Of a stretch of DNA of 64,000 nucleotides, positions 1 to 64,000 are shown piece after piece (positions within the stretch are counted from its first letter, which is position 1; each line of letters begins with the position of its first letter). The notes under the pieces are model-generated. The model had not been told where the DNA came from, ran no database searches, and worked only from the letters and a program-made list of their open reading frames with translations. The stretch lies in the NCBI GenBank assembly GCA_963736115.1, contig CAVTNR010000010.1, positions 32,001-96,000 on the forward strand, read 5' to 3'. Both the position numbers and the translations under genes were made by a program. Origin of the DNA: an uncultured bacterium. Lineage in GTDB: Bacteria; Zhuqueibacterota; QNDG01; DTFT01.

Positions 1-933
1 GGTTTTTCGAAGATTGACCATGCGCCTTCGCTCCGAATCGGTCGCGAGCGGCACGGTCCGGACGAGAAAGGCGTCCTCCAGATATCCGAGAAACGCGTGA
101 AGCGAATCCTTCGAAACCGCCAAGCCCTGGGAACGCAAGTCGCCGTAGAATTTGTTGATGCTGAAGAAACCAGCCGCGTTGGAAAGGAGGTGCCGCACGA
201 GCCTGCGAAGCGCCAGGGGATGCGAGACCGCATGGCGCTCGATCACGTCGCGGAGGAGCACGACGTCCACGTAACCGCGCAGGAGCCCATGCCGGTCCCC
301 GATGGAGGCGGCCATTCCCTCGGGGAAGCCGCCTCCGATCAGGTATTCGAAGAATCGTTTTTCAAGGGCCGATCTTTCCGCTTTACCGACCGCCACTTCG
401 GATCCGGACGGCTCGTTTCCCGAATGACGCAGGGCCTCCCTGAAACTGAATGGATAAACGGTCGCCTCCATGGCGCGTCCGCGCATGGAAGTCGCGACTT
501 CGCGGCTGAGCAGTTTCGCGGACGACCCCGAAAGAAAGAGCTCGGCCTTCTCTGAATCCAGTATTCTGCGGGCGAAGGTTTCCCATTTCGGCACATTCTG
601 GATTTCATCGAAAAGAAAGAGCGTTTTCCGACGGTCTCTGAATTGGGGATTGAGTCTGTAATACTCCTCGAGAATGAGCGAACAATCGGCCGCGGTCATA
701 CCCGCCAGACGCTCGTCCTCGAAATTGAAATAGAGAAGGGATTCCCTCGCCCAGCCGGCAGCCAGCCGGTCTGACATGACCTGGCGCAGAAAAGTGGTTT
801 TTCCGGTGCGCCGCATGCCGATGACCGCAATCGCTTTACCGGGGATAGCCGGGAGACGGTTATCCCGACGCGTAAACGTCTCTATTGGAGCGGCGATTGA
901 ATCGACGATTTTTTGACGGATCAGGTCTAGCAT
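1..933 (-). CDS. AAA+ ATPase (AAA_14 / DUF4143 family), 3' end runs off the window
   Basis: Not in the ORF track. Manual translation from ATG at 933 gives MLDLIRQKIVD...AVIGMRRTGKTT (Walker A), LFLFDEIQNV (Walker B), SGSS and GGFPE; the frame stays open to position 1. Confidence 0.88.
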   Translation of the reverse strand, partial: MLDLIRQKIVDSIAAPIETFTRRDNRLPAIPGKAIAVIGMRRTGKTTFLRQVMSDRLAAGWARESLLYFNFEDERLAGMTAADCSLILEEYYRLNPQFRDRRKTLFLFDEIQNVPKWETFARRILDSEKAELFLSGSSAKLLSREVATSMRGRAMEATVYPFSFREALRHSGNEPSGSEVAVGKAERSALEKRFFEYLIGGGFPEGMAASIGDRHGLLRGYVDVVLLRDVIERHAVSHPLALRRLVRHLLSNAAGFFSINKFYGDLRSQGLAVSKDSLHAFLGYLEDAFLVRTVPLATDSERRRMVNLRKT

Positions 934-987
934 TTGTCCTTCTTTAAAGGACAATTTAATTAATTATTGTCCTTTTTCAAAGGATAA
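934..987. promoter_or_regulatory. Two tandem palindromic operator-like sites abutting the ATPase start
   Basis: TTGTCCTT-CTTTA-AAGGACAA (934-954) and TTGTCCTT-TTTCA-AAGGATAA (967-987), 33 bp apart. Confidence 0.6.
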
Positions 988-1134
988 TTTACGGCATTTT
1001 CTGAACGCCTCAGGGCTCAGCACAGATCGAAGGGCCTTCAATGATTGAATTATCCACTTGCTTGGTCCCTTTAGAGGCAAAGCCCTCCACGATTCGGCGC
1101 ACCCAATTCTAAAAAAAACTAATACTTGTGTGAA

Positions 1135-2943
1135 TTAATACTTTTTTCTAAATCCGCCCCGAATGGTCCTTCTTTCGCCTGGAATGCCGTCTGTCGGATA
1201 CTTTTTTTGTTTGCCGGCTGTTCGAACAGCCGGTTTTCCCACAAGGATCTGTTTCTGAACCTCTCTGCGTTCCTGATTTTTCTCGACGAATAAAGGCCGG
1301 CGGGTAAATGGATCCATGCCTGTGTAATACATCAGGGCCGAGAAAGTGGAAGGCAATGGCGTAAACAGCTGCACTTGCTCGGGGGAAATGTTCAGAACCT
1401 GTCCTGCGAATCGTTTCAATTCCCGCATGTCAGTCTCCGTACAGCCCGGATGCGCGGCAATCAGGTAATACGTCAGAAATTGTTTCTTGTGAAACTTCGC
1501 CGTAAGCTTTTCAAACCGCTTTTTAAACTCAACGAGATCTTCCCTGCCCGGTTTTCCCATTTTTTCCAGTACATGCCGTTCTGAATGTTCAGGGGCAATC
1601 TTGAGTTGCCCGGATACATGGTGATTGATGACTTCCTCAAGGTAGTTATTCCCATGGTCGGAATCGGACAGAACCAAATCGGTGCGGATTCCGGAGGCGA
1701 TAAAAACCTTTTTAACCCCAGGAATCCTTCTGATGCGACGGAGCAGTTCAATTTGAGGCTGATGCGTCGGTCTGAGAGTCGGGCACACTTCAGGATATAA
1801 ACAGCGGCGTTTCCGGCAGGAGCCCTTGGTTTTTTTAATGGCACATTCGAATCCATACATGTTGGCGGTGGGGCCGCCTACATCCAGAATGTACCCCTTG
1901 AAGCCGGGCAGGCGCGTGAGTAATTTTGCCTCAGCGATGATAGAATCAGGGCTTCGCCATCGAACGGTTCGCCCCTCATGAACAGTGATGGCGCAGAAAT
2001 TACACTCTCCATAGCATCCCCGGTGCGTGCTGATGGAGAACCGTATCGTCTCAAGCGCCTTGACCCGCCCTTGCTTTTCGTAATAGGGATGCTGGGCGCG
2101 TTGAAAGGGCAGTTTGTACACCGAATCCAGCTGGGCCTGGCTGGGCGTGGCCGGCGGCGGATGATGGACCAGCCATCGATCTCCATGTCTCTGTTTCAGA
2201 CCTTTCGCCGTAACCGGATCGTTGTTATTATAGAAGACATGGAACATTTCAATGAATGCCCGCTTGTCCGCGACTACCGTTTCATATGAAGGCAGTTCCA
2301 GAAAATCTTCAGGAGGTGTTCTGGCGATTTCACAAAGCCCGCGCACATCGTGGACGGGTTCTGATTTTTGAAGCTTCCCTGCCAGCTTCAAGACGGATTG
2401 TTCCGCCAACCCATAGAGCAGAAAGTCGGCTTTTGCGTCGAAGAGGATCGAACGCCGGATGGAATCATCCCAAAAATCATAGTGCGCGACTCTGCGGAGG
2501 GAAGCCTCTATTCCTCCGAGCACAATGGGGCGGGTGTTCTTGAAATAATGCCGGATCAAATTGGTATAAACGATCACGGCCCTGTCCGGCCGGCGGTCGT
2601 TCATACCGCCGGGAGTGAAATCATCGTTCTTCCGTCGTCTCTTGCCGGCGGTATAGTTCGCGACCATGGAGTCGACGCTTCCTCCCGTGACACCCCAGAA
2701 AAGGCGCGGTTCCCCCAGGCGGGAGATATCTTCGGGACCCGCCGTTGACGGTTGAGCGATGATGCCCACGCGGTATCCGTCTTTTTCCAATACACGGGCA
2801 ATAACCGAGGTTCCGATAAAGGGACTGTCGATGTAGCTGTCTCCGCTTACCAGAATCACATCGAGCTGTTCCCATCCGCGTTCACGAAGCTCTTCCGGCG
2901 TTGTGAGGATAAAGTTCGAATTCACTATCTTTCCAACCTCCAC
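1135..2943 (-). CDS. ygiQ: YgiQ-family radical SAM protein
   Basis: HRGCYGECNFC (CxxxCxxC), N-terminal DVILVSGDSYID, GGIEASLRR, DVGGPTANMY and YLIAAHPG motifs. Confidence 0.92.
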   Translation of the reverse strand: MEVGKIVNSNFILTTPEELRERGWEQLDVILVSGDSYIDSPFIGTSVIARVLEKDGYRVGIIAQPSTAGPEDISRLGEPRLFWGVTGGSVDSMVANYTAGKRRRKNDDFTPGGMNDRRPDRAVIVYTNLIRHYFKNTRPIVLGGIEASLRRVAHYDFWDDSIRRSILFDAKADFLLYGLAEQSVLKLAGKLQKSEPVHDVRGLCEIARTPPEDFLELPSYETVVADKRAFIEMFHVFYNNNDPVTAKGLKQRHGDRWLVHHPPPATPSQAQLDSVYKLPFQRAQHPYYEKQGRVKALETIRFSISTHRGCYGECNFCAITVHEGRTVRWRSPDSIIAEAKLLTRLPGFKGYILDVGGPTANMYGFECAIKKTKGSCRKRRCLYPEVCPTLRPTHQPQIELLRRIRRIPGVKKVFIASGIRTDLVLSDSDHGNNYLEEVINHHVSGQLKIAPEHSERHVLEKMGKPGREDLVEFKKRFEKLTAKFHKKQFLTYYLIAAHPGCTETDMRELKRFAGQVLNISPEQVQLFTPLPSTFSALMYYTGMDPFTRRPLFVEKNQERREVQKQILVGKPAVRTAGKQKKYPTDGIPGERRTIRGGFRKKY

Positions 2944-3129
2944 TTCGATGGTCTTGCCGTCTGTTTTAATCCTTTTCGGTTATTTTTCAGTGATAGAAAT
3001 TTGGATCGCCCCAGGGCACCGCCGCGATTGGAGGACCGGGCCTTCCGTTATCATCCATACCGGCCCGGAGCCGCGGCTCGATCTTAGACTCGACCAGAGG
3101 TCCGTGCCCTCCGGTCCTCGTTCATGCTC

Positions 3130-3951
3130 TCACATGAACGAGGACACCCACTGAACCCAATCGCCCCACACAGTGCCATAATCGGGCGCCTGCCGCATCA
3201 TCGGCGCGAGTTGTTTCTCCCACGCCTGTCGGTTCCATTCTCTGAAAGAATCGGACACAAGACGTTCCGCGTCCGGCCGGATTCCGCGGATCCCGCACTT
3301 GCGATGAAACAGTTCAATCACATCTTCTCCGGAGAGTCTTTCCTTCTTCAAACACAGAACAAACCAAAGATCGTACAAGTCTCTCGGGCGGGGCCACTTT
3401 TCCTGCTGCTGGAGAAGCGCCCGCATTTTCTCCGCAACCATCTCCGGCAGGCCGTAGGCGAAGATTTGAAAAGGAGGTATATCGGGGTAATCCGGTCGGA
3501 CCTCACGCCAAACGGGTTTCGAAAGAATGGGCTCATCGAAGGTCAAATGAAGCCTCACCGCGGGGAGCGCCCTGCGTCTGGTCCCGACCCTCGAATAATG
3601 CAGCGGTATCTCGATCTGTGCCTCACCCTCCGATTTCAGCTCACGCCCGACGGACATTTCCATACCGGAATCATGCCGCACCCTGCGGACAATCTCATCG
3701 AAGCGTTTTTCCAATCCACCGGACTGAGCCTCGCCTGGAGCGCACGAAAAATCGATGTCCTCCGAAAACCGGTATTGTTTGTAATAGCAGTGGCGCATGC
3801 ACGTACCGCCCTTGAACACCCATTTGAGCGGATCCGTCATCACCCCCGTAAAAGCGGATAGAACCCGGAGGATCACGTAGTCCTTCTCAGCCTGGTCGAA
3901 TCGCAACCCCTCCTGTTCCGCGGCCCGGTGCAGATCAGCGGTGGAACTCAT
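3130..3951 (-). CDS. AbiEii-like nucleotidyltransferase toxin (type IV TA)
   Basis: FKGGT, RFSEDIDF, EKMRAL and RPRDLYD motifs; overlaps the upstream gene by 4 nt (ATGA). Confidence 0.88.
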   Translation of the reverse strand: MSSTADLHRAAEQEGLRFDQAEKDYVILRVLSAFTGVMTDPLKWVFKGGTCMRHCYYKQYRFSEDIDFSCAPGEAQSGGLEKRFDEIVRRVRHDSGMEMSVGRELKSEGEAQIEIPLHYSRVGTRRRALPAVRLHLTFDEPILSKPVWREVRPDYPDIPPFQIFAYGLPEMVAEKMRALLQQQEKWPRPRDLYDLWFVLCLKKERLSGEDVIELFHRKCGIRGIRPDAERLVSDSFREWNRQAWEKQLAPMMRQAPDYGTVWGDWVQWVSSFM

Positions 3952-4736
3952 CCGAAGGCCCTGGAATTGATGAGAAGACCCCAGCGTTTATTGTATCGAC
4001 CGACGGATGGCAAGCCCGGATCGAGGCGGGGATATCCCGCGGCCAATGGCCCCGCCTGTCGGAGCGTTTCGGCATTCCCAAGCTTGTTTGTCTCCATGAG
4101 ATAGCCGAGACGTTTCACGGCGGCGGAATTCGCCATCCTGAAGGCATAGTCAATGAGTCTGACTTCGTCGAGATCCAGCCATGCGCGGACAAGCGCCTCG
4201 GTCACCGTCCCCATCCCGCCCGCATATTCCGGCAGATCAAGACCGTCGATGATTGTTTTCTCCCTGCCCGTGATCATGAATGGGCGATCATCGATCCATT
4301 CCTGATCGATCCCGAAATACCGCGCAGTCCGCAACGCGATGATTCTGAAGGAGAATCCGATGGATTGACGCAGGGGTCTGGAGACGCGATGGTCGGTCGA
4401 GACCGTGACGAGTCGCGACAGCTGTTCGGTGAATCCATGATAATTCATGGCCGACAGATGGGAGATCGCGGCCGGTTTGACCAGTTCCATCGCCACAATG
4501 TATTCATGAATCTGAGGCGTTCGTGCCGAACCGGAAGAAAGGGGAACAACGGCATACAGACCAGGTTTGACGCGTTCGATCCAGCCCTTCTTTCTCAGAC
4601 GGCTCAGAAACTGCCGTGCGAACCGGGCCTGCTGATCCCCGAGCATCTGCTCGGCGTCAGCCAGGTTGAAAATCCCTTTTGGACCAGCCTGGGTGAGAAA
4701 TCGTGTTTCAAGTTTTCCGATGGATTCTTTTATCAT
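3948..4736 (-). CDS. AbiEi-like antitoxin / transcriptional regulator
   Basis: N-terminal wHTH (LSRLRKKGWIERVKPGLY), ISHLSAMNYHG, EKTIIDGLD and KRLGYL; translationally coupled to abiEii. Confidence 0.88.
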   Translation of the reverse strand: MIKESIGKLETRFLTQAGPKGIFNLADAEQMLGDQQARFARQFLSRLRKKGWIERVKPGLYAVVPLSSGSARTPQIHEYIVAMELVKPAAISHLSAMNYHGFTEQLSRLVTVSTDHRVSRPLRQSIGFSFRIIALRTARYFGIDQEWIDDRPFMITGREKTIIDGLDLPEYAGGMGTVTEALVRAWLDLDEVRLIDYAFRMANSAAVKRLGYLMETNKLGNAETLRQAGPLAAGYPRLDPGLPSVGRYNKRWGLLINSRAFG

Positions 4737-4739
4737 ACC

Positions 4740-4783
4740 TTGATCACTATTTGTAGTTTGAAAATACTACATTCTATGATCAA
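4740..4783. promoter_or_regulatory. Imperfect inverted repeat, probable AbiEi operator
   Basis: TTGATCA-N5-TGTAGT / N8 / ACTACA-N5-TGATCAA directly upstream of the abiEi ATG. Confidence 0.6.
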
Positions 4784-4852
4784 AATAGCATTTTCAACAC
4801 AAATAATCAAGTTATTTCTCAGAAAAGGGCTGAAAAACGGCTCGCAGCCTGA

Positions 4853-4905
4853 ATCGCCCCAGGGCTCAGCCCTGGGGCGAGACGGCTATCCGGGCTCCGC
4901 GCCGA
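4853..4905 (+). repeat. REP-like palindrome, family GATCGCCCCAGGGCTCAGCCCTGGGGCG
   Basis: Identical core also at 5926 and 8103; variants at 1006, 3004, 5819 and inverted at 8191-8218. Confidence 0.85.
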
Positions 4906-5266
4906 TCCGATGGCTCAGCTCTCTGTATTTATCCTCACTGGGTCAGAGCCCCGGCTCGATCCGGATGAAATGAACTTAAGCCCAATTGACTTCATCTGCT
5001 TCCCGCAATTAGAATTTCCCTTATTTGCAGTAAACCCGTTTCCTGCAAATATGGCATTTTATAATTGCAGTTGCAAATCAAAATAATCGTGTTTGCTGCC
5101 TTTAGCCCACCATTTAGTATTTTTCCGGTTCTCGCGATCCCGGACCATGTGAACCGAAAGAAAATACCTTTCCTTTTATCCGATTTGGACTTGCATTTCA
5201 ATCGGGAATTGGCTATTATTCCGACCGGTCCTATTATCCCCTTTCACGAAGCCACGGAAGGCAAAA

Positions 5267-5809
5267 ATGAAAAACGACTTCGCGACAAAGGCGGATCTGA
5301 GAAAAACATCCGAGGGACTGCATCAGGAGATATCCGCCGTCAGAACCGATTTGTCCAAGACAGAAAAGGCACTGTGTCAGGAGATCGCCTCGGTCAGAAC
5401 AGATTTATCCAAGACAGAAAAGGCGCTGAGTCAGGAGATCACAGCCGTCAGAACCGATTTGTTCAAGACAGAAAACGCGCTGCGTCAGGAGATCGCCTCG
5501 GTCAGAACAGATTTGTCCAAGACAGAAAAGGCGCTGAGTCAGGAGATTGCCTCGGTTAAAACAGAATTGACTCAGAAGATCGACATAGTGAGTGACGATT
5601 TGAGTGATTTTAAAAAGGAGTTTGTGGAATATAAGCAAGACACGGGCGAACGTTTTAACGGCGTTATGACCGCGATCGACGGCCTGGCCGGGCTCATCTT
5701 AAACGGTCAGATCGAGAGATCATCCGTGAATCATGCCTTAAATCGCCACGAAGGCACTCTGAACGATCACGAGACGCGCATCGTGACGTTGGAGCGGAAG
5801 GGTATGTAA
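5267..5809 (+). CDS. Coiled-coil protein with 18-aa tandem repeats (DUF1640/Bdr-like)
   Basis: N-terminal ATKADL, then repeated QEIxxVRTDLSKTEKAL; purine-rich RBS-like sequence upstream. Confidence 0.7.
   Translation: MKNDFATKADLRKTSEGLHQEISAVRTDLSKTEKALCQEIASVRTDLSKTEKALSQEITAVRTDLFKTENALRQEIASVRTDLSKTEKALSQEIASVKTELTQKIDIVSDDLSDFKKEFVEYKQDTGERFNGVMTAIDGLAGLILNGQIERSSVNHALNRHEGTLNDHETRIVTLERKGM
5324..5560 (+). repeat. 54-bp intragenic tandem repeat (about 4.4 units)
   Basis: CAGGAGAT unit starts at 5324, 5378, 5432, 5486 and 5540. Confidence 0.95.
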
Positions 5810-5925
5810 AAGAATCCTGGATAGCCCCAGGGTTCCACTCTGGGGCGCATATCGAGGGTTCTGCCCTCTGTTATCGATTCTCGTGCCCACGGTCCCCGTG
5901 GGCACGTTTTATTCCGGCACCCCTG

Positions 5926-5997
5926 GATCGCCCCAGGGCTCAGCCCTGGGGCGCAATAACTATAGGGGCTCCGCCCCGATCTGACGGATGAAGGAGT
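5926..5997 (+). repeat. 72-bp REP-containing direct repeat, copy 1
   Basis: 66/72 identical (counted by hand) to 8103-8174. Confidence 0.9.
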
Positions 5998-5998
5998 T

Positions 5999-6068
5999 GT
6001 AGTGTTGGCCGAAGGCCCACCATTTAGTATTTTCCAGCCATAACTGGTGGGCCTTCGGCCCACCCTAC
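5999..6068. repeat. GTAG-type REP inverted pair (REPIN-like)
   Basis: GTAGTGTTGGCCGAAGGCCCACC ... GGTGGGCCTTCGGCCCACCCTAC; a remnant GCCCACCATTTAGTATTTT also occurs at about 5105. Confidence 0.75.
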
Positions 6069-6156
6069 GACTTCTTGAAAACAATATTTCCAGCCACTCT
6101 CAAGAGGCCCGTGGACCTTCGGAGGATAACTGGATATATGACTGATCTTTAGGACG

Positions 6157-7962
6157 TTAAAACTCTTTTTTCACCAGGTCTAAAACATTCTGATACTCCC
6201 AGTGAATACCCCCGTCCCTGGTTCTCAGAATTCCACCATTGTTCCCAACAGCCCATCCTTTCTCTCCGATAAACTGTGCATCGATTATGGTTTCAAGTGT
6301 GTTGGCCTGTATTAAACGCCATGTCGCTCCACGATCGTCCGTCCTATGGATGGTTCCCTCAGCGCCGAATGCACAACCGTGGTCCGGATCCGAGAAGTCG
6401 ATGCGCTTCGCAGTACCCGGGGGCAAAGCCCGTTTTTCCCAAGACTCTCCCAGATCGGGCGTGAAATAGATTGAATCCTGCCCGACAACCCAAAGAGCAT
6501 TTACATTCAGAATGTGAAGATTCCCCCACAACCCCCAATTGTTCCAGGTCTGCCCCTGATCCGTCGAATGGGCCAGGCCGTGACGGGTAGACCTCCAAAT
6601 ATTGCTGGTGTCCATCGCGAAATACTCGTACGCGTGAATATTATCCTTGTACAGATAATCCCAGGTCTTGCCGGAATCGCGGGTCGCTGAAATCGCACCG
6701 CCATTCATGTCCCAGGCCGTGATGACTCCGACCTTTTCGCCGCTGAACCGGAGATCTCGGATATCCTTTTTGCTGGGAATCGACTGAGACGACCAGGTCT
6801 CCCCGCCATCGGTCGTGTGTAGAACGAGACCGTTGCCACCCCCGATCCAGCCGTTCAATGAATCCGTAAAATGAATGACATTGAAGCTGTTCGATCGATT
6901 CGTGCGCTGCATGGATGTCGTCATTCTTTTCAGGAAATCCCCTTTTAGGTATGTTTTGATGTTCCCGTAATCCCAGCGGTCTCCCCCGTCCGATGTTTTA
7001 AGAATGATCCCGTCCTCTCCGACGATCCACCCGTGTAGACCGTCCGGCAGAAAAAAGACGTCGTTCAGAACTGTAGACCCGAGCAAGAGGAATTCGGGAT
7101 CACTGCAGGTGACACCTCCTGTTTTGGAGATCGCATAGAACTGATTCGCTTTCGCCCGGATGGACATGGTATACTTTGCTGTTTTTGTCGCGGTCCTTGT
7201 ATCGTAGAAAAGATTGTATATTCCAGGCTTGACAAAAAAGATCTTTTCTATGTCTTCCTTGATATAATTGTATACGACGTCGTATCCTTCATCCGTTCTT
7301 CCGGTCAATGCGAACTCCGTTACACCGGGAAAATTCACCAGAATGCCCGTCAGTTTTGCACCACTCAGTTTTGGGCCTGCATAAAGGTGGGTGCAATAAG
7401 AAGGATACGGTACAATGCTGATCAACTCTTCGCCACCCACCTTACGACCGCTAACGATGTCGGAACAGAGGGAGTCCTTCTTGATTTCAAAAAAAACAAG
7501 TCCCGTATCGCAGGTTCCTCCTGTACGAAGTTTCGATTTATTCTCAACGACTTCGACGAATCTACGGTCGTTGAACACGATTCTCCTCTTGAGTGTATCC
7601 GAATAATTGAGCGTTAATCCTTTTACTTTATACGCTTTTCCCGTCTCAACGGAAAACTCCAAAATTTTCAACTGTTCACTCTGCCCATTGACAGATCTGT
7701 CATCGGCCGATCGATACGGCGCTTTAAACTGAATAACGGCTGTGTGATTCCCTCCCAACACGGCGAATTTTCCCGCTTCCAGATCAACTTCTTTCCCGTC
7801 GATCTCAATAAGTCGAAAATAGGGATCGTCCAGTTTGAGGGAAGCCTCCAGAGTCTCCTGGCCGATAACCGGCGAGAATGGCAGAACGAAAAAACCAATC
7901 AAGGGTATCAGGACGGCTATTACCTGATTCCGGATTACACGGGACCTATTCGGCATACGCAT
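6157..7962 (-). CDS. Secreted YCF48/BNR-repeat beta-propeller protein
   Basis: Signal-like N-terminus; repeated GWIVG.DG.IL.T.DGG..W (BNR) motifs in the C-terminal half. Confidence 0.8.
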   Translation of the reverse strand: MRMPNRSRVIRNQVIAVLIPLIGFFVLPFSPVIGQETLEASLKLDDPYFRLIEIDGKEVDLEAGKFAVLGGNHTAVIQFKAPYRSADDRSVNGQSEQLKILEFSVETGKAYKVKGLTLNYSDTLKRRIVFNDRRFVEVVENKSKLRTGGTCDTGLVFFEIKKDSLCSDIVSGRKVGGEELISIVPYPSYCTHLYAGPKLSGAKLTGILVNFPGVTEFALTGRTDEGYDVVYNYIKEDIEKIFFVKPGIYNLFYDTRTATKTAKYTMSIRAKANQFYAISKTGGVTCSDPEFLLLGSTVLNDVFFLPDGLHGWIVGEDGIILKTSDGGDRWDYGNIKTYLKGDFLKRMTTSMQRTNRSNSFNVIHFTDSLNGWIGGGNGLVLHTTDGGETWSSQSIPSKKDIRDLRFSGEKVGVITAWDMNGGAISATRDSGKTWDYLYKDNIHAYEYFAMDTSNIWRSTRHGLAHSTDQGQTWNNWGLWGNLHILNVNALWVVGQDSIYFTPDLGESWEKRALPPGTAKRIDFSDPDHGCAFGAEGTIHRTDDRGATWRLIQANTLETIIDAQFIGEKGWAVGNNGGILRTRDGGIHWEYQNVLDLVKKEF

Positions 7963-8102
7963 AAAGCACCTCCTCGATTGATTCCAACCTTTTTGACTTC
8001 ACTGTTGATGTCCAGCCTTGAGCGCAGTTTCATTGGTCTTCCGCTCTGTGGGAGGAATCTCCGGTTCCTACAATTGCCGTTCATCCCCTGATAAAAACTC
8101 CT

Positions 8103-8218
8103 GATCGCCCCAGGGCTCAGCCCTGGGGCGAAATTAATATCGGGGCTCCGCCCCAATCAGACGGATGAAGGAGTCCTCCTTGTTCATCTGCACCAGGGCA
8201 GAACCCTGGGGCGATCAG
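8103..8218. repeat. 72-bp repeat copy 2 plus inverted REP partner
   Basis: 8103-8174 matches 5926-5997; 8191-8218 is an inverted copy of the core palindrome. Confidence 0.85.
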
Positions 8219-8316
8219 GGACAGGATGGAATTTAAGATCCTTGGTGTTGAAACGGTTCACTTCCACCGTCAGCCTTCATCGACGATGAATACTTGAGAC
8301 AGCTCCGAGTCAAAGA

Positions 8317-8670
8317 TCATCTCTTCGCAGCGGTCCATGTCCCCTGAACCGCACCGTTCCGGAAGGTCCCATTTGCGGATTTACTGCTCGTAAAATATCC
8401 GGTCATCTGAAAATTACCGGTCGAATAAGTGAACGCGTTGTCTTCGATTGGACTGATCATGCTGGAGGTGTAAGTACCGGGCGGTAGGTTGATTTGCCGT
8501 ATCCAATTGTCTTCCACTTTAAAATAGAAGATGTCATTCGAACTTGTCCGGCCGTCCCAGGTCCCATTGATCCGATAATTCCCCTCAGACCCGGTCGCGT
8601 TTTTCTCACTGCATCCCGGAATGAAACCAGTCGCCGCAACGATAAGAAAGAGTGTCAATAATTGTCTCAT
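8317..8670 (-). CDS. Hypothetical lipoprotein
   Basis: GGAG RBS before ATG 8670; MRQLLTLFLIVAATGFIPG-C lipobox-like signal; small beta-rich domain. Confidence 0.65.
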   Translation of the reverse strand: MRQLLTLFLIVAATGFIPGCSEKNATGSEGNYRINGTWDGRTSSNDIFYFKVEDNWIRQINLPPGTYTSSMISPIEDNAFTYSTGNFQMTGYFTSSKSANGTFRNGAVQGTWTAAKR

Positions 8671-8851
8671 TGGAACTCCATTGGATTTAACTCGAGTATG
8701 ATCATCAATCTGTATTCCTCCCATCGGAAATATCTTCCAAACCCCCGCTACTAGCTTTTAAACGCAAAATTTCATGCTTTCCCGGCCACTCGTCTGGATT
8801 ATGTGCGTACTTTTCAGTGGGTGGAGCCCTCCATGACCACCGCGGGAATAG

Positions 8852-9565
8852 TCAAATAGTTTGATCCCTGACAAGACGGACCGAAAAACCGTACCGCTCA
8901 TAGTTATCGAACTGGCGTGCGTCCGAAAAGTCGTAGTACAGGAACACGCTCCAGGCGTAATTGGAGGCTTTTTCCGATGAGGACCAGAAGTAGGCGTAGC
9001 CGCCGATACCGTAGAAGTTCCCATCGTAGTTACGGTAGCTGGCCGGAAGCGCGGAAAAGCCGCTTACGTTTGTCGCTCCTGCATTCGGGCTGTTCCAATG
9101 CGTTATTCCAGCTTCCTTCATTTTTCCACCCGCAACAAATGACCCACCAAGATAATTGATCAGAGTCTGCCATTCCGCGTCCGTCGGTACATGCCAGCCC
9201 GCAGGCGCGATATTCCGGCTGTCCGTGACAGCAAACCAATTGTACAATCGGCCATATGTGGAAACAAAACTGGAATCATTACCAATATTGTAGTACGCAC
9301 CGGTTGTCAGTGCTGCCCATACCGAGCCATCCGTAACATTGGGGATCGGGTCTCCATTTCTGTACTTTGTCACTTTTAAATTCTCGACAGTCCAAACCTG
9401 CGTGCCGATGGTCACCGTGTGGTATACATTGCCGTCTATGTCCGTCACAGTGAGATCAGTTTCTATCTCTTTCCCTGGTTCTGTTCCCCCGGATTTAGAA
9501 TCGCACCCTTGCAGTGCTATGAGACCGACGGCCGCTACGATCGCTAAAATCATTCTGTTCGACAT
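8852..9565 (-). CDS. Fibrobacter succinogenes major paralogous domain (Fib_succ_major) lipoprotein
   Basis: LQG-C lipobox; TDIDGNVYHTVTIGTQVW..ENL, YGRLYNW, APAGWHVPT..EW..L, FWSS and GFSVRLVRD. Confidence 0.9.
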   Translation of the reverse strand: MSNRMILAIVAAVGLIALQGCDSKSGGTEPGKEIETDLTVTDIDGNVYHTVTIGTQVWTVENLKVTKYRNGDPIPNVTDGSVWAALTTGAYYNIGNDSSFVSTYGRLYNWFAVTDSRNIAPAGWHVPTDAEWQTLINYLGGSFVAGGKMKEAGITHWNSPNAGATNVSGFSALPASYRNYDGNFYGIGGYAYFWSSSEKASNYAWSVFLYYDFSDARQFDNYERYGFSVRLVRDQTI

Positions 9566-9589
9566 CAGAATCCCTCCTTCTGTGGAGAC

Positions 9590-11125
9590 TTATTTTCTTT
9601 TTATTTCATAAATCCCTTTTGAATCCCACGCGATAAAATGATTAGCATCAACCCATCCAAGAATATTCGTGATTCCGAGCTCTTTATTGTCGGGTATATG
9701 CATATCCGGCACCGGCCCAAGTTTTCCCTCCACGTCATCCGGCTGGATATATAGTCTTGAAGAGAAACCAATTTTATACACGGGGATTTCAACTATCGCT
9801 CCGCCCAATCCTGGCATTTTCTGTACCTCAAAAGGCACTGCTATTAACTTGACCAAACCGGATTTTTCTTGAACTGTTTCAGCCAATTCTTTTCCACTTG
9901 GTATCGTTTGTATATGCGTGATTCGTTCACCATTGAAGAAGAAGATACCCGGAAGAACCCGTCTTATGTTATTCGTCGCCTCAACCCGGAGAAGGGATAT
10001 CGAGAGTAAAATGCAGTCGCAATTCGGCCGCAGGTAGGCCATGCTTTCGAGCTTAAATTGGTTGTAGTCTCCACGATCGTGCACGAAGTCAGGGAGCTCC
10101 TTCACATTATTGACGATATTCTTCCATCGGCCTCGGACATAGGCCATCCATGGCTTTCGATAACCTTCTGAAAAGTTCCCCTGATCGAGCTGTACCATGA
10201 AATGGTCCGAATCCCCAGGTCGGTATTCAATGATGGAACCGACTTGATATTCCGGGAACAGAGGGTGCTTGTCTTCATCGGTCAAAACGGGCTGGACAGT
10301 GTCACGGATGATTCGGCACAATGCTTCCTTGTAGGTCGCTCCGGCAACCTTGAAAATTACCAAGGTCGTATCCCCGTAGAATGCGGGTGTTCCCTTGATA
10401 CCTTTAACAGTTACACCGGGCATACCGGGAAGCGTATCTTCGCTAAAAATCATGGGCTTCAACGTCTTACCGTCATGGAGAAAATAACCGTCAACTTTTT
10501 TCCCAAACCTTTTCCCCGAAACATGAATGAATGCATCACCGTTGTTGGCAATGAACAAATCAGAAGCTTTATCAACCAAAAACTCCTCTCCAGAGGGTAG
10601 TGTGATTGACTCTTCCTCCCCGATGAGATGGAATATACGGTCGCCATCCCATGCATAAATGCTCTTTCCTAGTCCCCATTCCCGGTTGGACCAGTACACG
10701 GTCTCTCGTCCTCCTTTAACACGGTCCTCACTGCTGATCCAATACCGTATATTGATCTCCTTACCGTTCGGGGCTAGAAACGATTCTCCACCGACAAAAA
10801 GCCGTTGGATCCTTCCATTGTGAAAAATATAATATGCCCATTTTTTCCCTTCATCGGCGAACCTTCCCCAGAAACCGATCATTCCATTCTCGACCCAGTC
10901 AAGATGCCTGATCTCCTGAAGTGCGCCTCCTTCAGGCAGAGTATCATTGAGTTGGAGATAAGGCGTTACAATCCATTCACCGTCAATGTTATAAAGTTCA
11001 GAATCCCTTCCGCTGTATTCCTTGGAATAACTAATGTTTACTGAGATTTCAAGGAGAAAGACGAACACGGAGATGACGGTCAGCCGCATGGATTGACTAC
11101 TGAAAATAAAACGATGGGTTTTCAT
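9590..11125 (-). CDS. Hypothetical secreted protein (possible beta-propeller)
   Basis: 511-aa ORF with GGAGG RBS and an N-terminal hydrophobic segment; AT-richer than flanking core genes. Confidence 0.65.
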   Translation of the reverse strand: MKTHRFIFSSQSMRLTVISVFVFLLEISVNISYSKEYSGRDSELYNIDGEWIVTPYLQLNDTLPEGGALQEIRHLDWVENGMIGFWGRFADEGKKWAYYIFHNGRIQRLFVGGESFLAPNGKEINIRYWISSEDRVKGGRETVYWSNREWGLGKSIYAWDGDRIFHLIGEEESITLPSGEEFLVDKASDLFIANNGDAFIHVSGKRFGKKVDGYFLHDGKTLKPMIFSEDTLPGMPGVTVKGIKGTPAFYGDTTLVIFKVAGATYKEALCRIIRDTVQPVLTDEDKHPLFPEYQVGSIIEYRPGDSDHFMVQLDQGNFSEGYRKPWMAYVRGRWKNIVNNVKELPDFVHDRGDYNQFKLESMAYLRPNCDCILLSISLLRVEATNNIRRVLPGIFFFNGERITHIQTIPSGKELAETVQEKSGLVKLIAVPFEVQKMPGLGGAIVEIPVYKIGFSSRLYIQPDDVEGKLGPVPDMHIPDNKELGITNILGWVDANHFIAWDSKGIYEIKRK

Positions 11126-11283
11126 CGAGCGACCTCCCTTTTTAATATTACGAACAGTAATATTGGAATATCGGATTATTGATCAAAAGTTGGTATTTAT
11201 AAATATTCGTGACCAAAATATGCACAAATCTATACAAAAATATGCTAAAATATACTAAATATCAAATAGAATCTTTAGAAAAT

Positions 11284-11326
11284 AAAAAAGCCACAAATAC
11301 AATCTTTCATTGTATTTGCGGCCTTT
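11284..11326 (-). terminator. Intrinsic terminator downstream of tRNA-Ala
   Basis: Hairpin GCCACAAATACAAT / ATTGTATTTGCGGC followed by a U-run on the minus strand. Confidence 0.6.
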
Positions 11327-11334
11327 GTGTTCCG

Positions 11335-11408
11335 TGGAGCTGAACGGGATCGAACCGTCGACCTTCTGACTGCCAGTCAGACGCTCTCCCAAACTGAGCT
11401 ACAGCCCC
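11335..11408 (-). tRNA. tRNA-Ala(GGC)
   Basis: GGGGCTGTAGCTCAG...anticodon stem TCTGA/TCAGA with loop CTGGCAG...GGTTCGATCCC...CAGCTCCA; G3:U70 pair; CCA not encoded. Confidence 0.96.
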
Positions 11409-11483
11409 AAAAGCTGTTAATTATAACAAATTTCGGGTCGAAAAGCAAGGACTTTTCAGCCTGCCTGGTGGCCGTTAGATGCT

Positions 11484-11532
11484 GAGATTGCCACGCCCTG
11501 CTCAGGCTTCCTGAGCAGGGCTCGCAATGACA
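11484..11532 (+). repeat. Palindromic element GAGATTGCCACG...CTCGCAATGACA
   Basis: Perfect internal hairpin CCCTGCTCAGG-CTT-CCTGAGCAGGG between the ends. Confidence 0.6.
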
Positions 11533-11549
11533 TCTATTTACTATCAACC

Positions 11550-11603
11550 GGTAGCCGCGGCCTTTTGGCCGCGTAAAATCGCAGGCTAAAGCCTGCGGCT
11601 ACC
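11550..11603. repeat. GTAG-type REP inverted pair
   Basis: GGTAGCCGCGGCCTTTTGGCCGCG ... CGCAGGCTAAAGCCTGCGGCTACC; a related single REP lies at 27044-27067. Confidence 0.75.
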
Positions 11604-11643
11604 CAAAATTCGAATTTTGTAAGTTCAATTTAATCAACTATTT

Positions 11644-13419
11644 TTACCGCACAACCGCCATCTTTCCCTTGGCTACGATGTCGCTTCCGTCGAGCAGGAC
11701 ATACATATAAACCCCGGAGGCAATGAGGTTGCCCTGGGTATTCCTGCCGTTCCACTGGATTCGATAGACATGGCCGTCCTTGACATCCCACTTGTCAAAC
11801 ACCGGAGACACGTCCAGACCCGAAGAGGATACAGTCGCGTACTGAACGTCCGCGACCCTGAATCCCGCGGCAGTGAACACCAGCAGGCGGACGGGCCTGG
11901 CAACGGATGCGTCGGTTATGAAGGGGATGGTGAGCCGGTTCAATCCGTCCGGGTTGAAGGGATTGGGATAGCAGTCGGGCACATGGCCCGAGTCCGGGCC
12001 TGCCGCGCTTCCATCCAGTTCCAAAGTGCGGACCGCGCCTGCATGGGGCTGAACCGTGGCATAGGCCAGCCAGGCGGCCTCGTCCTGGACGGAAATGTCC
12101 GCGTACAGGCCATCGTCGATCTGTGTGCTCCCATTCGTGCGGTTGCGGGTCAGGCTGAGGGTCACGGGATCGGAGGAGATGCTCTGGGAATACCGGAGAT
12201 TTGCCAGGCTGAAGAGATAGGCGTCGCCGGCGAGGTTTTCGAATGTGTAGTAGCGGCAGCCCGTGGTCGCAACCGTCGCGTTCACGGTCATGCCCTCGCC
12301 GTTGAGGTCGTATTCCCTGTCCGGCGTGATTTCGGGATACGCATGGCCCTCGGAGTAGAAATGGACCGTGTCCGCGCGCGAGCCGGTGCGCGTATTCCAC
12401 GCGTAGAACAAGCCGAGCTCTTCGTCAAAACGTTTTCCATAATCGCGCAGGACCAGGTCGCAGGCGTCGATGTCGGCCGTCATCTCGGCCAGTTCTTCCC
12501 ATATTCCGGCCGCGAAACGAGGCGTCCCCAGCCGTTTCTGAATAAAATGGAACCAGACGCAGAGCCCGTATTCCCGCCAGCCGTCCGCGGTGTCGAACCG
12601 CCGGTTGCTGTACTGGAAAAAATCGTCAAGGTAATAGTAATAATCATTGATGCCGTCATACGCCATATCCTCGATCCAGGTGGCATTGGCCTCGTACAGG
12701 AAGAGACTCCGGGTATAGTCGTAGATGTAAGCGAGATGGCACATGTGCGTGAACTCATGCGCCACCGTGACGCGCAGGGCGTCGAGTCCCTTGGTTTCGG
12801 TACGCGTGAAATTACAGTCAATGCTCATAAATGAAGTCCAGATGTCCGGGTCTATGCCGATCTGGGTCTCAGGCGTGGTGACGCCGTATTCGCCGCCCAT
12901 GTCCACGCAATAGCAGTCCCATTCCGGAGCGGTTTCGGAATCCGCCGGCGGCGGACGAAAGCCGAGCTGTCCCACGACGACTGAATACGAGTGATCCAGA
13001 CTGCGGCAGGCTTCCTCCGGGAAGTCGGGGATGCCGTTGCGGTCCGTGTCGTCCGCGGGCACCGCGGAGGAACCGGTGGTCGCGTAATGCACGCGGAACC
13101 GGCCGCTCGCGCTGACCAGAGAATACGGCAGGGACGGCCTCGTGTCGAGAATGGACAAGACACTTCTCTGTTCCTCCGTGAACTCGTGCCTGTGGGCACG
13201 CACCGCGGACACGGTCTGGAATCCGCATTTTTGCGAGCGGGTCCGGACCTGCCTGAGCGAATCCGGAAGCCGGCCGGGATCGGCGATGCGGACCGCGTCC
13301 CAGTACAGGGCCTGGCGGGCGCTCTCGGACAGGGGCTGGAGGGCTTTCCTGCCGTCCGCGGATGCGGTTTGGACCAGGCCGGTCAGGAGGAGGAGAATGA
13401 TTCCGGGTTTGAATCGCAT
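11644..13419 (-). CDS. Secreted zinc metalloprotease (MXAN_6640-like) with C-terminal sorting domain
   Basis: Signal peptide MRFKPGIILLLL; FRVHY, DTDRNGIPDF, VTVAHEFTH (HExxH), EANATWIED; C-terminal YPNPFNP...WNGRN..G..IASGVY. Confidence 0.8.
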   Translation of the reverse strand: MRFKPGIILLLLTGLVQTASADGRKALQPLSESARQALYWDAVRIADPGRLPDSLRQVRTRSQKCGFQTVSAVRAHRHEFTEEQRSVLSILDTRPSLPYSLVSASGRFRVHYATTGSSAVPADDTDRNGIPDFPEEACRSLDHSYSVVVGQLGFRPPPADSETAPEWDCYCVDMGGEYGVTTPETQIGIDPDIWTSFMSIDCNFTRTETKGLDALRVTVAHEFTHMCHLAYIYDYTRSLFLYEANATWIEDMAYDGINDYYYYLDDFFQYSNRRFDTADGWREYGLCVWFHFIQKRLGTPRFAAGIWEELAEMTADIDACDLVLRDYGKRFDEELGLFYAWNTRTGSRADTVHFYSEGHAYPEITPDREYDLNGEGMTVNATVATTGCRYYTFENLAGDAYLFSLANLRYSQSISSDPVTLSLTRNRTNGSTQIDDGLYADISVQDEAAWLAYATVQPHAGAVRTLELDGSAAGPDSGHVPDCYPNPFNPDGLNRLTIPFITDASVARPVRLLVFTAAGFRVADVQYATVSSSGLDVSPVFDKWDVKDGHVYRIQWNGRNTQGNLIASGVYMYVLLDGSDIVAKGKMAVVR

Positions 13420-13466
13420 CGGGTTTTTCCGTTGGTCTTTTATAAGGCCCTTCTGCCCCACCACCC

Positions 13467-13544
13467 CTGGATTCCCGCCAGAAAAACGCGGGAATGACAT
13501 CCGGTAGTATTACCTGGATCCCCGCTTAAAAAACGCGGGGATGA
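13467..13544 (+). repeat. Two tandem TGGAT(T/C)CCCGC-N9-GCGGG(A/G)ATGA palindromes
   Basis: Copies at 13467-13498 and 13514-13544 in the der/protease intergenic gap. Confidence 0.65.
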
Positions 13545-13564
13545 ATGATCCGCAAGCGGATCAT

Positions 13565-14920
13565 TCACTTCTTCCGGAACGAAAACGTCAGCGGCACACC
13601 CATGAACCCGAACTCCTTGCGTATGCGGTTCTCCAGAAACCGCTGGTAGCTTTCCTGAATCAGCTCCGGGTGGTTCGAGAAGAACGCGAACACGGGCGGG
13701 TTCGTGGCCGCCTGGGTGCAGTAATTCACGTGCACGCGCCTGCCCAGCACGGCCGGCGGCTGGAACTCCGCGTTCACCCGCTCGAGAAAGCGGTTGAGTT
13801 CCGGCGACGAAATGCGCTTGCGCCTCTCCTGCGCGGCCTGCCAGGCCGCGTCGAGCACTTTGCCCGTTCCGCGTCCGTTCATGGAAGACAGAAAGATCAC
13901 GGGCACGTATTCCAGGCCCTGGAGCTTGATCTCCATGCCGTTCTCGATGACGGAGCGGTGATCGTCGTCCTTTTCCGCGAGATCCCATTTGTTCATGGCC
14001 AGAACCACGGCCTTTCGGCCGTCGACCGCCTGGCGCAGAACCTGCAGGTCCTGCTGGGTGAGGCCCTCGCCGGCCTCGGCCATGATGCAGGCGACATCGC
14101 ACTGCTCGATGACGCGCTTGGAGCGGAGCACGCTGTAGTACTCGACGCCGTCCTCGACATGGCTCTGCCGCCGCATGCCCGCCGTGTCGATGAGCAGGAA
14201 TTCGCGCCCCCTGCGGCTGAACCGGATGTCGACCGGGTCGCGCGTCGTGCCGGGAATCTCGGACACGAGCATGCGCTCGCGGCCCAGAACCGCGTTGACG
14301 AAGGTCGACTTGCCCACATTGGGCCTGCCGACCACGGCCAGCCGGACCACGTTGCCGGTCCCGGCCTGCGGCTCCGCGGCCGTCTCGGGCCCGAGCATTT
14401 CAACGACACGGGCCAGCAGGTCTCCCGTGCTGGTTCCCGAAGCGGCCGAGACCGGCATTGCTTCGCCGAGCCCGAGCCGGATGAACTCCGCCGCGTCCGG
14501 CAGACGGCCCGCGTGGTCGGTCTTGTTGGCCGCGACGATCACCGGTTTGCCGCTCCTCAACAGAATACGGCCGATTTCCGCGTCCACGTCGGTGATGCCC
14601 GTGGTGACGTCGCACACGAAAACAACGACATCCGCCTCCTCGATGGCCAGCCGGACCTGACGGGAGACGCCCTCCTCGATGGAATCCGCGCCTTTCGGAA
14701 TGTAGCCGCCCGTATCGACCAGCACGAAGGAACGGCCCTGCCACTCCGCTTCCGCGGCCTTGCGGTCACGCGTGATTCCGGGCGCGTCGTCGACGATGGC
14801 CTCGCGCCTGCGGACGAGACGGTTGAACAGCGTGGATTTGCCCACATTGGCCCGGCCGATGATCACGACCACGGGCAGGTCGCCGGGCAGGGACGGCATT
14901 TTCAGTGCTTCGCGCTTCAT
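13565..14920 (-). CDS. der: Ribosome biogenesis GTPase Der (EngA)
   Basis: Two G-domains (GRANVGKS/DTGG/NKTD and GRPNVGKS/DTAG/NKWD) plus a KH-like C-terminus. Confidence 0.97.
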   Translation of the reverse strand: MKREALKMPSLPGDLPVVVIIGRANVGKSTLFNRLVRRREAIVDDAPGITRDRKAAEAEWQGRSFVLVDTGGYIPKGADSIEEGVSRQVRLAIEEADVVVFVCDVTTGITDVDAEIGRILLRSGKPVIVAANKTDHAGRLPDAAEFIRLGLGEAMPVSAASGTSTGDLLARVVEMLGPETAAEPQAGTGNVVRLAVVGRPNVGKSTFVNAVLGRERMLVSEIPGTTRDPVDIRFSRRGREFLLIDTAGMRRQSHVEDGVEYYSVLRSKRVIEQCDVACIMAEAGEGLTQQDLQVLRQAVDGRKAVVLAMNKWDLAEKDDDHRSVIENGMEIKLQGLEYVPVIFLSSMNGRGTGKVLDAAWQAAQERRKRISSPELNRFLERVNAEFQPPAVLGRRVHVNYCTQAATNPPVFAFFSNHPELIQESYQRFLENRIRKEFGFMGVPLTFSFRKK

Positions 14921-16221
14921 GATGCCGCCTCCGCGGTTCTCAGTTCCGTGAAAGATTCCAAAATACGCACCGGACGCGCCAGCCGGACGGACAGTTTCTC
15001 CGGCGTCCAGTCGTCGAGAAAGAGCCCGTCGCTGTTCAGGCAGTTGGACGGGAGAAGGACCGCGTCAAACGGCCGGGTTGAACGGAGGCCGGCCGCGATG
15101 TCCCGGCCGGTCAGAAGCCCGGAAACGGTCACGGAATCCCCGAAAAACCGGTTCCGCACGGCCGTGATGGAAAACGAAGCGTTCCGGATGCGGTTCAACA
15201 CGGGCAGGAGTTGCGCCTCGAGCACGGGCGCCGCGAGCGTACCGGTGACCACCCTGAACCGGGTGCGCCTGGGGAACGAGACGGGCAGGCGGCGCTTGTT
15301 GCGTGAAAAATCCGAAAGCAGGGATCGCACCATGCCGACACCGTTGTCCCTCTGCCAGTATTCCCTGTAATGCGAAACCGGCGGCACGGGCCTGCCGGCC
15401 AGCAGGTAGAATTCATCCGCCGCGTATACGAAGGACTCCCCGGTCTCGGTTCGGAAGCGCCTTTGCATGGGGCTGATCCGGTCGAGCAGGGCTTCAGAAG
15501 CGGCCGCGGTGACGGGATTCATTTTCGAGAGCGCCCGGCGGTGCCGGGTCAGGCCCACCGGAACCACGGCCACTGACCGGAAGGCCGGAAAAAAGCCGGC
15601 CAGCGCAGCCACAGTTTCATCAAGCACGGCGCCGTCATTGATGCCGGGACAGAGCACGACCTGGCCGTGCATCTCAATGCCCCGCTCCCCGAGAAAACGG
15701 ATCTTTTCAATGAGCCGGTCGTCCTTCCGCAGGCCGAGCAGGCGGCGCCGGACCTCGGGATCAGCCGCATGGACCGATACGTAAAGAGGAGACAGCCGCT
15801 GTTGCACGATACGCCGCAGGTCCTCTTCCCCGACCGCGGTGAGCGTGACGTAATTGCCGAAAAGGAAGGACAGGCGGTAGTCTTCGTCCTTGAAGGCCAG
15901 GCCGGGCCGGACGCCCGGCGGGTTCTGGTCCACGAAGCAGAACACGCAATTGTTGCCGCAGTGCCTGAAGCGCATCGGCGCGAATTGAAGCCCGAAGGTC
16001 TCGGCGTCCCCGTCGGTTATCGTGACCCGGAGTTTCCCCCCGGCGCGTTCGAAAACACAGTCGGTCGTTCCATCCGCGGAATGGAAACGGAAATCGAGCA
16101 GGTCGGCCGCCGGCCGGCCGTTCACCGACGCCAGCGTATCGCCGCGCCGAAGGCCGGCCGCGGACGCGGGACTGCCGGGCCGAATGGACTCAATCCTTGG
16201 GCGGTCGGCACTTTTCGACAC
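14917..16221 (-). CDS. PDZ + radical-SAM-like DUF512 protein
   Basis: N-terminal PDZ (GSPA..AGL..GD), CGNNCVFCFVDQ, KDEDYRLSFL.GNYVTLT, SVAVVPVGLT. Confidence 0.9.
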   Translation of the reverse strand: MSKSADRPRIESIRPGSPASAAGLRRGDTLASVNGRPAADLLDFRFHSADGTTDCVFERAGGKLRVTITDGDAETFGLQFAPMRFRHCGNNCVFCFVDQNPPGVRPGLAFKDEDYRLSFLFGNYVTLTAVGEEDLRRIVQQRLSPLYVSVHAADPEVRRRLLGLRKDDRLIEKIRFLGERGIEMHGQVVLCPGINDGAVLDETVAALAGFFPAFRSVAVVPVGLTRHRRALSKMNPVTAAASEALLDRISPMQRRFRTETGESFVYAADEFYLLAGRPVPPVSHYREYWQRDNGVGMVRSLLSDFSRNKRRLPVSFPRRTRFRVVTGTLAAPVLEAQLLPVLNRIRNASFSITAVRNRFFGDSVTVSGLLTGRDIAAGLRSTRPFDAVLLPSNCLNSDGLFLDDWTPEKLSVRLARPVRILESFTELRTAEAAS

Positions 16222-17413
16222 GCAAGTCCTTCCACTTCTGGTGCCGCTTCCACTCGTTGATCATGAAATTGAGGAGGGCGGCCATGGGCACGGCGAGCAG
16301 AAGCCCCCAGAAGCCCAGGAAACGGGAAAAAATGAGGATGGAGAAGATCACGACCACGGGATGCAGGCCCACGCGGTCTCCGACGACTTTCGGCGAAACC
16401 ACCCACGCCTCGAGCGACTGGACGACCAGGAAAACGCCCGCGATCTGGAGCGCCGCCCACTGGGGATGCGCCGAAAACGGGCTTGAGAGCAGGGCCACGC
16501 CAAGGCTCACGTAGAGCCCGACATAGGGCACGATGTTGAGGATGCCGGTCACGATGCCGATCATGACCGCATACGGGTTCCCGAACAGGAAGAGCCCGAA
16601 CCAGGTGAGCAGGCCCACAATGGCGCAGACGATGAGCTGGCCCCTCAGATATCCGCCGACGATGCGGTTGGAACGCCAGAGGTAGAAATTCGCGAGGCTC
16701 TTGTACCGGCGCGGTACATATCCGAGAAGCCCGCTCTTCATCCGGCCGTAGTCTTTCAGGAGATAGAAAGTCAGCACGGGGATGAGAATGACGTTCAGGA
16801 GCCGGGTGAGCCAGGTGCCCATACCCGACAGACTGCGCAGAAGGGCGAGCATCAGTTCTTCCACCTTGGCCGGGTATCGCCGGACCAGAAAGTCCTCCTC
16901 CACCTTCGCGTAGTCGATCTGCAGGACGCCGAACAGCCGGGGCAGGTGCCGATGCGCGAGGCTGATGGCGCTCTGGATCATCTGGGGCAGGCGGACGATC
17001 AGGTCCTGGATCTCGCGCACGAGATCCGGAATGACCAGCACGGCGAGAAGGCCGAGCGCGCCGAACAGGACGGCAAAGACAACCGTGACGCCCAGCAGGC
17101 GGGGCCACCGCCGACGCTCGAAGAAATCCACCACCGGGTTGAAAAGATAGGCCAGGACGAAAGCGATGAGAAAGGGAACGACGATGCCCTGCGCGTTCGC
17201 GAGAACCCAGACACCGAGAATGATCCCGATTCCGGCGCGGAGCTTCCGGGCCAGCTCGAAATCCTTCATCTCGCTGAGCAGATAGAGGAGAAGGCCGCCC
17301 ACCAGAATGGGCGACAAAACGGACCGCGTGGACCAGAGGAAAACCACGGTCAGCAGGCAGACCGCGATCGCGGCCAGAACCGGATATTTTTCGTGTGTGC
17401 GCATGAGGACCAT
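16190..17413 (-). CDS. AI-2E family transporter
   Basis: Polytopic membrane protein; AYLFNPVV, YLRGQL, VPYVG, PKVVG..VGLHP, GLLLAVP. Start could be 17404. Confidence 0.88.
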   Translation of the reverse strand: MVLMRTHEKYPVLAAIAVCLLTVVFLWSTRSVLSPILVGGLLLYLLSEMKDFELARKLRAGIGIILGVWVLANAQGIVVPFLIAFVLAYLFNPVVDFFERRRWPRLLGVTVVFAVLFGALGLLAVLVIPDLVREIQDLIVRLPQMIQSAISLAHRHLPRLFGVLQIDYAKVEEDFLVRRYPAKVEELMLALLRSLSGMGTWLTRLLNVILIPVLTFYLLKDYGRMKSGLLGYVPRRYKSLANFYLWRSNRIVGGYLRGQLIVCAIVGLLTWFGLFLFGNPYAVMIGIVTGILNIVPYVGLYVSLGVALLSSPFSAHPQWAALQIAGVFLVVQSLEAWVVSPKVVGDRVGLHPVVVIFSILIFSRFLGFWGLLLAVPMAALLNFMINEWKRHQKWKDLRVEKCRPPKD

Positions 17414-17443
17414 AAAAAAAGGAGGGCGGGGCGTCCGCCCTCC
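17414..17443 (-). terminator. Intrinsic terminator after the CsgG-family gene
   Basis: GGAGGGCGG-ACGCC-CCGCCCTCC followed by T7 on the minus strand. Confidence 0.7.
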
Positions 17444-17472
17444 TCATGAAAGTGATTGGTCAGATGGGTTCT

Positions 17473-18381
17473 TCAGGGCAGGCGGACCAGGTCGCTTGTC
17501 TGGATGCCGCTTCCCGCCTTTACCACGGCCTTCGAAACCCTGGACCCCTCGCCCGCGAAGCCCGTCACCTCGAGCAGGCCGATCTTCTTCTCCTCGGATC
17601 CGAGGGAGAGCCCGGTGTCCGGATCGATCAGGTCCTCGCCCTTCTGAAACACGGCGAAGCGGTCCCCGATCTGCACACCGCCGTCCTGACCCGGCTTGAA
17701 GTAGACCGTCCCCTCCTTCACCAAAATGACCTTGCCGGACCATGTCGTTTCCCCGGCGTTCTCGCGGATCAGGGTCACGATGTCCTCGATCGCGGCGCGC
17801 GTGGCTTTGCCGACGATGGAATTGTCAAAAGCCGTTTCGTTGTTGAACGATCCTTCGCGCGTACTCACGGACAGTCCGCTGGACGACTGCTCCTTTCGGA
17901 CATGCTCGGCCTTCAGAATCTCGCCCGTGGTCGTGCTGATGAGCCGCACGTCGACCGCGACCGTGGCCTTCTGCTTCTTCACGCCCAGGCCGAACCCCTT
18001 CACCGTGCCGCCGATATCCTGCTTGGAATGGCCGAACTCGGTGACGCTGCCCACCACGGCCAGCTCCACGCCGAGCAGTTTTCCGAGCCGGGCCGCGCTT
18101 TCCTGCGTGACCGCGCCGGATTCGCCGAGCCTCTGCTCTTCGAGCACCGCGGCGATATCCTTGCGCTCCATGACCGTGTATTCGCCCGACTTGACCAGGG
18201 ACGTGGTCAGCATGTCGGCCATGCCGTCGCCCGGGGCGCGGCCGTCCCACCAGCGCGAGGACTGGTCGGTCTTGTCCTCGAAGGCAAATACGGCGACCCG
18301 CTTCTTGAGCTGGGCGTCCGCCGAGGCGGTCAAGCCGAATACAGCGGACAGCAGTAAAGCGATGAGCATGGATTTTTTCAT
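17473..18381 (-). CDS. CsgG/HfaB-family protein with FlgT_C-like C-terminal domain
   Basis: Signal peptide; KKRVAVFAFEDK, VMERKDIAAVLEEQ, GKLLGV, GSVTEFG, VDVRLI..TTGEI; C-terminal LIDPDTGLSLG. Confidence 0.85.
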   Translation of the reverse strand: MKKSMLIALLLSAVFGLTASADAQLKKRVAVFAFEDKTDQSSRWWDGRAPGDGMADMLTTSLVKSGEYTVMERKDIAAVLEEQRLGESGAVTQESAARLGKLLGVELAVVGSVTEFGHSKQDIGGTVKGFGLGVKKQKATVAVDVRLISTTTGEILKAEHVRKEQSSSGLSVSTREGSFNNETAFDNSIVGKATRAAIEDIVTLIRENAGETTWSGKVILVKEGTVYFKPGQDGGVQIGDRFAVFQKGEDLIDPDTGLSLGSEEKKIGLLEVTGFAGEGSRVSKAVVKAGSGIQTSDLVRLP

Positions 18382-18403
18382 GGCTTGATCCTTGGATGTT
18401 TGA

Positions 18404-18532
18404 GTTCATGGTTCATAGTTCATGGTTCATAGTTAAAAGAGAAGGATTGTTTTCCTCCATGAACGATGAACAATGAACCGTAATGAACCGTTTTCTTTTT
18501 CAACTATGAACTATGAACCATGAACTATGAAC
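18404..18532. repeat. Inverted heptamer tandem repeats (GTTCATR)n ... (YATGAAC)n
   Basis: 18404-18434 and 18502-18532 are near-perfect inverted arms; extra ATGAAC units lie between them. Confidence 0.9.
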
Positions 18533-18537
18533 TTTTT

Positions 18538-19752
18538 TCATTCCCCCGTAGCCGGCGCGGCAGTGGAAGACGGAACTAAAGTGACCGTCACCCCGCCTTC
18601 GCTGACGCCCGTGACCTTGACGATGAACCCCTCCATTTTCGCCGTGGACAGACGGTTCGCCAGGTCGTCGGCGTTGCCCTTCATTTCGAGCTCGAGCACG
18701 GCGAAACCGTCGCTGAAGTCGCGCTGGGTCACGTTGGTGATGCCCCGCACATAATACTTGAGCGAATTCTTGAAGCGGTTCAGCTCGGCATAGTCGTCGA
18801 CGTTGCGGATTTTCAGGGTGAGGGTGCCGCCCGTGTTCACGTCCGTGGACCAGCGGTCGAGGATTTTCGCGATGAGCGGCTCGGCCAGGGCGTCGCAGGC
18901 CTTCTGGATGGCCTTGGTGCCGCCCGTGACGTCGTCGATGTGCGTGAACTTGCCCTGCTCCGTTCCGATGGCGAGCAGGTCGCCCGTGTCGGTCCGTATG
19001 GCCTTGACCGTCACCGTGGCCTGCTGGGAGCGGATCTTCGCGCCGAACGCCTCGACCTCCACGGCCTTGGCCAGGGCCTTGCCGACCAGGACCACTTCGG
19101 CGCCGGCCCGGCGGCCGACGGCCGCGGCCTGACGCACGTCGCCTTCCAGAATGGCGGCCTCCTTCTCCCGGTCCAGGTTCTGCCGCACCGTGGCCGCGTC
19201 CACGAATCGGAATCCCTTCTTCATGAACTGGTTCATCAGCTGGGATTCGGCCGTGTTCAGGTCGGCTTCGACGAAATGCGCCGCCGTCGCGGTTTCGCCG
19301 ATGTTCTTCTCGTCGATGAGCACCATGAGCCGGGGCGTCTTCTTGCGCCGAATCAGGGTCGCGACCGCATCGAGGTCGTCCTTGAGATCGGATACACGGA
19401 CCCACGCACGCACTTTGACCTCATAGAGCATGGCGTCCCGCTTCCCCTGTTCGAGAATTTCGTATTTCTGAATGTACCCCTGCGTCTTGCTGAAGATATT
19501 GTCCTCGACCACGGTGAAGTTCTGGGCCAGGGTCTCGGACTGAATCAGCGTGCCCAGGGTCTGCTCAATCGCGTTCCGCAGGGCGTCCTCCACGGCGTCG
19601 TCCTTGGCGTGGGCCACGTCGCCTCCCGTGATCGACCCCATGCCGAGCGCGATCACCTCGCGGATTTCCTGGCCGCGTGCCTGTCCGGACCATGCGGTCA
19701 GCGAGAGAAAAGCCGCGGCCAGGGCCGCGGCAAAAGTTTTTCGGATAATCAA
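18538..19752 (-). CDS. Secreted FlgT N-terminal-domain protein
   Basis: Signal peptide; AKDDAVEDALRNAIEQ..G..IQSET...GYIQKYEIL..YEVKVRA (FlgT_N), then a CsgG/TolB-like alpha-beta domain. Confidence 0.78.
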   Translation of the reverse strand: MIIRKTFAAALAAAFLSLTAWSGQARGQEIREVIALGMGSITGGDVAHAKDDAVEDALRNAIEQTLGTLIQSETLAQNFTVVEDNIFSKTQGYIQKYEILEQGKRDAMLYEVKVRAWVRVSDLKDDLDAVATLIRRKKTPRLMVLIDEKNIGETATAAHFVEADLNTAESQLMNQFMKKGFRFVDAATVRQNLDREKEAAILEGDVRQAAAVGRRAGAEVVLVGKALAKAVEVEAFGAKIRSQQATVTVKAIRTDTGDLLAIGTEQGKFTHIDDVTGGTKAIQKACDALAEPLIAKILDRWSTDVNTGGTLTLKIRNVDDYAELNRFKNSLKYYVRGITNVTQRDFSDGFAVLELEMKGNADDLANRLSTAKMEGFIVKVTGVSEGGVTVTLVPSSTAAPATGE

Positions 19753-19771
19753 GGGATCCTCCAGTTGGCGC

Positions 19772-20932
19772 TTAAAACGTCATGCGCAGTGCGTTCTGCA
19801 GATCGCGGATGATGAGCAGGGCGTCCGCCCCGGATACCGGATCCCGCGGCTTGAACGCGCCGTCGAGGGGATCCGCCGTCTTCATGATGCCGCGGTCCAC
19901 CGCGAGGCAGACGGCGTTGTAGGCGAAATGTGTCGGATTGACGTCCGGGAACCGGCTCTCGGATCCGAAGTACTTCGACGCGAGCGATTCGTCGCCGGTC
20001 ACGGTCACGATGATGTTCTGCAGAAACAGGGCGTAATTGGAGCGGTTGATGGCTTCGTCCGGCCGGAACGTATGGTCCGGGAACACATCCATGGCGCCGG
20101 CCTTGATCACGTCCTTGATCCAGTTCGCCGCCCAGTGGCCGTCGAGGTCGGAGGCCGGTTCTTCCTTGGCCGGCGCGGCCGCGGCGTATGCGGTCGGGTC
20201 CTCGGGCGCTCGAAAACGCGTGTCATACACCCTGGGCTGGCGCTTCTGCAGGACTTCGATGAGTTTCAGCTCCTCGACGAACAGCACGGCCAGGTCGGCC
20301 CGGTCGATGGCCGGGATCAGCGCGATTTTCATGCCGATTTTCGTGCCCGGCGCCGCGCGCTGGATCTTCTGGACCAGCTCCCATTCCGCGTTGGCGGCCT
20401 TGGAATAGTCTCCCTTCAGCTCGATGACCTTGCTGAACTGCGCCGCGGCGTCGCCGAAGGCATAGGCCTCCTTGTACGCCTCGCCCTTGTGGAAGAGCGC
20501 GGCCTCGCTCCCGGCATCCAGCTTGAGCGCCTTGTCGAACTGCTTCACCGCGTTCTCGAGCCAGTCCTCGCCCTTCTTCTGCTTCGTCAGGACGCGGCCT
20601 CGGAACACGAATGCGTCGATGAATTTGGGATCTTTGGCGAGGGCCTTATCCAGCGATTCGAAGGCCTTGGCGTAGACGCCGCTCTCGGCCCGGACCAGGC
20701 CCATGCCCGCGTATCCCCCGGGATAAGAGGGATCGAGCGCCGTCGCGCGGCCGAATTCGTCCGACGCGGCGTCCGTGTTTCCGCGTTCAAGCTCGCGCAG
20801 GCCCTGCTGATAATGGTTCTCGGGCGTGTCCAGAACGGACTGCTCCTTCACCGGCTTCGGACCGCATCCCCAGATCAGAAATGCGGCCGCGAGACCCGCG
20901 AGCAGGGCGATAGGCTTCAATCGACTGACCAT
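19772..20932 (-). CDS. TPR + S-layer homology (SLH) lipoprotein
   Basis: IWG-C lipobox; several TPRs; SLH-like SDLDGHWA..WI....AM..FPD.TFRPD..INR and FPDV..THFA...FKP..PVS.A.A. Confidence 0.85.
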   Translation of the reverse strand: MVSRLKPIALLAGLAAAFLIWGCGPKPVKEQSVLDTPENHYQQGLRELERGNTDAASDEFGRATALDPSYPGGYAGMGLVRAESGVYAKAFESLDKALAKDPKFIDAFVFRGRVLTKQKKGEDWLENAVKQFDKALKLDAGSEAALFHKGEAYKEAYAFGDAAAQFSKVIELKGDYSKAANAEWELVQKIQRAAPGTKIGMKIALIPAIDRADLAVLFVEELKLIEVLQKRQPRVYDTRFRAPEDPTAYAAAAPAKEEPASDLDGHWAANWIKDVIKAGAMDVFPDHTFRPDEAINRSNYALFLQNIIVTVTGDESLASKYFGSESRFPDVNPTHFAYNAVCLAVDRGIMKTADPLDGAFKPRDPVSGADALLIIRDLQNALRMTF

Positions 20933-20962
20933 GTGCGTTCTCCTCTCGTTCGGGACGGCCGC

Positions 20963-21859
20963 TCAATCCAGGACGAACATTACCTTGCAGTGCTGAAGGA
21001 AATTCGCGTCCACGGCCGCGCCGTGTATCCGTTTGGCGTCCGCGGCGGAGACCACCACGTCGGTCCGGTTCGGGCCGGACGCCTGGACGGCCTTCACGAC
21101 CATCGGCGTGGCGGTCACCCGGTCGTTCTTCGCCGCGCGGTTGACGTCCTTCTCGTATCCCACCATGCCGATGTCCACGGCATACTCGCGGCTGACGAAC
21201 CGGGAGCCGTACACCTCGTTTCCGGATTCGTCGACGATTCTCGGCGCCATGGCCGGACGCAGGCTGAAGCCTCGGCAGTCGATGATCAGGCCGGAGACAC
21301 CGGCCCCGGCGTCCGAGCCGCCGCCGGTTGAGCTGACGTTCGAGGGAACCGGACGGCCCGAGGGCCAGGGCTGGCCGCAGGTCGGGCACGCGGCCCCGCC
21401 GCCGGCCGCCATGAACGAGCCCCCGCCGAAAGAGGACGGCAGAACCGCGTCCGCGATGATGCCGGTCAGCGGCACCTCGACGTCGACCTCGACATCGCCT
21501 GACGACATATACCGGGTGTCCACCACGCGGAAGCCGCGAATCGCGCCTTCCACCTTGGTTTTAATGACATCGCTCGCGACAATGGCGTTCTCGACCGTGG
21601 TCTCGGAATTCAGCGCAACGCCCTTGATCGTTTCCAGCACATTTCGGAGCGCGTCCATTTTCGCGGCTCTGAGCGCGCCGGCCCTCTGCTGGGGCAGGGG
21701 CATGGCCACATTCGGCGCGCCGATTCCGGTGGCGCGCACGACCTGGCTGGTCCAGTTCACGTCGCCGGAACCGACGGATTGAACATAACCCTGGCCGGAA
21801 ACCAGGCAGGGTACGAGGGCGGCAAGCCCGATCAGGAACAGCATACGGCGGCGCATCAT
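20963..21859 (-). CDS. LPP20-family secreted protein
   Basis: VNWT..VVRATGIG, ALRAAKMDALRN..E.IKGV..NSETTV (LPP20); C-terminal GLIID.RG...PAMAPRI.DE.G..VY domain. Confidence 0.78.
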   Translation of the reverse strand: MMRRRMLFLIGLAALVPCLVSGQGYVQSVGSGDVNWTSQVVRATGIGAPNVAMPLPQQRAGALRAAKMDALRNVLETIKGVALNSETTVENAIVASDVIKTKVEGAIRGFRVVDTRYMSSGDVEVDVEVPLTGIIADAVLPSSFGGGSFMAAGGGAACPTCGQPWPSGRPVPSNVSSTGGGSDAGAGVSGLIIDCRGFSLRPAMAPRIVDESGNEVYGSRFVSREYAVDIGMVGYEKDVNRAAKNDRVTATPMVVKAVQASGPNRTDVVVSAADAKRIHGAAVDANFLQHCKVMFVLD

Positions 21860-21882
21860 GGGAGAATCCTCCTGTCCGTTGT

Positions 21883-22041
21883 GAATCTGTCAGCGAGCGT
21901 ATCCCCCGCGGCTTGCCGCGGGGTAAGCGAGCGTATATCAGATGTCACTTCTCTACAGATAGAAGCTTCCCCGCCGCTTGCCTTCAATAAAAGCATATAT
22001 AATCGCTTGGTCCCGCGCAGCGGGACGGCGGGGAGCTTCAA
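21883..22041 (-). mobile_element. Non-autonomous two-hairpin element (PATE/MITE-like), copy 1
   Basis: Reverse complement aligns to 43506-43708 (TTGAAGCTCCCCGCC...CGCTCGCTGWCAGATTC). Confidence 0.75.
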
Positions 22042-22061
22042 ACACCCGAACAAAAAAAAAG

Positions 22062-22134
22062 AGCGAATGACGGGGGTCGAACCCGCGACATCCAGCTTGG
22101 GAAGCTGGCGCTCTACCAACTGAGCTACATTCGC
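22062..22134 (-). tRNA. tRNA-Gly(CCC)
   Basis: GCGAATGTAGCTCAG...CCAGC-TTCCCAA-GCTGG...GGTTCGACCCC...CATTCGCT; U73 discriminator. Confidence 0.96.
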
Positions 22135-22661
22135 TTTTCGTGCATTTGAAAATGTCCGGCCAATAAATTACGAAATTTTACCTGAAAGTCAAGATTTATT
22201 TAGGGTTTCCGTACAGCGAACCATCCGGCGACGCCTGCCTATCGGTAGAGTTCTGACCTGCGGATCGGCTGTCCGGTCGCCTGGGCAGTTCGTCCAATCC
22301 AACCATAGCATTCCCGGTCTCAGGCTCCGAGTCCGGAGACGCGCACGAAAAGCCTGTTTTTGCAGCGCCGACAGGGTACAACACCCGTCATGGTCTTCTT
22401 CACTAGAGGCGGATGATAACCCGACTTGATCGGCCGGTCACGCCGGAACCTGGAAGCGCTGTTCTTCGAGTATTTTCTGTATCCGCAACGTTCCGCAACT
22501 CAGGGCAAGGTGAAAAGCACTGCGCAAGGTCGGCGGCTACCATTGCCGAAATCGGGACGCACGTCGCTTCTCCCTTGAAAATACCGACACGGCGAGCAAG
22601 AACGGCATCTCATGAGCGTGCCTGATCATCGAAACACGACCCGGACCCGCCCGTCCGACCG

Positions 22662-22937
22662 TTAATAGGTCACCCGGAAGTCCCTGTCTTTTCCGGTCCA
22701 GGGTTTCCATTCTACGGCAACGGCCTTCACCGAGGCGTAAGGATGGCCGGTTTTCAGATCGCGGATCATGGACTCGATCAGGCTCCGGTCGCCTTCAGCC
22801 GTGATTTCCACCCGGCCGTCCGGCAGATTTTTCACCCATCCGGCCAGCCCGAGCGCCGCCGCCAGACGCGTGACAAAGAAACGGTATCCGATTCCCTGGA
22901 CCATGCCGCTGACGACAATGTGGGCCTGGTGGCTCAT
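22662..22937 (-). CDS. acyP: Acylphosphatase
   Basis: VSGMVQGIGYR, GWVKNLPDGRVEI.AEG. Confidence 0.93.
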   Translation of the reverse strand: MSHQAHIVVSGMVQGIGYRFFVTRLAAALGLAGWVKNLPDGRVEITAEGDRSLIESMIRDLKTGHPYASVKAVAVEWKPWTGKDRDFRVTY

Positions 22938-23094
22938 CGGGAAACGGTTCGCCTCCGGTTCATCCGCAGTTGCGGTTAAAATTGTTGATTTTTTTCGCTA
23001 AAATCAAGCGGAAATATGCCGGTTTGCCGCAGGAACCCCGCATCATCTGATTTTCAGGCTTGCGTCAAAGGAATTTATCGAGTATCTTTATAAG

Positions 23095-24381
23095 ATGGCT
23101 CGAATCCGCGAAAAAGTCAAAACCCGGCCGGTCGACGATCTGGTCATTATCGGCGGCGGCGCGTCCGGCTTGACGGCCGCCCTGGCCGCGGCGGAAGCCG
23201 GAATCCGGCCTGTCATTCTGGAGCGGATGGACCGGGTCGGGAAAAAAATACTGGCCACTGGAAACGGCCGGTGCAACCTGACCCATCTGTCCGCGGATCC
23301 GTCCCGGTACCACGGAGCGGATCCAGCATTCACGGCTCCCGCCCTCTCCCGATTCGGCGTGGCCCGGACACTTGAACTGTTCGCGAAAATGGGTCTGGAG
23401 ACGAAAACCGAGGAAAACGGCCGCATTTTCCCGCGAACGGATCAGGCATCGGCCGTGCTGGACGTGCTCCGCTACGAGACGACCCGCCTGCAGGCGGAGG
23501 AACTCTGCCTTTCCGAAGTCAGAACGATCGAAAGCGCGGACGGGGTTTTCCGGATCTCGCTCGGAAACGGTCATGTCCGGTTCGCGTCAACGGTCGTGCT
23601 GGCCGCGGGCGGACGCGCCACGCCGGCCCTGGGCTCGAACGGCTCGGGTTTTCAGCTGGCCCGCGGTCTGGGGCATTCCGTGGTGGAACCCTTCCCCGCC
23701 ATCGTCCAGCTGAAACTGCGGGAACCGTTGCTTCGAAAACTGAAGGGCGTGAAAATCCTGGGCCGGCTCGATCTGACGACCGGCGGCGATTCCCTCGGCT
23801 CGGCGACGGGCGAGCTCCTGTTCATGGAATACGGCCTCTCCGGGCCGCCGGCCCTGAAATGCGCCAGAACCGTAAACGAACTGCTGTCCGGCGGCCGCAG
23901 GCCGTCCGTGACGCTGGACTGCTTTCCTGAAAAAAGCCCGGCCGAATGCCTCGCCCAGCTTGAATCCAGGCGGGACTCGCTCGGATACAAATCAGCCTCG
24001 GATGGCCTCGTGGGGCTGGTTCATAAACGGCTCATCCCCGTGCTTCTGGAAAAGGCCATGGTGGACCGGGACAAGCCCTGGAAAAAATTCACGGACGCGG
24101 AACTGAGGCGCCTTTCCGCCTGCCTGAAATCATGGACCTTCGAAGTGATCGGCACTCGAAGCTGGCTGGACGCGCAGGTCACGGCCGGCGGCGTCTCGAC
24201 CCGTGAAATCGTTCCTGAGACATTGGAGTCGAAACTCGTTCCGGGTCTCTTTTTCGCAGGCGAAATCATGGATGTGGACGGCGATTCGGGCGGGTACAAC
24301 CTGCAGTGGGCCTGGTCCTCGGGCCGGCTGGCCGGCGGGGCCGCGGCCGCGAAGATTCTTGCAGCAGCGGAAGGAAACTGA
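23095..24381 (+). CDS. HI0933/YhiN (BaiN-like) flavoprotein oxidoreductase
   Basis: GGGASG, GKKILATGNGRCNLT, GSNGSGF, VTAGGV, GEIMDVDG.SGGYNLQWAWSSG. Confidence 0.93.
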   Translation: MARIREKVKTRPVDDLVIIGGGASGLTAALAAAEAGIRPVILERMDRVGKKILATGNGRCNLTHLSADPSRYHGADPAFTAPALSRFGVARTLELFAKMGLETKTEENGRIFPRTDQASAVLDVLRYETTRLQAEELCLSEVRTIESADGVFRISLGNGHVRFASTVVLAAGGRATPALGSNGSGFQLARGLGHSVVEPFPAIVQLKLREPLLRKLKGVKILGRLDLTTGGDSLGSATGELLFMEYGLSGPPALKCARTVNELLSGGRRPSVTLDCFPEKSPAECLAQLESRRDSLGYKSASDGLVGLVHKRLIPVLLEKAMVDRDKPWKKFTDAELRRLSACLKSWTFEVIGTRSWLDAQVTAGGVSTREIVPETLESKLVPGLFFAGEIMDVDGDSGGYNLQWAWSSGRLAGGAAAAKILAAAEGN

Positions 24382-24389
24382 AGAGTCAT

Positions 24390-24797
24390 ATGCCGGGACG
24401 ACATTCGCAGAAAATACTGATCATCGACGACAATCCGGCCGTGCGGAACATGCTCATCAAGCTGTTCGGGGAGTACGGGTACCGCACGGCCTCGGTGGAC
24501 GACGGACTCAAGGCCCTGCAGGCGGCCCGTGTCGAGAAACCGGACCTCATCCTGCTCGACGTCATGCTGCCGGGCATGGACGGGTTTACGGTCTGCCGCA
24601 TGATCAAGTTCGACCGCCTGCTGAGGAGCATCCCCGTCATCATCCTGACCTCCCGCATGGGCAAGGAGGACGAGAAAAGGGCCTACGAAGTGGGAGCCGA
24701 CGCCTATCTCGTCAAGGCCGTTCGCACCGTGATCATCGTCGACAAAGTCCGGGAATTGCTGAGCCGGCCCCCCGGCGCGGCCGACCCGCCCCGCTGA
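24390..24797 (+). CDS. Single-domain response regulator (receiver)
   Basis: KILIIDD, LLDVMLPGMDG, LTS, GAD.YLVK; ATG at 24390. Confidence 0.88.
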   Translation: MPGRHSQKILIIDDNPAVRNMLIKLFGEYGYRTASVDDGLKALQAARVEKPDLILLDVMLPGMDGFTVCRMIKFDRLLRSIPVIILTSRMGKEDEKRAYEVGADAYLVKAVRTVIIVDKVRELLSRPPGAADPPR

Positions 24798-24828
24798 ACG
24801 CAAACGAATTGAAGGGAGACAGCCCCGG

Positions 24829-25215
24829 ATGTCCCAGGCATCGGAACCGAAGAAAATACTGATCATCGATGACAACGCAGCCGTGCGGAGCACCCTGGAA
24901 GCGTTGTTCAAGGAAAGCGGCTACCGGACCGTGAGCGCGGAAAACGGACTGGACGGGCTGTACAAGGCGAAGCAGGAATCGCCGGACATCGTTCTGCTGG
25001 ACATTATGCTTCCCGGCATGGACGGATACCGGGTTTGCCGCATGATCAAGATGGACCAGAACCTGAAGCGCATTCCGGTCGTGATGCTGACGTCCCGCAT
25101 GGGCGAGGAGGACCGGGATAAGGCTTTCGAAAGCGGGGCGGACGGGTTCCTGATCAAGGCCACCCGGGTGGAGATCATCCTTCAGGAAATCCGGGATAAG
25201 CTGGGGCAGAAATAA
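24829..25215 (+). CDS. Single-domain response regulator (receiver), paralog of the upstream gene
   Basis: KILIIDD, LLDIMLPGMDG, LTSRMGEED, GADGFLIK. Confidence 0.9.
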   Translation: MSQASEPKKILIIDDNAAVRSTLEALFKESGYRTVSAENGLDGLYKAKQESPDIVLLDIMLPGMDGYRVCRMIKMDQNLKRIPVVMLTSRMGEEDRDKAFESGADGFLIKATRVEIILQEIRDKLGQK

Positions 25216-25340
25216 AAAGCGATCTTACCCCGGCCGGGTCTTCCCTGTTTTTCAAATAGAGTCACCTGGTTCCGCACCGCGGGAGGCGCCCCTGCGCACC
25301 CGCGACTCCTTTTTATCCGGATCCCGAAGAAAACGTCAGG

Positions 25341-25428
25341 GAGACCCTTCAGGGGCAAATCGCCCTTCGGGCGACAAGCCCCTGACCCGGCTCTCCCGGC
25401 CTCGCAGGGAAGCGGTCCTCAGAGTGAC
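25341..25428 (+). repeat. 88-bp dispersed structured repeat, copy 1
   Basis: Colinear with the reverse complement of 43411-43498. Confidence 0.8.
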
Positions 25429-25491
25429 ATCAGTGGTTCCGCGCAGCGGCTCCCTCCCCTGCGCTTTTTTTTACCCCGTCCGCAAAAAACC

Positions 25492-26940
25492 TCAAACTGA
25501 TTTACCTGATCTCCTGATCCGCGCCATGATTCTCCCCCACTCCTCCCTCGCCTCCTGCGACACACGCAGCGTCACCCAGAGCAGAACCGGCATCGACAAC
25601 AACCAGACCGCTAGTCTCGTGGTCATCCCACCCGACAGGGAAAGTGCGGCGCGGCCGACTGCGTAGACCGCGGCGAACGCGGCCAGCCGCCGCAGGGGCT
25701 CGAACAGGGCGATGGGAAAGTTCAGCCGCCTCACCAGCGCCAGCGTCGCGCCGAGATACGCCGCGAACGAAAGAAACGTGGACATCGCCGCGCCCGTGAT
25801 CCCGTATAGCGGAATCCACCAGAGGTTGAGGCCGACGTTCACCGCCAGCGCGGTCAAAGTGATGACCGGTATCCAGTGCGGCTTTCTTCTCTGGTAGAAA
25901 ATCGAATCGATGAAAGACCCCATATTGAACAGGATATACCCGAGGCCCACCCAGGAGAGAACGGGAATCGCATCCCGGTACCGGTCCGGCAGAATGGAAC
26001 GGTCGAAGGCCCTGAAAAAAAAGTCCAGAAACAGGAAGGCCGCAAACGAGGCGGTCTGGACATGCAGAAACGTCCGCCGGAAGGATTCCCGCAGTTCCGT
26101 TTCGCCGATGCGGAACAGGTGCGGGAACCAGGCATTGTTCAGGGACGACACCAGGTAGTACAGCACGGAACCGAATTTGTAACCGAACGCGTACACGCCC
26201 ACAGCCGCCAGGCCGCGGAACCGTTCCAGCAGGTACTGGTCCGACTGGAACAGGAGCACGGTCAGCAGGACGTTGGCCGCCAGGGGCAGGCCGAAACGCA
26301 CCATGCGGCCGCAGGCGGCCCGGTCGAACCGCCCGGTCAGGGCCGGCACCCAGGCGAAAGCGGTGAGGACCAGGTAGAGGCCGCCGCTCAGGGCGAATGA
26401 AACAAGAAAGGCTTCCACGCCCCAGCCGCGCCGGGTCAGGAGAAACCAGTTGCAGGCGAAGAAGAATATCATTTTCAGACTGGCCGCTGCCGCGAATGAT
26501 CGCGCCATGCCGCGGCTTCGGAGCAGGGTGCCTGCGAGATGGCAGACGCATTCCAGCGCGGTCACACCGAGCAGCCAGGGGAGGATGCCGGCGTACGCAG
26601 TGTCTCTGAACAAGGCGGCGGTCACCGGGCCCCGGAAAGCCAGGGACACCGCGGACACAGCCAGGGCCGCGACGGATGTGGCTGTCAGAGCCGTGAAGAA
26701 GAGGGATTTCTGTTCGCCAAGGGCGGCACTTGAGGCATCGCGGAGCAGGGCCTGGTCCGTTCCGATCAGAAAGAAGACCATGCCGATGCCGAGGAAGAAC
26801 TGGAACAGGCTGATGAACCCGAATTCCGAAACACTCAGGCTGGACACGTACAGGGGGATCACGGCCAATGACATCAGCCGCTGAATCACAGTGGCGGTTC
26901 CGTATAAAAAGGTGTCCTTGAAGAGTGTGGTCAGACGCAT
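25492..26940 (-). CDS. Wzx/MATE-like oligosaccharide flippase
   Basis: About 12-14 TM segments; FKDTFLYG, FGLPL, DQYLL, VGVYA.GYKFG, LN..WIP.YGI.GAA. Confidence 0.85.
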   Translation of the reverse strand: MRLTTLFKDTFLYGTATVIQRLMSLAVIPLYVSSLSVSEFGFISLFQFFLGIGMVFFLIGTDQALLRDASSAALGEQKSLFFTALTATSVAALAVSAVSLAFRGPVTAALFRDTAYAGILPWLLGVTALECVCHLAGTLLRSRGMARSFAAAASLKMIFFFACNWFLLTRRGWGVEAFLVSFALSGGLYLVLTAFAWVPALTGRFDRAACGRMVRFGLPLAANVLLTVLLFQSDQYLLERFRGLAAVGVYAFGYKFGSVLYYLVSSLNNAWFPHLFRIGETELRESFRRTFLHVQTASFAAFLFLDFFFRAFDRSILPDRYRDAIPVLSWVGLGYILFNMGSFIDSIFYQRRKPHWIPVITLTALAVNVGLNLWWIPLYGITGAAMSTFLSFAAYLGATLALVRRLNFPIALFEPLRRLAAFAAVYAVGRAALSLSGGMTTRLAVWLLSMPVLLWVTLRVSQEAREEWGRIMARIRRSGKSV

Positions 26941-27133
26941 GGCCGAACCGCCTGTCCGACCATGCTTGCGGTAATGCCACGCCGCCGCGCCTTCGACCTG
27001 GAAAGGATCATTTCAGAGACTTCCGAAAAATTGACGGATCCCCGGTAGCCGCGAGCTTTAGCTCGCGCTAAATCGAATTTTTTCGAGACGGGAGATGCCT
27101 GGAATCGCCAATTCCCCTGATTTTTCAGAAGTT

Positions 27134-28111
27134 TCATTTCATCAGGATCATTCGAGTGGTCGCCTGAACCGCGCCCTGGCGGAGGCGGGCCAGGTAAACT
27201 CCGCCTGCCAGGCATTCGCCGTTAAAAGGGATGCAATACTCACCCCCCGCAAGATCCGCATCGACCAGAACCGCGGCCCGCCGGCCCATCATGTCGAAAA
27301 CCTCCACACAGGCACGCCCGCTTTGGGGAACCGAGAATACGACCGTGGTCCCGGGATTGAACGGATTGGGGTAATTGCGCAGGAGCGAATACCGGACCGG
27401 ACAGGCGGGCGCGTCCCCGACCCCGCTGCTCCCGGCTTCGAGTGCGATGGTCTCGCCGTTTCTGAGAACAAGCCTGTTCGGAGCCGTGAAGCGGGCGAGT
27501 GTCGCTACATTGCCCGTGTCCGGAGGCGGCATGGAATGAATCGGAATCGCGACTCTTGGCCGGATCAGATCGACCGCCTCGACCGCTGCCTCGGGGGTCA
27601 TGTTGTAGATGCCGTCAATCGGGAGCATCGCGACTGTGATGTCCCTGGCCGCGAGATCCGCCATTTCCGTGATCTTTCCCGTGTCTCCGGCGTGGTAGAT
27701 GCGGATGCCGTTGAATTCGACGACGTAACCGACGCACGCGGTTTTCGAATGATTGGCATTGTACGCGGGAACCGCGTCCACGCGGATGTCCCCGGCCTCA
27801 AAGCTCTGGTACGCGCCGTCCTTGATGGCCTGGGCGCTGGAAACCGTGAGGCATCCGGTTTTCTTCTTCACCAGATTGACGGCATTGTGGTCTCCGTGCA
27901 GGTGCGTAACGAGCAGGACGTCTGCTGAATCCGCGTAGTCGGCCGATGTGCCGGCGAACGGGTCGATGTAAATCGTTTTTCCGGCGGCCGTTACGATCTT
28001 CACGCTGGAGTGGCCGATAAAGGTCAGGGAGTCGGCGGGCCCGTCCGCGAAGACGGCCGCGCTGAACAAAAAAACGGCCGGGAAAAAGAACGCATTCCTG
28101 AACTCTTTCAT
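27134..28111 (-). CDS. Secreted MBL-fold hydrolase with C-terminal sorting domain
   Basis: GHSS, YIDP, THLHGDH, YHAGDT, IPIH; C-terminal NYPNPFNP...GVY..RL. Confidence 0.85.
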   Translation of the reverse strand: MKEFRNAFFFPAVFLFSAAVFADGPADSLTFIGHSSVKIVTAAGKTIYIDPFAGTSADYADSADVLLVTHLHGDHNAVNLVKKKTGCLTVSSAQAIKDGAYQSFEAGDIRVDAVPAYNANHSKTACVGYVVEFNGIRIYHAGDTGKITEMADLAARDITVAMLPIDGIYNMTPEAAVEAVDLIRPRVAIPIHSMPPPDTGNVATLARFTAPNRLVLRNGETIALEAGSSGVGDAPACPVRYSLLRNYPNPFNPGTTVVFSVPQSGRACVEVFDMMGRRAAVLVDADLAGGEYCIPFNGECLAGGVYLARLRQGAVQATTRMILMK

Positions 28112-28178
28112 GGATCCTGTCCTCCTGTCGATCATTGAAACAAACCTGTTCGCGAGCCGGAGCCGCTGCAGTCCGCTT

Positions 28179-28460
28179 TCAGGACCGACGTGCGGACCGG
28201 CGCTTGATATGCTCCCCGGCCCAGATGCCGAGACAGCCCGTGACGATGTCCGCCCAGGTGTCGAAGCGCGTCCACCACTTCCAGGGACTGGCCAGGGACC
28301 AGTCCGCGGTCTCCCAGACCTCGATGGCCAGCACGAGAATCACCGCCCATTGCCAGCGTATGCCGCTCCACCGGCACAGGACGACGAAAATCAGGAAATG
28401 CATGATCCACGAAATCCAGTGCGTGTACAGCAGGGCGTGCAGCAGGGGATGCGGTTCCAT
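28179..28460 (-). CDS. Small hypothetical membrane protein
   Basis: Trp-rich hydrophobic helices with H...EVWE..D...DTWADI pattern. Confidence 0.5.
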   Translation of the reverse strand: MEPHPLLHALLYTHWISWIMHFLIFVVLCRWSGIRWQWAVILVLAIEVWETADWSLASPWKWWTRFDTWADIVTGCLGIWAGEHIKRRSARRS

Positions 28461-28510
28461 TCGCGCTCCGAGTCCGGGATGATGTGAATACCCCCTCAAT
28501 ATATAGTCCA

Positions 28511-28727
28511 AAGTTCATAGTTCAAAGTTCAAAGTTGTAGGTCCGATATGCCGGCATCCTTTCGCCGGGTATCGGACATCCAAACGTAAATGTCCGAAAG
28601 CCTCGCCTCCCGCTGCGCGGGACCAAGCAACAGATTATTTGTATTGAAGGCTTCGCGGCCAGGGCATTTCGGACCTACAACTTGGCAAATCCACTCGTTT
28701 AATTATGAACCATGAACTATGAACTTT
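28511..28727. repeat. Composite: heptamer arms + GTAG REP pair + inserted mini-module
   Basis: (AAGTTCA)n left arm and (TGAACYA)n right arm; AAGTTGTAGGTCCGA / TCGGACCTACAACTT inverted ends; module at 28608-28649. Confidence 0.8.
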
Positions 28728-29640
28728 GATCTTTTTTACTCTCCCGCCCCCCTCCCCTGGAATATTCCCGGAACCGGATCGGTGACAGGCCCGTGCGTTT
28801 CTTGAAGAACTTCGAGAAATAAAACTGAGATTCGAAACCGGTCAGCAGAGCGATTTCCTTGGCCGTGAACGATGTGCCGGTCAACAGGTCACGCGCCTTG
28901 TTGAGTTTCAATTGAAGAAAGTACTGCGCGGGCGCGAGGCCCGTGTAGTGCCGGAAGAGACGCCGGAACCGGGAATACCCGACGCCCAGCTCGTACGCCA
29001 GTTCCTCGAACCGGACCGGGGAGCCGATGCGGTCGGTCATGAAGGCCTTGGCCTTCTGTACGAGGGATTCAGCCTCCTCCCCCTGGAACCGTTTTGATTT
29101 CTCGATCGCATGGATTCGAGCCAGGATCTGGTAGGCCATCGAAGAGATGATTTCCTTGAATCCGATTTTTTCCGAGTCGATCCGCTCCAGGATGCGCTGG
29201 TACAGGTCGATGATACCCTCGTCCAGGCCGATGTCGAGCACGGCTTTTTCAGCCGACAAGATGCCGTGCCTGAGAAACTGCGCGGGTTGACGGCCGTCGA
29301 AGGAAATCCAGTGCTCTTTCCACCCCGTTTCCGGGTCGGGCATGTACCGGTGCCAGACCCCGGGCAGGAGAAATAGTACCGTCCCCTCCTCCACCTTCCT
29401 GCGGCCGCAGGCCTCGGATTCGAATATGCCTCGGCCGCGCGTGATGTACAGAATCTGGAACTCGGGGAGGATTCGGCCGTGCGGCCAGTCGAACATGTAC
29501 CCGTCCGGATGCCGCGTAGGCGGGTAATGGACATGGGGCGGCAGGTCGGCTGTACCGCTGCCTGTGACGTACAATCCCCACACCTTGTCCGTATCCGCGA
29601 CAGTCAGGTATTTAAAGTTGGAATAATCAGTTCGTATCAT
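28717..29640 (-). CDS. AraC-family transcriptional regulator
   Basis: Cupin N-terminus (QILYIT.G.G, LLPG.WHRY); C-terminal double HTH (FRRLF..YTG..P, GFESQFYFSKFFKK.TG.SP). Confidence 0.93.
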   Translation of the reverse strand: MIRTDYSNFKYLTVADTDKVWGLYVTGSGTADLPPHVHYPPTRHPDGYMFDWPHGRILPEFQILYITRGRGIFESEACGRRKVEEGTVLFLLPGVWHRYMPDPETGWKEHWISFDGRQPAQFLRHGILSAEKAVLDIGLDEGIIDLYQRILERIDSEKIGFKEIISSMAYQILARIHAIEKSKRFQGEEAESLVQKAKAFMTDRIGSPVRFEELAYELGVGYSRFRRLFRHYTGLAPAQYFLQLKLNKARDLLTGTSFTAKEIALLTGFESQFYFSKFFKKRTGLSPIRFREYSRGGGRESKKDQSS

Positions 29641-30029
29641 GTCCGGACTCCAATCAGGATCGTGTCAAAAAGTACAAAAATTTTATCAAAATATCCATTT
29701 ATTTTAAACAATCATTTTCTTAAACTATTATAAACTATGAAATAAAAATGGATCATCCGTATCGGTTTTCCCGGATCCATCACACACATAAATGACAATT
29801 CCGACTGTTCTCTTGAAGGGTCCTAAACTTATAATACAATATTAACTTAAACGCTCACGCGCGCGACGGTTCCCATACTGAGAGACGCGTACCATCAATG
29901 CTGAAAGATCGAATACGCAGATAATGAGATACAGGTCATACGCTTTGAAAGGGGGTGACCTCGCAGACAAATCCGCCGGTCCGTGAAAGGACCGTTCGAC
30001 TAAAACCGAATCGATAACGGAGGTACAAG

Positions 30030-31160
30030 ATGAAGAAAAGAGAATGGCTAGTCTGTCTCGCGCTTTTGGCCGTATCCGTCACGGCCGGCGCCCAGGACTT
30101 TTCAATCACGATCGACGGCCAGAAGGACGCCTGGTACAGCCAGCTGACCGGCCCCGCGAACGGCGCGGTGTACATCCCGGCCGACGCGTATCTGCGCGAC
30201 GTCGGCACCGCACCGGATGACAACGCGGACCTGTCGGCGACAGTCTGGTTTTCGTACGACGAGGAGTACCTCTACTGCTACGCGGAAGTCATGGACGACA
30301 TCGTGGCCGCGACCAATGCCAGCCGTTTCGAAAACGACTGTCTCGAGCTGAAGTTCGACCCGGATCCGGCGGCCGGTGCGGGAACCGCCACGGCCAACAG
30401 CCGCTTCACGGCCAGGGGCGCGGCCGACGCAGAGAACCCGGCCGGCGTGGACAACATCAACGGCTCCGGCCACCTCGAGGACGCCTCGAGCGCAGACTGG
30501 CTCCCGTCCGAGGACGATTACGCCCGCCGCATCACCGCGGACGGCTACGCGGTCGAGTTCCGCATTCCCTTCGAGTTCATCAACGAACCCCAGGACGGAC
30601 GATTCATGGTCGCGCCAGACGTGAACGCGGTTTTCGGCCTGGCGATCAATGTCGGCGACAATGACGCGGCGTCTCGCAACCACATGCTCCAATGGTCGGC
30701 CGGCCACGCGGACGGCGCACACAGCAATGCCGCGCTTCTCGGCTCCGCGACCTTTCTCGGCAATCACATGCTCAAGCTGGAAGCCGTCAGCCCGCGCGAC
30801 CCAACCATCGTCAATGAAAACGCCGATGACTGGTATCTCCTGCCCACCGGCGTCGACGACGCGTCCGTCATCGCGCCCGAGGCGTTCCAGCTGCTCTCGA
30901 ACTACCCGAATCCGTTCAACCCCTCCACGCGCATCCTCTACCGGTCCGACCGCATGGAACCGGTGACGATCGACATTTTCAGCGTGACCGGTGAACGGGT
31001 CCGCCGCCTGCTGGACGGTGCGACTGCCGCTCCGGGCGTTTATGAAGCGGTGTGGAACGGTCGGACCGACCTCGGCGAAACGGCCGTCAGCGGACCGTAC
31101 ATCGTCCGCCTGACCACGCCTTCGTATGCGGCATCCTGCAAGATCACACTGGTGAAATAA
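30030..31160 (+). CDS. Secreted CBM9/DOMON-like sugar-binding protein with FlgD/T9SS C-terminal domain
   Basis: GGAGG RBS, signal peptide; ITIDG..D..Y, DLSA....YDEEYLY...V.DD, D.LEL.FD, GY.VE.RIP; NYPNPFNP. Confidence 0.75.
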   Translation: MKKREWLVCLALLAVSVTAGAQDFSITIDGQKDAWYSQLTGPANGAVYIPADAYLRDVGTAPDDNADLSATVWFSYDEEYLYCYAEVMDDIVAATNASRFENDCLELKFDPDPAAGAGTATANSRFTARGAADAENPAGVDNINGSGHLEDASSADWLPSEDDYARRITADGYAVEFRIPFEFINEPQDGRFMVAPDVNAVFGLAINVGDNDAASRNHMLQWSAGHADGAHSNAALLGSATFLGNHMLKLEAVSPRDPTIVNENADDWYLLPTGVDDASVIAPEAFQLLSNYPNPFNPSTRILYRSDRMEPVTIDIFSVTGERVRRLLDGATAAPGVYEAVWNGRTDLGETAVSGPYIVRLTTPSYAASCKITLVK

Positions 31161-31250
31161 TCCTCTCCGCTGCCACGGCCGGCCACTCCGGGCTCCGAAG
31201 AGGTATTAGTGAAATAGACTTCCCGGACTCGGGGCCGCAGACCAGGCATC

Positions 31251-31287
31251 AAAAAAGGGACCTCCCGTAAGGGGGGTCCCTTTTTTC
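31251..31287. terminator. Bidirectional intrinsic terminator
   Basis: AAAAAAGGGACCTCCC-GTAA-GGGGGGTCCCTTTTTT between convergent genes. Confidence 0.85.
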
Positions 31288-31312
31288 GATCATTCACAAA
31301 CAATCCGCGAAA

Positions 31313-34300
31313 TTACTTTTTCTTCTTCAGCTCCGCCTTCCGCTTGGCTTCTTTCTTTGCCCGGTATTTGTCGCGCTTAATCTCCATGATCGCGTAAATA
31401 ACCGGCACGACGATAAGCGTGAGGATTGTAGCCACGGTGAGCCCGCCCATGACGGCGCGGGCCATCGGCGCCCAGGTCTCGCCGCTCTCTCCGATGCCCA
31501 ACGCGAGCGGGAGCATGGCGAGAATCGTCGTCAGTGCCGTCATGAGCACCGGCCGCATGCGGGTCAGGCCGGCTTTTTCAATGGCCTCGAACAGCGGCAT
31601 GCCTGAATCGTGGAGCTTGTTCGCGTAATCGACCAGCACGATGCCGTTGTTCACCACGATACCCACGAGCATGACCACGCCGATGAGCACCATAACCGAA
31701 ATCGGCGTCCAGGTCACCAGAAGGCCGAGCGCCACGCCGATGATGGCCATCGGAATCGTAAACATGATGACGAACGGGTCGAGGTACGACTCGAACTGGG
31801 ACGCCATGACCATGTAGCAGAGAATCATGGCGACCAGGAAGGCCAGCCCCAGGTACATGAACGACTTCATCTGCTCTTCGGCCGTGCCGCTGATGTCGAT
31901 GCGGTAATCATTGGGAACCGCCACCTGCTTCAGGGCTTTCTTGACGTCCCGTGAAGCGGCATCCAGGTTCCGGCCGGAGATGTCCACGTTCACGGTGACA
32001 ATGCGTTCCTGCGCCTTACGGTCGATACGCACCGGCGCCCGGTCCACGACGACATCCGCCACGGCCCGGAGGGGAACCTGGCGGCCCGCCGGCGTCATGA
32101 CGAGCAGGTTCTCGACCTGCCGCTGGCTCCGTCTCGCGTCCTCTTCCAGCCGGACGCGCACGTTGTACTCGTCCCCGCCGATCCGATAACGCGTGGCCAC
32201 TGTTCCGAGAATGCTCGTGCTGATCGCCTGCCCGACCATGGAGGTGGACAGTCCGAGATCCGCGATTCGCTGGCGGTCAAGCCGTATTTTCAGCTCGGGC
32301 GTCGCCTTCTCGATGCTGATCTTTGTGTCCGCAACGCCTTTGACGGACGAGATCTTCGCGATCACGTCCGCGGCCAGGGACTCCAGAACCTTCAGTTCGT
32401 GACCGTAAACCTCGATCACCATGTCGCCCTGGCTTCCCATCATCTGTTCACCGCGGTCCGACCATTCCACTTTCACGTCCGGAAGGTTCTTCAGCCGTTC
32501 TCGCAGGTCGTCCTGTATCTGTTTCATGTTCCGATTGCGTTCAGACAGCGGTTTCAGCTTGATCATCACCTCGCCCTGGTTCGAGCCGCTGGACCCGAAA
32601 ATGGCGAATGCGCCCTCCTGCTGTCCGAAATTGTAATAAGTGATCTCGGATTCGGGCACGCGCTCCGCAATGGTCCGGTAAATGAAATCCATGGTGCCGG
32701 CCATCGATTCCAGGCTGGTGCCGGGCGCCCGGTCCACCGTGAACTGCACGTACCCCATGTCGTTCTGGGGCATGAACTCGCCCCCCCGAAAGACAAGAAA
32801 CGCGATGGAGGCGGCAACCGCAACGCCGACGATTGCCAGTACGCGTTTGCGGTGCTGAATCGCCCACCGCAGAATGCGTCTGTAGGATTCATGGAGCCCG
32901 GCGAGCCACTGTTCGATGCGGTCTCCGAGCGCCTCGATCCATTCGAACCGGGAGCGCTCCCGGATGCGCGCCCCGGACAGCAGACGCGACGCGAGCAGAG
33001 GGACGAGCGTGATGGAGACGATCAGGGAAACCGCCAGGGACACAACGATGGTCAGCACCATGTCGTTGAACAGCTCGCCCGCGATGCCCGGCACGAAAAG
33101 CACGGGCACGAACACCACCAGGGTTGTGAGCGTGGACGCGGTGATGGCCATGGCCACCTCGTGCGTGCCCTTCTCCGCCGCGTCGCGCGGCGTTTCCCCC
33201 TCCTCGTTGTGCCGGAAAATAACCTCGAGCACCACGATGGAGTTGTCGACGATCATTCCCACGGCGAGCGCCAGTCCCGCCATGGAGATGATGTTCAGCG
33301 TCAGGCCGATGTAGTCCATTACCGCGAACGTGACCAGCATTGAAACCGGAATGGACACAGCCACGATGAGCGAACTCCGCAGGTTCCGGAGAAAGAACAG
33401 CAGCACCAGAAATGTGAGCAGAATCGCCTGCCAGGCGGAGGAACCGAGATTGGCCATGGACCGGTTGATGAAATCGGCCTGGTCGTACATGATTTTGACG
33501 TCAATGCCCTTGGGCAGTTCGGACTCGATGTCCGGAAGCGCCTTGCGCACCGCCCGGCTCACGGCCACCGTGTTGGCGTCGGATTGTTTCTGCGCCATTA
33601 CGAAAACCGATGGCGTTCCGTCGGTGTACACGCGCTGGCGCTGTTCGGCGAATCCGTCCACCACCTTCGCCACGTCGCGCACACGCACCACGGCGGCGCC
33701 CGATGCCATCACCGGCGTATTCTCGATCTCCGCAAGCGACAGGTATTCGCCGGCCGTCTGGATCGTGTATTCCTGATGCGGATCCTGAATCCATCCGGAG
33801 GCGATCTGCAGGTTGTTCATCTGCAGGGCGCCGAGCACCTGCTGAATCGACACGTTGCGCGCCCGCATGCGGATCGGGTCCGCCTGCACCTGAATTTCCC
33901 TCTGCAGGCCGCCCGACGTGAACGCCGACGCGACCCCGGCGATGCGTTCGAGCCTCGGCTCCAGTTCGTGCTCGGAGATGCGCCGGAGCTCCGCCATGCC
34001 GTGGACCTTGGATTCGAGCGTGAAATAAATGATCGGCATGTCCGACAGGTCGAAGGCGAAAATCATGGGATTACTGACACCCTCGGGAAGCACGTCCTTG
34101 ATGTACTCGAGCGCGTTCCGCACGTCGATCTGGGCCTGGTCCATGTTCGAGCCCCATTCGAACTCGAGCATGACGGCCGCCAGGCCCTGCTGGGACATGG
34201 ACGTCACTTGCTTGACATTCTCGACGGTCCCGACCGTCTCCTCCATGGGCCGGGTGACCACGGTCTCGATGTCGGCCGGACCCACGCCCGTGTACGTCGA

Positions 34301-34444
34301 AATCACGGCGATCATGGGGAATTCGAGGTTCGGGTACAGGTCAAGCTTGAGCCGGATCAGGGAGAACAGGCCGAAACCCGCGGCCATCAGGTAAATCATG
34401 AAGGCCGTGACGCCCCGCCGGACCGATACGCTGGTTAGACTCAT
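31313..34444 (-). CDS. RND efflux permease (AcrB/SwrC-like)
   Basis: GLALAVGMIVDNSIVVLE, ASTLTT.VVF.P, GIVVNNGIVLVD, RMRPVLMTALTTIL. Confidence 0.95.
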   Translation of the reverse strand: MSLTSVSVRRGVTAFMIYLMAAGFGLFSLIRLKLDLYPNLEFPMIAVISTYTGVGPADIETVVTRPMEETVGTVENVKQVTSMSQQGLAAVMLEFEWGSNMDQAQIDVRNALEYIKDVLPEGVSNPMIFAFDLSDMPIIYFTLESKVHGMAELRRISEHELEPRLERIAGVASAFTSGGLQREIQVQADPIRMRARNVSIQQVLGALQMNNLQIASGWIQDPHQEYTIQTAGEYLSLAEIENTPVMASGAAVVRVRDVAKVVDGFAEQRQRVYTDGTPSVFVMAQKQSDANTVAVSRAVRKALPDIESELPKGIDVKIMYDQADFINRSMANLGSSAWQAILLTFLVLLFFLRNLRSSLIVAVSIPVSMLVTFAVMDYIGLTLNIISMAGLALAVGMIVDNSIVVLEVIFRHNEEGETPRDAAEKGTHEVAMAITASTLTTLVVFVPVLFVPGIAGELFNDMVLTIVVSLAVSLIVSITLVPLLASRLLSGARIRERSRFEWIEALGDRIEQWLAGLHESYRRILRWAIQHRKRVLAIVGVAVAASIAFLVFRGGEFMPQNDMGYVQFTVDRAPGTSLESMAGTMDFIYRTIAERVPESEITYYNFGQQEGAFAIFGSSGSNQGEVMIKLKPLSERNRNMKQIQDDLRERLKNLPDVKVEWSDRGEQMMGSQGDMVIEVYGHELKVLESLAADVIAKISSVKGVADTKISIEKATPELKIRLDRQRIADLGLSTSMVGQAISTSILGTVATRYRIGGDEYNVRVRLEEDARRSQRQVENLLVMTPAGRQVPLRAVADVVVDRAPVRIDRKAQERIVTVNVDISGRNLDAASRDVKKALKQVAVPNDYRIDISGTAEEQMKSFMYLGLAFLVAMILCYMVMASQFESYLDPFVIMFTIPMAIIGVALGLLVTWTPISVMVLIGVVMLVGIVVNNGIVLVDYANKLHDSGMPLFEAIEKAGLTRMRPVLMTALTTILAMLPLALGIGESGETWAPMARAVMGGLTVATILTLIVVPVIYAIMEIKRDKYRAKKEAKRKAELKKKK

Positions 34445-34454
34445 CTTCCGCTCC

Positions 34455-35561
34455 TTATCGGACGGCCGCGACGGCCATGCCGTCGCGCAGACTGTTCTGG
34501 CCGGACACCACAATGGTATCGCCTTCGGCGAGGCCGGACCGGACCGCGATGTTCACCTGATTCACGTAATCGACTTCGATGGATTTCTGGATCGCCTTCC
34601 CCGAATCGCTCACGGTGAACACAAAATACTTCTTCACGACGCGTTCTCTTCCATTTTCGGATTCCATGGAGGTGTTCTCGATGGCCGCGTACCGGGGCAC
34701 GGTCAGGGCGTTCTTCAGAACGCCGGTCCGGACCTCGACTTCCGCGAACATGCCGGGCTTGAGCAGGCCGCCCGGATTCGGGGCGATCGCCTCCACCCGC
34801 GCCAGACGGGTCATGGGGTCGAGCACCGGGCTGATCTTCCGAACGCGGCCCTTGAAAACCTTTTCCTGATAGCTTTTCACCCGGATCCCGATCTCCTGGC
34901 CGACCGCCAGCCGGCCGAGATCCTGTTCCGCGGCCTGGAACAGGAGCTTGACCCGATCCATCTGCACGATGCGGACCAGGGGCATGGCCGGATTCGCCAT
35001 GTCGCCCTCGTCGTAATTACGCTCGCCCACCACCCCGGAAATCGGCGCCTTGACCGTGGTCTCGTCGAACTGGTCGCGGACGGAAGCCAGGGCGGCTTCT
35101 GATGCGCGCGACTGGGCCGCGGCCGCCTCGGACTGGGTGCGGATGGCGTCGTACTGCTGTTTGCTCATGGCGTTCTCTTTATACAGGCGCTCAGCCCGGA
35201 GGAACTCGGCGGCCATGTTCGCCTCCTGCGACCTCGCGGCCGCGAGCCCGGCTTCGGCCTGCAGGACCCCCTGTTCCAGGGTCGCGGCGTAGATCTTCGC
35301 CACGGGCGCGCCGGCCGATACGCGGCTTCCGATGTCGACGTAAAACCGCTCGATCCGGTCCGGTATCTTGGCGAACACCTGTACCTCGTTCTCGGCCTCT
35401 ATTTCCCCGGTGTAGGACAGGGATTGGACGACGTCGCCCTTCCCCACCGCGGCGACCTGAACGGGCACCTTGATTTCATCTTCCGCCTTCTTTTTTCCGC
35501 ATCCGGCCAGTGCCAGGGCCAGGCTCAGCAGAAGGGCGGTGGCGATTATGCGCTTTCGCAT
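34455..35561 (-). CDS. RND periplasmic adaptor (MFP) lipoprotein
   Basis: LAG-C lipobox; KAPISGVV, LKPGMF.EV, GL..GD.IV..G. Confidence 0.92.
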   Translation of the reverse strand: MRKRIIATALLLSLALALAGCGKKKAEDEIKVPVQVAAVGKGDVVQSLSYTGEIEAENEVQVFAKIPDRIERFYVDIGSRVSAGAPVAKIYAATLEQGVLQAEAGLAAARSQEANMAAEFLRAERLYKENAMSKQQYDAIRTQSEAAAAQSRASEAALASVRDQFDETTVKAPISGVVGERNYDEGDMANPAMPLVRIVQMDRVKLLFQAAEQDLGRLAVGQEIGIRVKSYQEKVFKGRVRKISPVLDPMTRLARVEAIAPNPGGLLKPGMFAEVEVRTGVLKNALTVPRYAAIENTSMESENGRERVVKKYFVFTVSDSGKAIQKSIEVDYVNQVNIAVRSGLAEGDTIVVSGQNSLRDGMAVAAVR

Positions 35562-35650
35562 GTATTTCTCCTTTATCGTGTTGATCATTGCCCCATTCGA
35601 GTCCCCGAAGGCAGGAACCGGCCCACCGGGCCTCTCAGACGCCGTTCCGC

Positions 35651-37057
35651 TCATTCCAGCACCCCTTTCAGCACGCCCGCCGCTTTCCGAAGTCCGTAAC
35701 GGGCCATCTGGTATTCGTACAGGGATGAAATGGAGTTGAGCCGGGACTGCGTGAGCGCGAGGCGGGCGCCCATCACGTCGAGCTGGGTGCTGGCGCCCTC
35801 CTCGTACATGAGATTCGCCAGACGCATGGCCTCCTCCGCCAGGACCGCGGATTCACCCGCGGCCTGCACCTTCTGTTTCGCCTCCAGGTACTTGTTATAG
35901 GCCATTTCGGTCTCCGCCGTGACGCCGTCGTCCGCCTGCTTCCAGTTGTCCTTCGCGATCTTCACATCCATGCGCGCCTTGTGCCAGCCGTACCAGTTGG
36001 CGCCGCTGTTGAACAGGGGAATCTGCAGGCTGACCGCGGACGTGAATCCCTTGCTGAAATCGTCCTGCGTGAACTTATAATCCGTCCGCATGGCCATGAA
36101 GGAGTAATCGGTCTGAAAGAACACCTTGGGCAGAAAGGCGCTCCGCGCGGCCGTGGCCGCTCCGGCGGCGATGGATTTCTGTCCGCTCAGGGCCTTGTAC
36201 TCCGGCCGGTTCTTGCGCGCGATCATTCTCAGGTCCGTGAGCGACAGGCTGTCCATGGCGTCGCCCGCATACGCGAGCCGGCCTTCGAGCGCGATCGGCG
36301 CGGATTCCGGCAGTCCCATGACCATGCGCAGTCCGGTCAGGGCCGAGAGATAGGCGTTCCCCGCGGAGATCACCTGGGGTTTGAGGTTGGCCACGTCCAC
36401 CTCGGCCCGCATCCGGTCGAATCCCGACGCGTTTCCAGCGTCGTATTTCTTCCGGACCAGGTCGAGATTCGCCTGCGATTGCTCCAGCGCCTGTTCCTGC
36501 ACGGCCTCCACTTCGCGGGCCAGCAGGCAGGCGTAGAACGCGTTGACCGTGCCGTACACGATCGCCTGCTTCCGGGCTTCCAGCCCGCCCTCGGCCGCGC
36601 GCTTCGCTCCGTTCGCGATGCGCACGCCGGCCCATCCCGCGCCACCCAGAAAGACGGGCTGGGTCAGCGCCGCCCCGTATAAAAAGGTGTTGTCCACGCC
36701 GAAGGAGAGCTTGAGGTAATCGGGCATGTCTTCCACGCCGGGCATCACATAGCTGCCGTCCGGGAGCCGCATGGCGGCCTTGATGAAGTTCGGGATGAGG
36801 CTCTCCTGAATCTCCCAGGAATGCTGAAAATTCAGGCTCCCCGTGACCCTGGGCAGGAGCGCCGCAACGGATTCGGCGACGCCTGACTTCGCCTTGGAGA
36901 GTTCCTTCTCCGCGATGCGGATTTCCGGATTCTGTTTCAACGCCGTTTCAACGCTCCGGCCGAGGTCCAGCCGGAGCGTATCCTGGCTGCGCACCGTTCC
37001 GGCCGCGGCGATCCAGATCACGATCACAGCCGTTCCCATGCGTTTCAAACCGCTCAT
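35651..37057 (-). CDS. TolC-family outer membrane efflux protein
   Basis: Two OEP repeats (AL.QNP, LP.V, LTQP.F.GG, L.IPLFNSG, Y.EG..TQLDV). Confidence 0.92.
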   Translation of the reverse strand: MSGLKRMGTAVIVIWIAAAGTVRSQDTLRLDLGRSVETALKQNPEIRIAEKELSKAKSGVAESVAALLPRVTGSLNFQHSWEIQESLIPNFIKAAMRLPDGSYVMPGVEDMPDYLKLSFGVDNTFLYGAALTQPVFLGGAGWAGVRIANGAKRAAEGGLEARKQAIVYGTVNAFYACLLAREVEAVQEQALEQSQANLDLVRKKYDAGNASGFDRMRAEVDVANLKPQVISAGNAYLSALTGLRMVMGLPESAPIALEGRLAYAGDAMDSLSLTDLRMIARKNRPEYKALSGQKSIAAGAATAARSAFLPKVFFQTDYSFMAMRTDYKFTQDDFSKGFTSAVSLQIPLFNSGANWYGWHKARMDVKIAKDNWKQADDGVTAETEMAYNKYLEAKQKVQAAGESAVLAEEAMRLANLMYEEGASTQLDVMGARLALTQSRLNSISSLYEYQMARYGLRKAAGVLKGVLE

Positions 37058-37151
37058 CTTCTCCTCCGTTTGACCATTGTGCATCCGATGCATCCTGTTG
37101 AAGTCCATTCACCCCGGATCCGCGAGCCGGAAATGCCGAATCCCGCGTTCA

Positions 37152-37802
37152 TCAATTTTCCAGGGACCTTTCAACGCCGGAGCCGGTTCCCCGCGCTTCC
37201 CCGGCCTTGGCCGCGGACCGTCCGTCATCCGGGCCGGCCAGAATGCCGTAAAAGAAAAAATTCATGATTTCCAGCAGTAGTTCCCGCCGCGACGCATAAT
37301 GGGCCAGCAGTTTTTCATCCACGACCATCTCCGTCATCCGGTCGATGAAATAGAGAATGAACTCGGGACGGATTTCCGGACGGATGCGGCCTCCGGCCTG
37401 GGCGTCGGCGAAGTCGGACATCCAGGCGTCGCGGTTTTTCCGCATCATGTCCTCCAGCATCGGAACGATTTCCGGATCCGGGCTCCGATACAGATCCTGA
37501 ATAAAATCGTTCCCGATCGTCTCGGACTGCTCCAGCTTGAGACGGATGATGGAACGGATTTTCGCGGGAAAAGGATCCTCTGAATTCATGATTGCGTGAT
37601 GCCGGGCATTCCCGTCTTCGAACAGTCGATGCAGGATGGCCCGAATCAGATCGTTCTTGTCCTTGAAATGTTTGTAGAACGTCATCTTGCTGATGTCTGC
37701 TTCGCGGCATATCTCTTCAATCGAAATCCGGCGCACCCCGTGTTTAAAGAACAGGGTCTGGGCTGTAGAAAATATCTTATCGCGTTTTGGATCAGTTTCC
37801 AT
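37152..37802 (-). CDS. TetR/AcrR-family regulator
   Basis: A..LF.KHG....SIEEIC..A.ISK.TFY.HF..K..L N-terminal HTH; heads the efflux operon. Confidence 0.92.
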   Translation of the reverse strand: METDPKRDKIFSTAQTLFFKHGVRRISIEEICREADISKMTFYKHFKDKNDLIRAILHRLFEDGNARHHAIMNSEDPFPAKIRSIIRLKLEQSETIGNDFIQDLYRSPDPEIVPMLEDMMRKNRDAWMSDFADAQAGGRIRPEIRPEFILYFIDRMTEMVVDEKLLAHYASRRELLLEIMNFFFYGILAGPDDGRSAAKAGEARGTGSGVERSLEN

Positions 37803-38205
37803 GTTTGTCCTGTTTTACGAAAATCGTCTTATAATACTGAATACGTCCAATTATTGATATTTTGTACGGAAGCTAATATAAAAAGTTGCATGTAATTTTC
37901 CAAATCCTCTTTTTGAGATCCTATGCCGATATTGCAATAATAACAAAAGGATAGGTGGATATTGCGAATTATACTAAAATATTCGTTTTTGAAATGGAAT
38001 ATCAGGTCCATTTCCAAATATTTCGAAATCTTCATATATACTTTAAGCCGGTGTTTTAAAGCAGGATGGGATGTGGGGCAAGGCAAGCAGATTCAATAAT
38101 CAGAATAAGATTCTAATGAATGTTTACCTGATATGGGATATTCCTGTCATCAAGGCACAACACTTGCATAAATCATAAGTATTAAAGAAAATAAGGACAC
38201 TTCCC

Positions 38206-40548
38206 ATGAATCGCATTCCGACATTGCGCAATAGTACGCTGGCGGGATTCATCCTTCTGCTTTTGCAAACCGCGATATGCGTCGGTCTCGTCATTTTGAA
38301 CATCGCGAAAGGAACGACCCTTTCCTGGATTCCAGCCGCGGTGATCGGGTTTCTCGGAGCCGCGGCAGCGGCGCTGATCTGGCAATACCGCATCCAACCC
38401 TCGGAATCCCTTATTCAGGCGGGCCGGACACTTCACAGCAATGACCTGAGTCGGCTCACGCAGGCCATCACCGATCTGGGCCAGGGCAATTTTCATGTAC
38501 GCATCGATTCCACGGCAAACAAGCTCCCGGCCGGGACGGATCCGAGATTCGAGGAATTCAAGTCCATACTCAACGACCTCACGGCCGTCATCCACAATGC
38601 GGCCGGCGAGTTCAACGAACTGACGGATGTTCCCTGTCTCAGACTCTGTTATGTGGGGTCCGACTCCTTTCTCGAGGGGCGCCTCTGCGGCGAGGCCATG
38701 GCCGCGGCCATCGGCGGCCGGGGTAAAATCTCCATTTCCACCGCCCGGCTCAGCACGCCGAACCTCCTCCTGCGGAGAAAGGGCTTCATCAGCCTGCTGA
38801 AGGAAAAATATCCGGAGATTGAAATCGTCGATATTCATGAGAACAAACGTGAAGAACAAACCACCCGGGAACAGGCGCTTCGCGTCCTGAACGAATTCAG
38901 GGATCTGGCGGGATTCTACATGACCGAAGCGGAGTCTCCGGCCCGCGTGGCCGGCGTCCTGGAGGAATCGGGTCTTGCGGGAAAGGTGAAAATCGTCGGC
39001 CATGACCTTCTTCAGTCCACCATGGAATTCCTGGACAAGGGCGTGATCACCTCCACGATCAGCCAGGACCCGTATGCCCAGGGCCACGACCCCGTCATCC
39101 ACCTGTTCAACCACATCGTGGCCGGGTGGCAGCCCCCCACGCCCCGCATGCTCACGCGCATGGAGGTGGTGGACCGGTCCAACTACCATCTGCACTGGAA
39201 CCCGCAGACGCGCCAGGTTCTGTCCGGAACGGATCCGACGCGGCTGGCGCGGCCCGTGGACCGGCGGCCGGACAGGCCCCTGCGCCTCGTGTTTGTGGGC
39301 CGTGAAGATTCCGAGTTCTGGGTCCCGCTCAAAATGGGGGCGCTGGCGGCCGCGGAGGAACTGAAACCCTACGGCGTGACCGTGGAATGGCGTCTGCCCA
39401 AGAGTGAATCCGTCAAAGCCAAAACCTCGCACGGGAACCTCGAGGGGACCCGCGAATTCCTGATGCTCGAGGCCCTCATCCGCGAGCGGGTCGACGGCAT
39501 CGTCACCTATCTGCCCGAAGCCCGGCTGGTCAAGATTGTCAACCGGGCCGTGGAATCGGGAATACCCGTGATCACGACCAACGGCGAACCCTTCAACCTC
39601 CGGAGTCTGCTCTACACCGTGAATCACCAGGCGCTGAAACTGCTCGACCTGAGCACGCAGCTTTCCCGGAGCGCATTTGACGTCAGCGAGTCCACGTCCC
39701 GGATCGCGGCGTCCATCGAGCGGATCACGTCCGGCATCGTGTCGCAGGACGATCAGCTGCAGGGAACGGAACAGGAGCTCGGCGTGGTGTCCGACCACAT
39801 CGAACGCATCCACTGGGAAGCGGACCGGAGCGCCCGGAGCGCATCGGACACCTGGAGCCAGGTGGAGACCAGCTCGGGGGCCCTCAAGGAATCCATGGAA
39901 AGCTTCAAGTCCATCGTCACGGACGCGGAGGAGGCCTGGAAAACCGTTCAGGGGCTGGCCGAAACGTCCGAGCGGATCGACTCCGTGATGCAGATGATCG
40001 ACGAAATCGCTTCGCGCGTCAATGTTCTGGCCTTGAACGCCCAGATCGAGGCGACGCGCGCCGGCGAGGCCGGCCGCGGATTCATGGTGGTGTCCAACGA
40101 GATCCGCAGCCTCTCGCGGAATACGACGGCCGCCACTTCGGAGGTTTCGGAGCTGGTGGAACAGATCAAGGACGGCATTGCCGGCGTGCAGGATGCCGTC
40201 TCCCAGGAAATGAACAAGATGCGGGAGTCGTCCGAGGTGACGGACCGGGCCGAAAGCACCATGGGCGTCATCCTGACCTCGCTCGGAGAAAACAAACAGC
40301 GGCTTCTGCGTATCGTGGAGGCCGTCGACCAGGCGCGGAAGTCTTCGGGTCAGGCGCGCGAGAACATGGAACACATGTCGAAACTGAGCGCCCGGAACAC
40401 GGAATCGCTGAAGGAGATCAACGCGACCACTGAGGCGATGACCCGCCGGTTTCAGGACGTCGCGGACATGGCCTCGCTTCTGGAAAAAATCGCGGAAGGC
40501 GAGAAAGGGCTACTGGCGAAGTTCTCGCTGAAGCCGGAGGATAACTGA
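38206..40548 (+). CDS. Methyl-accepting chemotaxis protein with an internal sugar-binding (RbsB-type) domain
   Basis: Two N-terminal TMs, HAMP-like segment, PBP motifs (YVGSD, KIVGHD, ISQDPY.QG, FW....GA..AA.E, GIPVIT.N) and MA tip NVLALNAQIEATRAGEAGRGFMVVSNEIRSLS. Confidence 0.88.
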   Translation: MNRIPTLRNSTLAGFILLLLQTAICVGLVILNIAKGTTLSWIPAAVIGFLGAAAAALIWQYRIQPSESLIQAGRTLHSNDLSRLTQAITDLGQGNFHVRIDSTANKLPAGTDPRFEEFKSILNDLTAVIHNAAGEFNELTDVPCLRLCYVGSDSFLEGRLCGEAMAAAIGGRGKISISTARLSTPNLLLRRKGFISLLKEKYPEIEIVDIHENKREEQTTREQALRVLNEFRDLAGFYMTEAESPARVAGVLEESGLAGKVKIVGHDLLQSTMEFLDKGVITSTISQDPYAQGHDPVIHLFNHIVAGWQPPTPRMLTRMEVVDRSNYHLHWNPQTRQVLSGTDPTRLARPVDRRPDRPLRLVFVGREDSEFWVPLKMGALAAAEELKPYGVTVEWRLPKSESVKAKTSHGNLEGTREFLMLEALIRERVDGIVTYLPEARLVKIVNRAVESGIPVITTNGEPFNLRSLLYTVNHQALKLLDLSTQLSRSAFDVSESTSRIAASIERITSGIVSQDDQLQGTEQELGVVSDHIERIHWEADRSARSASDTWSQVETSSGALKESMESFKSIVTDAEEAWKTVQGLAETSERIDSVMQMIDEIASRVNVLALNAQIEATRAGEAGRGFMVVSNEIRSLSRNTTAATSEVSELVEQIKDGIAGVQDAVSQEMNKMRESSEVTDRAESTMGVILTSLGENKQRLLRIVEAVDQARKSSGQARENMEHMSKLSARNTESLKEINATTEAMTRRFQDVADMASLLEKIAEGEKGLLAKFSLKPEDN

Positions 40549-40598
40549 CCCGTACGATGTGCCGGATGCGGAACAGCGCGTGACATTGCAGAAACGGA

Positions 40599-40692
40599 AG
40601 ACCCGAAAGGTCTGTGAGACCTTTCAGGTCTGATTTTTTACGGGGACGACAGAAACCAAAACCTGAAAAGTCGATCAGACCTTTCAGGTTTT
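40599..40692. repeat. Two AGACC-GAAAGGTCT-type palindromes
   Basis: AGACCCGAAAGGTCT-GTG-AGACCTTTCAGGTCT and AAAACCTGAAAAGTC..GACCTTTCAGGTTTT between convergent genes. Confidence 0.7.
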
Positions 40693-40729
40693 GCGTGTCA
40701 ATCCGGAGCGGGGATCAACGTCCGGAATT

Positions 40730-43360
40730 TTACGGCGTCACCTCCAGGACGGCTTTGGACCGGATGTCATCCGACGCGCCGCCGACACGGATTTCAAAGA
40801 GACCCGGCTCCACCACCCATTTCATGTCTCCGTTCAGCATCGCCAGCCGGTCGCGGCCGACCGGGAATTCCACGGTCTTCGTTTCCCCGGGTTCCAAAGT
40901 GATCCGCCTGAATCCCTTGAGTTCCTGAAGCGGCCTGGAAACGCTCCCCACCCGGTCGTGAATGTACAACTGCACGACTTCATCCCCTTTCCGCGTTCCC
41001 GTGTTGCGGACATCCACAGAAGCGCGAATTTCCCCGTCCGGGGGCATGGAAGCGGCGGACAGCTTCAATGCGCCGTATTCGAACGTCGTGTACGACAGGC
41101 CTGTGCCGAAAGCGAATTGCGGGCTCCCGGTCAGGTCCACATAATTATACCCGCGGCCCGTGGGCTTGGCATTGTAGTACAGGGGAACCTGCCCCTCCGA
41201 GATCGGGAACGTGATGGGCAGTCTGCCGCCCGGATTGACGTCTCCGAACAGGGCCGCGGCCACGGCGGAACCGCCTTCCTCGCCCGGATACCAGGATTCG
41301 AGCACGGCATCCGCGGAAGCGATCCAGTCCGCGACCGTGACCGCGCTGCCATTGGTCAGCACCACGACCGTCGGCTTTCCGGTCGCCGCGATTCCGTTGA
41401 TCGCCCGAACGACATCGGGGTGCAGGCCGAGGTCGGACCGGTCGCGGCCCTCGCCCTCGTTGACGCCCGCCACAATCACGGCCGCGTCGCAGGCTTCGGC
41501 CGCTTCAACGGCCTCTCGGATCTCAGCCGCGGCTGGGTCCTTTCCCGAAACATCCCATCCCATGGCCGCAAAAGCCTGGCCCGAATTCTCGTAGTATTCG
41601 ATGCGGAGGTCGTATCTTCGGCCGGCCTCCAGCACCACGCGCACCGTGTCCGTCGATGGCGCCCGGTCCGACCAGGTCTGAAGGATCCGTTCGCCGTCCA
41701 GATAAACGCGCACCCCGTCGTCCGTGGTGAAGGCCAGAACGCAGGGGCCGCTGACCGGCGCTTCGAGTCTGCCCGTCCAGCGGGCGGAAAAACGCTCCGC
41801 CGCGATGGACGGATCCGGGGATCCGTGCCCCCAGTCGAAAAACAGGTCCCGGTCGATGCGCGTCAGAACCGGCCGGCCTTCCAGTCCGGTGTTGTCGAAG
41901 TATTCCCCGAGCAATCCGCGTTCGCCTTCCTTCCCTCCGGTCGGTGTCAGCCATTCGGAGGGTACCGCGGGATAGGTCCGGCTGCCGCCCGCGGGCCCTC
42001 TCGCGTAACGCACGTCGGCGGCGGGCACGGCCTTGCGGATGCCGTCCAGTACGGACACCACGGCCATGCCGCTGCCGGAATAACCGCCCAGCCGGGGAGC
42101 CGCGGCCGGCGTGCCGATAATCGCGATGGATTTCAGTTCCTTCCGGAACGGCAGTGTGCCGTCCGCGTTCTTGAGAAGGACGAGGGATTTTTCAGCGGCC
42201 TCGCGGGCCAGGGCCCGGTGCGCCTCGCAGTCATTGAGGCGCGCCGCTTCCTTCGGGTCCGCATAGGGATTTTCGAACAGCCCCAGCTCGAACTTGACGG
42301 TCAGTACGCGCCGCACGGCGCGGTCGAGCACTTCCGGGCTCACCTTTCCGGATCGGACCGCGTCGATCAGGGGTTTTCCGTACATGACAATGGAGGGCAG
42401 TTCCACGTCCAGGCCGGCGGTGATGGCCTGTCTCGCGCACTCCATGGAATCCGCGGCCGTCCGATGCAGGCTGAATATGCCCTCCACTGACGTGTAATCG
42501 GACACCACGTATCCCTTGAAGCCCCATTCGCCCCTCAGCACGTCCGTGAGCAGCCACCGGTTCGAGGAGCTCGGTGTGCCGTCATAGGAATTGTACGCCG
42601 CCATGATGGAGCGCGCGCCCGCCCCGGCGATGGACGCCTGAAAAGCGGGAAAGTAGATTTCGCGCATCAGGCGCTCGGAAAAATGCGCCGGATTGCTGTC
42701 CCGGCCGCCGTCCCCGACATTGGCCGCGTAATGCTTGGGCGTGGTGACGATGCCCCGCTTCTCGAAGGCGGAGATAAAAGCGACAGCCATGGCGGATGTC
42801 AGGAAGGGATCCTCGCCGTAGGTTTCCTCGACGCGTCCCCAGCGGGGGTCGCGGGCGATGTTGATGGTGGGTGACAGCACCTGCCGAATGCCCCGGCTTT
42901 TCGTTTCCTCGGCAATGGCGCCGGCCACCCGGCCCATCAACTCCGGTTCCCACGTCGCGGCCAGGCCGATGGCCTGGGGAAAACTCGTGGCCTTCTCCGC
43001 GATGAGCCCGTGCAGGGCTTCGTCGTGCATCATCACCGGTATGCCGAGTCGGGTTTTCGAGGTCATGAATTTCTGGATGCGGTTCAGTCTTTTCGCGGCC
43101 TCGGCTCCCGTGTACGGCCGTAGAATGCACCCCAGACCGCCGATTCCATTCCGCATGGCCGCGTCCGTGACCGGGTCCTCGCTGATCTGGCACTGGAGCT
43201 GGCTGACCTTCTCCTCCATGGTCATGCGGCCGAGAAGGTCGTCAACCCGTCGCTCTACGGAAAGGTTCGGATTTTGATAATCGGGGACAACCGAGAATAC
43301 CATCGCCGGGATGACGAGAAACGATATCGCCGCCAGCACTCTTTTGACAGACTGGTTCAT
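40730..43360 (-). CDS. GH3 beta-glucosidase/xylosidase with PA14 insert and Fn3-like domain
   Basis: RDPRWGR.EETYGEDP, KHY, VVSDY, LVLLKN, PA14 FSARWTG, GEG.DR, WYPG..GG, FG.GLSYT, ELKGF.RI.L.PGE. Confidence 0.95.
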   Translation of the reverse strand: MNQSVKRVLAAISFLVIPAMVFSVVPDYQNPNLSVERRVDDLLGRMTMEEKVSQLQCQISEDPVTDAAMRNGIGGLGCILRPYTGAEAAKRLNRIQKFMTSKTRLGIPVMMHDEALHGLIAEKATSFPQAIGLAATWEPELMGRVAGAIAEETKSRGIRQVLSPTINIARDPRWGRVEETYGEDPFLTSAMAVAFISAFEKRGIVTTPKHYAANVGDGGRDSNPAHFSERLMREIYFPAFQASIAGAGARSIMAAYNSYDGTPSSSNRWLLTDVLRGEWGFKGYVVSDYTSVEGIFSLHRTAADSMECARQAITAGLDVELPSIVMYGKPLIDAVRSGKVSPEVLDRAVRRVLTVKFELGLFENPYADPKEAARLNDCEAHRALAREAAEKSLVLLKNADGTLPFRKELKSIAIIGTPAAAPRLGGYSGSGMAVVSVLDGIRKAVPAADVRYARGPAGGSRTYPAVPSEWLTPTGGKEGERGLLGEYFDNTGLEGRPVLTRIDRDLFFDWGHGSPDPSIAAERFSARWTGRLEAPVSGPCVLAFTTDDGVRVYLDGERILQTWSDRAPSTDTVRVVLEAGRRYDLRIEYYENSGQAFAAMGWDVSGKDPAAAEIREAVEAAEACDAAVIVAGVNEGEGRDRSDLGLHPDVVRAINGIAATGKPTVVVLTNGSAVTVADWIASADAVLESWYPGEEGGSAVAAALFGDVNPGGRLPITFPISEGQVPLYYNAKPTGRGYNYVDLTGSPQFAFGTGLSYTTFEYGALKLSAASMPPDGEIRASVDVRNTGTRKGDEVVQLYIHDRVGSVSRPLQELKGFRRITLEPGETKTVEFPVGRDRLAMLNGDMKWVVEPGLFEIRVGGASDDIRSKAVLEVTP

Positions 43361-43410
43361 GATTCAGTGCCTCCGTTATTAAATCTCGGATCAATGATGA
43401 AGTCTTCCCT

Positions 43411-43498
43411 GTCTCCGTGAGATCCGCTTCCCTGCGGGGCAGGGAGTGCCGGATGAGGGGCTTGTCGCCCGAAAGGCGATTTGCACACGAAGGGCCTC
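43411..43498 (-). repeat. 88-bp dispersed structured repeat, copy 2
   Basis: Inverted match to 25341-25428. Confidence 0.8.
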
Positions 43499-43505
43499 CT
43501 GAAGA

Positions 43506-43708
43506 TTGAAGCTCCCCGCCGCCCGCTGCGCGGGACCAAGCTATTATATGCCTTCTGTTTGAAGGCAAGCGGCGGGGAATCTTCTATCTGTAGAGAAAAG
43601 ACATCTTATATTCGCTCGCTTACCCCGGGGCCCGCTGCGCGGGATCAAGCTATTCTATTTTTGAATTGTTGAAGACAAGCCCCGGGGAATGCGCTCGCTG
43701 TCAGATTC
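43506..43708 (+). mobile_element. Non-autonomous two-hairpin element, copy 2 (both hairpins carry the mini-module)
   Basis: Aligns to the reverse complement of 21883-22041 with one extra insertion of about 44 bp. Confidence 0.75.
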
Positions 43709-43718
43709 GATCCAGTTT

Positions 43719-44207
43719 TTATACCGGGAAATCTTCCGCGATGCGCCGGGCCCATTCCGCCGCGCGCTCCAGTTCCCCTTCCTTCAGCGGCCCTTCGGAC
43801 GCGCGGACTATAAATCCCACAGCCGGCGCGGCCGGAACCCCGCCCTTGCCCGTGAGGCGCTTGTGCATCGATTCCGCCGCGTATCCGAAACGCGTCACCA
43901 CGAAACGGCCGATCCGAGAGCGGATGTCCTCGGGCGCCATCCGCGTATCGAAGGACAAGATCCGGACACCCTTCAATTCGTCCGCGGGAATTTCCGAAAT
44001 CCATCGGACGACGGAAGGCATTGGCCTGAAGCCGCGCGTGGGAGAACCCATCACCAGCAGGTCCGGCCATCCGCCGGATGCCGGCCGGCCGAAGGCCGAA
44101 GGCCTGGCCGCGGTCACGTCCATGCGGCCGGATAGCCCGGCCTTCACGGCCATGGCGATCTTTTCAGTGTTACCGAAAAACGAGTCGTAGACGATGAGGG
44201 CTTTCAT
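43719..44207 (-). CDS. Flavodoxin family protein
   Basis: MKALIVYDSFFGNTEKIA, GSPT, FDTR, GPL.EGE.ERA..WA. Confidence 0.88.
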   Translation of the reverse strand: MKALIVYDSFFGNTEKIAMAVKAGLSGRMDVTAARPSAFGRPASGGWPDLLVMGSPTRGFRPMPSVVRWISEIPADELKGVRILSFDTRMAPEDIRSRIGRFVVTRFGYAAESMHKRLTGKGGVPAAPAVGFIVRASEGPLKEGELERAAEWARRIAEDFPV

Positions 44208-44353
44208 GGAAATCGCTCTCCGGGGAAGGAATGCGGAAGACTCGGGAGTTACCGAAGGACACCGCAACCGGTCTCAAATATTACGACGGCCGCGGCATAA
44301 AAGCAAGGGGAAATAGGATTGCGGAACAACAGAGAAGCCGGGTTCGGCCTCGA

Positions 44354-45580
44354 TCACCGGGTCTCCGCCTCGATCATCGCCGCCCACTTCATCCGCCAAT
44401 TAGGATATTCATCCGACAGCAGATCCGCCGGCCAGTCGCCCAGCCAGCCGTACGCGTTCCGCCGCTCGGCCGAGATCTCCGACAGATCGAAAACCATGCG
44501 CCCGTCCCGGTCGCTGAAGAATGGCCGGTCCGATCCGATCTGGTAGAACCGGGCCCACAGGGACGGCGCCTCCGGGTCGGCGATGACCACCCGGTTCCAT
44601 CCGGTCGGGCTCGAAGGATCCGTCTCCCGGACCACGCGGATACCGCGGATGCGCGCACTGTCCAGCCAGGCGGCCGCCGCGGTCACGGCCCGGATGATTT
44701 CCGGGGTCGGGGGCTCGATGCGCATCAGAAAGCGGACGATCCCCGTGGTTTCCTGGCCGCTGAGGCCGGGCAGTTCGTACCGGCGGGCGCCGGCCGGCTG
44801 CAGGGTGTGCTCGTCATACTGGGCGCACCAGGCGGTCAGCCGGCCGCCTGTTTCCACCTGGGTCCGCAGGATGCAGCCGATCCCTCTCTGTATCGCTTTC
44901 CTGACCCGTTTCCTGCGGCCGCTGTCCACGAAGGCGTATTCCGGCCTGTCAAGGTCCACATCGTGCAGGAGCCGCAGGACGCCGATCATAGCGTCGTCGT
45001 TGAAGGTAATGCGTGAAAAGTATCCCTGCCGGCGCGGGTAGTACTGCGGCCATCCCCCGTTTCTGTACTGGGCCTTAAGCAGGTAATCCAGGCCCTTTAA
45101 AAATGACCGCGTCAACCGCGTGTCGTGGGTTTTACCGAACACGCGGCCGAGAAAAACCATCTGGGTGTAAGTGGCGCCGTTGTCGATTGTGGACAGCGGT
45201 TCGTCGGGGTGTTCCGCCAGCTCCCGTTTTTCCGCCTCGCTCAGGACACCGGCCATGTCCAGGTTCTTGGGCCAGCCGCCCGAGCGCCGCTGAAAGAGAA
45301 TCATGTTGTCCGCGATCCCGACCGCTTCCGCGGTCCCGTACCAGGCCTCCGGACGGTTCAGGAGATCGTGGGCCAGCCTGGACTGGGCTGTTTCGCGGAC
45401 GTCCGCTCCCCGGGCATCGGGTTCCCGCCGCTCCTGTCCGGCCGCGTATGCGGGAAGGAGCAGAACCAGCAGTCGGACAGCCGTTGAATGAATGAGGCCG
45501 CGGATGGGCTTGGGTCCGACATTCCGGACCGAAGCCCATTCGGAAAACCGAACCGTTGAATGGCAAATGGCTTTCAACAC
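44354..45580 (-). CDS. Pectate lyase, family PL10 (PelA-type)
   Basis: QR.SGGWPKN, TIDNGAT, QY.NGGWPQYYP, ITFNDDAM, WCAQ.DE..LQP..AR.YE, ERR..Y.W. Start codon uncertain. Confidence 0.9.
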   Translation of the reverse strand: MLKAICHSTVRFSEWASVRNVGPKPIRGLIHSTAVRLLVLLLPAYAAGQERREPDARGADVRETAQSRLAHDLLNRPEAWYGTAEAVGIADNMILFQRRSGGWPKNLDMAGVLSEAEKRELAEHPDEPLSTIDNGATYTQMVFLGRVFGKTHDTRLTRSFLKGLDYLLKAQYRNGGWPQYYPRRQGYFSRITFNDDAMIGVLRLLHDVDLDRPEYAFVDSGRRKRVRKAIQRGIGCILRTQVETGGRLTAWCAQYDEHTLQPAGARRYELPGLSGQETTGIVRFLMRIEPPTPEIIRAVTAAAAWLDSARIRGIRVVRETDPSSPTGWNRVVIADPEAPSLWARFYQIGSDRPFFSDRDGRMVFDLSEISAERRNAYGWLGDWPADLLSDEYPNWRMKWAAMIEAETR

Positions 45581-45839
45581 ATTGCTCCGTTTTTATCCGT
45601 CAGGACCGGACCGGAAACCGATGGGTTCGGGAAACCCGGGGGCGTGAACCTCCCGCGGGGACTTCAATAATGCACAAATATTATAGCTTGATCCCGCATT
45701 GCGCGGCGGGACCATCGCGCCCACAGATGTTCCTCTCAATTATACTAAAACCGCCAATCAAATTCAAATCATTTCGGGACCTGCTTCCCTGCCCCCCGTT
45801 CCGGCTCAGGCCCGTTCCGGCCTACGGCGGCCGATACAA

Positions 45840-45898
45840 ATAAACCGGCTTTCGGATTCCGCCGCTCCATCGCGGAAAATCCGAAAGCCGGTTTTATT
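45840..45898 (-). terminator. Long hairpin terminator after the PorV/PorQ gene
   Basis: AAACCGGCTTTCGGATT ... AATCCGAAAGCCGGTTT inverted repeat. Confidence 0.6.
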
Positions 45899-45968
45899 AC
45901 GCGGCCCGTCCGTTCAACGCCGGGCCCTTTACAATCCGGAGAGAAAGGACCGAGACAACAGGACCCGA

Positions 45969-46985
45969 TCAAAATCCGATTCCGACCGTGAATTTCTGGA
46001 TGTCGTTCAGGCGCCCGAATTCGTGATACGCGTAATCGATGGTCAGGCGGACGCCGCGTCCGACGGAATATTGAAGACCCGCGCCGACGCTCAACCCCTC
46101 CTCAGAATCCTCCGCGAAAAGCGACTTGTACCCCGCCCGGATCGACACCATGCGGTCAAAAACGTATTCACAGCCCACGTTGACGCTTTCCACGTCGTCG
46201 TTCGGATGCAGCGCGTCCACCGCCAGGATGAGATTGCTCCTCCCGTATCCCTTCAGCACATCCGCCGAAACGCCGACCCGGAACAGCAGGGGAAGGTCGA
46301 AGGCGTCCGTCTGGAAGTAAGCCGGGATGTTCTCATTGTTCCCTGTGACCGTCGGGTCCGGATCCTTCTGCGTCTGCATGTCCCGTCCGCCCAGCCGCAT
46401 TTTCGTTCCGTAGTTGGTGACGCTCATGCCGATCTTCATGCCGTGAAACTGCGTGTCGAACAGTGCGCCGAAGTCCAGCGCCGCGCCCTTCGCCGCGGAA
46501 TGGTAGATTTTCTCATGGATGAATTTCCCCGACAGGCCGATGGAAAACCGGTCGGTCAGATTCCGGGCATAGGAGAGACCGAACGCGAAACTCCCGGCAC
46601 CGAACATCTCACCGGTGCCGTCCGGCTCCAGTATCGTCGTCCGCTCCATCTCATCCATGGTCTGGAACTGGCCGCTCACGCCGATGGCGCCGATGTTGCC
46701 GAGATTCATCGCCACCGCCGCGTAACTCATGCGGATGTCCGCGAACCACCGGGCGTGGCTGAAAACAGCCTCGTTTCCACTGATCCTCGCCAACCCGGCC
46801 GGATTCCAGTACATGGCCGTGGCGTCCTCGACCACCGAGACGTACGCGCTGCCCATTGCCACGGCCTGCGCGCCCACGTCCACTTTCAGCAGCGGTACCG
46901 CCGTCGTTCCGGCCTTCGTGACCTGTTTCGCCCCGAGTCCGGTTGCCGCGGCGACCGCCAGCAGGATGCACAATCCTTTTCTCAT
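45969..46985 (-). CDS. PorV/PorQ (UPF0164) family outer membrane beta-barrel
   Basis: K.GTT...L...VGA..AMG.A......DA.A.YWNPAGLA; C-terminal IDYAY..FG.L....KF..G.GF. Confidence 0.88.
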   Translation of the reverse strand: MRKGLCILLAVAAATGLGAKQVTKAGTTAVPLLKVDVGAQAVAMGSAYVSVVEDATAMYWNPAGLARISGNEAVFSHARWFADIRMSYAAVAMNLGNIGAIGVSGQFQTMDEMERTTILEPDGTGEMFGAGSFAFGLSYARNLTDRFSIGLSGKFIHEKIYHSAAKGAALDFGALFDTQFHGMKIGMSVTNYGTKMRLGGRDMQTQKDPDPTVTGNNENIPAYFQTDAFDLPLLFRVGVSADVLKGYGRSNLILAVDALHPNDDVESVNVGCEYVFDRMVSIRAGYKSLFAEDSEEGLSVGAGLQYSVGRGVRLTIDYAYHEFGRLNDIQKFTVGIGF

Positions 46986-47052
46986 CGTCCAGTCTCCTTG
47001 GTTGTTTCCTGGAGACGGGGTCCGGTCCGGCCGGAACCCCGTTCCGGACCGC

Positions 47053-50000
47053 TCACTTGATCACCGCGAATTTGCCGATTTTATTTCCCAGTTTGCCCGC
47101 ATCCACGTGGTACACATAGACGCCGAAGGCGATGGACAGCTGGTCCCGGGTCAGCATGTCCCAGATTTCCGTGCCGTCGCTCAGACTGGGCGTGTCATGT
47201 TCGAGGGTGGCCACCAGCTGACCGCTGGAGCTGTAGATCCGGATCGTGCACACGGGCGGCAGGTGGGTGAAATGGATCTGACGTTCCCCACGCCCGTCCG
47301 CGTACGGATTGGTCGGTTCCCAGCCGTTCGCCACGATGTAGGGATTCGGCACAACCCGGATGTCGTCCAGAGAGGCCTTCGCGGCCGGCAGGTCCAGCGC
47401 CTCTCCGTGCATCGTGAATTCGAACACGTCCCGCGACAGGAAGGGTTTGAACATGCGGATGCGGAGCGTGTCGCCCATGCCGGGCTTTCTGCGGGTGTCG
47501 TCGTCCTGGCTGCGCTTCATGGAGACGGACAGCGCGGGCCGGAGTGTGTCGGCCTCGGAGGGATTCAGGATGAGGATTTCGTCCTGCTTGGTCTTCGAGC
47601 GGGAGAACTCCCCGTCACCGCCGTCGGCGTCCAGGAAGCCGAAGGGCAATCGTTCTCCCGAAACGGCGTCCAGAACCAGAAAATTGACATCCTTGGCCGC
47701 CAGCGCCCGTCCTTTCCGGAAGCAGGGAACCGCGGTGTCGAGCACCGCGGCGCTGTCGCCGAAAATGATGTCGATGTCGCGGGAGATCGGGCTTTCCGCC
47801 TCCAGCCGGTAGAAGTACGGCGCCACGCTCGGAACGAATATTTCCGCGTGGTTGTATTTCGTCCGGGCGGTGTCGATCGCGGATTCGGCCTCATTCCGCA
47901 AGGACAGCTCGAATCCATGGATCATGGGGAGTTTGACCTCCAGACCGGCCGGTTTCAGGCGTCCAACTAGAGTGTCGGGAGAGGCGGGATTCGTCACATC
48001 GACGAGACTGAGGTTCCGGGTGTACACGGTGTCCGGCGCGTTCGCGACGACCGTCATGGTGTCCTCGAACGAGACGCGGTAAATATGACCGTCCCGGACC
48101 GCGGCCGGATCGATCAGTTCCAGCGTCACATCGCCCGAGGTGGTGCCGCCGGGCAGGAGATGCGGAATATCGGCGCGGCTGGGCACAAAGCCCGCGGACG
48201 GGGCCTCCGGACGGACCACGACCACATTGGAGCCTTTTTCCATGACCTCGCCGTTCTGACCGATGGAGATGAATTTGGTGCACTCGGTGGGCGGAATCCT
48301 CTTTTCCGCGTCCCCGTGGTCATAGGCGGTGACGGCGTAGTAATACTGGTACCCGTTCACGGCCGTGGTGTCGGTCCAGGAATGCCGGAGTCCGGTGTCA
48401 TTTCCCAGATCAAACAGAATCCCCTTCACATCGACCGTGGCGTACCCGCTGATTCCATTTTTCAGATCAAACTGGGCAACGGGTTTGCGGTAGGCGTAGG
48501 ACCCCTGGCCGTCCGTGATCTGGGCCATGTCTCTCCAGGCCGCGTCCGTGGAGCGGTAGATCCGGTATCCTTCGAAATCCTTTCCCGTGATGGGGTCTTC
48601 CGAATCCTCCGCCCAATCGTCCCAGAACAGCGTGACGCGGTTGTTTCCACGCACCGCCTGAAGGGTCGGAATGTTCGGCGCGCGGGAGAAGTTGTAATTC
48701 TCGGCGTACGCCGTGTTCATCCAATGCTTGTTGACGGTCAGTTCGTCCAATGTAACCGCGAGCACGAGACCCATGGAAAACCTCTCGACTTCGCCCGGGG
48801 CCAGCGGGAAATAGCCGGATCCCCAGAAGAGCTCGACATTGACGTTTTCGAGTCTTCCGTCCAGTTTTCCCGGCCGGCATTTTTCCCATGTGGCCTCATC
48901 GTCATCGTGGGCATACGTCGCCCAATCGTAGAGGTTGAAGCTGGTCAGACCCAGCATGTCCGTTTCGTGGATGTCGGTCTTGTCGAAATGGGGTTCTCCG
49001 GCGGTCGGCCTTCCGTCCTTTTCGCCCGGGTCGCTCGTGAAGGGCGCGCCGTCCTGGCCGAGGTCGTCCAGCGTGACGTCCCAGTCGCCGTCGTTGTCGA
49101 TGCTGTCGTCCCGCTGCTCGTCGATGAGCGGGTTGTCCCGGCCTTCGCCCGTGAAGTAATCGATGTATTTGAGGCCGGTGTACAGGTAACGATGGCTCAC
49201 GTTCGGCGGGGCTCCGAACCGGGTGCCGTTGTTTTCATCGATCAGTCCGTTCAGGTTGTCGTCTATAAGGTTGTTCTCGACTTCCTCGCGCTTATATCCC
49301 GGATAGATCTTGATGACCTGGTCCTCGTAATGGATCAGAAGCGTGTCATCCGGCATGGTCACCTGGGTGCGCCCGAAGGTCCTGTAGTCGATGAGGATGA
49401 TCGGGTCGCCGGCCAACAGCACCTTCGCCCGGAACATCGCCTCGGTGATGACGGGGCCGCTGCCGTTCACGCCGTCGCCGTCATTATCGATGCCGTCCAC
49501 CGGGTTGCCCGGGCTTTCGAGGAACGCGCCCCCGATGTAACCCACGGGCGAATAGCCCCCGCCGCCGATATTGTCATTGTCCCACATGTACGCCATGTCC
49601 TCCGCCAGGTCATAGGCGCCGCAATCATCGCCCGAATCGCCCGCGGTCGACGTATCGCCGATATTGTTGCCGATCTTGTACCCGAAGGCCATTTTATCGT
49701 GATGATAGGTGCCGATGTTCTCAATGTCAAACAGCAGAAACAGGACATTCTGCACCAGCAGGTTGGACCATTGAAAGCTCCGGACCCACATGCGCATGCC
49801 CAGACCCTTCCGGCTGAGGTCGCGGCTGTCCGGGAAGAAGTTGAATTCCTTCTTGTTATAATCATCGGACACGAAAAAAGCCTCTTCGTCCGCGTTCAAC
49901 TGGCCCTTGCCGAAATAGCCGTTCCACTTGCCTCCCCAGCCCGGATCCACCGGGTCGTCCGACCTGTCAGGCCAGTAAGCCGGCCAGGAGGCCGGCCATT

Positions 50001-50463
50001 TGCTCATGGCGAGAGAGTCGCCGGGGTGTTTGGCGAAGCCGGGCAGGGGCAGGAATGTCCACCATTCGCCCGTGACGGGATCGGCGTCTCCCCTGGAATA
50101 ATTGCCGGAACTCGTCGGCAGGGAAGGATCCCCGTTGCTCTGTACCGTGGAATTGATGTGCTTCATTTCGCCGTTGGCGTCGATCACCTCGGAAACCACG
50201 AATTCGTCGCCGTCGATGAGCCACAAATGGCCCGAATTGATCGGCCATTCGCCCGCGATGGCGTCGGACGACCCGCTCGGATGGGACGCGTTGGTTCCGT
50301 AGGTGCCGTCGTTGAAGAAGGTGGTGCGGATCTGATTCCCCGCATGCAAGCCCATTTTCATGTACTGAAAATCGCCGTGCAAACCCTCCATCGCCGATTG
50401 GGCCGACAGCATGGGTGCCAGACCCATGAACAGAATGCCAGCCAGTGCGGATTTAAGTTTCAT
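47053..50463 (-). CDS. Large secreted protein (Ca-binding DxDGD repeats, FN3-like, C-terminal sorting domain)
   Basis: Signal peptide; FLESPG..DGIDNDGDG, DFEGYRIYRS, YYYAVTAYD.G; C-terminal IRVVPNPY...GVY.YHV...GKFAVIK. Confidence 0.8.
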   Translation of the reverse strand: MKLKSALAGILFMGLAPMLSAQSAMEGLHGDFQYMKMGLHAGNQIRTTFFNDGTYGTNASHPSGSSDAIAGEWPINSGHLWLIDGDEFVVSEVIDANGEMKHINSTVQSNGDPSLPTSSGNYSRGDADPVTGEWWTFLPLPGFAKHPGDSLAMSKWPASWPAYWPDRSDDPVDPGWGGKWNGYFGKGQLNADEEAFFVSDDYNKKEFNFFPDSRDLSRKGLGMRMWVRSFQWSNLLVQNVLFLLFDIENIGTYHHDKMAFGYKIGNNIGDTSTAGDSGDDCGAYDLAEDMAYMWDNDNIGGGGYSPVGYIGGAFLESPGNPVDGIDNDGDGVNGSGPVITEAMFRAKVLLAGDPIILIDYRTFGRTQVTMPDDTLLIHYEDQVIKIYPGYKREEVENNLIDDNLNGLIDENNGTRFGAPPNVSHRYLYTGLKYIDYFTGEGRDNPLIDEQRDDSIDNDGDWDVTLDDLGQDGAPFTSDPGEKDGRPTAGEPHFDKTDIHETDMLGLTSFNLYDWATYAHDDDEATWEKCRPGKLDGRLENVNVELFWGSGYFPLAPGEVERFSMGLVLAVTLDELTVNKHWMNTAYAENYNFSRAPNIPTLQAVRGNNRVTLFWDDWAEDSEDPITGKDFEGYRIYRSTDAAWRDMAQITDGQGSYAYRKPVAQFDLKNGISGYATVDVKGILFDLGNDTGLRHSWTDTTAVNGYQYYYAVTAYDHGDAEKRIPPTECTKFISIGQNGEVMEKGSNVVVVRPEAPSAGFVPSRADIPHLLPGGTTSGDVTLELIDPAAVRDGHIYRVSFEDTMTVVANAPDTVYTRNLSLVDVTNPASPDTLVGRLKPAGLEVKLPMIHGFELSLRNEAESAIDTARTKYNHAEIFVPSVAPYFYRLEAESPISRDIDIIFGDSAAVLDTAVPCFRKGRALAAKDVNFLVLDAVSGERLPFGFLDADGGDGEFSRSKTKQDEILILNPSEADTLRPALSVSMKRSQDDDTRRKPGMGDTLRIRMFKPFLSRDVFEFTMHGEALDLPAAKASLDDIRVVPNPYIVANGWEPTNPYADGRGERQIHFTHLPPVCTIRIYSSSGQLVATLEHDTPSLSDGTEIWDMLTRDQLSIAFGVYVYHVDAGKLGNKIGKFAVIK

Positions 50464-50482
50464 GGTCTGCTCCTTGCCCTTG

Positions 50483-53437
50483 TTAAAATCCGACCGACAA
50501 ACCGGCCTGAACCTGGCGCGGCGCCGAATACCAGCTCGGCTGTTTGGCCCATTCCTCAACCGTGCCGATCCGCGAGGCGACGTATCCCTGCTTCTCCGGA
50601 TCGATGGTGGAGGTGACGTCCGCCTTTTCCGTGTCGCCGTATACGCTCAGCGCGTCGCGGAAATCGAGGAGATTGTACACGTTGACGAACGCGTTCATCC
50701 GGAGCTTTCCGACCGTGATCCCGCGGTTCACGGTCAGGTCGATGTTCCGCCGCATGGGCGTGTATTCGCTGTTCTGCAGGAGGCCTTTGGAGGCGGCGCT
50801 GCCGAACACTTCCCCGGAGGGGAACGAGGGGGTATACGGCGTGCCGCTGGTCAACTGCCCGATCGCCGAGAACAGCCACTGCCCGAGCTGATAACGGACC
50901 AGCGCGTTCAGGGTATGCGGCTGGTCGAAGCCCATCGGGATCAGCGCGAGCCGCTTCTGCTCGTGGTTGGCGTAGGCGGTGTAGGCGTCGGTCGGGCTGG
51001 TGTAGGTGCCCTCCGCCTTCTGGTAGGTGTAATCCACCCTCACTGACCAATTCCTGGACATCCGCTTGTCAAGCTTCACCGTGACACCACGGACATTTTC
51101 ATAGTCCAGATTCATGAACATCACGTACTGGACGGCGGGGTTGACCGTCGGCTGGAGCGGTGTCTGGCCGACCCAGTCGCGCACGTCGCGGTAGAACAGC
51201 GATATGTCCACGCCCAGATCGTTCGACAGCTGCTGCTGCAGGCCGATCTCATACTGAACCGTCCGCTGGGGTTTGAGTTCCGCGTTCGACAGGGTGAAGT
51301 TGCCGCCGCCCATGCCCAGCTTGAAGTCGGGGCTGCTGTACAGATACTGGAAATCGGGGATCTGGAAGAAATGACCGTAGGAAAAGTGGATCACGCCGCG
51401 GTCGGTGATGGGGAAAGACAATCCCAGACGCGGGCTGACCGCGTAGCTGGCCTCGGCCTTCTTCTCCATGAGCGCCCTGCGCTCGGCCACGGAGAGCGAA
51501 TCCGTCGTGCCCGGCCGGAAAGTGTGCTCCGGTTTCATGGGCGTGTAAATGCTCGGGTCCGTCGGATCGGCCGGGACCACGCCTTTGGAGTCGAAATAAT
51601 CGAACCGGAGGCCGAGGTTGACGATCAGATCCTTGAGCTCGATCTTGTCCTGGGCATAGGCCGAAAACTCGAAGGGATTCCGGGTGTAGAGCAGCCGCTG
51701 CACGCTCGAAACGCCCGGAACGTCCGGTTCGAACGGGATGACGGCCTCGCTCGTCCCCGGAACGGTTTTGGGCGTGATCGTGTAGGAATCGAGCGTCAAC
51801 TCATGAAACCGGGCCTCGACGCCCGACTTGATCTGGTGGACCCGGTTGATCTGGCTGGTCAGGTCCAATTTTCCGACCCAGTAAGCGGTGCTCCGCTCGT
51901 AATGGTTCATCAGATTGCCGCTTTTATTGAAACTGTAGCTGGTCGGCGCCGAATTGGAATCGGGGCTGACGTACCCGCTCGGGCCGGCTGGATCAGGGAT
52001 AAAATCGTAAGTCCGCCTGTCGGACCGGATGGCCTGTAACCGGGCCTGGCCTTCAGCCGTGTTCGGATCGAATTCGAAACCCGTCAAACCGGCATCGGCA
52101 TCGGGATACACGCGAACGAAGTAATTCGGCTTCGTGGTGGGATCCTCAAAGAGGAATTGCCTGTATTCGTTGTAGAAATGGTTGACCCGCAGTTCATAAA
52201 AAGTTTTAGCCGAGAGCATGTGGTTCAGCTCCAGGATGTGCGTCAAGCCGGTACCCTTCTGCTGGGGGATGCCGTCCGGCGCATAGGTGTACGCCTTGTT
52301 GTAAATCCGGTCATTGTTCCAGCGGTTCCCGAACACGTTGTATTTGACGGTGATGTTCCGGCTGAGCCGGTAGACCAGTTTCCCCTGGAGGCTGACCCGC
52401 TCGTAGGGATTCATGGAGACGAGCGAACTGTCTCCGGCTGTGCCGGCCGGCGTGAACCACTTCCGGCCGTAGAGATATCCCTCGTTCGAAAAGAAGCGGC
52501 CGTTGACGAAAAACGACAGTTTGTCCCCGGCGAAGGGAACCGGACCATTCAGGTTGGCTTCGAAATTATAAACGGGATTGAAACGCTTCAGCGGATTTTC
52601 CGTCACGCCGTCCGCGCGCAGGACACCCCGCGCGTCGGAAACGACGTTGACCCGCTTCAACAGGGAGAATTGTTCGCCGCCGCCGAGATAGTCCCCCACG
52701 TATCCGCTCACGTCCCCCGTCAGCTTGTTCCCGCCCTCCTTGGTGATGACCTTCACGATGCCGGACATGGCCTGCCCGTACTCGGCGTTGAACGTGCCGC
52801 TGACCACCTGCAGCTCCTGGATAGCCGAATTTTCGACCGTGACGCCGCTCGATCCGTTGAACACGTCCGTGGTGGATACGCCGTCCACCCAGTACGCGAT
52901 CTCGCTCGAACGGCCGCCGCGGATATGCACCTGTCCGCCGGTTCTCACGACACCGGCCTGCAGCGCCAGAATGTCCTCCATGCTCTGCACGGGCAGGTCC
53001 CGGATCTCATCGGCACCCACGCTGGACAGCGACGACGTCATGTCTTTCCGGACCAGGGGCCGTTCGGCCGTTACCGTGACCGCCTCTCCGGATTCAATCA
53101 CCGCAGGCGATAGTTCAGCGTCGCAGGCCGCGGTCATGTCGATGGACACCCGGAGATCCTCGGTCACCCGGGTCTGATACCCCATCATGCTGATCCGGAC
53201 GCTGACCATGCCGGGCGGCACGTTGAGGATCATGTAATAGCCGTCCATGTCGGTCACCGCGCCGGCGGAAGTGCCGACGACCAGCACGTTGGCTCCGATC
53301 AACGGCTGCCGGGTGGAGCGGTCGACCACGGTGCCCGCGATCTTGCCGGTGGTGCCCGCGGCCAGACGGCCCGCGACCGAGATCAGGCAGACCCCGAGGA
53401 TCGCCGCAACAATCCGGAGCTGGCGGTTACGCTTCAT
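50483..53437 (-). CDS. TonB-dependent receptor with N-terminal carboxypeptidase-regulatory-like domain
   Basis: GKIAG.V.D....PL.GANV, plug IRGGR..E..Y.VDG, GTFNAEYG.A.SG.V; terminal PR.V..G.S..F. Confidence 0.93.
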   Translation of the reverse strand: MKRNRQLRIVAAILGVCLISVAGRLAAGTTGKIAGTVVDRSTRQPLIGANVLVVGTSAGAVTDMDGYYMILNVPPGMVSVRISMMGYQTRVTEDLRVSIDMTAACDAELSPAVIESGEAVTVTAERPLVRKDMTSSLSSVGADEIRDLPVQSMEDILALQAGVVRTGGQVHIRGGRSSEIAYWVDGVSTTDVFNGSSGVTVENSAIQELQVVSGTFNAEYGQAMSGIVKVITKEGGNKLTGDVSGYVGDYLGGGEQFSLLKRVNVVSDARGVLRADGVTENPLKRFNPVYNFEANLNGPVPFAGDKLSFFVNGRFFSNEGYLYGRKWFTPAGTAGDSSLVSMNPYERVSLQGKLVYRLSRNITVKYNVFGNRWNNDRIYNKAYTYAPDGIPQQKGTGLTHILELNHMLSAKTFYELRVNHFYNEYRQFLFEDPTTKPNYFVRVYPDADAGLTGFEFDPNTAEGQARLQAIRSDRRTYDFIPDPAGPSGYVSPDSNSAPTSYSFNKSGNLMNHYERSTAYWVGKLDLTSQINRVHQIKSGVEARFHELTLDSYTITPKTVPGTSEAVIPFEPDVPGVSSVQRLLYTRNPFEFSAYAQDKIELKDLIVNLGLRFDYFDSKGVVPADPTDPSIYTPMKPEHTFRPGTTDSLSVAERRALMEKKAEASYAVSPRLGLSFPITDRGVIHFSYGHFFQIPDFQYLYSSPDFKLGMGGGNFTLSNAELKPQRTVQYEIGLQQQLSNDLGVDISLFYRDVRDWVGQTPLQPTVNPAVQYVMFMNLDYENVRGVTVKLDKRMSRNWSVRVDYTYQKAEGTYTSPTDAYTAYANHEQKRLALIPMGFDQPHTLNALVRYQLGQWLFSAIGQLTSGTPYTPSFPSGEVFGSAASKGLLQNSEYTPMRRNIDLTVNRGITVGKLRMNAFVNVYNLLDFRDALSVYGDTEKADVTSTIDPEKQGYVASRIGTVEEWAKQPSWYSAPRQVQAGLSVGF

Positions 53438-53936
53438 AGCCTGACTCCTCTGCTTTAAGGTGTTTGGCATAACGCACTGGTTCAGAAAAATGCATGGAAT
53501 CCGGAAATCGGATTCTTCGAGAACGCGATTTTTTTCGAATGAGACACACGAGGGAGGAAACCACTTCCACTCAACGGGACCGTATCAGGCCGGCCATTCG
53601 TTCCGACAGGCGGGTCCATCAGGGAAGACCGCCCGCCGTCCGGAATCAGTCAGCGGGAAAACCCGCGTTTTCCGCAATCGCCTCCGGATTCCGTTCACTT
53701 CCGCGGATGAAGCGGATCAGAAACGAAACAGCGGCGCACGTCACAAATGACTGATTCGTACGCCGCTGTTCCGTTTCATCGGCTTGTTCCACCCGGGTTC
53801 TCGGGCGGTATGCCGGACCGCGATCCGCACGGCCCAATGGATTTGACCGAAACCTCGAACCGTCCGCGATAGCGGTTTCCCGGTCACCCGGCCAGCCACT
53901 TGTGACGCACTTCGAAGGTGCGTCGCAAGCAGATGC

Positions 53937-54965
53937 CTACTTCATCAACATCATCTTCTGCGTCAGGGTCTGCCTGCCGTCGATCTGCATCCTGCACATA
54001 TACATCCCGCCCGCGAGATTCGAAGCGTCGAATTGAACGCTGTGCTGACCCGCATCCCGGACTTCATCGAGGAGTGCGGCCGCCTGACGGCCGAGCATGT
54101 CGAATACATCGATCGTGACTCTGGATCTTTTATTGAGATTGAAGGGAATGGTCGTCCCGGGGTTGAACGGATTCGGATAGTTCTGTAGAAGGCCGAATCC
54201 CGCGGGAAGATCGGCGAAGGGTTGATCGTCAACGCCGACGGTGGGATCCTGCAGGGAGAGAAAATCGACCTCTTCGGCGCTCAGGGCTTTGTTGAAGATG
54301 TTGCACTCGTAAATGAACCCCCTCCACGTGGCATCGCCGTCGTAGCCGCTCTTGGCCAGGTAGCAGAACAGCGGCTCCAGCGCGTCGATGGTGTTGGTCG
54401 AGGCGAGGTCGGTCCGGCCCGTTTCCACGCCGTCGACGAACAGGGCGATCTGCGATTCGTTGATGGTGGCCACCATGTGATGCAGATTGCTGTCGTCGTA
54501 TTCCGGCCCGTCCGCGCCGGTTTCACCCTGATAGGGCGTGTCCGCCCAGCACGAAATGGCGGCTCGGCTCTTGTCGTCCCCTCTGACGGGAGTCAGAAAG
54601 AAGCCGTTGTACCCCATGCCGTTCTTCGATCCCCCGAAATAGAAGAACATGTGATAGCTGGCGTTCATGCCTTCAAAGGGCAGGAACCAGATCTCGACGG
54701 AAAACTCGGTGAGGGAGTTGAGTCCGACCGCTTCGGCATCCATTTCCATGTACTGGCCCAGATCGGCCGTGACCAGCGCGCCGTCCTCGACGATCGCATC
54801 TCCCTGGAGGATGCCGTGCGCGTCGCCCACTGCGTCATTGGCGGTTCCGTCGTCGAATGTCCAGGAGTGAATGAGATTTTCGGTGCCCGGATCGACGCCC
54901 TGGGCCGAGGCGCCGATCGCCAGCATCATCAGACACGGCAGCAGGAACAATAGCATTCGTTTCAT
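53937..54965 (-). CDS. Secreted LamG-like jellyroll protein with T9SS-type C-terminal domain
   Basis: HSWTFDDG.A.D, HH.VAT......LFVDG, G.I.E..IFNKALS.EEV; QNYPNPFNP. Confidence 0.82.
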   Translation of the reverse strand: MKRMLLFLLPCLMMLAIGASAQGVDPGTENLIHSWTFDDGTANDAVGDAHGILQGDAIVEDGALVTADLGQYMEMDAEAVGLNSLTEFSVEIWFLPFEGMNASYHMFFYFGGSKNGMGYNGFFLTPVRGDDKSRAAISCWADTPYQGETGADGPEYDDSNLHHMVATINESQIALFVDGVETGRTDLASTNTIDALEPLFCYLAKSGYDGDATWRGFIYECNIFNKALSAEEVDFLSLQDPTVGVDDQPFADLPAGFGLLQNYPNPFNPGTTIPFNLNKRSRVTIDVFDMLGRQAAALLDEVRDAGQHSVQFDASNLAGGMYMCRMQIDGRQTLTQKMMLMK

Positions 54966-55461
54966 CTTTTTGCCTCCTCTTCCTGTGGATAATGGATGTT
55001 CAAGGGATAATTAGCGTACTTATTTTATGGATGGAAATCAAGCCACTTATTTCCTTTTTATAACCAGATTGCGCAAATCCTGCCGCGCCGCAGCCTCCGG
55101 CCGGGCCGTTTCTGCGCATCAGTACATTGGGCGGGAGTGCCGCCTGAAAATGCGGGAATCGGTATTTTTTTCCAATTCGGGAGGATTTGCGGGTTTTACA
55201 GCCGCGCCGGACCGCACGCGGTCGCGGGGAACGGATCCGGGGCTTACACCACTTGTGTACTTTTCAATTACCATATTGCCCAAATACAGACCGCCGCGTA
55301 AAAACCGGCATTTTCTTCGTTTCTGCCGGCACCACAACAGGTTCCGCCTGAACCCCGAAAATCCGGTCCGTTCTCGAGTCCCGGCTTCGGTCATCGACAG
55401 CCGGATTCTCCGCGGAGCCGGCATCCCCAGTCTATGCCCCCCCCTTGAAAATCAATAGAAC

Positions 55462-58400
55462 TTACTGTATATAAAGTAGTTTCCGGACAGTCGAGAATCC
55501 GTCGGAAGCAGTCAGTCTGCAAAAGTAGACGCCGCTGGCCAGACCAGAAGCGTCCCATTGGAAAGAATGCACGCCGGGTTCAAAATCCCGTGAAACCAGT
55601 GCGGCCGCCTCACGGCCCAGAATGTCATACACTTTAATCGTAATGGACGCGGGCCTGGGCACATGAAATACAAGGGTCGTCATAGCATTGAACGGATTCG
55701 GGAAATTCTGCGCCAGCCTGAATTCAATCGGAGCCGCCGGACGCCCCGGTTCCGTTACCGAGACGGGGATGTTGTCATGACCGGGATTTCCGTGAATACC
55801 GGCCGAGGCCGTCCAGTTTCCCGCGTCCTCCGGATCCCCGGATGGATCCGGCTCCCGCGGCACGAGCGAAAACCCGTCTCCGTCCGCCGAACGGGGCCAC
55901 GGATACCGGTCATTGTACCGAATCCGGAGGATCGTGTCCCCCGATGCCGCGCTCAGCGCGATTGTTTCTCCGCTGTTGTCCAATTGCCCCTCATATTCGC
56001 CGAAAGCCTGGAATCCGTACCGGCCGGAGAAGGCATTGCGGTTGGAGGCCAGCACGATGAAGTTTTCCGGGCCGATCGCCGTTTGGACCGGGAACTCGAA
56101 AGAAACACCCGCCGAAAAAAACATCCCGGACAAATCCAGCGTTTCATGTCCGATATTCTTGAACTCGATGAACTCATATTCCCCGCTCTCGTTCGCGGTG
56201 TCTCCCAGGGGGTGGTAGTGCAGTTCGGTGATCCGGAGGTTTTCCGTGCCGTTCAAAATCCGGAATTCCGCTTCCTGACCGGCGCTCCAGTCCATTCCGT
56301 CCAGCACGCGCGCCCGGACGCAGGTTGTTTGATGGATCACCAGCGGTTCCGTGTACAAGCGCGCCTTTTCGGACAATCGGGCCGGGTTCGATGAAACGCC
56401 CGCCGTCAGCTCCGCCCCGATCAGAAAATCGGAACTGTTTGCCCCGTTATTCAGGCCCTGGATTGCCAGCAGATTCAAGCCGGGCACCAGCAGATCGACG
56501 AATCCGGAGACGTCGAAAGGCTCCCATGCCTCGGCTTCGTGGTCCGCGGTGGCCGCGGCATTCCACGCCGGACCGGCCGGCGCGTTGGCTTCGGCGACCT
56601 TCACACCGTTCAGCCAGGCCGCAAAACCGTCGTCGTAACGCATCCGGAGGGTCAGGACATTGAGGCTGTCGATCCATGACGGCTCCGCGGAAAAGGGTAT
56701 CCTCACGCAGCAGCTGGTTCTCTTCTGAACCATCTCGGCGGCCACGTTGATGCCGATCGTGTTTTCATACCCCTGCCCCCTTTCGTATCCCACATTTCCG
56801 GAGCCGGATCGCCACGCCGAATCGTCGAATCCCGCGGACAGCCTCCAGCCGGCCGAGACCGCCGCCTGGGGAACGATCACCTTTTTAGACGCGCTTTCCG
56901 CGATGAGCGCCGTCATCCGGGTCTCCGCGTCCAGGGGCAGAACCGGATCGGTCCCGTCCGTCGTGTAATGTATCTGACCTCGCGGCGCAGTCATCGCGAG
57001 TTGAAATCCCGGTTGAACCCGCCGGCTTTCCGAGCTGAATTCCGGCGGTTGGACCCGCGAAACCCATCCCCTGGCCCGCAATTGGCCCAGTACGCGTTCC
57101 GTGCGATCCGGAAAAAACTGTTCGAGGATACGGTTGATCTCCGGAAGCCAGGCATTGTCGCGCGTAAAGGCGGGTTCGCGCTTGGAATCGCCCCAGCGTG
57201 CGGATTCCGCGATGATGGCCAGATCGATCATTTTCTTCCGGGCCAGGAATCGATCGATATTCGCCTGAGGTGTCAGCGCGCCGCCGTTGAAAAAATGCCT
57301 GTGGACGCGATCGGCGAACCGGGACCGGTAAAGGGGATTCTCGCAGAGTTTCTGATGGAACCACTGCGGGTTCGATTCCAGAAAAACGGATCCGCCGGGA
57401 AACGGCCCGGTCCGATCGTCTCCGAAAGACTGCGCGCCCAGCGTGTGCTCCGCATCATGCCGGATGAAGATAAAACCCCGGTTTTTTTCCCGGTGATTGT
57501 AAATGGCATAAAAATTATTGGGCTCCTGATTGTTGCGAAATCCGGAAACCGGGCCATCCGCCTCGCCGGTGATGAAAATAGTCAGCATGAAATCGATCAG
57601 ATCGTCCACGTCCAGCAGAACCTCGTATTCCGGGTTCCGCGTGCCGTCCGGATTCAGACCCTGCACGTGATGGTAGGCCTCGGTCGTCGCGAAACCCGCC
57701 ATGGAGGCTTCCCACAGCCGCCTCCAGGCGTCCAGGGTTCCGTCTGTGGCTTCGATGTCGAAAGCGCCCATATACCCGGCATCGACCTTGATCACGTCGT
57801 AGTCCTCCGGGTCGCCGCCGAAATAGGAAGCCGCGTACGAAGCCTCCGGACGCTCCTCGGTTTCATACAGCCCCCAGTAGGTGCCGTTGATATACAGATG
57901 GGCGGCCCGGCTTCGCGTATAGGGCCGGCCCATGTCGCGCTGCATGTCCCTGCAAAAGACGTCGCGGATCATCGTGTTTTTACTCGGGTCTTCCGCGCCG
58001 TAGCTCCAGGAATAATTCATGGCCGTGCGCAGATCCACGTTGTCGAATGCGTCGACGCCTTCGTCGCCGAACAGGGGAACCTTCAGTTTGCCTTCGCCGT
58101 ATTCCTGACGAAAAAACCAGCGGAAGGCGCGTTTGGGATTGGTGTTGTTCCGGCTCCATCCGCCCCGGATGCGCACGCCGCAATTGATCTGAAAGCCGTC
58201 CGTTCCGTCCGGATGAATCAATTCGACTGAGCACGGACGCTCCCATTCCCTGCCGTGTTCCAGCGCATTGACGTAGATTCCGGTCCGCGGGTCGAAAAGA
58301 TCCTTCAAATCCATGACCATGGAAAACGTGGGAAGTTCGGTCAGCGCCGCGACGATTTTATCCTTGTACAGACCGCTGTTGCAGACTTCCGGATCCATTC

Positions 58401-58848
58401 CATAGCTGATGGCCTGCCCGTTGGCGTTGTTCAGGCCGAGCCAGCCGGGCCCCGGCAGAGCGCCGTCCGGGGAAAGCTCCACCGCCCGATCGGCGAACAG
58501 ATAGGTATGGGTCTTGACCCTTGTCGCGGCTGTATCCGCGGCCATGGCCACGGCTCGAACGCAGAAACCGGGCGCCCGGTCCCGCCCCCGCGTATTCGCT
58601 GGATCCACGCGGACCGCAACGGGCGATGTCCCGGAAAAAGCGGTGGACGACGTGACCGGATCGGTTCCGTCCAGGGTGTACCGGATCGTCAAACCGGGAG
58701 GCGTGGTGGAGAGCGTCAGATCGAAATTGTCCCGGTAAAAACCGCGATCGGGATCGAAGTGCAGAACGACGTCTTCCGTGTCCTGGCCGTACGACAGACA
58801 CGCGAAAAGGAGCAGCAGGCCGGCTGCACGGTTCCTGAAATCGATCAC
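55462..58848 (-). CDS. CotH kinase-like protein with CHB_HEX_C-like, lamin-tail and T9SS C-terminal domains
   Basis: IRYTLDGT.P, G.RIRGG.SR, LYING.YWGLY...ER, ESARWGD, ITEL.YHP..EFIE.KN (LTD), QNFPNPFN. GTG start at 58848 inferred. Confidence 0.85.
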   Translation of the reverse strand: MIDFRNRAAGLLLLFACLSYGQDTEDVVLHFDPDRGFYRDNFDLTLSTTPPGLTIRYTLDGTDPVTSSTAFSGTSPVAVRVDPANTRGRDRAPGFCVRAVAMAADTAATRVKTHTYLFADRAVELSPDGALPGPGWLGLNNANGQAISYGMDPEVCNSGLYKDKIVAALTELPTFSMVMDLKDLFDPRTGIYVNALEHGREWERPCSVELIHPDGTDGFQINCGVRIRGGWSRNNTNPKRAFRWFFRQEYGEGKLKVPLFGDEGVDAFDNVDLRTAMNYSWSYGAEDPSKNTMIRDVFCRDMQRDMGRPYTRSRAAHLYINGTYWGLYETEERPEASYAASYFGGDPEDYDVIKVDAGYMGAFDIEATDGTLDAWRRLWEASMAGFATTEAYHHVQGLNPDGTRNPEYEVLLDVDDLIDFMLTIFITGEADGPVSGFRNNQEPNNFYAIYNHREKNRGFIFIRHDAEHTLGAQSFGDDRTGPFPGGSVFLESNPQWFHQKLCENPLYRSRFADRVHRHFFNGGALTPQANIDRFLARKKMIDLAIIAESARWGDSKREPAFTRDNAWLPEINRILEQFFPDRTERVLGQLRARGWVSRVQPPEFSSESRRVQPGFQLAMTAPRGQIHYTTDGTDPVLPLDAETRMTALIAESASKKVIVPQAAVSAGWRLSAGFDDSAWRSGSGNVGYERGQGYENTIGINVAAEMVQKRTSCCVRIPFSAEPSWIDSLNVLTLRMRYDDGFAAWLNGVKVAEANAPAGPAWNAAATADHEAEAWEPFDVSGFVDLLVPGLNLLAIQGLNNGANSSDFLIGAELTAGVSSNPARLSEKARLYTEPLVIHQTTCVRARVLDGMDWSAGQEAEFRILNGTENLRITELHYHPLGDTANESGEYEFIEFKNIGHETLDLSGMFFSAGVSFEFPVQTAIGPENFIVLASNRNAFSGRYGFQAFGEYEGQLDNSGETIALSAASGDTILRIRYNDRYPWPRSADGDGFSLVPREPDPSGDPEDAGNWTASAGIHGNPGHDNIPVSVTEPGRPAAPIEFRLAQNFPNPFNAMTTLVFHVPRPASITIKVYDILGREAAALVSRDFEPGVHSFQWDASGLASGVYFCRLTASDGFSTVRKLLYIQ

Positions 58849-58968
58849 TTCGACATCCCTTCCGATTGACTTCGATGCGTCATCAACCGCTTCTCCCGTC
58901 CGCGGTTCCATTCCCGGGTCGGCGATGCGCTCCGGTGTTTCCGCGCGCACGCGCCGCCGAGCTTTTCG

Positions 58969-60498
58969 TCATTTCCGGATGCCGGCCCGGATCTGGGTGA
59001 TCGAATGCGGCGGGAAGGCGAATGAAAGGGTTTTCCCTTGCGGCTTCAACTCCCGGGTGACCGGCATGTACTGCTCCCGCTTTCCGTAAACGAACGGCTC
59101 GTTCAAGGATTCGGCCGTCAGAATGTCGGCCGCGGCCTTTCCCGTCCAATCGCCGGACTGGCTGATGATTTCGGCCGGTATGGCCTTGTCCCTGTGACGG
59201 TTCACGACAGTGACGACAACCTCGCCCTTCTCCTTCGAATACACCGACGTCACGTCCAGGTAGGGAATCCCCTTGTACCGTTCCGTGTTAAAGGTGTCGC
59301 ATTGCACGTGCGCGTCGAGCGAAACGCCGAGGCAGTTGTTCGAGAACAGCTTGAACGCATGGAAGAGCGGCGACTTGTATGTCCCCTTTTCCCGGTCGGA
59401 CCCGAGAAGCGACGTCAGCATGGTGAAATTGGTCATTTTCACCACGTCCGCGTGGCGGATGAACGCGTTGAGGCACTGCGCGACCGGCAGGACGGACCTG
59501 AAATCCCTGCCGAAGGTGCCCCATTCGTCGAAAGAAATCGCGATCGGATTCCGGAAACCCTTCATCGCCCGGGCCGCTTCGATCTCGGCGGCCGTGACCG
59601 TGATTTTTTCCTCGAAATCCATGGCGCTCTGCCCCATGAACGTGTAGTAGTCCGGTGAATTTTCCCAGTACCGGTGGATGGAGATGTAATCGATCAAGTC
59701 GCCGAGCCCCTCGAGCACTTTCCGGTTCCAATCGACCCAGATTCCGGTGCTCTCGTAGTGCGAGGATCCGGAGGCGACAAAACGGATGTCCGGATCCACA
59801 GACCGCATGGCCTTGGCCGCTTCCCGGCCGATCTTGACGTAGTCGTCCGCGTTTTTGTATCCCAGTTCCCACGGCGCGCCGTCCACCTCATTGCCCAGAT
59901 CCCAGATGCGGATGCCGTACGGCTTCGCGTTCCCGGTCCGGACGCGCAGGTCGGAATAATGGGTGCCTTTCGCATAATTGCAGTACTCGACCCACCCCAC
60001 CGCGTCCTTGATGCCGGCCAGGCCCAGGTTGACGCAGACGATATTCTCGCTTCCGATGGCCCGGTTCAACTGAACCCACTCGTCCGTTCCGACATGGTTG
60101 TTGTCGATTCCGCCCCAGGCGAGATTGATGCGGCGGGGACGCTCGGCCTTGGGTCCGATGCCGTCCTGCCAGTCGTATCCCATGACGAAATTACCGCCCG
60201 GCCAGCGCATGTTGGTGATCTTCAGCTCCTGCATGGCCTCGATGTAGTCCCTGCGGAATCCGTTTTCGTCCGCCAGAGGGGAGGACGGATCGTACAGGTT
60301 GCCGTACAGGGTGTTGAAACGCGCCGAGTCCGGCATTCCCATCCGCCTGCCGCTGAATTCGATGGGTTCCATGAATACGCCGTAGATTTTAGAATCGATC
60401 TCGCCGATCTTCCTGTCGACATCGATCTTGATTCGTGCGGTCTGGGCGGAAGCGGACATCGATAACGCCAGCATCAGCGGAACAAGGCATTTCTTCAT
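58969..60498 (-). CDS. GH51 alpha-L-arabinofuranosidase
   Basis: IYG.F.E, RWPGGNF, W.DGIGP..RP, W.LGNE.DG.W, ISFDEW, VVNRH, FPPHSIT. Confidence 0.93.
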   Translation of the reverse strand: MKKCLVPLMLALSMSASAQTARIKIDVDRKIGEIDSKIYGVFMEPIEFSGRRMGMPDSARFNTLYGNLYDPSSPLADENGFRRDYIEAMQELKITNMRWPGGNFVMGYDWQDGIGPKAERPRRINLAWGGIDNNHVGTDEWVQLNRAIGSENIVCVNLGLAGIKDAVGWVEYCNYAKGTHYSDLRVRTGNAKPYGIRIWDLGNEVDGAPWELGYKNADDYVKIGREAAKAMRSVDPDIRFVASGSSHYESTGIWVDWNRKVLEGLGDLIDYISIHRYWENSPDYYTFMGQSAMDFEEKITVTAAEIEAARAMKGFRNPIAISFDEWGTFGRDFRSVLPVAQCLNAFIRHADVVKMTNFTMLTSLLGSDREKGTYKSPLFHAFKLFSNNCLGVSLDAHVQCDTFNTERYKGIPYLDVTSVYSKEKGEVVVTVVNRHRDKAIPAEIISQSGDWTGKAAADILTAESLNEPFVYGKREQYMPVTRELKPQGKTLSFAFPPHSITQIRAGIRK

Positions 60499-60633
60499 GT
60501 CGGTTCTCTCTTTGGATGGTGAATGGACTCGAGGCCGGATTTCCGAAAATCCATTGAAGCTGAAAAACAATCTCCGTCCCGAGTCGGCCCCGGGACGGAG
60601 ATGGAAGCGTGCGTTCCTGTCTTTCCGGCCCGG

Positions 60634-63132
<2,499 letters not shown>

Positions 63133-63149
63133 CTGACTGCCTCCTTTGA

Positions 63150-64000
63150 TTAACGGATTTCTTCGAAAACCATACTGTCCAGGTTCACATTGTCCGCATC
63201 AATCACGAGTTTCAGCTCATGCGCACCCGTTTCGAGTTTCACGGTTCTCTCGATCTTCGTCCAGTTCTGATACGCGCCGGTGAAGGGGACCGGAACGATC
63301 CCGGTGATATCCCTGCCGTCGCATTCGAGATGCATTTGGCCGCCTTCGCTGCCGGAGGCGACGGAGAATGAAACCTTGTATGCCGCGGATCGATCGATGG
63401 TGACGGAATACGCCATCCATTCCCCGGCATGGGTCCAGCCCACGTTATAACCGCCCGTGGAGCATCTTTCGATGTCCACGGCCTGATTGAGACGGTATTG
63501 CCCGCCTTCGTTCACTTCATTCCGGTCCGAATAGGCGTTTTCGGGACATCCGGCGTCGAAATCCTCGGCTTCCACGGTTCCGGGAATCCTGTGGGGTTTG
63601 AAGGCGGTTTGAGGCGTCTCGCAGACTTCCGCGAGATTCCACCCGGAAACCGGTCCGCTTTCATCGCCGGACAGCCCGGCTTTACTGCCTTCGGCCGGGG
63701 CGGCGCCCGCGGTCAGGAGCAGACCGGGGAACCGGCCATTGGAAATCCGGAGCAGTCCGCTGTTCCCGTTCTCGATTTTCCAGAGCTGACCGTCCTCTCC
63801 CGTCCATGCCGACAGAATCGGGGACTGACCGGCCTCGTCGCACCCGATGACAAGGCCGCTTTCCCGGTTGGCGATTTGATAGATACCCCTCCCCTTGCAC
63901 TCCAGTTTCCATTGACCGGATGGGTTCCTTCGTTTCCCGGTCAGGCTTAAATCCGAACCCAGCACCAGCCCTCTCGTCCGGCCTCCGGGGACCAGGACAT
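63150..64000 (-). CDS. C-terminal part of a protein with ricin-B lectin and CBM6-like domains (5' end outside the window)
   Basis: QW repeats (GQWKL, GQLWKI); IPG.VEAEDFD, YNVGW...GEW..Y.V, TG.YQNW, NLD...F. Frame open to the edge. Confidence 0.8.
   Translation of the reverse strand, partial: VLVPGGRTRGLVLGSDLSLTGKRRNPSGQWKLECKGRGIYQIANRESGLVIGCDEAGQSPILSAWTGEDGQLWKIENGNSGLLRISNGRFPGLLLTAGAAPAEGSKAGLSGDESGPVSGWNLAEVCETPQTAFKPHRIPGTVEAEDFDAGCPENAYSDRNEVNEGGQYRLNQAVDIERCSTGGYNVGWTHAGEWMAYSVTIDRSAAYKVSFSVASGSEGGQMHLECDGRDITGIVPVPFTGAYQNWTKIERTVKLETGAHELKLVIDADNVNLDSMVFEEIR

Follow-up and report, generated by a model that had tools for sequence, protein, structure and literature searches.

A candidate chemoreceptor with a circularly permuted class I sugar-binding domain predicted at its HAMP exit

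The DNA analysed here (the window) is a stretch of 64,000 nucleotides from an uncultured bacterium. A gene on its forward strand (38206..40548, +) encodes a protein of 780 aa, in which the open reading frame, Pfam and a structure model delineate two transmembrane helices (TM), a HAMP-like region, a permuted sugar-binding domain and an MCP signalling domain, in this order. TM1 (aa 12-30; 38239..38295, +) came from a hydropathy scan and is helical in the model, and TM2 (aa 40-58; 38323..38379, +) came from the scan and the model alike. As the original prediction had it, only a short loop, of 9 residues, joins the two, and there is no periplasmic sensor domain. An extended HAMP-like region follows (aa 62-140; 38389..38625, +), drawn from the model and the family profile as a helix, a connector and a second helix ending in F136-N137-x-L-T140. 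Its Pfam HAMP match is sub-threshold (E 0.35, 11.7 bits versus 25), the helix-connector-helix shape being that of the model.

The insert itself comprises 322 aa (aa 141-462; nt 38626-39591); the region first put at about aa 146-462 held up, with its boundaries refined. Part 1 (aa 141-331; 38626..39198, +) consists of strand 5, the hinge and the C-lobe, corresponding to the C-terminal two-thirds of a class I protein, and carries R190, E212, T240, D267 and Q287. A linker read by eye (aa 332-356; 39199..39273, +) joins the old C-terminus to the old N-terminus and leads into part 2 (aa 357-462; 39274..39591, +), which provides N-lobe strands 1-4, the usual N-terminal third, together with F371, W372, N459, E461 and P462. 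The MCP signalling hairpin (aa 463-773; 39592..40524, +), delimited by Pfam and arm lengths, has its tip at E621 and spans about 44 heptads. In Pfam, MCPsignal matched aa 575-727 with 104.6 bits (curated cut-off 34.6), and Peripla_BP_4 scored 129 bits (cut-off 35.1) over two stretches instead of a single colinear match, the best one aligning aa 144-295 to model positions 93-245. The Pfam scan found no HTH in the 780-aa protein, as would mark a LacI-family regulator. Because Pfam shows only 'Peripla_BP_4 + MCPsignal', the architecture is hidden from automatic annotation. We regard the order TM-TM-extended HAMP-like region-permuted insert-MCP as virtually certain for this open reading frame.

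In a Kyte-Doolittle scan, used in place of a dedicated topology predictor, aa 12-30 and 40-58 were the only hydrophobic segments over threshold. Among 226 permuted proteins of the family, two TMs were predicted in 151, one in 52, five in a single protein and none in 22, the last group including some truncated or mis-scored proteins. The loop between TM1 and TM2 of the 151 two-TM relatives has a median of 12 residues and a maximum of 27, and their mean K+R count is 2.7 before TM1, 1.0 in the loop and 2.9 after TM2. None of the 226 has a hydrophobic stretch in the 120 aa that follow the insert. With no later hydrophobic segment and with cytoplasmic outputs directly downstream, the insert is therefore expected to be cytoplasmic, as originally proposed. 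A binding domain outside the cytoplasm would suit the closest canonical relatives, which are mostly signal-peptide or lipoprotein binding proteins, and also the 52 relatives with a single TM above threshold; however, with all 226 lacking a hydrophobic segment between insert and signalling domain, and with kinase, GGDEF, SpoIIE or AraC outputs placed directly after the insert, we consider an outside location very improbable.

The claim that the halves of the binding protein are reversed was borne out by the alignments to GanP, to tmGBP (T. maritima GBP, 2h3h) and to the halves of P0086, all of which run C-half first. In the comparison with solved structures, aa 140-313 matched residues 120-292 of the GanP chain (6gq0) with 79 bits, and aa 361-459 matched residues 33-119 of the same chain with 17.5 bits, a score that is weak taken alone. 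When the halves of P0086, a closer canonical protein, served as queries, they reached 136 bits over aa 146-334 and 46 bits over aa 357-461. Positions 3-90 of the NCBIfam model rhzpin_SBP also fell on aa 361-459. Two-lobe pseudo-symmetry was rejected as the cause of the inversion, each half matching its true counterpart far better (5er3 offered one weak stretch).

Structure prediction placed both halves in one body. The full-length model has a pLDDT of 75.5 overall and mostly above 85 within the insert. For aa 60-515, predicted from 145 aligned sequences, pLDDT was 93.6 and pTM 0.90, with five models at 91.7-93.6 pLDDT, and the result is one confident fold whose halves are complementary, not two independent domains. 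Compared with 48,161 solved chains, this model aligned to the top canonical proteins with Z 24-26 and rmsd 1.5-2 Å over about 185 residues, mainly at model positions 84-280, that is, through their own C-terminal two-thirds. TpMglB-2 (6bgc) covered model positions 75-391 (279 residues, Z 22.2, rmsd 3.2, 14% identity) and was, among the 50 structure matches listed, the only one to align more than 250 residues and both halves; the last part of the model was also reached by 2rjo (204 residues) and 5er3 (239 residues). The class I fold that the original prediction called RbsB-type is thus retained, although its nearest solved relatives are tmGBP, GanP, XylFII, AraP and CbpD, not RbsB.

The canonical strand order of the N-lobe is 2-1-3-4-5-6 (PMC4990184, in the portion available), and the insert departs from it with 4-3-5-6-1-2. 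Four strands follow the linker in the model (aa 359-364, 391-396, 431-434 and 455-458), compared with three in TpMglB-2, so that the cut lies one strand later, in the strand 4/5 loop. Compared by eye, the second half of the linker is similar to the arm found N-terminally in the closest canonical binding proteins. A homodimer prediction for aa 60-515 scored 0.00 and was counted neither for nor against. Alignments and models together support the view that the insert, predicted to be soluble, is a natural circular permutation of a class I sugar-binding protein forming one folded domain. It derives from the Peripla_BP_4 family and is not filed as a canonical member.

The site at which the receptor is interrupted could be fixed from the helix ends. 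The upstream helix ends in F136-N137-x-L-T140, the downstream helix starts with F463-N464-L465, and the insert lies between T140 and F463; joined without it, the two ends show the usual HAMP-exit spacing. In locus L015, an uninterrupted MCP shares this extended HAMP and runs straight through the insertion point (family profile E 3.7e-14). With the insert subtracted, F136 lies 163 residues from the tip and the terminal Phe 152 residues from it, the same lengths as in 6 of 9 uninterrupted MCPs, the nine being those measurable by pattern among 79 loci. These equal arm lengths indicate that the insertion was clean, leaving the signalling domain intact and all host residues in place. The in-line insertion originally proposed was therefore correct, but its site is inside the HAMP-exit motif T140/F463, before an intact signalling domain. 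We take this domain to belong to the roughly 44-heptad (44H) class. Its hairpin tip (aa 596-644) is close to the family consensus, and docking of CheA/CheW is accordingly expected. Among 105 permuted MCP representatives, the distance from insert end to tip is 159 in 60, 187 in 26, 162 in 13 and some other value in 6, a distance of 187 being 159 plus four heptads. A test for a gap-free junction (7/7) was set aside, since coiled coils align gap-free anywhere and several rows were off by a heptad.

Homologues of the same architecture were found, as had been anticipated. The first search gave 227 matches; 119 of the 120 listed, and the query, have the order HAMP-C-half-N-half-MCP (120/121), the sole exception being P0086, a tandem binding protein in canonical order. 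The best 150 representatives at 50% identity include 105 permuted proteins with an MCP tip, 17 permuted proteins cut short and 5 with other outputs; the rest are 10 ending after the C-half, 10 canonical and 3 tandem canonical proteins. An assembly artefact, or two unrelated truncated domains, might be suspected from the many relatives that come from metagenome contigs and from the N-half match to structures, weak by itself. Both halves nevertheless recur in permuted order in 127 of these best 150 representatives, they are complementary and fold as one domain in the model, and the insert has a GC3 of 0.80, close to the 0.85 of the signalling domain; we give this explanation almost no weight.

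Among the five proteins with non-MCP outputs, P0162 carries a hybrid histidine kinase with receiver and AraC domains, P0194 a GGDEF domain, P0141 (whose sequence has an internal deletion) a SpoIIE phosphatase, and P0174 and P0177 AraC alone; three of these four kinds of output are known from one sequence each. Proteins with these outputs retain a post-insert helix resembling the start of an MCP arm, and in P0153 a MASE11 and a PAS domain stand upstream of the MCP. The source names of the relatives include KSB1, Acidobacteria, Anaerolineales, Marinimicrobia, Kryptonia and Limnocylindrales. LacI-type relatives (P0237, P0260) also appeared in the family search. The 120 short matches listed of 126 contained no stand-alone complete permutant (112 were canonical and 8 fragments), and the permuted insert was absent from all 79 loci of a genome scan dominated by the generic MCP tip pattern. 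A further search gave no fusions longer than 1365 aa, which is weak evidence, and matches in the ESM Atlas, scoring at most 0.80, are leads only.

With the halves restored to canonical order, a tree split 72 permuted from 30 canonical rows by a branch with SH-aLRT 99 (97 in an earlier tree with 12 canonical rows); this was a quick search without bootstrap or AU test, on permuted rows thinned to below 47% identity with 12 kept by choice. The split by one branch points to a single origin, provided that the root lies among the canonical proteins. The tree covered all five non-MCP proteins except P0141, and these four nest inside the permuted group. The nearest canonical group, with weak support (63-79), is made up of exported binding proteins. 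At its two ends, the linker resembles the N-terminal arm and the C-terminal tail of these proteins, and the group contains tandem copies (P0086, P0123 and probably P0290). These copies make duplication an available route to permutation, although they do not imply that it was used. P0086 itself was rejected as an ancestral duplication intermediate: its two copies are 97% identical, and the duplication is therefore recent or an assembly artefact. We see an even chance that the permuted binding protein is a portable module, grafted once into the HAMP-to-output coiled coil as an insertion switch for intracellular monosaccharides and reused in two MCP length classes, a hybrid histidine kinase, a diguanylate cyclase, a SpoIIE phosphatase and AraC proteins.

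The pocket is well preserved across 231 permuted proteins: R190 occurs in 99%, D267 in 97%, N459 in 88%, Q287 and F371 in 87%, and W372 and E212 in 81%, and the query retains all seven. The core (R190, D267, Q287, N459, F371, W372) is conserved as strongly as in canonical relatives. Conservation extends to the junction, with R146 and E461 in 97% and P462, which is specific to the permuted family, in 84%. The pair Q287-N459, which spans the two halves, ranked second in a covariation scan that was crude, had no control and returned many top pairs that are noise. The pocket residues align with R141, D89, Y14 and W15 of tmGBP and with Asp and Gln of later pocket loops, positions that we take to contact the sugar. 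The MglB contact table agrees (PMC4990184, as far as its text was accessible). At the position of Y190 of tmGBP, a stacking residue according to an excerpt of PMC9601137, the query is non-aromatic (T240/E241), and the K9 position is variable, with R in 43%. CbpD, the top structural match, bound none of the sugars tested in the same excerpt (PMC9601137), and solved Peripla_BP_4 proteins bind monosaccharides or AI-2 only, as stated in the available part of PMC10443332. The nearest structures have glucose, xylose, galactose and arabinose as their named ligands, which point to no single sugar. The sequence comparisons support retention of a monosaccharide-type pocket, and from these and the model we think it likely that the insert binds a cytoplasmic monosaccharide between its lobes.

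The same architecture could instead serve another input, such as AI-2, a polyol, a sugar phosphate or a metal/thiol-redox signal, or it could be a ligand-free element, the TM-HAMP part receiving a signal from a partner protein. Pointing that way are C144, C148, C161, H266, H299 and W308, which were gained in the permuted family and are absent from 17 close canonical relatives, the wide variation of the specificity positions, and the retention of the HAMP and two TMs in most members. Yet the gained cysteines are present in no more than 53-62% of 72 divergent members, the core pocket is as conserved as in the canonical relatives, and the 22 of 226 proteins with no predicted TM, some of them truncated or mis-scored, suggest that membrane input is dispensable. 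We judge such an input unlikely, and an intracellular sugar remains our preferred ligand.

On its upstream side the gene points away from a divergent TetR-RND efflux operon, and on its downstream side it faces a convergent GH3 gene, which itself adjoins pectate lyase, arabinofuranosidase-like, esterase, CBM6 and TonB-dependent receptor genes. The glycan-degradation cluster noted earlier is indeed adjacent, but its convergent orientation means that it is not co-transcribed with the receptor gene, and the putative tie to glycan use is one of adjacency. The divergent intergenic region has a sigma-70-like promoter match at 10 of 12 positions (37913..37941, +), a consensus match only, among 4 promoter-like matches found versus 1.1 expected. 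Two related palindromic hairpins between the gene and the convergent GH3 gene (40598..40693) are possible terminators.

The strict methylation-site consensus had no match in the query and none in 80 of 171 relatives, and adaptation may therefore be weak or rely on other sites. At 736-737 and 743-744, where Glu pairs are frequent among family members, the query has K-E and E-A. In agreement with the original prediction, the 71 open reading frames scanned within the window included none of cheA, cheW, cheR or cheB, nor a second MCP; MCP genes are often distant from che operons. Two stand-alone single-domain receivers lie 13 kb off (24306-25215) and score better with PleD/PhoB than with CheY. The protein might thus be a sugar sensor of an orphan or non-motility chemosensory pathway in its host, lacking methylation-based adaptation. 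Besides the missing che genes and the query's replaced Glu pairs, this would fit one relative named from KSB1, in which flagella and chemotaxis genes are reported only for clades II and IV (PMC9012183, in part). The tip close to the family consensus argues against it, as does the frequent separation of MCP genes from che operons, and we rate it decidedly unlikely.

Our preferred reading, which we hold as a whole with moderate confidence, is a membrane-anchored 44-heptad-type chemoreceptor with an intracellular sugar sensor. By sequence and model, the gene of a class I sugar-binding lipoprotein was permuted and inserted where the HAMP helix enters the signalling helix, the old ends being joined by the linker and the receptor stalk replacing the N-lobe strand 4/5 loop. 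The original prediction coupled clamshell closure simply to the helix. In the model, however, the two new ends are on adjacent strands of the N-lobe, which means that closure cannot simply separate them and that coupling must be indirect. N459, the last residue of strand 4, is part of the pocket lining and lies four residues ahead of the point where the stalk begins again after the E461-P462 turn, and R146 leads via strand 5 to the first hinge. Closure might shift strand 4 relative to strand 5 and the hinge, or the N-lobes might repack across the dimer axis as in LacI; given binding, we think it somewhat more probable than otherwise that one or the other twists or moves the downstream helix. 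The hairpin tip would then probably set CheA activity via CheW, and sugar already imported or freed from glycans would guide the cell's movement or control another chemosensory output. The route from pocket to helix is a conjecture built on the model.

Chemoreceptors usually sense sugars outside the cell, directly or via a separate binding protein, and a rearranged binding protein in a cytoplasmic stalk is a trick of protein engineers' insertion switches. If our reading is true, the receptor represents a new family of sensor domains, present in many uncultured bacteria, with direct steering by internal sugar. It would also allow a clean test of how a signal gets from HAMP to output when the helix between them is broken, and would supply synthetic kinases or cyclases with an input module that is ready to use.

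Among known systems, TpMglB-2 (Tp0684; 5jx2, 6bgc) comes closest. It is described as a 'Type Ic' permuted class I protein that binds glucose and closes (PMC4990184, in the portion available). In both TpMglB-2 and the insert, natural permutation has moved the first N-lobe strands to the C-terminus, three of them in TpMglB-2 (order 5-4-6-1-2-3) as opposed to four here (4-3-5-6-1-2). TpMglB-2 belongs to an ABC system as a free-standing lipoprotein, whereas the domain here is a cytoplasmic insert. The insert works like Type Ic without being a member, and the two permutations were most likely independent events. The closest solved relatives, tmGBP (2h3h), GanP (6gq0), XylFII (5xss), AraP (6sw4) and CbpD (7x0p), share the core pocket in alignment but, unlike the insert, have canonical order and are separate extracytoplasmic proteins; XylFII signals through docking on the sensor kinase LytS, as an excerpt of PMC8050422 reports. 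Like our receptor, the hybrid two-component sensor BT1754 (2x7x) and LacI-family regulators use a class I fold as a signalling sensor, but in canonical order and with no coiled-coil insertion, the BT1754 domain being periplasmic (by its PDB title) and the LacI domain following an N-terminal HTH. The STAC domain of CbrA/CrbS resembles the insert as a cytoplasmic module between a membrane part and kinase or GGDEF outputs; it differs as a four-helix bundle of unrelated fold, whose role is given as unknown and which is tied to SLC5 transporters, all according to the accessible text of PMC5715377. With 44H-type MCPs of Bacillota the receptor shares identical arms (163/152 after removal of the insert) and the conserved tip, and it differs from them in having no extracellular sensor domain, no strict methylation consensus and a 322-aa insert at the HAMP exit.

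In the open-access literature, mostly titles and abstract openings, we found no description of a permuted binding protein in a HAMP-output helix; supplementary domain lists, for example those of PMC8547431 (seen in part), may include Peripla_BP_4 chemoreceptors. In conclusion, the receptor is an MCP with a new variant of sensor domain, and it probably represents an intracellular sugar sensor of a kind not described before. Its parts are known, namely MCPs, class I folds used as sensors and one natural permutant; what is new is their in-register combination, common to five output types.

Cysteine and histidine residues occupy aa 144, 148, 161 and 266 of the receptor, within its permuted sugar-binding insert (window 38635-38688 and 39001-39003). 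These residues were gained in the permuted family, and none of 17 close canonical relatives, with the usual order of halves, has them. The nearest group of canonical binding proteins contains tandem copies in the database relatives P0086 and P0123 and probably also in P0290; the first and second copies in P0086 are 97% identical.

Among the 105 representative permuted chemoreceptors with an MCP tip, 13 have a distance from insert end to hairpin tip of 162 rather than 159 residues, meaning that the helical phase is moved by three residues. Other relatives couple the permuted module to different outputs. The membrane-anchored AraC regulators P0174 and P0177 carry it directly and may represent a one-component system. 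In the SpoIIE fusion P0141, about 30 residues of the insert are absent, including the conserved-Arg stretch, a gap that might reflect mis-assembly or decay.

Divergent from the receptor gene lies a minus-strand operon encoding TetR, an outer-membrane factor, a membrane-fusion protein and an RND pump (31313-37802). On the other side of the receptor gene, where it converges with the GH3 gene, two related palindromes of 32 nt each, 60 nt apart, occupy the intergenic stretch (40598-40693), and two imperfect repeat pairs spaced by about 109 nt are found upstream of the GH3 gene (43514-43701). Genes for a TonB-dependent receptor, an 1168-aa protein that gave no match in a Pfam scan, and a PorV-like barrel follow one another on the minus strand (45969-53470). 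Glycan genes with T9SS-type tails adjoin this row. Also on the minus strand are an AbiEi/AbiEii type IV toxin-antitoxin pair (3130-4736) and a cluster of CsgG-like, TPR-SLH and LPP20 lipoprotein genes (17473-21859).

Two single-domain response regulators are encoded in tandem on the plus strand upstream of the receptor (24306-24797 and 24829-25215), preceded by a gene for an HI0933-like flavoprotein. In both receivers, K-A replaces the usual K-P after strand 5, and sequence comparison places both nearer to PleD/PhoB receivers than to CheY.
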